A stretch of DNA of 21,115 nt, taken from positions 1-21,115 of the forward strand of contig JAGLRQ010000058.1 in NCBI GenBank assembly GCA_023136205.1, written 5' to 3'. Positions within the stretch are counted from its first letter, which is position 1; each line of letters begins with the position of its first letter. Shown here in pieces: positions 1 to 21,115 of the stretch. Source of the stretch: Candidatus Auribacterota bacterium (lineage in GTDB: Bacteria > Auribacterota > UBA6266). A program made the translations under genes and the position numbers. Below the pieces are notes generated by a model. That model saw nothing but the letters and a program-made list of their open reading frames with translations, was not told where the DNA came from and made no database searches.

Positions 1-103
1 TGTAACTTAAGGCGTATTCAAATGTACCGGGCAGTATCTGTTCCTCAAACCAGACCGGGATCAACTGTCCCTGGTCGTAAGAGTATTTTTTATATCTTGC
101 CAT
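1..103 (-). CDS. IS1182-family-like DDE transposase, N-terminal fragment (gene runs off the left edge)
   Basis: Too short for the ORF track. The reverse strand has GGAGGAG (110-116), a 6-nt spacer and ATG (101-103), then MARYKKYSYDQGQLIPVWFEEQILPGTFEYALSY. The pattern MxxYKxYxYxQ...P..F..QIxPGTFEYxL matches my memory of IS1182-family transposase N-termini. Only 34 codons are visible. Confidence 0.55.
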   Translation of the reverse strand, partial: MARYKKYSYDQGQLIPVWFEEQILPGTFEYALSY

Positions 104-289
104 ATTTTTCTCCTCCTGTTCCCATGCGTGTTTCGCGATTTGATGAGAAACTGTGGGGATCCTTTTTAGTCTCGTCCCTGCCTGCCGGCAGGTTGTTATC
201 GTCTATTTTATAGAAAGAGGGAAGATATTTGTGAAGTTTTTGAAATGTTTTTTGAGGACTTTTTCTACAGCTTCAACTGCCTGCTTCAC

Positions 290-360
290 CCGCGTTGCGC
301 AAGCATAACATCAATATTTTATTGCCGCAAGCGCCTATTCAATGTCGGAAGCAATTGTTA
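290..360. repeat. Copy A of a ~70-bp GC-rich structured repeat (paralog of 2197-2269)
   Basis: CCGCGTTGCGCAAGCATAACATCAATATTTTATTGCCGCAAGCGCCTATTCAATGTCGGAAGCAATTGTTA. The core at 323-348 is 22/26 identical to 2228-2253. The flanking ATAACAT and TTGTTA blocks are shared with copy B. Arms 290-297 and 341-348 can pair. Confidence 0.6.
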
Positions 361-399
361 GAAATTTTTATCATTTTTATTTGTCAAGATTAAAGATTT

Positions 400-444
400 G
401 ACCCCGTTTTCTATCAGACCCCGTTTTCTAGACCCTGTTTTCTA
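400..444. repeat. Three tandem direct repeats of GACCC[C/T]GTTTTCTA
   Basis: Copies at 400-413, 417-430 and 431-444. The first two are identical and the third has one C>T change. An AT-rich duplicated ATTTTTAT (364-371, 373-380) lies just before them. A related CCCCGTTTCTA occurs at 3122-3132. Confidence 0.85.
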
Positions 445-487
445 TTTTATGGGGTGGTTCTGTCAACTCCGTTGAGTATTTAAATAA

Positions 488-1612
488 TTAGGTGTTCTGT
501 CCCCCGGTTGCTCGTCCCCCGGTTGCTCTCCCTTTTTTCGTGTTAAAAGTAATGATGAATAAGTGTTTGCTGTAGGGGCACCCATTTTTTTCTTCTACGA
601 ATGCTTCGTTTGTAACGGAAATGGTTGCGTTCATAAAACTTAACGCCTTGCGGACTATGTACATCCCAATACCAGAGCCCTCTTGACTAAGTTTTCCTGC
701 CGCTCCTGATTTAATATATTTCCCCCTCCGCCCTTCGAGAAAAATAAGATCTGTTTCATCGCTTTCGATGCTTACACTAGTTGTTGATATGAATAGTTTC
801 TGAGGTCTGGTCTGAAGGTCTGCTGATATTACCACCTCGCTATTGGACATTGAGTATTTACTTATATTATCGAGGAGTTGCCAAATAGACGCGTTGAACA
901 AATCATGAATAATAGGGATCTTGTATTTTGCCGAATGGTCTGAATTGATTTTAATATCAATGGTTACACCTTTTTTGCGCAGCTCATCAATAAACGGGTT
1001 AGTTAACCGAAAAATAGCTTTGGATATGTCAGCCTTAAGAAAAGAGCCCGTAGCATCTGCGTAACCAGCAATGATTCTGAGCGTTTCTATTTGAGCATCT
1101 AGATCAATGGCACGGTGAGACATTTGGCAAATGTCGTTCGCTGCAATGCTAGTGTTACCTTTGATTCTGCGCTCAACTTCCTTCTGAAAATCCTTATAAG
1201 GTCTAGACCGAGCCTTATCTGAGATAAGTCTGGCAAAATTATCCTTAAACCGTTTTTGAAACTTTATCAGGTTGTGTGCAAATCTTCTGATAATTGCATC
1301 GAAATGCTGCCGTTCTGAATCTCTGAACTGTTGGATGCGAGGAATTAAACTTAGGTAAATTCCGCAAGCTCGACGAACAGCCGCTCCCGCAGGGAAATCA
1401 GGGTGATTTTTATCAACTACTACTCGGACAGATCCATGCTCATTTTCTCGATAGGCATTTCTTAAAGAGCCAATTGAAAAATTGTTCTTATGGTTCAGTA
1501 TGAATTCTGGATCCAATTGCTCGGTACTTCCTTCTTTTACGATCAGAGTTCCCGCTGAATCCCATAGCTCAAAATATACAATTCCATCATTCATGGATTT
1601 TTTTCGCAGCAT
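488..1612 (-). CDS. Soluble (no TM) histidine-kinase-like GHKL ATPase with an unassigned ~100-aa N-terminal domain
   Basis: H-box-like RRFAHNLIKF, N-box LLDNISKYS and G2 box GSGIGMYIV. An alternative start at 1594 (MNDGIVYF) would overlap the upstream stop as ATGAATGA. Neither start has a good SD. Confidence 0.75.
   Translation of the reverse strand: MLRKKSMNDGIVYFELWDSAGTLIVKEGSTEQLDPEFILNHKNNFSIGSLRNAYRENEHGSVRVVVDKNHPDFPAGAAVRRACGIYLSLIPRIQQFRDSERQHFDAIIRRFAHNLIKFQKRFKDNFARLISDKARSRPYKDFQKEVERRIKGNTSIAANDICQMSHRAIDLDAQIETLRIIAGYADATGSFLKADISKAIFRLTNPFIDELRKKGVTIDIKINSDHSAKYKIPIIHDLFNASIWQLLDNISKYSMSNSEVVISADLQTRPQKLFISTTSVSIESDETDLIFLEGRRGKYIKSGAAGKLSQEGSGIGMYIVRKALSFMNATISVTNEAFVEEKNGCPYSKHLFIITFNTKKGRATGGRATGGQNT
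499..528. repeat. Perfect 15-bp tandem duplication GTCCCCCGGTTGCTC x2 inside the 3' end of the kinase ORF
   Basis: 499-513 equals 514-528 exactly. It is in frame and gives the C-terminal tail RATGGRATGG after the ATPase domain ends. Confidence 0.9.
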
Positions 1613-2081
1613 CTTCTATCAGGTCAACGAATACATATGGATCAGAATTTTTTGCTATCCAAGCGTCAGCAATGTCATGAAATTCATGCCCCGGGATAAA
1701 TCCTGCATAGCCTGAGTAAAAGACGATGAATTTCTCGGGATAGCGACGTTTTATCTCTTTCAACAAACCAATTCCTTCATCGGTAGGCGTTAAAGCCTGC
1801 CCCACACCAATATAATCCATAAAAATAATATTCGCGTGCTCAATTTCAGGGCAATTAAAATTCGTAACATCATTAATCTGATTAACTGACCATCCAGCAT
1901 CCCGGATGCTTTGTAACCGAGTGCTAAAATCCTCGTCATCTACAAATAGAACATGCGTTCTCTTTTTTAATTCATCAATAGTAAGCCCTGATGGCTTTTT
2001 TCGATTGCACTTATCCACAAGAGATTTCAGCCCAAGGGATATTAAAAAACTTCCTATTTTTTCTCCGATAAATGACCACAT
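1587..2081 (-). CDS. Stand-alone response-regulator receiver (REC) domain with an N-terminal hydrophobic helix and no output domain
   Basis: REC signature VLFVDDE / IIFMDY / VFYSGY / IAKNSDP. The N-terminus is MWSFIGEKIGSFLISLGLKSLV. I prefer the start at 2081 because GAGGAA (2088-2093) lies 6 nt upstream. The track start at 2105 has no SD. Confidence 0.75.
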   Translation of the reverse strand: MWSFIGEKIGSFLISLGLKSLVDKCNRKKPSGLTIDELKKRTHVLFVDDEDFSTRLQSIRDAGWSVNQINDVTNFNCPEIEHANIIFMDYIGVGQALTPTDEGIGLLKEIKRRYPEKFIVFYSGYAGFIPGHEFHDIADAWIAKNSDPYVFVDLIEDAAKKIHE

Positions 2082-2196
2082 ACATTTTTCCTCTTGAGCG
2101 CCCATAAAGCTGGGGTTATTTCAGGTTGCAAAATATCGCAACGAAAATGGTGCTAGCTACTTTATTTATGATTTTGATTCGAACGGTTGAACTAAG

Positions 2197-2269
2197 CCGC
2201 GTGGGAATTAACATAGATCAGCTTTGCTGCCACAAGCGCCTGTTCCACGTCGGCTTCAGTGATTTGTTA
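2197..2269. repeat. Copy B of the ~70-bp structured repeat (paralog of 290-360)
   Basis: CCGCGTGGGAATTAACATAGATCAGCTTTGCTGCCACAAGCGCCTGTTCCACGTCGGCTTCAGTGATTTGTTA. Its last bases (TTA, 2267-2269) are the stop codon of the nuclease gene. Arms 2197-2207 and 2243-2253 pair with single bulges. Confidence 0.6.
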
Positions 2270-3076
2270 TAAGTTTTCCTCGTTTTTTAAGTCATTATAG
2301 TGATAGTATCTTAATTCAATATTTGCAGGACATTCTTCGATTTTTCTTTCCCAATAGTTTTTCGTTTTCGATAATTTCTCTTTATCAAAGTTATATACCA
2401 ATACAATTATCGTTTTAAGATCACCTTTCATATAATGATTTGCAATCACTATTTGATAAAGAAGTCTGTCTATAATTGTAATCCCAGAAATGGGAGCTCT
2501 TAAAAACTTGACCTCTATGGCAATAGTTGTTTTGCCTCGGTCTGCTACTATAGCATCAAAAGATATATTAGTTTCTGCTATTTTGACTTCTCGAACAGCT
2601 TTACGACCAAGCTCTTTCTCTAATTTTGAAATAGCAAGGTTTTCTGCATTCCTTATATAATTTTTAATAGTTTCTCTGTCTTCAAATCGTGATGTATTTT
2701 GTTTGTTTTCTGAAATAGCACTTGGTCGCTTTGGTAAATTAGTTAACTCTTCAACTTCTTGCTCCAACCGATTCTTCTGTTCTTGGGGAGACAGCGTATA
2801 TAGAAATGATTGATCATACTTATAGTCACTTGGAGCATATAACTTTCCATGGTGTTTTGTAACCAATCTGTAGAAAGCTAGTAGCACGAAAAGTGGGAAG
2901 ATTACTATAAATACAACAAGAGGAAAACGCTCTTCCTGTGAAAGTTTGTCTGCTGAAGAATTTAACAGTAAAGTTGCAAAACCATAAATCATTGATATAA
3001 ATAGCGCAATAATTCCTAAGGGGTTACGCGCTAGATCTCTGGCTATACGACCAAAGACACTTATGTCGTTTGCCAT
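2267..3076 (-). CDS. Membrane-anchored (2 N-terminal TM helices) protein with a C-terminal PD-(D/E)xK-like nuclease-fold domain
   Basis: Helices NPLGIIALFISMIYGFATLLL and FPLVVFIVIFPLFVLLAFY. The C-terminal domain has a D..(n)..E-x-K pattern (ISFDAIVADRGKTTIAIEVKFL). A strong SD AAGGAG lies 6 nt upstream of the ATG. The nuclease assignment rests on the motif only. Confidence 0.6.
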   Translation of the reverse strand: MANDISVFGRIARDLARNPLGIIALFISMIYGFATLLLNSSADKLSQEERFPLVVFIVIFPLFVLLAFYRLVTKHHGKLYAPSDYKYDQSFLYTLSPQEQKNRLEQEVEELTNLPKRPSAISENKQNTSRFEDRETIKNYIRNAENLAISKLEKELGRKAVREVKIAETNISFDAIVADRGKTTIAIEVKFLRAPISGITIIDRLLYQIVIANHYMKGDLKTIIVLVYNFDKEKLSKTKNYWERKIEECPANIELRYYHYNDLKNEENL

Positions 3077-3308
3077 AATAACTCCTTTTGCTTATAACAG
3101 CGTTGATATATGAAAAATTTTCCCCGTTTCTATTATATATTGCTGATTACTGTACTTTCCCGAGGAAAGTATACTGAAAATCAACAGGAAATTCAAGCCT
3201 AATCCTATCTCGATTGTCCGATAAGCCCTGTCATGTAATTTGTCAACAGTTGATACTGAAAGAAACTTATAGATTGTATTATCTTAGGGAAAGGATGGTG
3301 TGAAAAAC

Positions 3309-4277
3309 CTATTGCAGAAGAGCTTTATAAATGCTCATAAACAGCGGGAAGCTGATGATGGTAAAAATCAAATTGTAGATCATGGATTGACTTAAGAGTT
3401 CATGATCCCCTCCATAATTTTTGGCTATGAGCGGCAGGATAGTCGCGGATGGCATTGATGCCTGAAGAATAAGCAGGAAACCAACAGCTTCACCCGGCTT
3501 GAATATAAAGATGCCCAGAAGAAAGACTGCCGGGACAACAAAAAGCTTAAAAATTACTGATTTTATAACGAAAGGATAGTTGATTTTTGCCTTTTTTCTA
3601 TAATGTACCAGGACAAATCCTCCAATGGAGATCATTATCAGGGGAACGGAGGCATTTCCAATCAGCTGAATCGGATATCCTATAAAGTCCGGGATGTATT
3701 TTTTCGCGTGAAAAAAAACGGCAATAATCGACAAAAAAGTTGTAATGGTTAACGGGTTTAGTATGAGCTTTGATACAGGGATGTGTTCCTTCTTTCCTGT
3801 TGACATTATTAGAGGGGAAAAAACATAAGTTAGTAACCCGCTTATAAACCCGAAAAGAAACAGGTATAACAACATCTCGGTTTCTCTTTCTCCTTCAAAA
3901 AACAGAATTATTATCGGGAGGGGAAGGAAAAGGGAATTCTGAAAGGTTATAAGCGCGCGAAAAACACCTCTGTTATTTGTCAGGGATTTATCAACCGTTG
4001 AATAGATAAATGAGATAAGAAAAGCTACAGCACATAGGACAAAGCTGACGAACGGGAAAATCCACAGGCTGATAAAATGTCCGGGATTTAAATTGTTGAT
4101 TATGGTATGGAAGATTAAACACGGTACAGTAACATTTATTACCAGGTCGCTTAAAGTATTAAGACACTGTTCCCCCAGGATTCCTTTTTTCAGGATGTAA
4201 AAGCCAAGTATCCCAATCAGGAAAATTGAAAATATCGAAGTAAAGCTCTGTTCAAAAGCAATGAGGAAGTTTTGCAT
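3309..4277 (-). CDS. AEC (auxin efflux carrier / Mem_trans) family permease
   Basis: Polytopic, with about 10 hydrophobic segments. The N-terminus FEQSFTSIFSIFLIGILGFYILKKGIL...LSDLVINVTVPCLIF is typical of the AEC family. Confidence 0.8.
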   Translation of the reverse strand: MQNFLIAFEQSFTSIFSIFLIGILGFYILKKGILGEQCLNTLSDLVINVTVPCLIFHTIINNLNPGHFISLWIFPFVSFVLCAVAFLISFIYSTVDKSLTNNRGVFRALITFQNSLFLPLPIIILFFEGERETEMLLYLFLFGFISGLLTYVFSPLIMSTGKKEHIPVSKLILNPLTITTFLSIIAVFFHAKKYIPDFIGYPIQLIGNASVPLIMISIGGFVLVHYRKKAKINYPFVIKSVIFKLFVVPAVFLLGIFIFKPGEAVGFLLILQASMPSATILPLIAKNYGGDHELLSQSMIYNLIFTIISFPLFMSIYKALLQ

Positions 4278-4291
4278 GGTTCTTATCCGGA

Positions 4292-4939
4292 TTAGAATTT
4301 TTCCATTACCATAATGAAAAGTTCTCTGTTATATTTTTTTCCGTCTATGGCCTCTTCGTATTCAATCCTTGTTTGAAATCCCGGGATGAGCTGCAAATTG
4401 TAAATTTCCCTGAAATCAGGCGGGGTAAATATTCGCATTTTTTGTCCGGTAATCTTATTAAAGAAAATTTTTGATGAATCCCCATTGGTAAATTTTTTAT
4501 AAAGGGCATCATTTTGAGAAAAATAGGATATCATAAGGCGTCCGTTCGGTTTTAAAACGCGTGTTATTTCAGAAGCATAAGAAATAAAATCAGCTTCATT
4601 GACAAGCATTTCAGACGTAGAGATATCAAGGACATAATCGAAAAAGGAATCTTCAAAGGGGAATGGTTTTGTGATTTCTTGATTGTAAAGATGAACATTC
4701 GCGGACAAATTTTCCCTAACAGCCTTTTCCTGAAAGTTTTTCAGAAGATCAAGGTTGGGATCTATCCCGAAGAAATTTATTCCCATTCTGGCAAAGACTG
4801 TTCCGTTAGCGCCGTTACTACAAAGGGTTTCAAGCATGGAGCCTTCCATGCTGAGGTTGTTTTTCCTGGCATAGTCCGCGAAAGCTTCGACCGCGCGTGA
4901 CGGGTTCTCCGATAAAAAATTTTTCTTGTTCGCTCGCAT
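4292..4939 (-). CDS. Class I SAM-dependent methyltransferase-like protein
   Basis: Rossmann-like pattern (FFGIDPN..., FDYVLDISTSEML, ITRVLKPNGRLMISYF). Motif I is degenerate. The gene abuts the Nudix stop (4940) directly. Confidence 0.6.
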   Translation of the reverse strand: MRANKKNFLSENPSRAVEAFADYARKNNLSMEGSMLETLCSNGANGTVFARMGINFFGIDPNLDLLKNFQEKAVRENLSANVHLYNQEITKPFPFEDSFFDYVLDISTSEMLVNEADFISYASEITRVLKPNGRLMISYFSQNDALYKKFTNGDSSKIFFNKITGQKMRIFTPPDFREIYNLQLIPGFQTRIEYEEAIDGKKYNRELFIMVMEKF

Positions 4940-5368
4940 TTAGAACATGATATTTGAAAAGAGTACATTTTTCAAGGTAATTAACTCCGCGACCTTACTA
5001 ATTATAACTCTATCCGCGGGAAGAAAATCAAGACTTTTAAGATTTTCTTTATTTGCCCATATAAAACTGTGGCACTGATGTTTAACAGGAATGCCCTTTT
5101 TTATAGCGCAGATAAAAAAGTGAAGGCGGATATCTTTTTCCGGATAAGAAAATTCAACTGTTTCAAAGAGTTTTACTACCTGTATATCTACATCCAGCTC
5201 TTCTTTAAGTTCCCGGATGAGACAGTTTTCCCGGGATTCTCCTTCTTCGATTTTTCCTCCGGGGAATTCCCATTTAAATTCCATATGTGAGCCGGGTAGT
5301 CTCTGGGCGACAAGAACCCTTTTTTTGTTGATTATGATAGCGGCGGTGACTTCGGTTATACTGTTCAT
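4940..5368 (-). CDS. Nudix hydrolase, MutT/NudG-like (d)NTP pyrophosphohydrolase
   Basis: Canonical Nudix box WEFPGGKIEEGESRENCLIRELKEELDV. Confidence 0.85.
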   Translation of the reverse strand: MNSITEVTAAIIINKKRVLVAQRLPGSHMEFKWEFPGGKIEEGESRENCLIRELKEELDVDIQVVKLFETVEFSYPEKDIRLHFFICAIKKGIPVKHQCHSFIWANKENLKSLDFLPADRVIISKVAELITLKNVLFSNIMF

Positions 5369-5438
5369 GATATATCACTCACGATATGTTTGACCATAAA
5401 GGCTAGCAAAAAGTGTTTACTGTGTCAATTACCTTTGA

Positions 5439-5467
5439 TTGACTTTTTAAGACGGTTGGTTTATTCT
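5439..5467 (+). promoter_or_regulatory. Putative sigma70 promoter for 5499..6071
   Basis: TTGACT (5439-5444), a 17-nt spacer and TATTCT (5462-5467). The -10 element is weak. Confidence 0.3.
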
Positions 5468-5498
5468 ACAAAAATCAGGGAAAAACAAGGGGGAAGAA

Positions 5499-6071
5499 AT
5501 GAAAAAGATTTTAGGCTTGTTAATTTTAATGATGGTAGTGTTGTCTTCTTCAAACGTTACCGCGGCATTAAGAAAGACTAAAACATTATATGACTTTTTG
5601 GAAAAGATAGAGACATGTAAGGTTTATCTAAATGAGTTCGCGAATACGTCGGGTGAAAGCGGCGCGGGAGCTGAGATTCTAAACAAAACTATGGCAAAAG
5701 CCCTTGGCGCGAGGATTACACAGAATTTCACAGTAGTTAACAACCCTTCGGAAGCTGATATAATAATTAGCGCTGAGATAATTCAGTTTATGTATACTGA
5801 TGAAGATCCTGCCTATGACGGGATCGTTGGTGTCGGCATGACACCTATTAATCCTGTTGGCCTGGCAGTAGATATGGCTATGAAGCAGTCTTATGTTGAA
5901 AATAAGGTGAGCTATTTGGTAACAGATAAAAATGGCGGCAAGTTATGGAGCCGAAAAATCTATTCAACCGTTACAAAAGGCGATATGCCGCTGGAAGAGG
6001 CGGTTAATATAATAGCAGAGAGGTCAGTTAAAAACTTTTTTATAAAATGTTTAAAGAAACCAAGACGATAA
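5499..6071 (+). CDS. Secreted/periplasmic hypothetical protein
   Basis: Signal peptide MKKILGLLILMMVVLSSSNVTA. SD GGGGGA lies upstream. I recognised no family. Confidence 0.6.
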   Translation: MKKILGLLILMMVVLSSSNVTAALRKTKTLYDFLEKIETCKVYLNEFANTSGESGAGAEILNKTMAKALGARITQNFTVVNNPSEADIIISAEIIQFMYTDEDPAYDGIVGVGMTPINPVGLAVDMAMKQSYVENKVSYLVTDKNGGKLWSRKIYSTVTKGDMPLEEAVNIIAERSVKNFFIKCLKKPRR

Positions 6072-6098
6072 GTGAAATTATAAAGGTTGTAGTTTGTT

Positions 6099-6130
6099 AA
6101 GAGGGGGCTGTTTTTAAACGGCCCCTTCTT
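6099..6130. terminator. Hairpin between convergent genes (probable terminator, better for the + strand)
   Basis: AAGAGGGGGC (6099-6108) pairs with GCCCCTTCTT (6121-6130), including one G:T, around a 12-nt loop. TTCTTAATT follows on the + strand. The 3' arm overlaps the stop of 6129..6314. Confidence 0.45.
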
Positions 6131-6314
6131 AATTCTCCAACTCTTTTTTTCTGTTATTCAGATGTTCAATGTATTTTGATGAACTTCCGCCCATGTCCTG
6201 AACAGCCTTTTTGAGAGCCTCTTCGACTTCAGCAAGCGTCATTTTTGATATTTTTTTCTTTTTTACGGGCATGGTGCTTTCAGGTTGTTTTTCCTGTTTT
6301 GTTTCTTCTGCCAT
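6129..6314 (-). CDS. Small (61 aa) Lys/Glu-rich hypothetical protein
   Basis: A perfect SD AGGAGG lies upstream of the ATG. The ORF has no antisense competitor. Confidence 0.6.
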   Translation of the reverse strand: MAEETKQEKQPESTMPVKKKKISKMTLAEVEEALKKAVQDMGGSSSKYIEHLNNRKKELEN

Positions 6315-6438
6315 AAATCCTCCTGTTTAATATTTAGGGATTTCAGATTTTACGATAACAAAGATTGTTTTCGAAATAATCAATAATAGACTATAAAGCA
6401 AAAGGTAAGAAAAATCATCAATTTTTATTATTTTTAAA

Positions 6439-6467
6439 TTGCGTTAACCTATGTGATGCATTACAAT
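6439..6467 (+). promoter_or_regulatory. Putative sigma70 promoter for the OmpA/LysM gene and possibly the long downstream block
   Basis: TTGCGT (6439-6444), a 17-nt spacer and TACAAT (6462-6467). Confidence 0.35.
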
Positions 6468-6548
6468 GAAAAATCAATCTACAAAAGTGAAATGAAGAAA
6501 CGCGGGGTAATAACAAGTATTATTGTTAAAAAGAAGGAGGAGAAAAAT

Positions 6549-7403
6549 ATGAAAATGACAGCGGTTTTTCTGTCTTGTTTGTTTATATTCGGAGCGCTTT
6601 GCGGTTCCGTCAATAATATGGCTTTTGCTGAGGAGAACGCTGAGAATTTTCAATGGTGGCCTACAGATGCCAAGCCAAGCCCTGTTGAGGATGAAGATAG
6701 AGGGGGATACTGGTGGTGGCCTGACGTGCCGGGGAATATGAGGCCTTATGGAAACAGGGGGTTTGTTTATGTCAGAAAGATAATTCCCGGCAGTATGGGA
6801 GAGCCCGCGATTGTGATAAAAAAGGTACTGAAAAATGTTAAGATATATTTTGATACCGATAAGTCGGATTTGCGGCCTGACGCGGTACCCGTGTTAAGAA
6901 GGGGGTTAGGCCTGTTGCGGAAAAATCCTGAGAGCACAATTTTGATTACCGGCAATGCCGATATAAGAGGAAAAGAAGATTATAATCTTAAGCTGGGTGA
7001 AAAAAGAGGGAAAACTGTAAAAGATTTTATGGTTGAGAACGGTATTCCTGAAGAAAGAATCAGGATTATAAGCCGTGGGAAGCTTGACGCGGTTGCTCCT
7101 GTGGGAGACATAAAGGGAATGCAGAAGGATAGAAATGCCCAGTTTATGGTAGCTGAAATTATTGAGGTCTCCATGTCTGAATGGTCAAAGGCAATGGGGG
7201 AAGAAGTGCAGGAAATTGCTCCTGAAGTTAAGGTTCAGATTACGGAATATACAGTTCAAAAAGGTGATACATTGTGGAAAATTGCTAATAAAGTCTACGG
7301 GGATTCAACAAAGTGGGCTAGAATATATGATGCCAATAGAGATCAGCTTAAGAACCCGAACGATTTAAAAGTTGGCAGAGTTTTACAAATCCCGCTTAAT
7401 TAG
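6549..7403 (+). CDS. OmpA-family peptidoglycan-binding protein with a C-terminal LysM domain
   Basis: Start chosen at MKMTAVFLSCLFIFGALCGSVNNMAFA (signal peptide) because AAGGAGGAG lies at 6533-6541. OmpA_C motif ILITGNADIRGKEDYNLKLGEKRGKTVKDFMVENGI. LysM motif YTVQKGDTLWKIANKVYGD...LKVGRVLQIP. Confidence 0.85.
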   Translation: MKMTAVFLSCLFIFGALCGSVNNMAFAEENAENFQWWPTDAKPSPVEDEDRGGYWWWPDVPGNMRPYGNRGFVYVRKIIPGSMGEPAIVIKKVLKNVKIYFDTDKSDLRPDAVPVLRRGLGLLRKNPESTILITGNADIRGKEDYNLKLGEKRGKTVKDFMVENGIPEERIRIISRGKLDAVAPVGDIKGMQKDRNAQFMVAEIIEVSMSEWSKAMGEEVQEIAPEVKVQITEYTVQKGDTLWKIANKVYGDSTKWARIYDANRDQLKNPNDLKVGRVLQIPLN

Positions 7404-7499
7404 AGAAAAAAACGAATTGCCGCGAATATACACACGGATCAGGACAAAGAATACCTCTCTATTTGCTGCTCGTTGTTTATTTAAGGAGATTTAAAAGCC

Positions 7500-8996
7500 A
7501 TGTCTAATTTTGCTTATTGCAATAGCTGTAGACAAACTGTGCCTGCTGAATATGTTATACGCGGCAGCAATGTGTACCTTGCCAAGAAATGTCCGAAGTG
7601 TGGAATGAATGAGACCTTGATTTCAAGTGATGTGGACGCGTATAAGAAAAAATTTGATTTTATGGGCGATGTGGCTTATGAGAGCTGTGGGTTAAATTGC
7701 CTGGAGTGTGAACATAAGGTTCCGAACATCGCGTTTGTGGAGCTTACGAACAGATGTAATATGAACTGTCCAATCTGTATTACCAATGTTCCGTCAATGG
7801 GATTTGAATTTGAGCCGGACATGGAATATTTTAAGCTTATTTTTGAAGACCTTTCTAAATTAGATCCCAAACCCTCCATTCAGCTCTTTGGGGGAGAACC
7901 TACTGTGAGAGAAGATCTTTTTGATATTATCAGGCTTGCTAAATCTTACGGCCTTTCGGTAAGAGTGGTTACAAACGGCCTGAAGCTTGCCGATAAGAAG
8001 TACTGTGAAAAGCTGATAGAAGAAGGAGTCTCAATTCTTATATCGTTTGACGGGTTTAACAAAAAAATGTATGAAATGTTCAGAGGAATGCCTGAGGCGT
8101 TGGATCTTAAATTGAAAGCTCTTGAAAATCTCGCGCGGAGAAAAAGCGGCAAAGTTATTTTAATGACCGTGGCTTCAAAGGAGCAGGACAGCGAAGATTT
8201 GAAGAAATTGTTTGATTACTGTGTAAAAAATAAAAAGATTACAAGAGGTATTTTTATTATGCCGTTGGCGCATATGTGGTCGCCTGAAAGGCTGGACTAT
8301 AATCCTGAAAGGACTACTCCCGAAGATGTAGAGCATATGGTTGACAACGCGGTGGGAGGCGGCCTTGAATTTGTTCCCCTGGGTTCTCTTGACACAAAGG
8401 TTTTTAATAAGGTCCTTAATTTGAAAGATATGCCTTTTGTCGGTGTGCATCCTAACTGTGAGAGTATAACGGTTCTCGTTTCGGACGGGGAAAGGTTATT
8501 GCCTGTGTCGAAATTCCTGAAAAAAGGTTTATTTGGCCTTATAAACGATTTAAGGAATGTAGGGAAAGATATTTCAGGGCAGAAAGAGGTAGGGTTTTTA
8601 TTCAGGATTAAGGTTTACACGGCCCTTATTAAAATTTTGTTCTGTAATTTTGATTTCGGGGCAGCGGTTGGCCAGAAGGGAGTTAAAGCATTTTTCAAAT
8701 GGATAAAAATAGCCGGCAGGTTAATCTCAGGAACGAAGCTTAAGGATGTAATTAGAGCAGAGACCAGAATGAAAGGGGCTCTTCAGGTGATGGTGCTTCC
8801 GTTTGAGGATTATGACACAGCAGAAGCTGTCCGGCTGAAAATGTGCACTTCCTGTTTTGTTTACCCTGAAGATAGGAATGGAAACGTTAAGTATATTCCT
8901 GTTTGCGCGTGGGAAAAGAACAAAAAGATTGCAATGAAAAAAGTTGCCGAGTTGTTTAATAAGCCGGGTTTTAATAAAGGATTGTCCAGGAAATAA
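7500..8996 (+). CDS. Radical SAM enzyme with an N-terminal Cys4 ribbon and auxiliary Cys clusters (Tes/GDGT-MAS/MJ0619-like architecture), paralog 1
   Basis: N-terminal CNSC...CPKC. Extra CGLNCLEC. Radical SAM CNMNCPIC (CxxxCxxC). GGEPT motif. C-terminal CTSC...C. SD AAGGAGA. The radical SAM call is firm; the Tes-family assignment is from memory of the architecture. Confidence 0.8.
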   Translation: MSNFAYCNSCRQTVPAEYVIRGSNVYLAKKCPKCGMNETLISSDVDAYKKKFDFMGDVAYESCGLNCLECEHKVPNIAFVELTNRCNMNCPICITNVPSMGFEFEPDMEYFKLIFEDLSKLDPKPSIQLFGGEPTVREDLFDIIRLAKSYGLSVRVVTNGLKLADKKYCEKLIEEGVSILISFDGFNKKMYEMFRGMPEALDLKLKALENLARRKSGKVILMTVASKEQDSEDLKKLFDYCVKNKKITRGIFIMPLAHMWSPERLDYNPERTTPEDVEHMVDNAVGGGLEFVPLGSLDTKVFNKVLNLKDMPFVGVHPNCESITVLVSDGERLLPVSKFLKKGLFGLINDLRNVGKDISGQKEVGFLFRIKVYTALIKILFCNFDFGAAVGQKGVKAFFKWIKIAGRLISGTKLKDVIRAETRMKGALQVMVLPFEDYDTAEAVRLKMCTSCFVYPEDRNGNVKYIPVCAWEKNKKIAMKKVAELFNKPGFNKGLSRK

Positions 8997-8997
8997 A

Positions 8998-10518
8998 ATG
9001 TGGCAGAAGAAATTCAAGAGCGTATGTCCTGTTTGCGACCGCCCCGTTGACGGATTATTTTATGAGGAAAACAACCAGGTTTTCCTAAAGAAAACCTGTC
9101 CTGAACACGGAGAAGTCAGGGACCTTGCTTCATCAGATGCTGAACTTTTTTCCGGAAAGATGGACCTTGTCCCCGAAGATTATTCTGAAAAATGCAGTCT
9201 GGAAAAATGTGGTTCGGGGATATTCGCCTGCCAGGACCATTTCGCCAGAAAATCTCCAATAACATTTATAGAGGTTACTACCCGGTGTAACATGAGCTGT
9301 CCCGTATGTTATATAGACGCAGGTACAAAAGGAAGGGATATTCCGCTTGAAGATATAAAAAAAATAATTTCAGAAATCAAAAAGCATGATCCTGGAACCC
9401 ATCTGGTTCTTATCGGGGGAGAACCAACAATTCATAAAGATTTCTTTAAAATACTTGAAGCTGTCCGGGAAGCCGGCCTTATAAAAAGGTGTTATCTTGC
9501 GACTAACGGCATAACACTTTCCAGTGAGGAATTTTGCAAAAAGGTGTACGACGCGGGAATAAGATGGTATTACCTGGCGTTTGACAGTGTGGACAAAGAA
9601 ATGTGTAAGCAGGTAAGGGGAAGTTATAGGTCGTATGAGGCATCCAGGAAGACTATTGAAAATTTAAAGAAATTTAGCCGCGCGAAAATTGTGCTTTCCG
9701 TTACAGTGGTTAAAGGGGTAAACGATAAAGGCCTCCCGGCTGTTCTTGATTTCGCGGTAAGAAACAAAGATGTTGTTAAAAGAATTTCTATTTCCGCGGA
9801 AGTCTTTTGCGGGAGACAGACATCATCAGAAGATTTGCTTAAAAAGAGAATAACATCTGAATGTATAGAGAGTATATTAAGAAGAACTCTTGGTAATGGC
9901 GCGGCGACTATGTCACTGGCGCTTTACGGCACAATCCTTAAACCGCTCAATCTTGCCGGACTTCTTCCGAAGAGAACGGGAATTTACACTATGCCGCATC
10001 CGTTATGCGGAAACATTGGTTTTTTGTTCCGGGCCGATGACGGCTCTTATTTTTCGGTAATAGGCCTCGCGATTAAAAATTCCGCGGCTGATTTATATAA
10101 GTACGGTAAAAAGGTTAAGGATTTTTCGGTTAGGATGGAGAAAAGAAAGAAAATATTGCGCGCAAAACTTTTTGGCAATATCCTCTGGAAGCTTATAGCT
10201 TTTTGTTATTATGTTCCGGTATATTTCGGGATGATTCTTACTTTCATTAAACCTTCATTTGTTTTTAGAGCAGTTATGGCCTTCCCAAAATCGATTTTTA
10301 CCGGGAAAAAGGTAAGTGAATGTCTGCTTGGCAAAGACAGGGTAGAGATACACTATCTGGTCAGCTGTGATAAGTATAACTTTGTCTGGGAGAGGATGCC
10401 TTATTGCGCTACACACCATTATAGAATAGATGCCGGCACAAAAAAAGTCACAAAAATGTGCGGTTGTTATGTTTTTCCCTTCCGAAGTTATGCTGATTCA
10501 TGTAATACAATGGGATAG
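8998..10518 (+). CDS. Radical SAM enzyme, paralog 2 of the same family, with a hydrophobic C-terminal segment
   Basis: Start taken at ATG 8998, one nt after the paralog-1 stop (TAA-A-ATG). N-terminal CPVC...CPEHG. CNMSCPVC. GGEPT. C-terminal C...CGC. Hydrophobic stretch ILWKLIAFCYYVPVYFGMILTFI. The track start at 8944 overlaps the upstream gene and is unlikely. Confidence 0.8.
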   Translation: MWQKKFKSVCPVCDRPVDGLFYEENNQVFLKKTCPEHGEVRDLASSDAELFSGKMDLVPEDYSEKCSLEKCGSGIFACQDHFARKSPITFIEVTTRCNMSCPVCYIDAGTKGRDIPLEDIKKIISEIKKHDPGTHLVLIGGEPTIHKDFFKILEAVREAGLIKRCYLATNGITLSSEEFCKKVYDAGIRWYYLAFDSVDKEMCKQVRGSYRSYEASRKTIENLKKFSRAKIVLSVTVVKGVNDKGLPAVLDFAVRNKDVVKRISISAEVFCGRQTSSEDLLKKRITSECIESILRRTLGNGAATMSLALYGTILKPLNLAGLLPKRTGIYTMPHPLCGNIGFLFRADDGSYFSVIGLAIKNSAADLYKYGKKVKDFSVRMEKRKKILRAKLFGNILWKLIAFCYYVPVYFGMILTFIKPSFVFRAVMAFPKSIFTGKKVSECLLGKDRVEIHYLVSCDKYNFVWERMPYCATHHYRIDAGTKKVTKMCGCYVFPFRSYADSCNTMG

Positions 10519-10605
10519 TTTATTTAATTACGAGTTACGAATTAAGAATCGTAAAGCTCGGGTTGTGAATTATTCGAAATTCCTAAATTTGTGATTGGTT
10601 TAACC

Positions 10606-11520
10606 ATGAATTTTCTAAGAAAGATAAAGAAGAATAAATCCATTACAAGCCTAAGAAGATATATCGTTTATGTTATATCGGTTTTTTTCTTGTTTACGGT
10701 GAAACACCTTCCGTGGAAGCTGGTTGTTTGTCTGGGCCGGTCTTTGGGAAAATTCGCGTTTCACATTGTAAAGTATACCAGAAAAAGAACACTGGATAAC
10801 CTCACGAAAGTTTTTGGGCAGGAGAAGACAGACAGAGAAATATTTCAAATTGCAAAAAATGTATATAAAAATATTGGCATTACCGCTCTTGAATTTCCTA
10901 AAATGTCGTCTATGACAGATAAAGAATTTTTCTCAACGGTTGATTATGAAAAGAAACAAATAGATTTTCTCTGGAGCCTTCTTGATAAGAAGAAAGGGGT
11001 TATTTTCGCGAGTGCTCATATGGGGAACTGGGAAATGCTTGCGGGATTTGGCGCCCGACTTGGATTTAAAATGTCAGTTCTTTACAAACCATCTACGAAT
11101 CCTTATCTCAATAAAATCTGGTTTGGATTAAGAGGCAAAAATCAATTGATAGATATAACAGAGAATCTTCAGGTAGTGACAAAAAGATTAAGGGCTAATG
11201 AAGTAATGTGTATTCTCTTTGATGAAAATGCCAGGAAGAGGGGTGTGAAGCTCAATTTTCTGGGCCGGCCGGCTTCTACTTATAAAGGGCCGGCTTATTT
11301 TTCTCTCAGGACAGGGTGTCCTGTCGTATGCCTGTATTTTATAAGGGGGGAAGATGGTAAACATAAATTTATTATTGAAAGAACTATCTATCCCAAAAGA
11401 TCTAAAGATCTTGAGAAAGATATTATTAAAATTATGAATGAAATGAATGCCAGTTTGGAACTTATGATAAAAAGATATCCGGATCAGTGGAACTGGATAT
11501 ATAAACGGTGGGAAACCTGA
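10606..11520 (+). CDS. LpxL/HtrB-family (lipid A late / lysophospholipid) acyltransferase
   Basis: N-terminal TM segment. HX4E catalytic motif AHMGNWEM. C-terminal YPDQWNWIYKRW is typical of Lip_A_acyltrans. The start is uncertain (GTG 10591 or ATG 10606), with no SD at either. Confidence 0.75.
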   Translation: MNFLRKIKKNKSITSLRRYIVYVISVFFLFTVKHLPWKLVVCLGRSLGKFAFHIVKYTRKRTLDNLTKVFGQEKTDREIFQIAKNVYKNIGITALEFPKMSSMTDKEFFSTVDYEKKQIDFLWSLLDKKKGVIFASAHMGNWEMLAGFGARLGFKMSVLYKPSTNPYLNKIWFGLRGKNQLIDITENLQVVTKRLRANEVMCILFDENARKRGVKLNFLGRPASTYKGPAYFSLRTGCPVVCLYFIRGEDGKHKFIIERTIYPKRSKDLEKDIIKIMNEMNASLELMIKRYPDQWNWIYKRWET

Positions 11521-11612
11521 AGTTAAATACTGTCGGTTTTTATGACTTTATTTTTTTTTGCATTTATGCTATTTTTGTCTGTTATTTTTTAATTAAAAAT
11601 AAGGGCAGGCAG

Positions 11613-12536
11613 ATGAAAAATATAATTGTTACGGGCGGTGCCGGTTTTATAGGTTCAAACCTTGCGATGTATCTTCAGGAAAAGGCGGAAGATACTAATA
11701 TCATTGTTGTCGATGATTTTCGGCAGGCAAGTTTCAAGGCCCTTGAAGGATTTAGGGGGGATATCATTGCTTCCAACGTCGCTGAGAAAGAGTGGCTTTT
11801 AACATTTAAAAACAAAAAAGTTAGCGCGATTTTCCACCTTGCGTCTATTACTGATACAACAGTTTTGGATGAAAGGAAAATGATGTTTGATAATGTCGAA
11901 GGCTTTAGGAATATATTGGAGCTTGCGGTGGAAAAGGGCTCGGATGTTGTATATGCCTCGTCAGCCGCGGTTTATGGAAGCCAGGACTTGCCTATGAAAG
12001 AAGAGGATGGTGGTAAACCCAATAATATATATGGTTTTTCAAAGTGGGTAATGGAAAATTTGGCAAAAACCTATTCCGGTAAAATCAAGGTTGCCGGCCT
12101 TAGGTATTTCAATGTTTTTGGCCCGAACGAGTATTATAAGGGAAATGCTGCCAGTATGATTTACCAGTTAGCTTGTCAGATGATAGAGGGGAAGAGGCCG
12201 AGAATTTTCACAGCGGGAGAACAGAGAAGGGATTTTGTCTATGTTAAAGATGTCGTTTCAGCGACGTTTTCTGCCCTTTTCGCGAAAAGCGGCACGGTGG
12301 TAAATATCGGAAGCGGCAAATCTACTTCGTTTAACGAAGTGATAGATGCTATTAACAAAGCGCTTGGGAGCAGCCTTAAGCCGTCATATTTTGATAACCC
12401 GTATGATTTTTACCAGGACTTCACGGAAGCGGATCTTTCAAAAGCAAAAAAAGAAATAGCCTATGAGCCTGCTTTTACCACTGCCGAGGGGATAAAAGAT
12501 TACATAACAAAATATCTGATAGAGGTTAAAAGGTAG
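11613..12536 (+). CDS. hldD: ADP-L-glycero-D-manno-heptose-6-epimerase-like SDR
   Basis: MKNIIVTGGAGFIGSNL, ASSAAVYG, YGFSK, RYFNVFGPNEYYKGNAASM and RDFVYVKDV track E. coli HldD closely. The track's 35-aa N-terminal extension is T-rich intergenic sequence. Confidence 0.8.
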   Translation: MKNIIVTGGAGFIGSNLAMYLQEKAEDTNIIVVDDFRQASFKALEGFRGDIIASNVAEKEWLLTFKNKKVSAIFHLASITDTTVLDERKMMFDNVEGFRNILELAVEKGSDVVYASSAAVYGSQDLPMKEEDGGKPNNIYGFSKWVMENLAKTYSGKIKVAGLRYFNVFGPNEYYKGNAASMIYQLACQMIEGKRPRIFTAGEQRRDFVYVKDVVSATFSALFAKSGTVVNIGSGKSTSFNEVIDAINKALGSSLKPSYFDNPYDFYQDFTEADLSKAKKEIAYEPAFTTAEGIKDYITKYLIEVKR

Positions 12537-12579
12537 TTATGGGGTGGGAAGTTTTAACAAGTTAAAAAGGGTGATTGCG

Positions 12580-12978
12580 ATGAAAGGTTTGGATAAATAT
12601 GAAAAAGGTATCTTCTGCAGAGAAGGTAATACCGTTTTCGCGGGCAGGCATCTTCTCCTGGAATTCTGGGGTGCTAAAAACATTAACGACCTTCATCTTA
12701 TTGAAAAAGCCTTAACAGATGCCGTAAAAGCATGCGGCGCGACCTTACTCCAAATTAAACTGCACCATTTTACCCCCTACGGCGGTATCTCAGGCGTCGC
12801 CATTGTCATGGAGTCACATCTTACTATCCACAGCTGGCCTGAATTTGATTATGCCGCGATAGATATTTTTCTCTGCGGAGACCGTGATCCTTATAAAGCA
12901 ATCCCGGTGCTTAAAGAAATATTCCAGCCTTCCAAGGTGGAGATTCTTGAATTTAAAAGAGGAATAGTAGAGAAATAA
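12580..12978 (+). CDS. speH: Pyruvoyl-dependent S-adenosylmethionine decarboxylase proenzyme (class 1)
   Basis: Self-cleavage/active-site motif VMESHLTIHSWPE, plus DIFLCG. Start chosen at ATG 12580 (SD AGGGTGA) rather than GTG 12544. Confidence 0.85.
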   Translation: MKGLDKYEKGIFCREGNTVFAGRHLLLEFWGAKNINDLHLIEKALTDAVKACGATLLQIKLHHFTPYGGISGVAIVMESHLTIHSWPEFDYAAIDIFLCGDRDPYKAIPVLKEIFQPSKVEILEFKRGIVEK

Positions 12979-12984
12979 TAGAAA

Positions 12985-13848
12985 ATGCCTAAGTGGATTT
13001 ATGAAACATTATATCCAGATTTAAAGCAGGGCTTTAAGGTAAAAAAAGTTCTGTATAAGTCCAGGACTGAATTTCAGGACATGGAACTTGTGGAAACTTC
13101 CCGCTTTGGAAGGGTGCTTGTTCTGGATGGGGTGGTTCAGACCACGGAAAAAGATGAGTTTATCTATCATGAAATGCTTACACATGTTCCGCTTCTGACG
13201 CACGGAAACCCTAAAAAAATTCTTCTTATAGGGGCTGGAGACGGAGGAATTTTAAGGGAAACGTTAAAGCATCCGGTAGATGAAGTAGTGATGGTTGAGA
13301 TTGACAGGGCAGTAGTGGATTTTAGTAAAAAATATTTAAGGCCAATATGTAAAAATGCCTTTTCGGATAAGCGGCTGAAACTTGTAATTGATGACGGCGC
13401 GAAATTTGTAAAAAAAACAGATGAGAAATTTGATGTTGTAATAATAGATTCTACTGATCCGGTTGGTCCGGCGAAGTGCCTGTTTACCCTGGGGTTTTTT
13501 AAGGGGGTCTCGAGGATACTTCTAACTAAAGGTATTATGGCAAGACAAACAGGTTCTCCCTGGCTCCAATCCGGCGAGTTCCGTAACTCCTGCAGGAAAA
13601 GTGAAACCGCGTTTAAGTATTATGAGCCGTATATGATGGCTACCCCGACATATTATGGAGGATTTTTTAGCCTAATAATTGCTTCTGACGGTATAAATCT
13701 TAGCAGGGGCAAAACGGATTTTAATCGTATCGAAAAAAAGTATAAGAAACTTAAGCTAAATACAAAATATTATAACCCGGAAGTGCACTATGGGGCATTT
13801 TGCCTTCCGGGATATGTTAATGAAATAAGGAGGAAACGGAAGAAATGA
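12985..13848 (+). CDS. speE: Spermidine synthase (aminopropyltransferase)
   Basis: LVLDGVVQTTEKDEFIYHEML, LLIGAGDGGILRE, VEIDRAVV and VIIDSTDPVGPA. Confidence 0.9.
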   Translation: MPKWIYETLYPDLKQGFKVKKVLYKSRTEFQDMELVETSRFGRVLVLDGVVQTTEKDEFIYHEMLTHVPLLTHGNPKKILLIGAGDGGILRETLKHPVDEVVMVEIDRAVVDFSKKYLRPICKNAFSDKRLKLVIDDGAKFVKKTDEKFDVVIIDSTDPVGPAKCLFTLGFFKGVSRILLTKGIMARQTGSPWLQSGEFRNSCRKSETAFKYYEPYMMATPTYYGGFFSLIIASDGINLSRGKTDFNRIEKKYKKLKLNTKYYNPEVHYGAFCLPGYVNEIRRKRKK

Positions 13849-14246
13849 AAGAATTAACCAAAGATAAACGCTGTGAAGAAACAACCGCAAACAGATCCTT
13901 TGGCGTTGAAACAGTAATTGATCTTTATGGGTGTGACTCTCAGATAATACGCTCGGAAGCAAAGCTTAGAGAATATGTTGACAGATTATGCGAGCTGCTG
14001 AAGATGGTGAAATATGGTGATACCTTCACTCCGTATTTTGGTTTGAACAATGATCATACAGCCGGTTATTCCGTACTTCAATTTATTGAAACAAGTTCTA
14101 TTACAGGGCATTTTTCAGAAAATACCAATGCTGCCTACCTTAATATATTTTCATGCGGCGAATATGACGTTGAAAAAGCGGCAGAATTCACAAAAGATTT
14201 TTTTGGCGCGGAAAAAATAGTAAAAAGAGTTATTGACCGGAAGTGA
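13845..14246 (+). CDS. Divergent AdoMetDC-fold (SpeH/SpeD-like) pyruvoyl enzyme paralog, substrate unknown
   Basis: Same-length core as SpeH but altered: VIDLYGCD, FIETSSITGHFSE (versus MESHLTIHSWPE) and NIFSCG. Its ATG overlaps the speE stop (ATGA). Confidence 0.7.
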   Translation: MKELTKDKRCEETTANRSFGVETVIDLYGCDSQIIRSEAKLREYVDRLCELLKMVKYGDTFTPYFGLNNDHTAGYSVLQFIETSSITGHFSENTNAAYLNIFSCGEYDVEKAAEFTKDFFGAEKIVKRVIDRK

Positions 14247-14287
14247 TTGTTCTTTTTTGCGGGTTTAGCAGCCTGTTTAAACTTGAG

Positions 14288-14319
14288 CCCCGTCGGATTT
14301 TGTCCGTCGGGGTTTTTTT
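14288..14319 (+). terminator. Rho-independent terminator closing the 6.5-14.2 kb block
   Basis: CCCCGTCGG (14288-14296) pairs with CCGTCGGGG (14304-14312), with one T:T mismatch and a 7-nt loop. T7 follows at 14313-14319. Confidence 0.8.
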
Positions 14320-14490
14320 ATTCGGGTTAACCCAAAATTTCGCATTATCAAAACGCCTGCAGCCCCCACTTGTTGTTTTTCCCCTCGTGATATATTTTAA
14401 TCAAAGTTGAACCAATATTAACGTAGGCGGATATTCACCTTTGATTGTGATTGTAATTGTAAGTTGATATATGTGTTTTAAAGTTAAATG

Positions 14491-14519
14491 TTGACAGGGG
14501 GTGTTAAACGATGTACAAT
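14491..14519 (+). promoter_or_regulatory. Near-consensus sigma70 promoter for the HTH-KamA-ATP-grasp operon
   Basis: TTGACA (14491-14496), an exact 17-nt spacer and TACAAT (14514-14519). Confidence 0.7.
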
Positions 14520-14592
14520 ACGGTTTCAATAGGGTTTTTAGTGTGTGTTTATGTTTAAAGTGTATGGATTATATTAGAGGTAATTAATTGTT

Positions 14593-14973
14593 ATGGGTGA
14601 GCATAAAGAGAAAGAATTAATGACAGAAAGGGAAGTCAGGGAAATGATCAGGATTTCCCGGACAACATTGTGGAAACTGCGGAAAAACGAAGGTTTTCCC
14701 TTTACCAAAGTTGGGCGCCAGTATAGATATTCCAAAAAAGAGATTCTGGAATGGATGAAGGAAAGAAAGGGAAAGAAGATTGAAGTTAAGGCCGCTAAGC
14801 CGCGCCAAAACGCGTTGGCGGACAAGCCACGCCAAAATGTACCGGCGGGCAAGCCTGATAACATAGATAAAAAGGAGATAAGTAAGGAAATAGCTAAGGG
14901 GCCTTCACAGTTGCAGGGCCAGGAAAAAGGCTCTGCAAAGGAACCCGAAGGAACAACAAATGAAAAAAAATGA
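14593..14973 (+). CDS. Excisionase/AlpA-type (HTH_17, MerR-superfamily) DNA-binding protein with a low-complexity Lys/Pro tail
   Basis: LMTEREVREMIRISRTTLWKLRKNEGFPFTKVGRQYRYSKKEILEWM is a classic excisionase-type wHTH. The tail has three degenerate 9-aa repeats (KPRQNALAD / KPRQNVPAG / KPDNIDKKE). The start could be ATG 14620 instead. Confidence 0.7.
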   Translation: MGEHKEKELMTEREVREMIRISRTTLWKLRKNEGFPFTKVGRQYRYSKKEILEWMKERKGKKIEVKAAKPRQNALADKPRQNVPAGKPDNIDKKEISKEIAKGPSQLQGQEKGSAKEPEGTTNEKK

Positions 14974-16087
14974 GGTGGAAAAAGAAGTAACTGTTGCCTG
15001 TGCCGGTTCGTACAAGAGCAAAAAAGCCAGATGGAATGATTGGAAATGGCAAATTAAAAACAGGATTAATACTTTAGAAGAGATAAGCAAATATGTACAT
15101 TTGACAAAAGAAGAGAAAAAGGGGCTTGTTCTTACCGAACGATTAGCATTCGCGATAACACCATATTTCCTCAGTTTAATTGATCCGTTTGACCCTAATT
15201 GTCCTATAAGAAAGCAATGTATACCTACATCTAATGAAGGTGTTGCTACAGAATTTGATTACAACGATCCGTGTGCCGAGGAGAAAGATAGTCCTGTTCC
15301 CGGGCTTGTTCACAGATACCCCGACAGGGTTTTACTTCTGGTTACGGATGAATGCGCGACTTATTGCCGTCACTGTACAAGAAGAAGAACCACAGGCCAC
15401 GCTAAACATGTAATGACTTCCAAAATGCTTGAGAAAGTAATTAAATATCTTACGGATAATCCCGCAATAAGAGATGTCATAGTTTCTGGAGGAGATCCCT
15501 TAACTCTGTCTGATGAAAAACTTGAAATGATACTATCCAGTTTGAAAAAAGTTCCGACCGTTGAGGTTATAAGGATAGGGACAAGGGTTCCGATATTTCT
15601 ACCTATGAGAATTAGCGAATCTCTGGTTACAATGCTTAAAAAATATAATCCTGTTTGGATGAGCATTCATATAAATCATTCAAAAGAGATTACTGCTGAT
15701 GTTAAGAAAGCACTTGCCAGGCTTGCGGATGCCGGTATCGTTACGGGCAGCCAGACGGTTTTGCTAAAAGGAATAAATGATACGTCTGAAGCGATGAAAA
15801 AGCTTTGCCTGGAGGTTATGAAAAATCGTGTAAGGCCTTATTATATATATCAGTGCGACCCTGCCATAGGAACCTCGCATTTCAGGGCTTCAATAGAGAA
15901 AGGGATTGACATTGTTAGTAAATTAAGGGGTTTTATTAGCGGTTACGCGGTGCCGACTTATGTGATTGATGCCCCCGGCGGTGGAGGTAAAATACCGATT
16001 TCCCCGAAGTATGTAGTAGAAAAACAGGGCAAAAAATGGACTCTTAAAAATTTCCGGGATAAGCATTATGAGTACATTGAAACCTGA
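14960..16087 (+). CDS. kamA: KamA-family radical SAM/PLP aminomutase (lysine 2,3-aminomutase-like)
   Basis: CATYCRHCTRRR (CxxxCxxC), HRYPDRVLLLVT, YIYQCDP and VIDAPGGGGK. These include the PLP lysine and both Asp residues that, as I recall, correspond to the lysine-binding D293/D330 of clostridial LAM. It overlaps the HTH gene by 14 nt. Confidence 0.85.
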   Translation: MKKNEVEKEVTVACAGSYKSKKARWNDWKWQIKNRINTLEEISKYVHLTKEEKKGLVLTERLAFAITPYFLSLIDPFDPNCPIRKQCIPTSNEGVATEFDYNDPCAEEKDSPVPGLVHRYPDRVLLLVTDECATYCRHCTRRRTTGHAKHVMTSKMLEKVIKYLTDNPAIRDVIVSGGDPLTLSDEKLEMILSSLKKVPTVEVIRIGTRVPIFLPMRISESLVTMLKKYNPVWMSIHINHSKEITADVKKALARLADAGIVTGSQTVLLKGINDTSEAMKKLCLEVMKNRVRPYYIYQCDPAIGTSHFRASIEKGIDIVSKLRGFISGYAVPTYVIDAPGGGGKIPISPKYVVEKQGKKWTLKNFRDKHYEYIET

Positions 16088-16139
16088 TTCTTTTCCACTG
16101 CAATTATTTAAAAACTGATTAATCAATTCAATAACTCGT

Positions 16140-17144
16140 ATGAAAATAGGCATAACATATAATCTCAAAGATGATTTTGCTCTTTTAACCGGCGGCGCGG
16201 AAGATGCCCTGGAAGAGTTTGACAGTGAAAAAACAGTTGATGCTATTGTTTTCGCTATGACAAAGCTTGGATTTGATACGGCAAAACTTGGCGGCGGTGA
16301 AAAGGTTATAAGCAGAATAAAAAAAGAAAAACCGTCACTTGTTTTTAATATAGCAGAAGGGATTAACGGGAGATCGAGGGAAGCTCAAATTCCGGCTCTC
16401 CTGGAATTGCTGCAAATTCCGCATACTCATTCGGATCCTCTCACGCTTGCTTTAACTCTTGATAAATCTATGACCAATCAGGTTGTCCGGGCAAATGGAA
16501 TTCGAACACCTGACTTTGTTATAGTTTCCAGGATTTCCGATTTACAGAAAAGCAAATTACCTTCTTTCCCGTTAATTGTAAAACCCGCGTGGGATGGATC
16601 CAGTAAGGGTATAAGGTTTTCTTCAAAGGTTGATACTTTTGAAGCTCTGGAAAAACAGGTTTTGTGGGTTTTGGGCCACTATCCTGATCAGCAGGTTATA
16701 ATTGAAAATTTTATTGTCGGCAAGGAAGTAACTGTTGGTATTGTGGGTAATTATCCTCCAAAAATTCTGGGGATGATGGAAATCGGCCATAAAAATGGCA
16801 ATAAGGAAGATTTTATTTATTCGCTCGAAGTAAAAAGGGATTATAAAAAGCTTGTAGAATATACCTGCCCTCCGAGACTTGCGGAGGAAACTGTAAAAGA
16901 GCTTGAAAAAATGGCTTTGGCAGCATATGAGTGCCTGCAGTGCAAAGATATTGCGAGAATGGATTTCAGAATTGACAGCAGAGGTTTCGCGTATTTTATA
17001 GAGGTAAATCCGCTCCCCGGACTTTCCCCCGGATACAGTGATTTGATTATAATGTCGAAGAAGTATGGGATAAAATACGAAAATATAATAGCCGGAATAC
17101 TTGATAACGCGATAAAAAGGTATAGATTGGGAGAAAAGAATTGA
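16140..17144 (+). CDS. D-Ala-D-Ala-ligase-like ATP-grasp ligase 1
   Basis: MKIGITYNLKDD..., PLIVKPAWDGSSKGI, ARMDFRIDSRGFAYFIEVNPLPGL. No obvious SD. Confidence 0.75.
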   Translation: MKIGITYNLKDDFALLTGGAEDALEEFDSEKTVDAIVFAMTKLGFDTAKLGGGEKVISRIKKEKPSLVFNIAEGINGRSREAQIPALLELLQIPHTHSDPLTLALTLDKSMTNQVVRANGIRTPDFVIVSRISDLQKSKLPSFPLIVKPAWDGSSKGIRFSSKVDTFEALEKQVLWVLGHYPDQQVIIENFIVGKEVTVGIVGNYPPKILGMMEIGHKNGNKEDFIYSLEVKRDYKKLVEYTCPPRLAEETVKELEKMALAAYECLQCKDIARMDFRIDSRGFAYFIEVNPLPGLSPGYSDLIIMSKKYGIKYENIIAGILDNAIKRYRLGEKN

Positions 17145-18223
17145 AAGTCGCGCTTCTATACAATGACCCTGATCTCAAGGCGGACCTGGAACCCGGGATA
17201 ACCGACAGGTATATTCATAACCATATAATAGCTATTGAAGAATCGTTGAAGGAAAAAAATCATGAAATAATCAAGCTGGATGTAAAGAATGATGTTCAAA
17301 GGCTAATTTGCGATATACAGACTGATAAACCGGATGTAGTTGTTAATTTGTGTGAAAGTGTGTTTGGCCGGGCTGAATTTGAAATGAACGTGGTTGCTCT
17401 TCTCGAACTTTTAAAAGTCCCGTATACCGGTGCTTCTCCTATTGCGCTTGGTATTTGCCTGAACAAATATAATCACAGGCTGTTTCTTAAAGACATGAAA
17501 ATAAAATGTCCCGGTGCTGTAACAGTGAAAGGGGTACAGGATTTTAAATCTCTGGGAAAGTTAAAATTTCCTGTTATTGTAAAGCCTCTTTATGAGGACG
17601 GAAGTGCCGGCATATCGGAAAGAAATATCTTTTCGAGTCCACAGGAAGCTATGGAAAATTTTGAAAGGCTTTTGGGTGTTTTTTCAGAAGGCCTTCTTGC
17701 TGAGGAATATATTGACGGCAGGGAATTCAACTGTTTTTTAGTGAAAACAAAAAATGGCGTAAAATCTTTTCCGGTGTCAGAAATAAAATTTAGTTTTCCC
17801 GACAAGAGAAAATATAAGATAATCTCTTATGAAGCCAAGTGGAATCCTGAAAGCATAGAATATAAATCCACAATGCCTGTTTGTCCGGCCGAACTTTCAA
17901 AATCCCTTCTTAAAAAGATTCAGGATGTTTGCGTGAAGATTTTTAATGTTATGGTAAAAAAAGGATACGCGAGGGTTGATTTGAGAATGGATGAAAGAAA
18001 TAATCTTTATATTATTGATGTTAACCCAAATCCTGATATCAGCCCCGATGCGGGTGCGGTGAGACAAATGAAAGCCGGAGGATGGACTCATACAGATTTT
18101 GTTGAACAGATACTTGAAGAAGGTATTGAATATATGAAAAACCCGATTTTCAAACAGGTGTCTGCTGATAGTGTACACACTTCTGAATCCGGCAAGGATC
18201 TAAAAGTTACTGCCGCTGTTTAA
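17141..18223 (+). CDS. D-Ala-D-Ala-ligase-like ATP-grasp ligase 2
   Basis: TTG start overlapping the upstream stop (TTGA), with SD GGGAGAAAAG. MKVALLYNDPD..., PVIVKPLYEDGSAGI, ARVDLRMDERNNLYIIDVNPNPDI. Confidence 0.75.
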   Translation: MKVALLYNDPDLKADLEPGITDRYIHNHIIAIEESLKEKNHEIIKLDVKNDVQRLICDIQTDKPDVVVNLCESVFGRAEFEMNVVALLELLKVPYTGASPIALGICLNKYNHRLFLKDMKIKCPGAVTVKGVQDFKSLGKLKFPVIVKPLYEDGSAGISERNIFSSPQEAMENFERLLGVFSEGLLAEEYIDGREFNCFLVKTKNGVKSFPVSEIKFSFPDKRKYKIISYEAKWNPESIEYKSTMPVCPAELSKSLLKKIQDVCVKIFNVMVKKGYARVDLRMDERNNLYIIDVNPNPDISPDAGAVRQMKAGGWTHTDFVEQILEEGIEYMKNPIFKQVSADSVHTSESGKDLKVTAAV

Positions 18224-18228
18224 AGAGA

Positions 18229-19578
18229 TTAATACTTATACCTGCTTCCACCGATGAATTCCCTGATGAGAGAGTCAGATGGGATACATGAAAAATCCTC
18301 AATGCTTGAAAACGATTCAAGCAGCTGCTTTATCCTGGTTGCGCGCAGGTAGGCATCCTGTTTTGTAACGTTGTTTTTTAGTGTATTAATAAAGCCTTTT
18401 AAATTACGCGAGAGAAGATTTTTCATAACAGGAAGTTCATAGGGCATAGCGCTGTTAATAACATAGTCGGCAGTATTTACAAAAGGGATTATGTGGCGAA
18501 GTTCACTGCTTCTTACATAATGCCAGTGTTCTATGGTCATTTGAGGGTTGTAACTCCTGTATTTTGAGTCCCTGACCATTCTTCTCAGGAGCCTCAGGTC
18601 TGTCCAGCGGATAAATTCGTTGTTTTTGTCTTTCATCTGGAGGAGTGTTTCAATATAAAGGTTAAACTTATTGCTGCTGTCTATTGAACCGGTCATTTTT
18701 TTATGAAGGCCGTGCAGACTGTCTATGAGAATAATTTCTCCCGGGTTTAATTTCAGGGGTGAAGTTTTCTTTTCTCTTCTTCCGGTTTTAAAGTTATATG
18801 ACGGAACCGCAACCTCTTTCCCTGCTATAAGTTGATGGATATGCTTGTTTATCAACTCGAGATCAAGGGCTTCCGGAGTTTCAAAATCATAGTCGCCGTG
18901 TTCATCTTTCGGGTGCAATTTTAAATCATAGAAGTAATTATCGACATTCAGTGTAACAAAGTTTTTTTTGTTTTGTTTAAGTATCTCGCTTGTTTTTATA
19001 GTAGTCGTTGTTTTTCCGGATGATGAAGGCCCTGCTACGATAACGACCTTAAGATTATCTTCCATTTCAAGCATCATTTTTGCCGCTGTTTCAATCTCTT
19101 CCTGATATTTGTTTTCGGAGATTTCAACAAGCTGTGAGAATTTATCCTGTTTTATAATCTCATTTACCTTGCTTATTCTCTCGACGTTGTTATCAATGGC
19201 CCAATTGAGTATGTGATAAATCCGGTGATAAGGAACTTTATCAAACGGAACAACTGTCCGCTTTCCTTTTTCGAGCCGTTCCTTGATCCGGTCATATCTG
19301 TAGAGTATAAAGGCCTTTGCTGTTTTTGAATGGCCGCTTTCAATGAGTACTTCTTCCGTTATGTCTTGTATATCTTCCACGTTAGGAGGGTTGGCAGGGG
19401 AAAAACATTTATTGAGGATGTCTATAACCTTATTAGAAAGTTTTTCCGCGGTTTTTTTATTTCTGCCCCCCGTGGCAATCGCGGCTTTATAAATCGCGTT
19501 GAGTATTCTTTCCTGCGCGAAGGGAACAACAATACCTGAACGTTTGATAACTTTTGTAATTTTATTATCTTTATACAT
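18229..19578 (-). CDS. ATP-cone domain fused to a uridine kinase/phosphoribulokinase-family P-loop kinase
   Basis: N-terminal ATP-cone (KVIKRSGIVVPFAQERILNAIYKA...AKAFILYR). Walker A VAGPSSSGKTTTT. Confidence 0.75.
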   Translation of the reverse strand: MYKDNKITKVIKRSGIVVPFAQERILNAIYKAAIATGGRNKKTAEKLSNKVIDILNKCFSPANPPNVEDIQDITEEVLIESGHSKTAKAFILYRYDRIKERLEKGKRTVVPFDKVPYHRIYHILNWAIDNNVERISKVNEIIKQDKFSQLVEISENKYQEEIETAAKMMLEMEDNLKVVIVAGPSSSGKTTTTIKTSEILKQNKKNFVTLNVDNYFYDLKLHPKDEHGDYDFETPEALDLELINKHIHQLIAGKEVAVPSYNFKTGRREKKTSPLKLNPGEIILIDSLHGLHKKMTGSIDSSNKFNLYIETLLQMKDKNNEFIRWTDLRLLRRMVRDSKYRSYNPQMTIEHWHYVRSSELRHIIPFVNTADYVINSAMPYELPVMKNLLSRNLKGFINTLKNNVTKQDAYLRATRIKQLLESFSSIEDFSCIPSDSLIREFIGGSRYKY

Positions 19579-19667
19579 GCCTAGTATCTCGTATCTAATC
19601 CCCTTCGAGGAGGCTATGCTTCGCTTCGCACTATCTCGTAAATTGACTAGATACTATTTACAGTTCA

Positions 19668-20168
19668 CTATTCACTGCTTCTTATATCCTTACGGTATAT
19701 TATTTTATCATCATTTTTATCATAGAATGATTTTATACATGCTTCTTTGTGGTATCCGCATGAAGTATAAAATTTTCTGGCGGAAAGATAATTTGTTTTA
19801 GAAGATGTTTCTATGAATATTGAACGGCCTTTGTGCTTCTTTATATCTTTTTCCATGCGTTCCATCAATTTTTTTCCGCTGCCGATTTTTCTGAATTTCT
19901 TATGAGTTGCTATCCAGTAAAGGTCATAACAGCCTTTTGTTAGATCTATCCAGCCGTAGATTATGAACCCGGTGATATTTTTGCCGGATTCGGCTATGTA
20001 TATTATGTAATCACTCTGGTTTTTATTTTTTAGCGCGTAGTCGATTAGTTCAAGAGCGCATACCTTTTCTTCATTTTTAAAATTTTGGATTCCGGTTATA
20101 AGAGATTTTAATCCGGGGAAATCAGATTTTCCCAGTTTTCTTATTTTAATTGAGATTAAGTTTTTCAT
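19668..20168 (-). CDS. GNAT-family N-acetyltransferase
   Basis: Acetyl-CoA motif A region WIATHKKFRKIGSGKKLMERM. C-terminal ARKFYTSCGY. Confidence 0.8.
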   Translation of the reverse strand: MKNLISIKIRKLGKSDFPGLKSLITGIQNFKNEEKVCALELIDYALKNKNQSDYIIYIAESGKNITGFIIYGWIDLTKGCYDLYWIATHKKFRKIGSGKKLMERMEKDIKKHKGRSIFIETSSKTNYLSARKFYTSCGYHKEACIKSFYDKNDDKIIYRKDIRSSE

Positions 20169-20217
20169 AGAGATTTACAGGATACTTTTTACTTTTATTC
20201 TCTAAGTATAACAAAAA

Positions 20218-20252
20218 AGAAGAAAAGCGCATTATGAAATGCGCTTTCTTCT
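20218..20252 (-). terminator. Rho-independent terminator after the SYLF gene
   Basis: AGAAGAAAAGCGCATT / AATGCGCTTTCTTCT forms a ~15-bp stem with one bulged A and a 4-nt loop. On the minus strand it is followed by TTTTT. Confidence 0.7.
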
Positions 20253-20276
20253 GAATATTCCCGATATCCCTTTTTA

Positions 20277-20945
20277 TCAATTTAAAGCATTGATAAGTTT
20301 TTTACCTTCAGGTGTCGGTGAAACTTTTTTGTCTATAACGATTTCTATCGCGGTTAATGGTTTTCCATAGAGTGTTTTGTTATCTTTTTTATCCTGTGCT
20401 ATAACTGCTCCATCAAGCGCGACTCCTATAAAAGCGCCTTTTGTCCTTGAATAACTTAGTATCGGTGTTTGCAGCAGTATATCGGTGGAGATTTCAGCGT
20501 TTCTCCCGACAGGGCCCGCGGCAACAGCAGCATCTACTCCGAGGGTTACATTGTGCCTGAGCAGCATGTCGAGGCCTTTTCTGGATGTTGTGACAAGGAC
20601 AATATCTGATGCCTGTGCCCCGATCTGGAATCCGAAGCTTATTCCTCCAATTCCAACAAACGCGGGAGCTGACCATTCTCCGGTTTCTTTGTCATGTGAA
20701 AGAACAACGCCGGTTCCGCCTCTTCCTCCCAAGATAAATCCGCCCTTAATAGTGTTAGGGAATATAGCTATGCCGGTACATTGATCCAGGAGATCTGCGG
20801 GGATACCGTCTTCAGGCATGTCGAGCAGTTCTTGAATAACAGTGGCGCAGTTTTCCAGTTTCTTATTAACTCTTCCCTCCGGGTCTGCCGAAAAGCAGGC
20901 TGTGGAGAGGGAGAAAATAAGAAACAGTGATAAAAGTAACTTCAT
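20277..20945 (-). CDS. SYLF (Ysc84/DUF500) lipid-binding domain lipoprotein
   Basis: Signal/lipobox-like MKLLLSLFLIFSLSTAC. GIAIFPNTIKGGFILGGRGGTGVVL...GGISFGFQIGAQASDIVLV is typical of the SYLF domain. Confidence 0.8.
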   Translation of the reverse strand: MKLLLSLFLIFSLSTACFSADPEGRVNKKLENCATVIQELLDMPEDGIPADLLDQCTGIAIFPNTIKGGFILGGRGGTGVVLSHDKETGEWSAPAFVGIGGISFGFQIGAQASDIVLVTTSRKGLDMLLRHNVTLGVDAAVAAGPVGRNAEISTDILLQTPILSYSRTKGAFIGVALDGAVIAQDKKDNKTLYGKPLTAIEIVIDKKVSPTPEGKKLINALN

Positions 20946-21115
20946 ATTACCTCCTCCATTTTTGCGGTACGATTCAAGTGATTTATAAACTACTGCATCA
21001 AATTCTACGCTATAATAGGCTGTTTTTCAAGTAGATAATTGGTGAGAAATACGGCTTGATACTTTATAATAAACTTCAAGATAATTTTGAAACGGAGGAA
21101 GTCGCGAATGGCAAA

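Follow-up and report, generated by a model that had tools for sequence, protein, structure and literature searches.

A PDC-M43-type receiver–kinase pair beside a predicted membrane nuclease: a candidate two-unit defence islet in a Candidatus Aureabacteria genome

At the edge of a contig from a Candidatus Aureabacteria MAG, three adjacent genes for a histidine kinase, a receiver protein and a predicted membrane nuclease raise the question of whether they form one phosphorelay-type defence system or separate units. Reading of the ORFs in the window (the whole stretch of 21,115 nt that was analysed) located all three at 488-3076 on the minus strand (Table 1), and they cannot be chance ORFs because for each protein our searches recovered between tens and hundreds of full-length homologs. 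The setting is as described in the first-pass annotation of this DNA, with housekeeping genes on the right and, on the left, the start of an IS transposase gene (DUF772), the same gene producing a Pfam match to PF05598 in locus L017. The second of the short tandem repeats at 400-528 encodes a 16-aa tail of the kinase that is non-homologous, being found in none of the aligned homologs, and is modelled with pLDDT below 50.

Table 1. Features of the locus (positions counted from the first nucleotide of the window)
Feature	Position	Strand	Evidence or remark
IS transposase gene, 5' end (MARYKKYSYDQGQLIPVW..., DUF772 / InsH N-terminal type)	1..103	-	sequence; runs off the window
Direct repeat, copy A	323..378	.	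downstream of the kinase gene; with copy B encloses a ~1.9-kb receiver–kinase cassette
Short tandem repeats, GACCCCGTTTTCTA x3 (400-444) and GTCCCCCGGTTGCTC x2 (499-528)	400..528	.	sequence
PDC-M43B-type soluble histidine kinase, 368 aa	488..1594	-	PADLOC PDLC04647; AF2 pLDDT 86; Foldseek; invariant H107, N243, GIG
ATGAATGA, 8-nt overlap of receiver stop and kinase start (translational coupling)	1587..1594	-	sequence
PDC-M43A-type receiver protein, 164 aa	1587..2081	-	PADLOC PDLC04646; conserved residues; profile matches to solved response regulators
Direct repeat, copy B	2228..2287	.	overlaps the 3' end of the nuclease ORF (last 7 codons) and the hairpin downstream
Stand-alone 269-aa membrane protein, 2-TM N-terminal module and PD-(D/E)xK-fold domain	2267..3076	-	ORF; at least 380 full-length homologs; AF2 mean pLDDT 81; Foldseek
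Predicted PD-(D/E)xK domain, residues 128-269 (E145/D174/E188/K190)	2270..2695	-	pLDDT >90; conserved motif; Foldseek
Two TM helices (about residues 20-40 and 51-72)	2861..3019	-	KD19 peaks 2.34 (residue 20) and 2.75 (residue 51)

It had been stated earlier that the locus could not be mapped to a named system. Judging by sequence profiles, however, the receiver and kinase genes (2081..488) almost certainly represent a member of PDC-M43. The receiver matches the PADLOC model of PDC-M43A (PDLC04646) with an E-value of 3.4e-34 and 116 bits over residues 34-169 of the 172-aa ORF translation, and two more PDC-M43A models at about 3e-19; the kinase matches the PDC-M43B model PDLC04647 with an E-value of 3.3e-31 and 107 bits over residues 47-359 of the 374-aa ORF translation, as well as three more PDC-M43B models. 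No PADLOC model other than those of PDC-M43 matched at E<=1, and the two genes follow each other on one strand in the order A then B, as in PDC-M43. This family is a multi-gene 'phage defence candidate' of PADLOC-DB v2, equivalent to CAS_00151 (with the number 72 beside it) and listed in the supplement as the cassette FAM_00604>>FAM_02649, and belongs to the 145 untested "guilt-by-embedding" candidates, having been discovered embedded in BREX, DISARM and type I RM loci (Payne et al., bioRxiv 10.1101/2024.01.29.577857). The main text of that paper does not contain the words 'histidine kinase', 'response regulator' or 'two-component'.

The kinase was initially described as a TM-less protein of the GHKL type, and this description holds: no TM segment was predicted (maximum KD19 of 1.05; TM segments were called with the Kyte-Doolittle KD19 value at a threshold of 1.6), the sequence matches Pfam HATPase_c at 2.8e-6, and a Foldseek search seeded with the AF2 model retrieved HK853, WalK and LOV-HK at E 1e-13 to 1e-9 (best 2.5e-13). 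The model comprises an N-terminal beta domain (residues 1-65), DHp helices (70-176, in two segments, 70-123 and 133-176) that carry H107, a CA domain (186-350) and a disordered tail (353-368). Among 26 aligned kinases, H107 of the H-box FAHNL, N243, K246 and Y247 of LLDNISKY, and G308-I309-G310 are invariant, as is the Asn at H+1. The G1 box is degenerate, with I-[ED]-x-D-E in place of DxGxG, so that ATP binding by the kinase is no more than plausible. The N-terminal domain of about 65 aa is family-specific, with no match in Pfam and no sequence match in the PDB. The proposed overlap between the receiver stop and the kinase start is present, and an overlap of identical length, 8 nt, recurs in several homologous pairs (L004, L008, L028, L034 and L025, the latter on a Shewanella plasmid).

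The companion protein consists of a weakly hydrophobic N-terminal helix and basic linker, together about 40 aa, followed by a receiver domain that extends to the C-terminus. Neither this protein nor the kinase gave a significant Pfam match of the Response_reg or HisKA type, and for the receiver no Response_reg match was obtained even at E<=1, but with a profile of the receiver family, response regulators of solved structure and CheY were retrieved at E-values from 1e-4 to 1e-2, and weak matches to CpdR/CckA-type models were found in NCBIfam. In an alignment of 20 receivers, D48, D49, D89 (within FMDY), S123 and K144 are invariant (D56, D57, D97, S131 and K152 in the numbering of the 172-aa ORF), so that on sequence grounds the domain is divergent yet complete, with the canonical acidic, Asp, Ser and Lys residues. 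Pfam, NCBIfam and the alignment identified only the receiver domain in this protein, with no DNA-binding or enzymatic output domain. Thus, two parts of the original description of this gene, a complete REC domain and the lack of an output, stand, whereas the third, a membrane anchor, is not supported by hydropathy: the N-terminal helix reaches a KD19 of 1.24, under the threshold, and homologs of the same subfamily range from 0.4 to 1.7. A broader search of the receiver family yielded 415 representatives at E<=1e-10, and most of the 36 that were inspected, which are more distant receivers, have one or two real TM helices ahead of the receiver domain. The receiver of this locus belongs to a short-helix subfamily without a clear TM segment. 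The receiver domain is far better conserved than the helix, which could point to a protein partner instead of a role as membrane effector.

The genomic contexts of the pair bear on whether it has anything to do with defence. Receiver and kinase genes adjoin in all 15 distinct loci examined, and their distribution is patchy, with representatives in Aureabacteria, Patescibacteria, Bdellovibrionaceae and on a conjugative plasmid of Shewanella, where the pair is located near HigBA. Several of the loci qualify as defence islands, with PycTIR, type IV REase, TIR or RM genes. Among the neighbours in L037, PADLOC detected PycTIR (3e-104) as well as a type IV REase (8e-64); elsewhere, the neighbours are a TIR-like protein and a DruK/Cas4-like PDDEXK protein (L004), a methylase, IS91 and an integrase (L008), or a serine recombinase and DUF2726 (L011). 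Between dprA and topA, the pair occurs as an insert of just the two genes, so it is autonomous. These contexts, together with the PDC-M43 matches, support the earlier proposal of a phosphorelay-type defence candidate. Under the null explanation, the pair would be a horizontally acquired orphan two-component system with a regulatory or housekeeping role, for instance, a CheY-like regulator acting on a host protein, next to an unrelated nuclease, and neither would be antiviral. Single-domain regulators of the CheY/CpdR type are indeed common in normal signalling, and there are the weak CpdR/CckA-type matches; several contexts of the pair (L014 and L001) have core genes on their flanks, and several homologous pairs are found among such genes in reduced Patescibacteria genomes; and PDC-M43 itself is only a prediction. 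We nevertheless consider this explanation unlikely given the patchy spread, the repeated occurrence of PADLOC-confirmed defence genes and recombinases in the flanks, the discovery of the family inside BREX, DISARM and type I RM loci, and the IS-adjacent, repeat-bracketed position of the pair in the present genome.

The same contexts are compatible with the pair serving mobile elements and defence islands as an accessory or addiction module rather than providing autonomous immunity, either similar to toxin–antitoxin systems, with the kinase restraining a toxic tethered receiver, or modulating neighbouring defence systems. The pair is embedded in other multi-gene systems, lies beside toxin–antitoxin genes on the plasmid, adjoins recombinases and IS elements, has no recognisable enzymatic effector, and shows a strict 1:1 translational coupling that resembles the layout of toxin–antitoxin operons. 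However, the neighbours differ at every context, so there is no specific system that the pair would modulate, and the complete, conserved phosphotransfer apparatus is more elaborate than that of typical toxin–antitoxin pairs. We regard this alternative as improbable, and it overlaps with the preferred reading of the pair as a defence candidate because many abortive infection systems behave like toxin–antitoxin modules.

The third gene encodes a membrane protein for which two N-terminal TM helices and a domain with a D...E-x-K pattern had been noted, and both features were recovered. The TM helices are followed by an invariant juxtamembrane motif, HHGKLYAPxD..D.SFL (residues 75-92); the TM helices and this motif are the best-conserved part of the family, and the 2-TM module matches phrog_26238 at 2.8e-9. 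The C-terminal domain is modelled by AF2 with an alpha-beta-beta-beta-alpha-beta-alpha-beta topology (helices 128-156 and 195-215; strands 161-165, 172-177, 184-192 and 220-228 among its elements). The putative catalytic pattern consists of D174 in FDAIVAD and E188 and K190 in IAIEVKFL; in 30 homologs, D174, K190 and E145 of the first helix are each conserved in at least 90%, position 188 being occupied by E or D throughout. In Pfam, only weak matches were obtained, to DpnII-MboI (0.012) and NOV_C (0.053), the top one being PF18742 (REase). The top Foldseek matches in the PDB and BFVD are all PD-(D/E)xK nucleases, with probabilities of 0.9-1.0 and E-values of 2e-4 to 1e-1; the matches include SfsA, Can2, NucS/EndoMS, BstEII, EcoO109I, Avs4 and Card1. 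The protein is accordingly predicted, from the model, to be a member of the PD-(D/E)xK nuclease superfamily that displays the core fold and the D...(D/E)xK motif on strands 2 and 3. Its homologs span many gammaproteobacteria, in addition to this MAG; in the superintegron array of Vibrio vulnificus they form a cassette flanked by repeats of ~133 nt, in Thauera they adjoin an interrupted integrase, and in Halomonas they are located near CcdAB.

We also observed that the 2-TM module of this protein is fused directly to receiver domains in Escherichia coli WP_000433086.1 (48% identity over 85 aa, E 2e-23) and in the IMG/VR locus L044, a viral contig. These receivers are generic and not of the PDC-M43A type; their score against the family profile, about 0 bits, is comparable to that of CheY.

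Do the three genes, then, make up one system? The first-pass annotation had treated them as a single module in which, as a defence system, the kinase would signal through the receiver to the membrane nuclease as the effector. This reading draws on the shared strand and the gap of only 185 nt between the nuclease and receiver genes, on a receiver without an output domain of its own, on the frequent presence of nuclease-like genes (DUF2726, GIY-YIG, PDDEXK_1) upstream of other pairs, and on Detocs variants with TM effectors and with REase effectors of the same PF18742 family that tops the Pfam matches of the nuclease. The fusions of the 2-TM module to receivers, of the 'Rosetta-stone' kind, are a hint that the module can be controlled by a receiver, and they leave some probability for a functional link between the nuclease and the neighbouring receiver, but the fused receivers are not of the PDC-M43A type. 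Moreover, the nuclease is found with the pair in only 1 of the 15 distinct contexts, in this population alone; none of the other 14 contains a nuclease homolog, pairs that are 80-82% identical to this one lack it, and the pair also occurs alone between core genes. The nuclease, for its part, belongs to a separate single-gene family with a different phyletic spread that occurs as a lone integron-type cassette. Finally, a direct repeat of about 56 nt brackets the receiver–kinase pair only. Its alignment score of 38 exceeds that of shuffled sequences (20.2 +/- 2.5; none of 500 reached 38), and the hairpin that follows the nuclease stop has a dG of -13.4 kcal/mol (z = -2.4). The repeat suggests that the pair was inserted separately from the nuclease. 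Collectively, these observations make a single three-gene system improbable, and we are confident that the locus comprises two separate units. On balance, we favour the interpretation that the locus, at a contig edge bounded by an IS, is a small accessory islet carrying two independent candidate defence units; it looks like a small two-unit defence islet in which the pair is already catalogued as a candidate.

Both units are candidates, and we put the chance that either is truly antiviral at even or slightly better. In the pair, the N-terminal beta domain of the kinase might sense a cytoplasmic cue of infection, which would alter phosphotransfer from H107 to D89. As neither an enzymatic nor a DNA-binding domain is present in the receiver, its output could be the phosphorylation-dependent self-association of the tethered N-terminal helix, which is a true TM segment in the majority of distant relatives and here is probably a weak amphipathic helix; this self-association would lead to membrane perturbation or growth arrest, that is, abortive infection. 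This role of the receiver as a membrane effector is doubtful, and it is weakened for the present subfamily because no TM helix is predicted here. The nuclease would adopt an N-in/C-in topology, with a cytoplasmic nuclease domain that might cut DNA at the membrane or upon activation. It is improbable that the three genes work together in such a way that the phosphorylation state of the receiver, set by the soluble kinase, gates the nuclease through the 2-TM/HHGKLYAP module. If this were the case, the locus would represent a split '2TM-receiver' effector and a phosphorelay-controlled membrane nuclease, and pairs of the PDC-M43 type might in general act as portable sensor cassettes that can be combined with variable neighbouring effectors.

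Among known systems, the pair is closest to PDC-M43, with which it shares the two-gene cassette, near full-length HMM matches and gene order, and from which it differs in its source, an uncultured Aureabacteria MAG, and in the short-helix receiver without a clear TM segment. Detocs consists of three genes, including a buffer receiver, and combines a TPR kinase with a receiver that carries a cell-killing effector domain (for instance PNP, REase or TM hydrolase) at its C-terminus; effector variants include TM and REase (PF18742) types, both the conserved His and the conserved Asp are required, and detection by MacSyFinder needs all three genes (Rousset et al., bioRxiv 10.1101/2023.01.24.525353). 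When the pair was considered as a Detocs system, the phosphorylatable His and Asp were found, and the buffer receiver, the C-terminal effector and the DtcA-type kinase were not. The likeness to Detocs that had been proposed thus survives in the logic, a histidine kinase and an Asp receiver (H107 and D89, both conserved) as an immune signalling pair instead of a transcriptional switch, and in none of the architectural features examined: there is one receiver gene and no stand-alone buffer receiver (DtcB), the receiver domain ends the protein, with only the N-terminal helix and linker attached, and the kinase carries the beta domain, presumably a sensor, in place of the TPRs of DtcA. Canonical two-component systems of the CheY/CpdR type share the DHp hairpin with its His and the GHKL CA domain of the kinase, the DD-D-S/T-K residues of the receiver and the absence of a DNA-binding output; the DNA-binding or enzymatic output domain of a canonical response regulator is missing here. 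The differences are the insignificant HisKA and Response_reg matches in Pfam, the FAHNL H-box, the degenerate G1 box and the accessory, mobile context.

For the nuclease, Shedu (DUF4263) was considered and rejected, as neither Pfam nor PADLOC gave a Shedu match and the structure 8ti8 ranked 50th in the Foldseek search with a probability of 0.18. The '2TM-REC' proteins of the E. coli WP_000433086.1 type and their IMG/VR relatives share the 2-TM/HHxKLYxPSD module with the nuclease, but in place of the C-terminal nuclease domain they carry a generic receiver (Pfam Response_reg, 1.4e-7), a domain without assignment or, by a weak prediction, a wHTH; their genes are located next to those for an AAA_15/AAA_21 ATPase in E. 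coli and a CAP12/PCTIR TIR protein in L044. Epona, a single-gene cassette of the Vibrio cholerae superintegron, is almost restricted to this species and encodes two N-terminal TM helices and a PD-(D/E)xK nuclease domain of the Mrr_cat type (Darracq et al., bioRxiv 10.1101/2024.07.02.601686). Compared by description only, the protein studied here differs from Epona in its broad gammaproteobacterial spread and in showing no Pfam Mrr_cat match at E<=1, and resembles it in the combination of two TM helices with a PD-(D/E)xK domain and in the presence of relatives in the cassette array of V. vulnificus.

The three minus-strand genes that the first-pass annotation had joined into a single Detocs-like module fall into two units, a receiver-kinase pair and a membrane PD-(D/E)xK nuclease, and the proposed three-gene 'system' is most likely an adjacency. 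When the PADLOC-DB models were searched, the receiver matched PDC-M43A (3.4e-34) and the kinase PDC-M43B (3.3e-31), the two components of a phage-defence candidate, and no other model of this database reached E<=1 with either protein. The pair, which had been described as impossible to map to a named system, thus belongs to an already catalogued, still unvalidated candidate kind. What had been observed in the sequence is largely right; the interpretation as a three-gene, unmapped module is not.

Coordinates of the features in the window and in loci carrying homologs (L-numbers denote the extracted loci)
Feature	Coordinates	Strand	Remarks
IS transposase start (DUF772/InsH N-terminal type)	1-103		MARYKKYSYDQ...; runs off the window edge
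Direct-repeat copy A	323-378		kinase side of the pair; from local alignment with copy B
Tandem repeat GACCCCGTTTTCTA x3	400-444		
Tandem repeat GTCCCCCGGTTGCTC x2 (second family)	499-528		15-nt unit
Kinase gene	1594..488	-	368 aa; listed ORF start 1612; homolog-supported start ATG 1594 (MNDGI...)
Receiver gene	2081..1587	-	164 aa; listed ORF start 2105, chosen start 2081
Direct-repeat copy B	2228-2287		contains a hairpin and the nuclease ORF's final seven codons
Nuclease gene	3076..2267	-	269 aa
Two tandem radical-SAM genes with N-terminal Zn_ribbon_HMPTM	7500-10518		about 498 and 506-524 aa
Pair, Bdellovibrionaceae MAG	L003:881-2406		looks degraded
Pair, Shewanella baltica OS117 plasmid pSBAL11701	L025:6800-8498		receiver 214 aa with a clear TM helix; kinase 353 aa
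2TM-receiver gene, E. coli	L032:5986-6756		
2TM-receiver gene, E. coli	L033:9001-9771		'response regulator' in the RefSeq record
2-TM module + receiver, IMG/VR	L044:5980-6762		overlaps by 4 nt an upstream CAP12/PCTIR TIR-domain gene (8.6e-23)
2-TM module + weakly predicted wHTH, IMG/VR	L042:6001-6816		
2-TM module + C-terminal domain without assignment, IMG/VR	L040:5989-6786		

The start chosen for the receiver agrees with all homologs (MWSF...) and lies downstream of an AGAGGA motif. The stop of this gene and the kinase start overlap by 8 nt as ATGAATGA, the overlap already seen in the sequence, and the identical arrangement recurs in five homologous pairs (L004, L008, L028, L034 and the Shewanella plasmid). 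Because the receiver gave no match to Pfam Response_reg at E<=1 and nothing significant in NCBIfam, we compared a profile of its family with PDB sequences, which retrieved solved response regulators and CheY proteins with E-values from 1.4e-4 to 2e-2. The canonical receiver residues D48, D49, D89, S123 and K144 (D56, D57, D97, S131 and K152 in the alignment, which is numbered by the 172-aa ORF) are invariant among the 20 aligned homologs, and the protein contains no output domain. Its N-terminal ~40 residues comprise a weakly hydrophobic stretch and then a basic linker. Given that the Kyte-Doolittle peak (KD19; TM threshold 1.6) of this helix is 1.24 and its amphipathic moments are moderate, the window receiver cannot be called membrane-anchored, and across the subfamily (KD19 0.4-1.7) the helix is too weakly hydrophobic for a TM segment call; of the 'membrane-anchored output-less receiver' proposed earlier, the complete receiver domain without output stands and the anchor does not. 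Among 1.84 billion representative proteins, the receiver profile found 923 relatives at E<=1e-3, 415 of them at E<=1e-10. In most of the 36 that we inspected, the receiver domain is preceded by one or two clear TM helices plus a low-complexity linker, making the helix tether a trait of the wider family; in a minority, a C-terminal extension takes the place of the TM helices.

The kinase is soluble, as predicted, with no TM segment (maximum KD19 1.05). The only Pfam match is a marginal one to HATPase_c (2.8e-6), but the AlphaFold2 model, built with an alignment of 26 homologs (pLDDT 86), consists of a beta domain (strands within residues 5-61), a DHp hairpin (helices 70-123 and 133-176) and a CA domain (186-350), for which Foldseek returned HK853, WalK, HprS, CusS and LOV-kinase chimeras from the PDB (E-values from 2.5e-13 to 1e-9). 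Across the same 26 homologs, H107 and N108 (RRFAHNL), N243, K246 and Y247 (LLDNxSKY) and G308-I309-G310 are invariant, and the G1 box, DxGxG in GHKL proteins, is degenerate throughout (I-[ED]-x-D-E). The combination of an FAHNL H-box, in which an invariant Asn directly follows the phospho-His, with an altered G1 box is unusual. The N-terminal domain, earlier labelled unassignable and modelled here as the beta domain, still has no Pfam hit, and its profile matches nothing among PDB sequences at E<=10, which marks it as family-specific. The invariant N38, R49 and G54 (RNxYR region) suggest a putative binding site in this domain. At the other end of the protein, a tail of 16 residues (KKGRATGGRATGGQNT) is absent from every homolog and disordered in the model; because the tail is the translation of the two GTCCCCCGGTTGCTC units, we suggest that the original 3' end of the kinase gene has been remodelled.

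The nuclease begins with two strong TM helices, as judged from hydropathy. The juxtamembrane motif behind them, HHGKLYAPxD..D.SFL, is invariant and forms the best-conserved stretch of the family. The C-terminal domain was modelled by AlphaFold2 with pLDDT >90 and has a PD-(D/E)xK topology. The best Foldseek matches are, in the PDB, SfsA, Can2, NucS/EndoMS, BstEII, EcoO109I, the Avs4 nuclease domain and Card1 and, among viral models, restriction endonucleases, endonuclease I, DUF2726 and Mrr proteins. Their E-values (2e-4 to 1e-1) are modest, since the alignments cover just ~120-150 of the 269 residues. Furthermore, E145, D174, E188 and K190 are conserved in the family and fit the PD-(D/E)xK catalytic pattern. 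Hydropathy, conserved motif and model fold bear out the two N-terminal TM helices and the D...E-x-K soluble domain of the first-pass annotation. The charges flanking the helices are weakly asymmetric (N-terminus +1, loop -1, after TM2 +1); an N-in topology with two TM helices would also place the C-terminal domain in the cytoplasm.

The nuclease and the pair part company outside the window. Members of the nuclease family (more than 380, with lengths of 250-300 aa) come mostly from gammaproteobacteria (Vibrio, Halomonas, Marinobacter, Thauera and Aliivibrio), a phyletic distribution that differs from that of the pair. None of the other receiver-kinase loci holds a nuclease homolog and, conversely, the pair is missing from the chromosomal loci of V. 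vulnificus, Thauera and Halomonas with a full-length nuclease homolog, so the single three-gene module is not upheld. The V. vulnificus homolog resides in a chromosomal-integron cassette array in which a ~133-nt repeat occurs at least 13 times, on both sides of the gene, with Phd/ParE and small cassettes nearby; the Thauera homolog abuts an IS-interrupted integrase, and that of Halomonas lies near CcdAB. Functional cross-talk between the pair and the nuclease in the window retains a small probability through the receiver fusions of the nuclease's 2-TM module (see below), outweighed by these co-occurrence data, and the membrane PD-(D/E)xK nuclease can be set apart as an independent cassette family.

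The window, a contig of a Candidatus Aureabacteria MAG, itself carries a probable trace of separate arrival. The receiver-kinase pair alone is enclosed by a diverged direct repeat of ~56 nt, which has a 31-nt core with 25/31 identities; its alignment score of 38 compares with 20.2 +/- 2.5 for shuffled sequences, none of 500 reaching 38, and with a maximum of 29 for real-sequence controls. As the repeat encloses the pair alone and copy B spans the end of the nuclease ORF, the arrangement is most simply explained by insertion of the ~1.9-kb pair on the downstream side of a nuclease cassette that was already there. The repeat, which occurs only in contigs of the window's own population, may represent hybrid recombination sites or the scar of an insertion; with regard to an attC-like reading, copy B folds moderately (z = -2.4), copy A does not (z about 0.2), and neither holds clean R''/R' boxes. 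There is no clear GC anomaly in 488-3076 relative to the window, and promoter and terminator scans yielded sites no more numerous than in shuffled sequence. The flanks are as annotated: on the left, the transposase fragment, typed as DUF772 from the same contig in L017, where public contigs with the locus break at or just past the transposase gene, as expected of a repeated element; on the right, housekeeping genes (Mem_trans, methyltransferase, NUDIX, OmpA/LysM, radical-SAM, lipid A acyltransferase and spermidine synthesis genes). The tandem radical-SAM genes of this flank are next to the OmpA/LysM gene and upstream of the acyltransferase and an epimerase.

In the 15 distinct loci with enough sequence for a context survey, receiver and kinase adjoin without exception, and the neighbours differ every time. 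They include a DruK/Cas4-like PDDEXK protein, a TIR-like protein (PDC-S66/ThsB-like), DCD and Nuc_deoxyrib_tr proteins (L004); a C5 methylase with a 370-aa gene, a trypsin-like protease, IS91 and an integrase (L008); a serine recombinase and DUF2726 (L011); a PycTIR effector (3e-104), a type IV methyl-directed REase (8e-64) and DUF3800 (L037); and GIY-YIG proteins (L028 and L034). Elsewhere, the pair stands on its own, its two genes inserted between dprA and topA (L014), or sits at a variable spot downstream of dnaX (L001), and a distant variant adjoins HigBA on the conjugative Shewanella plasmid, near a diadenylate cyclase gene, its two genes again overlapping by 8 nt. This constancy of the pair among changing neighbours fits a two-gene cassette that is autonomous and moves horizontally, and whose sites are often, though not invariably, defence islands. 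In the Bdellovibrionaceae MAG, the kinase aligns by tblastn over 1366-2394, yet the longest ORF spans just 1855-2406, and the receiver ORF has an aberrant C-terminal extension. Genome and metagenome scans together added only a few further pair loci; tblastn found neither kinase nor nuclease among 50,697 phage genomes, and IMG/VR contains no kinase relatives. PDC-M43 is widespread in Patescibacteria, a group in which, to our knowledge, few defence systems have been described.

The 2-TM module of the nuclease is found with other C-terminal domains. In the 256-aa E. coli protein WP_000433086.1, encoded between yfgI and guaA in 28 of the 5,426 complete genomes, the 2-TM/HHxKLYxPSD module (48% identity over 85 aa, E 2e-23) is fused to a Pfam-significant receiver domain. 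The gene has no adjacent kinase gene; it neighbours an AAA_15/AAA_21 ATPase (PDC-M01A/AriA-like) and an integrase remnant, and with the ATPase looks like an uncharacterised defence-type pair. The module also occurs in three IMG/VR contigs (see the table) and is matched by phrog_26238. Recombined with nuclease, receiver and other domains, this conserved module is a reusable membrane part, open to control by a receiver. The receiver domains fused to it are generic and not of the PDC-M43A type; the E. coli protein was considered as PDC-M43A-like and rejected, its score with the family profile being about 0 bits, as is that of CheY.

The window thus holds a coupled kinase-receiver pair with intact phosphotransfer residues, in which the N-terminal helix is the receiver's only appendage, and a 2-TM PD-(D/E)xK protein as a separate unit. 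We propose that the kinase would sense a cytoplasmic infection cue and change the phosphorylation of D89, and that phospho-dependent self-association of the receiver via its helix might then perturb the membrane or a partner, resulting in growth arrest; the nuclease would act on DNA from the inner face of the membrane. Two genuine weaknesses of the receiver-as-effector part of this scheme are that the subfamily's helix is weakly hydrophobic and that the receiver core is far more strongly conserved than the helix. The locus itself is most likely an adjacency; useful leads that can be tested lie in the description of PDC-M43 at domain level and in the 2-TM module shared between proteins.

The PDC systems consist of genes that lie embedded within loci for BREX, DISARM or type I RM, and 145 candidates entered PADLOC untested (Payne et al., bioRxiv 10.1101/2024.01.29.577857). 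In its supplementary file 8, CAS_00151 (FAM_00604>>FAM_02649), with the number 72 alongside, has the entry 'Assign as candidate PDC-M43', and 'histidine kinase', 'response regulator' and 'two-component' appear nowhere in its main text. Because this set comprises single- and multi-gene guilt-by-embedding candidates, we read the 'M' as 'multi-gene'; a derivation of 'PDC-M' from Millman candidates was rejected. Our literature search found PDC-M43 named in no paper; an independent machine-learning study has a predicted system with HATPase and REC domains among its candidates. The anonymous PDC-M43 can now be given a domain-level description, with phospho-His and phospho-Asp residues that are direct mutational targets, a sensor domain without Pfam or PDB-sequence match, and a receiver whose TM tether characterises the family at large.

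Among described systems, the closest analogue of the nuclease, by architecture and description rather than by sequence, is Epona, a validated V. cholerae integron-cassette system in which an Mrr_cat nuclease is fused to a two-TM 'holin' domain (bioRxiv 10.1101/2024.07.02.601686); the nuclease family is new in sequence and known in architecture. The pair agrees with PDC-M43 in every feature that could be compared, whereas it departs from Detocs in gene number, effector fusion and kinase type, three of four points, and shares with it solely the conserved His and Asp. Detocs has shown that phosphorelays are able to act as immune systems (Rousset et al., bioRxiv 10.1101/2023.01.24.525353); PDC-M43 would be a second such example, unrelated to Detocs and simpler, consisting of a kinase and a helix-tethered receiver with no enzymatic effector.

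Follow-up and report, generated by a model that had tools for sequence, protein, structure and literature searches.

The closest described systems to the locus reported here are the archaeal radical SAM enzymes GDGT-MAS and Tes, for which MJ0619 (PDB 7TOL/7TOM), MA_1486, Maeo_0574 and the NCBIfam model NF045702 served as references. Fe-S ligand roles have been assigned to residues of GDGT-MAS, in which a sulfide of the C-terminal auxiliary cluster traps the first substrate radical (PMC9433317). The resulting substrate-S(cluster) adduct is observed, and a sulfur-containing lipid is released under limiting SAM (PMC9433317). The enzyme binds bacterial phospholipids, and its native mass is that of one chain, so it appears to act alone (PMC9433317). 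M. acetivorans carries two Tes homologues with differing products (PMC8941075).

Bacterial Tes homologues have already been proposed to make membrane-spanning lipids (PMC8941075, PMC11868695), although the literature holds no experimental test of any bacterial member of the superfamily (PMC11868695). The homologues of Ca. Solibacter usitatus and Ca. Koribacter versatilis (Zeng 2022, Chen 2022), which belong to the same superfamily as the proteins described below, are hypothesized to couple fatty-acyl tails for brGDGT/iso-diabolic acid (PMC8941075, PMC11868695). These are single genes, 40–42% identical to MA_1486 (PMC8941075), rather than a pair. Tail coupling by a bacterial radical SAM enzyme is also described for Mss of Thermotoga maritima and Thermoanaerobacter ethanolicus, which joins two fatty-acyl tails, an activity shown in E. 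coli. Mss is postulated to work through an auxiliary cluster as Tes does, and the organisms that carry it have no BLAST-detectable Tes homologue; we liken it to the system proposed here from its published description only.

A tandem pair of Tes-superfamily genes

The window, meaning the whole 21,115-nucleotide stretch of DNA analysed from an uncultured Auribacterota bacterium, encodes two adjacent radical SAM proteins.

7500..8996, + strand: ORF-A, A-type Tes-superfamily radical SAM enzyme, 498 aa (PF23545 and PF04055)
8994..9000, + strand: A/B junction TAA-A-ATG, in which one base separates the A stop from the B start (AAA TAA A ATG TGG)
8998..10518, + strand: ORF-B, B-type Tes-superfamily radical SAM enzyme, 506 aa (PF23545 and PF04055)

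Translation confirmed two reading frames of about 500 aa lying one nucleotide apart and carrying the motifs listed in an initial annotation made from the sequence. The ATG at 8998, rather than the TTG at 8944 given in a mechanical list of open reading frames, was taken as the start of ORF-B because the alignments of 17 homologous loci begin there at residue 1. ORF-A and ORF-B are 28% identical over 340 aa (BLAST E 1e-36), and no BLAST alignment was obtained for their last ~150 aa, the C-terminal substrate domains. The genes had been called tandem paralogues; they are not recent ones, as A and B form two deep sister clades of the Tes superfamily. The tree left out the Solibacter and Koribacter sequences. 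A and B are separate clades, each about as distant from true Tes as from the other.

The two types differ greatly in abundance. The A-type is a large bacterial family of more than 1000 homologues, whereas only about 7 B-type clusters at 50% identity exceed 260 bits among 1.84e9 representatives. A–B loci on Auribacterota-type and Omnitrophota-type contigs always have a tight junction (+1, -8, -11 or -20 nt, 17/17). Every A-type gene at least 51% identical to ORF-A has B next downstream, and all B-type genes with readable upstream DNA are preceded by another superfamily gene. Elsewhere, arrays of two to four A-type paralogues are common (L010, L014, L025, L026, L037, L050, L084). The best explanation is that a single message with translational coupling yields both A and B. 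The earlier suggestion of a heteromeric or two-step activity therefore gains real support from stop/start coupling conserved in 17 loci.

Kinship with GDGT-MAS and Tes

Among solved structures, by a wide margin the best sequence match of both ORFs is GDGT-MAS 7TOL (E about 8.5e-46 for A and about 7.7e-48 for B). Foldseek aligns the AF2 models (pLDDT 87.4 for A, 85.8 for B) with 7TOL over their full length, with TM 0.76–0.77 for A and 0.71–0.73 for B; the remaining PDB matches cover the radical SAM core only, leaving 7TOL as the sole full-length fold match. The best NCBIfam model for both proteins is likewise Tes NF045702, at 177 bits for A and 201.7 bits for B. Its cut-off is 450 bits and true Tes proteins score 575–714 bits, and we rejected the assignment of A and B as Tes equivalogs on these scores. 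The second-best NCBIfam match of both is the TrsS radical SAM (seleno)protein NF045646, which shares the ribbon and core but yields 152 and 171 bits where the cut-off is 490, covers the first ~290 residues and has no known function. Models of peptide-maturase and cofactor families (PqqE, MoaA, AhbD), the competing assignment named in the initial annotation, reach 40–77 bits and match the core region only in both ORFs. The Tes/MJ0619 family suggested in that annotation thus stands for superfamily and fold (7TOL, PF23545, NF045702) and falls at the level of the equivalog.

[quoted passage not shown] They differ in overall sequence (24–28% identity), in the four-Cys ribbon of A and re-spaced N-cluster motif of B, and in forming an obligate coupled bacterial pair where GDGT-MAS/Tes is one archaeal gene.

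Conserved metal-binding and catalytic sites

The following sites were located in the two proteins.

7512..7628, + strand: ORF-A N-terminal metal ribbon CNSC...CPKC (aa 7–34; C7, C10, C31, C34; PF23545 E 2.9e-10)
7686..7715, + strand: ORF-A N-terminal auxiliary cluster motif CGLNCLECEH (aa 63–72; C63, C67, C70, H72; alignment)
7755..7778, + strand: ORF-A radical SAM motif CNMNCPIC (aa 86–93; C86, C90, C93; translation, alignment)
7890–7904, + strand: ORF-A GGEPT (aa 131–135; translation)
8457..8906, + strand: ORF-A C-terminal domain, with putative [4Fe-4S]C triad C320, C449, C469 and helical subdomain aa 343–421 (placed from the AF2 model)
9007..9132, + strand: ORF-B rubredoxin-like ribbon CPVC...CPEH (aa 10–37; C10, C13, C34, H37; PF23545 E 5e-15)
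9193..9240, + strand: ORF-B N-terminal cluster motif CSLEKCGSGIFACQDH (aa 66–81; C66, C71, C78, H81), altered spacing
9286..9309, + strand: ORF-B radical SAM motif CNMSCPVC (aa 97–104; C97, C101, C104; translation, alignment)
9415–9429, + strand: ORF-B GGEPT (aa 140–144; translation)
10006..10467, + strand: ORF-B C-terminal domain, with putative [4Fe-4S]C triad C337, C470, C490 and HHY motif 473–475
10174–10248, + strand: ORF-B strongly hydrophobic, near-TM helix, aa 393–417 (AF2 model; KD19 1.97)

This motif set is no chance pattern: its cysteines do not vary among 28 A-type and 20 B-type homologues. For the radical SAM cysteines and the positions aligned with MJ0619 C338, C455 and C470, the invariance extends to 15 Tes sequences; Arg210 (MJ0619 numbering) is invariant in A-type and B-type sequences, and the N-cluster Cys/His residues are invariant within each type. 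At the level of sequence, these alignments show that each ORF keeps the archetype's complete catalytic apparatus: the mononuclear metal ribbon, the N-terminal auxiliary [4Fe-4S] site, CX3CX2C with GGE, and the C-terminal cluster cysteines.

In ORF-A, all four ribbon cysteines are invariant (28/28 A-type sequences), where the fourth position of MJ0619 is His. Residues C63, C67, C70 and H72, again invariant in 28/28, align with MJ0619 C73, C77, C80 and His83, and C320, C449 and C469 align with C338, C455 and C470; the CTSC group occupies aa 449–452. The ORF-B ribbon, with three Cys and one His, is like that of MJ0619. Its N-terminal cluster motif is re-spaced: C66, C71, C78 and H81 are invariant in 20/20 B-type sequences, and the MJ0619 C77 column is Ile/Val. 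From the alignment, C66, which lies upstream of that column, is likely the third N-cluster ligand. The CGC group of ORF-B is aa 488–490.

Other positions of the archetype are changed. Met439 of MJ0619 is Leu in both proteins (Leu433 in ORF-A), and Tyr459 is Phe453 in ORF-A; in B, His occupies this column and Tyr475 follows one position later. Both archaeal residues are reported to be completely conserved among 1000 archaeal homologues, and GDGT-MAS stays active with either the M439A or the Tyr-to-Phe substitution (PMC9433317). Of the SAM-lid residues, Gln268 and Ser271 have given way to others in both A and B, and so has Arg275 in A.

A hydrophobic C-terminal segment had been ascribed to the second ORF only. 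The segment is there, but the difference is one of degree, the best 19-residue Kyte-Doolittle window being 1.97 in B (aa 399–417) and 1.65 in A (aa 364–382). In Auribacterota B orthologues the helix reaches 2.66, and in both A and B the C-terminal domain equals or exceeds that of true Tes in hydrophobicity.

Flanking genes

The pair lies within a co-directional run that includes several envelope genes.

5499..6071, + strand: exported 190-aa protein (signal peptide, no lipobox), heading the run
6453..7403, + strand: exported OmpA-like and LysM peptidoglycan-binding protein, 96 nt 5' of ORF-A (PF00691 and PF01476)
10591..11520, + strand: LpxL-family acyltransferase, 309 aa, 72 nt after ORF-B (PF03279 E 1.2e-46)
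11508..12536, + strand: HldD (ADP-glyceromanno-heptose 6-epimerase), 13-nt overlap with the LpxL-like gene (TIGR02197)

Domain matches (PF00691/PF01476, PF03279, TIGR02197) bear out the OmpA/LysM, lipid A-type acyltransferase and HldD neighbours as originally named. The 190-aa protein and the OmpA/LysM protein are both syntenic in L001, L002 and L008; Pal-like matches of the latter are below cut-off, and no terminator-like site was found on the + strand between it and ORF-A (7404–7499). The acyltransferase matches LpxL/LpxXL (PF03279) over its full length and has the N-terminal TM segment and the HX4E motif (SAHMGNWE), but it falls below the cut-off of every NCBIfam LpxL equivalog. It is probably a housekeeping lipid A late acyltransferase. 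HldD scores 298.8 bits against the TIGR02197 cut-off of 274.6, and its adjacency is confined to the window and L001.

Proposed function

By analogy with GDGT-MAS, we regard a two-enzyme system for C–C coupling of lipid tails as the most likely function of the pair, an assignment that we make with slightly more doubt than belief. A hydrocarbon tail would be bound in the helical, hydrophobic C-terminal domain of each enzyme, and the 5'-deoxyadenosyl radical would take hydrogen from an unactivated carbon in terminal or sub-terminal position. The substrate radical would be parked on the C-terminal cluster until a second SAM-dependent abstraction leads to a C(sp3)-C(sp3) bond joining two tails. Since the C-terminal domains cannot be aligned and no B occurs without an upstream partner, we infer that the two proteins have non-redundant jobs in one pathway. 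They may assemble into a hetero-complex, with one tail held by each protein, an arrangement without precedent because GDGT-MAS apparently works alone, or they may carry out two successive, or differently positioned, couplings. Membrane attachment would come from B, the more hydrophobic protein. An ordinary membrane lipid of the cytoplasmic face is the most likely substrate, and the product would then be a membrane-spanning or macrocyclic lipid in Auribacterota and Omnitrophota.

The envelope genes on both sides of the pair provide context for this lipid-coupling proposal, but no fatty-acid, glycerolipid or ether-lipid genes adjoin A- or B-type genes in the about 95 loci examined. Conserved neighbours without obvious lipid-synthesis function in the wider A family (33–45% identity to ORF-A) also count against it, as do Tes scores far below the cut-off and the changes at Met439, Tyr459 and the SAM lid. 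In that wider family, the A-type gene is flanked by a ~170-aa unannotated lipoprotein at 22 loci and immediately followed by a SufS/CsdA-like cysteine desulfurase at 14; at 8 loci a thioredoxin-fold lipoprotein precedes it, and 5 loci have an Rrf2 regulator. Sulfur genes also accumulate in L014, where ThiF-JAB-PALP-sulfite reductase/TusA-PP-loop stands beside four A-type copies, and in L011, where NifU, ThiI, NifS and ThiF surround one copy. These neighbours suggest that the same fold may serve other chemistry or another substrate, with A-type proteins and their B partner forming C–S bonds or modifying an exported envelope lipoprotein or anchor, and with the C-terminal cluster acting as sulfur donor or in constant need of repair. 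The sulfur adduct of GDGT-MAS itself, the altered Tes hallmarks (Met439, Tyr459) and SAM-lid residues, and the exported proteins immediately 5' of the pair in the window are in keeping with such chemistry. However, none of these wider-family neighbours adjoins an A–B pair, the window included, and repair of a cluster damaged in C–C coupling would equally explain the desulfurase. The lipoproteins come from three unrelated families, so an envelope context fits better than a specific protein substrate. Furthermore, radical SAM enzymes are cytoplasmic, whereas lipoprotein lipidation takes place on the outer face of the inner membrane. We consider this alternative unlikely, though by no means negligible. 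A somewhat less probable one is that A and B are independent isozymes, each performing the whole coupling alone on other chain types or under other conditions, with adjacency serving co-regulation. GDGT-MAS acts alone (PMC9433317), the two Tes homologues that some archaea have are expressed as separate enzymes (PMC8941075), and the A-type arrays of two to four copies would fit. Against this stand the lack of any B-type gene without an upstream partner and the stop/start coupling kept in 17/17 loci of two phyla, as is typical where proteins are required in a set ratio.

The initial annotation, which on the whole is partly supported, raised the possibility that the substrate is an outer-membrane or LPS-type lipid. 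In this reading, the pair would work on lipid A or an LPS precursor on the cytoplasmic side of the inner membrane and link acyl chains installed by the adjacent LpxL-type enzyme into a macrocyclic or bridged lipid A. We judge this very unlikely, and the case for lipid A as substrate is weak. Lipid A is indeed built on the cytoplasmic face, within reach of a radical SAM enzyme. The 72-nt gap between B and LpxL holds no terminator-like site, LpxL and HldD overlap in the window, and the A–B–LpxL order is kept in the window and in the Auribacterota-type loci L001–L004 and L008, down to 56–62% identity. The whole longer block from a membrane-transport gene to LpxL is syntenic in Auribacterota-type loci, however, so the linkage may be no more than a gene order passed on by descent, and LpxL adjoins neither any Omnitrophota-type A–B pair nor L018. 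The LpxL clade is moreover lineage-wide (52 clusters, 44–100% identity): its nearest outgroup sits in an operon KdsA-KdsC-LpxL-LptC-LptA-LptB, and an orthologue of 44% identity comes after an AsmA-like gene and has no radical SAM neighbour. Lipid A coupled across the leaflets presumably could not be flipped or exported, and no report of macrocyclic or bridged lipid A of such kind was found in the literature. What keeps the idea alive is a recurrence in an independent lineage: in L075 (65% GC, A-type protein 35% identical), an LpxL-family gene begins 7 nt past the radical SAM stop, an adjacency whose probability by chance among about 70 loci we roughly estimate to be near 0.1.

Gene layout around the pair

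The window, from an uncultured member of Candidatus Auribacterota (Aureabacteria, PVC group), has a G+C content of about 39%, and every gene between 5499 and 18223 lies on the + strand. This run includes two adjoining radical SAM genes, ORF-A and ORF-B (hereafter A and B), flanked by genes for exported proteins and for envelope enzymes.

Genes at and around the pair
5499-6071, + strand: exported protein, 190 aa
6453-7403, + strand: exported OmpA+LysM protein
7500-10518, + strand: A and B together
7500-8996, + strand: A, 498 aa
8998-10518, + strand: B, starting at ATG 8998
10591-11520, + strand: LpxL-like acyltransferase, PF03279, HX4E motif
11508-12536, + strand: HldD, overlapping the acyltransferase gene by 13 nt

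Translation and direct reading of the DNA confirm the two adjoining ORFs and, each in its place, every motif that the initial annotation had listed for them. The A/B junction reads AAA-TAA-A-ATG. A mechanical ORF list instead starts B at TTG 8944, but we place the start at ATG 8998 because, in 17 homologous loci, the proteins align with B from their first residue, encoded by an equivalent ATG or GTG. The A protein has a 100%-identical match (P0001) from MAGs named 'Candidatus Aureabacteria bacterium'.

No terminator-like hairpin was found in either intergenic gap (5′ of A and 3′ of B) by a promoter/terminator scan, which is informative only for the absence of hairpins in these two gaps, its number of sites being no greater than in shuffled sequences. 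This absence makes co-transcription of A and B with the flanking genes plausible. The window contains no riboswitch or other RNA element at Rfam gathering thresholds.

Two proteins with the tetraether synthase fold

[quoted passage not shown] The Tes scores of 177.2 bits (A) and 201.7 bits (B) fall well short of the equivalog cut-off of 450; six archaeal-type true Tes proteins score 575-714 bits with the same model, and other A/B-type sequences score 177-194 bits. The best match among solved structures is GDGT-MAS (PDB 7TOL), with E values of 8.5e-46 (A) and 7.7e-48 (B), and a profile of the A family carries this match through to the C-terminus (231.8 bits, chain residues 26-496).

AlphaFold2 models, computed from family alignments and without cofactors, reached a pLDDT of 87.4 and a pTM of 0.88 for A, and 85.8 and 0.86 for B. 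Foldseek aligned them to 7TOL/7TOM with TM scores of 0.76-0.77 over 506 columns (A) and 0.71-0.73 over 524 columns (B). These were the only full-length matches; BlsE, MoaA and SkfB came next, through the radical SAM core only, with TM scores of about 0.35. All four domains of the fold are present in both models, among them the C-terminal domain with the lipid pocket.

On the Pfam, NCBIfam, 7TOL sequence and Foldseek matches, we assign A and B to the superfamily and predicted fold of Tes, but not to Tes in the strict sense. The Tes/GDGT-MAS identity that the initial annotation proposed from motifs is thus right as to superfamily and fold and too narrow as to family. A best profile match to PqqE, MoaA or AhbD, named there as evidence to the contrary, was not found: the peptide-maturase and cofactor class (PqqE, MoaA, AhbD, NirJ and anSME) gives 40-77 bits, far under the cut-offs and over core residues of about 75-300 only, and neither protein has a Pfam match to a C-terminal SPASM/twitch domain (PF13186-type). 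TrsS, a family of no known function, was also rejected, because its model (NF045646) covers only the first ~290 residues with 151.8 bits (A) and 171.4 bits (B) against a cut-off of 490.

The C-terminal domains of A and B are as hydrophobic as those of true Tes, or more so. A hydrophobic C-terminal segment had been attributed to the second protein only. It is indeed stronger in B, but the difference is one of degree, as the best 19-residue Kyte-Doolittle averages are 1.97 for B (aa 399-417) and 1.65 for A (aa 364-382).

Conserved cluster ligands and altered Tes hallmarks

Residues were compared in MJ0619 numbering, using MJ0619 residues 6-476 as rebuilt from printed PDB alignments, together with 28 A-type sequences, 20 B-type sequences and 15 taken as true Tes, six of which are confirmed by NF045702 score. 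Ligand assignments follow Lloyd et al. (PMC9433317). The radical SAM CX3CX2C motif (C86/C90/C93 in A, C97/C101/C104 in B) is invariant in A, B and true Tes, and GGEPT (131-135 in A, 140-144 in B) is invariant in the A and B families. The ribbon of B, CX2C...CX2H, comprises C10, C13, C34 and H37, with His at the fourth position in 16 of 20 B-type sequences and Asp in the other 4. It thereby resembles the three-Cys, one-His ribbon of true Tes, whereas A uses four Cys (C7, C10, C31 and C34), the last replacing His in 28/28 A-type sequences.

For the N-terminal auxiliary [4Fe-4S] cluster, C63, C67, C70 and H72 of A align exactly with C73, C77, C80 and His83 of Tes and are invariant. The equivalent site in B is re-spaced: C71, C78 and H81 have aligned counterparts, Ile or Val occupies the C77 column, and an invariant C66 lies upstream that is likely, judging from the alignment, to be the third Cys of the cluster. 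Separately, only 9 of the 15 Tes sequences sampled keep all three Cys of this site, which are kept in every A-type and B-type sequence; some members of Tes proper thus seem able to do without the N-terminal cluster, which appears fixed in the bacterial sister clades.

Three further columns, MJ0619 C338, C455 and C470, correspond to C320, C449 and C469 in A and to C337, C470 and C490 in B, and are invariant in all 28 A-type, 20 B-type and 15 Tes sequences. From this conservation we infer that they supply the ligands of the C-terminal auxiliary [4Fe-4S] cluster. Its published ligation is given as '3 Cys + Met439' (including PMC9433317), where Met439 is a labile ligand fully conserved in 1000 archaeal homologues. 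The Met439 column is Met in 15/15 true Tes, but Leu in 27/28 A-type and Leu or Ile in 20/20 B-type sequences. Likewise Tyr459, fully conserved in archaeal homologues and in 15/15 Tes, is replaced by Phe453 in A (27/28) and by His474 in B, where a nearly invariant Tyr475 stands one position on. Gln268 (15/15 Tes) and Ser271 (Ser in 9 Tes, Ala in 6), which contact 5′-dAH, are replaced in both families, and Arg275 (13/15 Tes) is lost in A and kept in B. Since the M439A variant of GDGT-MAS (PMC9433317) and its Tyr-to-Phe variant both keep activity, these changes argue against membership of Tes but not against Tes-like chemistry. We also rejected the idea that B is a degenerate, non-catalytic partner, because its cluster ligands, GGE, Arg207 and Arg273 are all invariant (20/20).

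A conserved pair from two deep clades

The order A-then-B recurs in Auribacterota-type loci (L001-L004, L008, L018 and L019) and in Omnitrophota-type loci (L005, L012, L015, L017 and L020-L024). The gap between the two reading frames, measured from the stop of A to the start of B, is +1, -8, -11 or -20 nt in 17/17 loci, a spacing that is a signature of translational coupling. B always follows A-type genes that are at least 51% identical to A, and B-type genes with readable upstream DNA always lie 3′ of another superfamily gene. The upstream fragment at the most divergent B case (L016) has a B-like C-terminus. Remoter A-type genes occur singly or in arrays of 2-4 A-type copies (L010, L014, L025, L026, L037, L050 and L084). 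One array locus also holds a lone 241-aa ORF (L010:11022-11747, - strand) that matches only the A-type C-terminal domain and is 52% identical to the L014 copies; it represents either a fragment of a gene or that domain as a protein of its own.

A and B are 28% identical across their first 340 residues by BLAST, which finds no alignable stretch in the last ~150 residues, where both AlphaFold2 models place the same helical domain. The two are as far from each other as either is from true Tes, and a neighbour-joining sketch separates A, B and Tes-like sequences into three deep clades. (The hosts of Mss, the bacterial membrane-spanning lipid synthase, are described in the literature as lacking Tes homologues.) The description of A and B as tandem divergent paralogs therefore holds as to kinship and strong divergence, but they are not recent tandem duplicates.

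The two families differ greatly in size. A has more than 1000 homologues at E ≤ 1e-10, of which the best 120 listed score at least 431 bits, and its source names include Omnitrophota, Planctomycetota, Verrucomicrobiota and Candidatus Acidiferrales, among others. B comprises 38 clusters at 90% identity; an exhaustive HMMER search of 1.84 billion representatives gave only about 7 B clusters at 50% identity above 260 bits, after which scores drop to 171.

The neighbouring acyltransferase gene

The LpxL-like protein matches PF03279 with 159.7 bits and carries the motif H-MGNW-E, but reaches no NCBIfam equivalog cut-off. Six Auribacterota-type loci, with identities that fall as low as 56-62%, keep the order A-B-LpxL. 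These six loci are, however, syntenic over a much longer block, from a membrane-transport gene through methyltransferase and NUDIX genes onward, so shared ancestry suffices to explain the order. No LpxL gene lies beside the Omnitrophota-type pairs or at L018; the linkage to a lipid gene, whose conservation in relatives the initial annotation had proposed as a check, is thus confined to part of the pair's range.

The LpxL-like clade is itself lineage-wide, its 52 clusters spanning identities of 44-100%. The remotest orthologue (L098) lies 3′ of an AsmA-like gene with no radical SAM gene beside it, and the nearest outgroup, from Elusimicrobia (L099), lies in the order KdsA-KdsC-LpxL-LptC-LptA-LptB. 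These two contexts point to a housekeeping LPS gene and led us to reject a dedicated partner of A and B; the gene appears to encode the enzyme that this organism ordinarily uses for late acylation of lipid A. An independent adjacency occurs at L075:1435-3972 (65% G+C), where an A-type gene 35% identical to A is followed, 7 nt after its stop, by an LpxL-family gene (28% identical to that of the window; PF03279 E 2e-41), with a DDE transposase upstream. By a rough estimate, such a chance adjacency in ~70 loci has a probability near 0.1, so the case is suggestive, not decisive, support for an action on lipid A.

Lipoproteins and sulfur genes beside the wider A family

We surveyed about 95 loci with tblastn-defined copies, clustering the stop-to-stop ORFs that lie up to 7 kb from a radical SAM gene and annotating cluster representatives. 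The ORFs are crude and the metagenome loci were not dereplicated, so the counts below are of loci in that sense. ORF clusters c1, c2, c4, c5, c12 and c13 were set aside as apparent artefacts of alternative frames or of the antisense strand.

Recurrent neighbours of A-type genes
22 loci: lipoprotein of ~170 aa, lipobox, GWTTLDIxGDD-like motif, no Pfam match
14 loci: SufS/CsdA-like cysteine desulfurase, directly downstream; PF00266 E 3e-84, best NCBIfam model SufS, under cut-off
8 loci: thioredoxin-fold lipoprotein, directly upstream
6 loci: second lipoprotein family, between tandem A-type copies
5 loci: Rrf2 regulator

Other sulfur genes appear at single loci: four A-type copies at L014 lie 3′ of ThiF, JAB, PALP, sulfite reductase/TusA and PP-loop ATPase genes, and NifU, ThiI, NifS-like and ThiF genes surround one A-type copy at L011. 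None of the recurrent lipoprotein, desulfurase, Rrf2 or sulfur-gene neighbours stands beside an A-B pair, and no fatty-acid, glycerolipid or ether-lipid gene is a recurrent neighbour in any group of the ~95 loci.

Several arrangements recur among these loci. A three-gene unit of ~170-aa lipoprotein, A-type radical SAM and SufS/CsdA-like desulfurase is seen at L053, L058, L063-L066 (for example, L064:134-3938), L068 and L082, and also at L010 and L039. The thioredoxin-fold lipoprotein (PF00085 E 7e-13, signal peptide, GGC lipobox) lies 5′ of single A-type genes at L072, L077 (9002-9865), L081, L085, L087, L093, L096 and L097. In the four-copy A-type arrays (L014:1-12509 and L050:4425-13273) the second lipoprotein family is interspersed, and L050 has an Rrf2 regulator as well.

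Possible functions of the pair

A and B combine the GDGT-MAS fold and its cluster-binding residues, the N-terminal set of B being re-spaced, with hydrophobic C-terminal domains and a coupled gene arrangement. By analogy with GDGT-MAS, we tentatively favour a two-protein system for C-C coupling of lipid tails, a reading that we consider quite possible. In each enzyme a 5′-dA radical would take a hydrogen from an unactivated tail carbon, the resulting radical would be stored on the C-terminal cluster, and a second SAM would bring about closure of the C-C bond. The proteins might divide this work as a hetero-complex or through successive or differently positioned couplings, and the more hydrophobic B could provide membrane attachment.

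The main competing idea, which we regard as somewhat unlikely, is a different chemistry or substrate. It is prompted by the lipoprotein and sulfur-gene neighbourhoods of the wider A family, which themselves point away from lipid coupling; the C-terminal cluster of GDGT-MAS forms a substrate-sulfur adduct (including PMC9433317), and that of the wider A family may need dedicated repair or serve a sulfur-dependent, sulfur-inserting reaction. Those neighbours, however, accompany none of the A-B pairs. That the members of so regular a pair are independent isozymes seems unlikely to us.

An action of the pair on lipid A, raised by the initial annotation, appears improbable. The adjacency at L075 speaks for it, but LpxL is missing beside every Omnitrophota-type pair and at L018, shared ancestry can account for the order where it is kept, and the acyltransferase looks like a housekeeping enzyme, leaving the lipid A substrate weakly supported. 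Its most specific form, in which an A-B hetero-complex takes one tail per subunit and cross-links an LpxL-acylated lipid A precursor into a macrocyclic or bridged lipid A, is a long shot; if true, a bacterial enzyme of the Tes superfamily would have an assigned function for the first time, and its product would be a novel type of outer-membrane lipid.

Relation to known membrane-spanning lipids

To our knowledge, few of the organisms behind the bacterial membrane-spanning lipids of anoxic waters and sediments (brGDGTs and diabolic acids) have been identified. Proxies for palaeotemperature and pH that are in wide use rest on these compounds, and Auribacterota and Omnitrophota are common in settings of this kind. 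The locus defines two sister families of Tes with the catalytic apparatus apparently whole, joined in these lineages as a putatively translationally coupled pair, and, through a function inferred from homology only, bears on the biological origin of membrane-spanning lipids where oxygen is absent. Should the pair make coupled lipids, it would add candidate source organisms and indicate that C-C coupling chemistry can be divided between two specialised subunits.

Bacterial Tes homologues have already been catalogued and proposed as brGDGT or iso-diabolic acid synthases; we found no report in the literature of one tested experimentally. The broadest published search (e < 1e-50, identity above 20%, PVC group included) may have taken in some A/B-type proteins, and counts of 'Tes homologues' by BLAST threshold may lump functionally distinct clades. 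Our literature search found no description of A and B as two sister families outside Tes proper, of obligate A-B coupling as tandem Tes-like pairs in Auribacterota and Omnitrophota, of the rarity of the B clade or of the lipoprotein/desulfurase neighbourhood of the larger A family, and nothing relevant on Auribacterota lipids or on iso-diabolic acid in lipid A.

Other genes of the window

A polyamine cluster at 12544-14246 encodes the SAM decarboxylase SpeH and the spermidine synthase SpeE, plus another pyruvoyl enzyme that is SpeH-like but divergent; this last one scores 32.7 bits against a cut-off of 75.65 and may have another substrate. At 14593-18223, an HTH/excisionase-like ORF of 126 aa precedes a KamA-type 2,3-aminomutase (TIGR03820 476 bits, cut-off 525), 3′ of which two D-Ala-D-Ala-ligase-like ATP-grasp enzymes overlap by 4 nt and score far under the Ddl cut-offs; this set may serve a beta-amino-acid peptide or compatible-solute pathway. 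On the - strand, 18229-19578 encodes a 449-aa fusion of an ATP-cone with a uridine-kinase/phosphoribulokinase-family domain, and relatives of this gene, two PRK-family genes in tandem, stand close to the LpxL orthologue at L098.

Follow-up and report, generated by a model that had tools for sequence, protein, structure and literature searches.

A widespread gene cassette encoding a KamA-type lysine 2,3-aminomutase (KamA), two Ddl-fold ATP-grasp ligases (AG1 and AG2) and a small GNAT acetyltransferase may direct the synthesis of a small cytoplasmic N-acetylated di- or tri-amide of β-lysine, a reading to which we assign a probability of roughly 0.5. As judged from the encoded proteins, the most likely product would be a small acetylated β-lysine amide with two amide bonds, the chemistry following KamA being deduced from gene linkage and active-site residues. 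Candidate roles are those of a compatible solute or a polyamine-like cation, either of which it may fill, and the chances are about even that a solute or cation of this kind represents an undescribed class of amides common in anaerobes of more than a dozen phyla. Such a class could have escaped notice so far, almost every host being uncultured; the literature yielded no paper on the cassette. New here are the presence of the cassette in the cultured Desulfovibrio mangrovi (complete genome), which makes the question directly testable, and the recognition that a crystal structure from its GNAT family has already been deposited (PDB 2R7H).

The cassette was analyzed in a 21,115-nucleotide stretch of a Candidatus Auribacterota genome (contig JAGLRQ010000058.1), from now on called the window, with the following features:

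14287 to 14322, plus strand: hairpin and T-run resembling an intrinsic terminator (CCCCGTCGG-ATTTTGT-CCGTCGGGG, then T7)
14491 to 14519, plus strand: sigma-70-type promoter TTGACA-17-TACAAT, 11/12 positions matched, top site in an 8-kb scan
14593 to 14973, plus strand: HTH_17/excisionase-type DNA-binding protein, 126 aa (Pfam HTH_17, 49.8 bits)
14960 to 16087, plus strand: KamA-type lysine 2,3-aminomutase, 375 aa (Pfam Radical_SAM and LAM_C)
16140 to 17144, plus strand: AG1, Ddl-fold ATP-grasp ligase, 334 aa (Dala_Dala_lig_C, 115.9 bits)
17141 to 18223, plus strand: AG2, second and more diverged Ddl-fold ATP-grasp ligase, 360 aa (Dala_Dala_lig_C, 86.2 bits)
18229 to 19578, minus strand: P-loop kinase with ATP-cone and uridine-kinase/PRK-like domains, 449 aa (Pfam ATP-cone, PRK)
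19668 to 20168, minus strand: small RimI-like GNAT acetyltransferase, 166 aa (Pfam Acetyltransf_7/1/10)

The preliminary description had placed the HTH, KamA and two ligase genes on the plus strand behind a consensus promoter, and both the coordinates and the four open reading frames, whose translations are free of stops, were confirmed. The 14-nt overlap it reported between the HTH and KamA genes corresponds to positions 14960-14973, and 7 nt before the KamA ATG stands an AAGGA-like ribosome-binding site; the two ligase genes share the four nucleotides TTGA as described, AG2 starting at a TTG preceded at 7 nt by GGGAG. The plus-strand genes thus stood as described; the cassette itself proved larger, the minus-strand GNAT gene having been overlooked.

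The promoter is present at the position given above. Its score alone is not significant, because the 8-kb scan returned 20 sites against 20.8 expected. Four further genomes of the Auribacterota family, however, keep the TTGACA and −10 boxes in register and also share the ATGGGTGA start and, at the same position 3' of the upstream gene, an equivalent G-rich hairpin with T-run. In the window, this hairpin, missed by the automatic scan because of one stem mismatch, terminates the upstream SpeD-SpeE-SpeD2 genes and insulates the cassette. These polyamine genes are found beside the cassette in the Auribacterota family only; further genes upstream in the window encode an LpxL-like acyltransferase, a heptose epimerase and an OmpA-LysM protein. 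Neither the window nor seven further cassette loci yielded a Na+ or c-di-AMP riboswitch or any other Rfam element; this, like the family-limited polyamine genes, weighs against the small-amide reading. The local operon has a promoter of its own and a family-specific HTH_17 gene in first position, and the GNAT gene has been relocated to a convergent transcription unit.

The HTH_17 protein scores 28.9 bits with TIGR01764 (cut-off 28.8) and ends in a low-complexity Lys/Pro/Gln tail. A gene of this type directly 5' of KamA is a feature of the Auribacterota family alone, whose proteins are 56-58% identical; other lineages have a sigma-54 activator or an HTH_3-cupin protein in its place. In keeping with the preliminary description, the protein is probably a local regulator of the cassette. 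The kinase gene, located 3' of the GNAT gene with its stop codon 5 nt from that of AG2, keeps its place between AG2 and GNAT in the Auribacterota family only, and the kinase is an unproven candidate member of the system.

KamA aligns with the clostridial enzyme 2A5H at 448 bits and 54.6% identity. The motifs previously ascribed to it, CATYCRHCTRRR, YQCDP and DAPGGGGK, were all found together with the radical-SAM CxxxCxxC cluster, and the alignment bore out the claim that the PLP lysine and both lysine-binding aspartates are kept (equivalents of K337, D293 and D330). Along with equivalents of C125/C129/C132 and R134 (2A5H numbering), these residues are conserved in 79/79 cassette KamAs, the survey covering the correctly extracted sequences. 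The window protein exceeds the cut-off of the KamA family model TIGR00238 (336 bits vs 199) and stays below those of all four equivalog models, namely AblA, the best-scoring one (476 vs 525), glutamate 2,3-aminomutase (431 vs 650), arginine 2,3-aminomutase (392 vs 600) and EpmB (242 vs 369). It represents a separate short form in which C268 and a C-terminal Cys triad, the zinc site of 2A5H, are missing. No second KamA is encoded in the genome. Being 55% identical to its clostridial counterpart and keeping every lysine-binding residue, this radical-SAM/PLP enzyme would convert L-lysine to β-lysine.

Two other settings for such an enzyme were considered. A role in EF-P modification, for which the preliminary description had asked whether KamA groups with EpmB and has an EpmA context, was not supported, given the sub-threshold EpmB score, and EpmA (GenX, TIGR00462) was not found in the genome, where the sole match (250 bits vs cut-off 287) is a 483-aa frame that is probably a lysyl-tRNA synthetase. 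As to lysine fermentation (KamD/KamE), the β-lysine 5,6-aminomutase model PF09043 had no match here or in any of 14 control genomes.

The preliminary description had made much depend on whether the cluster is conserved in relatives, and it is. Among 80 AG1 loci, which represent about 15 lineages at phylum or class level, KamA is no more than 8 kb away from AG1 in 68, AG2 in 59 and a GNAT in only 29, many of these loci ending at contig ends within the scored 8 kb. In the phylum of the window, KamA adjoins AG1 in all 25 of the 25 AG1-positive genomes. Three gene orders occur among the cassettes. A Deltaproteobacteria MAG, D. mangrovi and contigs that encode a 2R7H-type GNAT each have a colinear operon whose genes overlap. 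Hosts include Syntrophaceae, Omnitrophota, Planctomycetota, Dehalococcoidia, Clostridia and Auribacterota, and span didermic, monodermic and reportedly archaeal lineages. Record titles assign many of the host genomes to freshwater, groundwater, peat and soil habitats, which argues against a purely salt-stress role. Sigma-54/NtrC-type regulators are encoded beside many cassettes.

The window GNAT is the best genome match for 40/43 GNATs encoded inside cassettes of other genomes and, by sequence comparison, is the ortholog of the intra-cassette GNAT of other phyla, that is, a fourth conserved member displaced to a position 1.4 kb downstream of the ligases on the opposite strand. Acetylation therefore belongs in the chemistry, and the enzyme would transfer an acetyl group to a free amine, either on the final product or on an intermediate. 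With only 29 GNAT-containing loci and none within 8 kb in the common Syntrophaceae layout, this step may be optional. The GNAT reaches 50.8 bits with the RimI model (cut-off 86.4). Its nearest solved structure is 2R7H (83 bits), and a gene located directly after KamA-AG1-AG2 encodes a protein with the same sequence as 2R7H over the 137 residues matched. The PDB name of this structure, 'D-alanine N-acetyltransferase', is probably wrong.

That KamA and the GNAT just produce N-ε-acetyl-β-lysine, the ATP-grasp genes being unrelated and tied to them by synteny alone, is very unlikely. AblA is indeed the best model for KamA, and a GNAT is within the conserved set. This GNAT is, however, not of the AblB type, as the genome (92.65% complete) contains nothing that the AblB model TIGR03827 matches at E ≤ 0.01, and this GNAT is the least constant member of the cassette, whereas KamA-AG1 is the tightest link, with genes that often overlap. 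Linkage by synteny alone is also improbable because the cassette holds over about 15 lineages and three gene orders.

AG1, the most conserved ligase of the cassette, and AG2 contain the ATP-grasp motifs described before (PLIVKPAWDGSSKGI and FIEVNPLPGL; PVIVKPLYEDGSAGI and IIDVNPNPDI) and are as diverged from each other as had been claimed, sharing 28% identity. The AlphaFold2 model of AG1 (pLDDT 90.4) finds Ddl enzymes as best PDB matches (TM 0.76-0.85, about 25% identity); the AG2 model has a pLDDT of 85.0 and a disordered tail at residues 340-360. In E. coli DdlB numbering, equivalents of the ATP/Mg residues K97, K144, E180, E187, K215, R255, D257, E270 and N272 are kept in both ligase families, E270 being E or D in AG2. 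The D-Ala-binding set (E15, S150, Y216, S281, L282), in contrast, is not retained: AG1 shows Y216R, S281Y and L282G/S, and AG2 shows E15A/T, S150G, Y216W and L282G. These replacements follow family-wide patterns, as do R16E, H63E and E68R in AG1; AG2 further shows H63E and G276D.

The possibility that AG1 and AG2 are bona fide Ddl or RimK enzymes, raised in the preliminary description, was examined by model scores and phylogeny. With the Ddl model NF002378 (cut-off 243), AG1 scores 178 bits and AG2 125 bits, and both stay below every Ddl model cut-off, while the genuine Ddl of the genome (341 bits) is encoded elsewhere, directly after murB. A quick IQ-TREE run placed AG1 and AG2 in separate clades of their own (99% SH-aLRT each), outside the clade in which the genome's own Ddl and one relative group with E. 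coli DdlA/B (100% support). Together with the lost D-Ala residues and the missing mur/dcw context, this led us to reject Ddl identity. The RimK model TIGR00768 (cut-off 143) gave 21 bits with AG2 and no match with AG1, neither ligase matched the PylC model TIGR03909 even at E ≤ 10, and the Ngg model TIGR03103 (cut-off 569) gave just 19.8 bits with AG1.

Like Ddl, AG1 and AG2 would each activate a carboxylate as acyl phosphate and couple it to an amine, jointly forming two amide bonds on or with β-lysine, as gene linkage and active-site residues suggest. β-Lysine itself would probably be accepted by AG1, because AG1 stays with KamA in minimal two-gene forms and because acidic residues acquired in its first-substrate pocket (R16E, H63E) suit a diamino acid. 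AG2, with its enlarged and different pocket (E15A/T, S150G, Y216W, G276D), would then probably extend the AG1 product.

Two unlike ligases in one cassette, AG2 being near AG1 in most loci, would also suit a scheme in which β-lysine, by itself or in alternation with another amino acid, is polymerized into an oligo- or poly-amide that the GNAT caps or detoxifies. Such a polymer could be a cationic nitrogen store or a surface polycation, comparable to cyanophycin or the β-lysine chains of streptothricins, and the acidic residues gained in both pockets, the weak similarity of the GNAT to the putative streptothricin acetyltransferase 3PP9 (E = 1e-5) and the neighboring sigma-54/NtrC-type regulators are consistent with it. 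We nevertheless consider polymerization unlikely: the fold and closest relatives of the ligases are those of dipeptide-forming Ddl rather than of polymerizing RimK/CphA types, the RimK scores stay far under the cut-off, and no exporter or hydrolase is conserved among the cassette neighbors.

Ddl-type enzymes could equally use a macromolecular acceptor. ATP-grasp enzymes such as RimK and LysX attach amino acids to macromolecules, and the ligases might load β-lysine or some different amino acid onto a carrier protein, onto the C-terminus or a side chain of a protein, or onto a precursor of peptidoglycan or of the envelope. While the RimI-like character of the GNAT and the envelope genes upstream in the window would fit, those genes are unlinked to the cassette outside the Auribacterota family, and unbiased clustering of neighbors at 92 loci revealed no conserved small carrier-protein or cell-wall gene adjoining it. 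Since, in addition, the ligases are of Ddl type and not of RimK/LysX type and the envelopes of the hosts differ, this option appears slightly less probable still than polymerization.

If the small-amide reading is true, hundreds of species, mostly uncultured anaerobes, possess a dedicated pathway to a β-lysine compound, and its retention in a streamlined 1.76-Mb genome suggests a core physiological role. The pathway would represent a fifth fate of β-lysine beside N-acetyl-β-lysine, EF-P modification, fermentation and NRPS antibiotics, and the Ddl branch of ATP-grasp ligases would gain two new substrate specificities.

Several known systems share parts of this layout. Ddl/Van ligases have the three-domain ATP-grasp fold and the ATP/Mg and acyl-phosphate catalytic residues of AG1 and AG2; real Ddl, however, follows murB, a context that the cassette ligases do not have. 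EpmB/EpmA has in common with the cassette a KamA-family aminomutase making β-lysine. AblA/AblB, which produce N-ε-acetyl-β-lysine in methanogens, green sulfur bacteria and some Bacillus, likewise combine a lysine 2,3-aminomutase with a GNAT, but AblB is roughly 270 aa long compared with 166 aa for the RimI-like cassette GNAT, and AblAB operates without the ATP-grasp ligases that are the most constant partners in the cassette. In the PylB/PylC system, the non-proteinogenic diamino acid that a radical-SAM enzyme makes by rearranging lysine is subsequently linked through an amide bond by a Ddl-like ATP-grasp ligase, a logic resembling that of KamA and a ligase in the cassette; PylB is, however, not a KamA-type aminomutase, and the cassette lacks PylD and contains two ligases and a GNAT. 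Finally, Ngg (GNAT and ATP-grasp) and AsnO yield the osmolyte N-acetylglutaminylglutamine amide. Ngg resembles the cassette in joining GNAT activity with ATP-grasp peptide-bond formation toward a small N-acetylated peptide solute, whereas the cassette is without an AsnO-type amidotransferase and would use β-lysine as its building block.

The lysine 2,3-aminomutase homolog KamA, two Ddl-like ATP-grasp ligases referred to as AG1 and AG2, and a small GNAT protein form a cassette that is a real, conserved and uncharacterized pathway made of known enzyme types. The four plus-strand ORFs of the preliminary description could be confirmed at their coordinates with clean translations containing every motif quoted there, as could the 14-nt overlap of HTH and KamA and the 4-nt overlap of AG1 and AG2 (TTGA), with a plausible ribosome-binding site at each. 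By Pfam, the first ORF carries HTH_17, the second Radical_SAM and LAM_C, and the last two Dala_Dala_lig_C. While these four genes are real, the originally proposed gene set omitted a conserved GNAT encoded further downstream. Features of the window and of other cassette loci are as follows:

7500-8996, plus strand: tandem radical-SAM protein 1, with HMPTM zinc ribbon; best NCBIfam match Tes, 177 bits
8944-10518, plus strand: tandem radical-SAM protein 2, with HMPTM zinc ribbon; best NCBIfam match Tes, 201 bits
13845-14246, plus strand: diverged SpeD paralog (SpeD2); AdoMet_dc 73 bits, SAM decarboxylase equivalog 33 bits against a cut-off of 76
14593-14973, plus strand: HTH_17 protein
14960-16087, plus strand: KamA
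16140-17144, plus strand: AG1
17141-18223, plus strand: AG2
18229-19578, minus strand: fusion of an ATP-cone and a uridine-kinase/PRK-like P-loop kinase; stop codon 5 nt from the AG2 stop
19668-20168, minus strand: GNAT
L053:9013-10002 (also in L045 and L046), Omnitrophota and Planctomycetia: protein of about 329 aa in the place of AG2; 18 loci, ATP-grasp E = 0.03-0.12
L150:9629-11386, Desulfovibrio mangrovi, 3' of the cassette: 585-aa fusion of a GNAT and a histone-deacetylase-family domain

Conservation of the cassette, which had been put forward as a check on the proposed pathway, is borne out by a 41-genome sample of the phylum, where KamA adjoins AG1 in all 25 AG1-positive genomes. At 20 loci of the same phylum, the gene order is AG1-(AG2)-GNAT-KamA or KamA-AG1-AG2. 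The GNATs inside same-phylum clusters are 31-40% identical to the window GNAT and, in the reciprocal direction, 40 of 43 cassette GNATs of other genomes find this ORF as their best match in the genome. In the window's family, the GNAT is displaced by 1.4 kb in the downstream direction and shares a convergent unit with the ATP-cone/kinase gene; in every genome of the family, this kinase gene is 3' of the GNAT and on its strand. Scanning species-representative genomes returned at least 587 AG1 relatives, and among the best 80 loci, whose neighbors were examined, KamA is found within 8 kb in 68, AG2 in 59 and GNAT in 29, with contig ends interrupting many. Lineages carrying the cassette include Thermodesulfobacteriota (Syntrophaceae, Syntrophorhabdus, Deferrimicrobiaceae), Omnitrophota, Planctomycetota, Dadabacteria, Clostridia, Dehalococcoidia, Rokubacteria, Krumholzibacteriia, Gemmatimonadota, Actinomycetota, Ignavibacteriales and Margulisiibacteriota. 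The genes are arranged in three recurrent ways: KamA-AG1-AG2-GNAT, frequently with overlapping genes; a Syntrophaceae arrangement of AG1, PAS kinase, sigma-54 regulator and response regulator followed by KamA-AG2; and KamA-AG1 followed by the 329-aa protein, which carries only faint ATP-grasp signals and could be a second ligase that has diverged strongly. A TreT-type trehalose synthase is encoded 3' of the gene for this protein, directly in L046 and after one 70-aa ORF in L045. At high-GC loci, KamA and AG1 seemed to be fused into ORFs of about 730 aa, an artefact of ORF extension. Unbiased neighbor clustering across 92 loci revealed no additional universal partner, only lineage-specific regulators.

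The promoter proposed upstream of the HTH gene (TTGACA-17-TACAAT, 14491-14519) is indeed the top-ranked of 20 promoter-like sites in an 8 kb scan; however, this number equals the shuffle expectation and the match proves little by itself. Both the -35 and -10 boxes are in register in four other genomes of the window's family, and the same four genomes also agree in the leader, in the ATGGGTGA start and in a hairpin with T-run that follows the upstream gene. Because these elements are conserved together, we regard the plus-strand genes from HTH to AG2 as an operon with its own promoter, insulated from the upstream SpeD-SpeE-SpeD2 genes. Direct repeats (GATTGT GATTGT AATTGT AAGTTG, 14440-14470, plus strand) are located just 5' of the -35 box; they could serve as an operator for the HTH_17 protein and are only partly conserved in the family's other genus.

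A functional tie to polyamine synthesis was considered, as SpeD-SpeE-SpeD2 lie directly 5' of the cassette, with the conserved terminator and promoter in between. Among phylum and cross-phylum cassette loci, SpeD and SpeE are not found near the cassette outside the window's family, and canonical SpeE, present in only 3 of the phylum's 41 sampled genomes, shows no relationship to the presence of the cassette. The tie was rejected and the adjacency is treated as local synteny. The SpeD paralog is about 70% conserved and always immediately 5' of HTH-KamA in both family genera, whereas SpeE is found at the cassette only in the window's genus. This paralog could be a pyruvoyl decarboxylase that acts on another substrate. 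Further upstream, the tandem radical-SAM proteins score below the 450-bit cut-off of the model for the archaeal tetraether lipid synthase Tes and are followed by an LpxL-like acyltransferase and an ADP-heptose 6-epimerase, a set that may represent a bacterial module for membrane-spanning or envelope lipids. A Ysc84/SYLF-domain protein is encoded near the cassette both in the window (20277-20945, minus strand) and in a Deltaproteobacteria MAG (L043:1749-2450), with 41% identity between the two; this proximity may be coincidence.

KamA is single-copy in the genome (1.76-Mb MAG, 92.65% complete), whose nearest named relatives are Candidatus Auribacterota / Aureabacteria, and 54.6% identical to clostridial lysine 2,3-aminomutase (2A5H). 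The lysine-binding and PLP residues emphasized in the preliminary description are present. R134, D293, D330 (2A5H numbering), the PLP lysine and all three cysteines of the cluster are kept in the window KamA and in 79 of 79 correctly extracted cassette KamAs. KamA lacks C268 and the C-terminal cysteine triad, which we take to bind zinc in 2A5H, and scores below the cut-offs of the AblA, glutamate-, arginine- and EpmB-type models. Judged from sequence, cassette KamAs make up a distinct subgroup of short proteins, and lysine is most probably their substrate. With regard to the known fates of β-lysine, EF-P modification was rejected, no EpmA being found in the 92.65% complete genome. The sole EpmA match, a 483-aa frame (250 bits, cut-off 287), is read as lysyl-tRNA synthetase. 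The AblAB pathway was rejected, AblB not being found in the genome. A search for KamD of lysine fermentation gave no match in the genome and likewise none in the controls.

AG1 and AG2 share 28% identity and yield confident Ddl-fold models (pLDDT 90.4 and 85.0, respectively), with the AG1 model reaching TM 0.76-0.85 against solved Ddl structures. Based on alignment to E. coli DdlB, ATP/Mg and catalytic residues are kept in both families, and both should therefore be active ligases. The D-Ala-binding residues, by contrast, are substituted family-wide (AG1: R16E, H63E, E68R, Y216R, S281Y; AG2: E15A/T, H63E, S150G, Y216W, G276D). A quick tree built by maximum likelihood groups E. coli DdlA/B with the Ddl of this genome (100% support) and places AG1 (99%) and a group of AG2 and further paralogs (99%) apart from them. 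A housekeeping Ddl role was rejected, as the true Ddl (341 bits, cut-off 243) follows murB on another contig. RimK membership was likewise rejected because the model does not fit. Eleven third hits first read as true Ddl are mostly extra AG2-like paralogs by tree. A third AG2-like paralog occurs in same-phylum genomes (L138-L144, L147; L036:3412-4455) and forms its own clade (100% support); in one family, 4-6 kb with TPR, B12-radical-SAM and PAS-kinase genes separate it from the cassette.

The window GNAT is RimI-like, scoring below the RimI cut-off, and its closest solved structure is PDB 2R7H (83 bits), named "Putative D-alanine N-acetyltransferase of GNAT family". Over the 137 matched residues, 2R7H shows 100% identity to a protein whose gene directly follows KamA-AG1-AG2, behind a gene for a sigma-54 activator. 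The PDB name was probably prompted by the adjacent Ddl-like genes and not by an assayed activity. 2R7H itself probably comes from Desulfovibrio (Oleidesulfovibrio) alaskensis G20, a strain with published transposon fitness data. Cultured Desulfovibrio mangrovi has the same operon in its complete genome, followed by the GNAT-deacetylase fusion, which opens the cassette to study in a culturable sulfate reducer. Identities between the window and the D. mangrovi and 2R7H-type loci are 48% (KamA), 38-39% (AG1), 25-28% (AG2) and 36-37% (GNAT). The fusion may point to reversible acetylation of the product in certain lineages; Hist_deacetyl as a general GNAT partner was rejected, since it occurs at only 1 of 100 loci and is missing from the window's genome.

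Gene content, linkage and intact catalytic residues are direct observations. In the proposed pathway, KamA would supply β-lysine, AG1 and AG2 would form two amide bonds, and the GNAT would acetylate an amine. Since KamA-AG1 is the smallest set that stays conserved and acidic side chains have been gained in the pocket of AG1, this ligase probably acts directly on β-lysine. Rfam analysis of the window and seven cassette loci detected one tRNA only and no riboswitch or leader RNA. Given this and the origin of hosts from groundwater, peat, soil and lakes, we do not favor a purely salt-induced osmolyte role. The open-access literature searched yielded nothing joining aminomutase, ATP-grasp and β-lysine, and nothing on the cassette via Desulfovibrio or sigma-54; the present analysis contributes the connection to Desulfovibrio and 2R7H, the comparison of active sites and the displacement of the GNAT. 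Although neither the Ngg family model nor the PylC model fits AG1 or AG2, the logic of the cassette is comparable to that used by Ngg, which makes N-acetylglutaminylglutamine amide, and by PylB/PylC.
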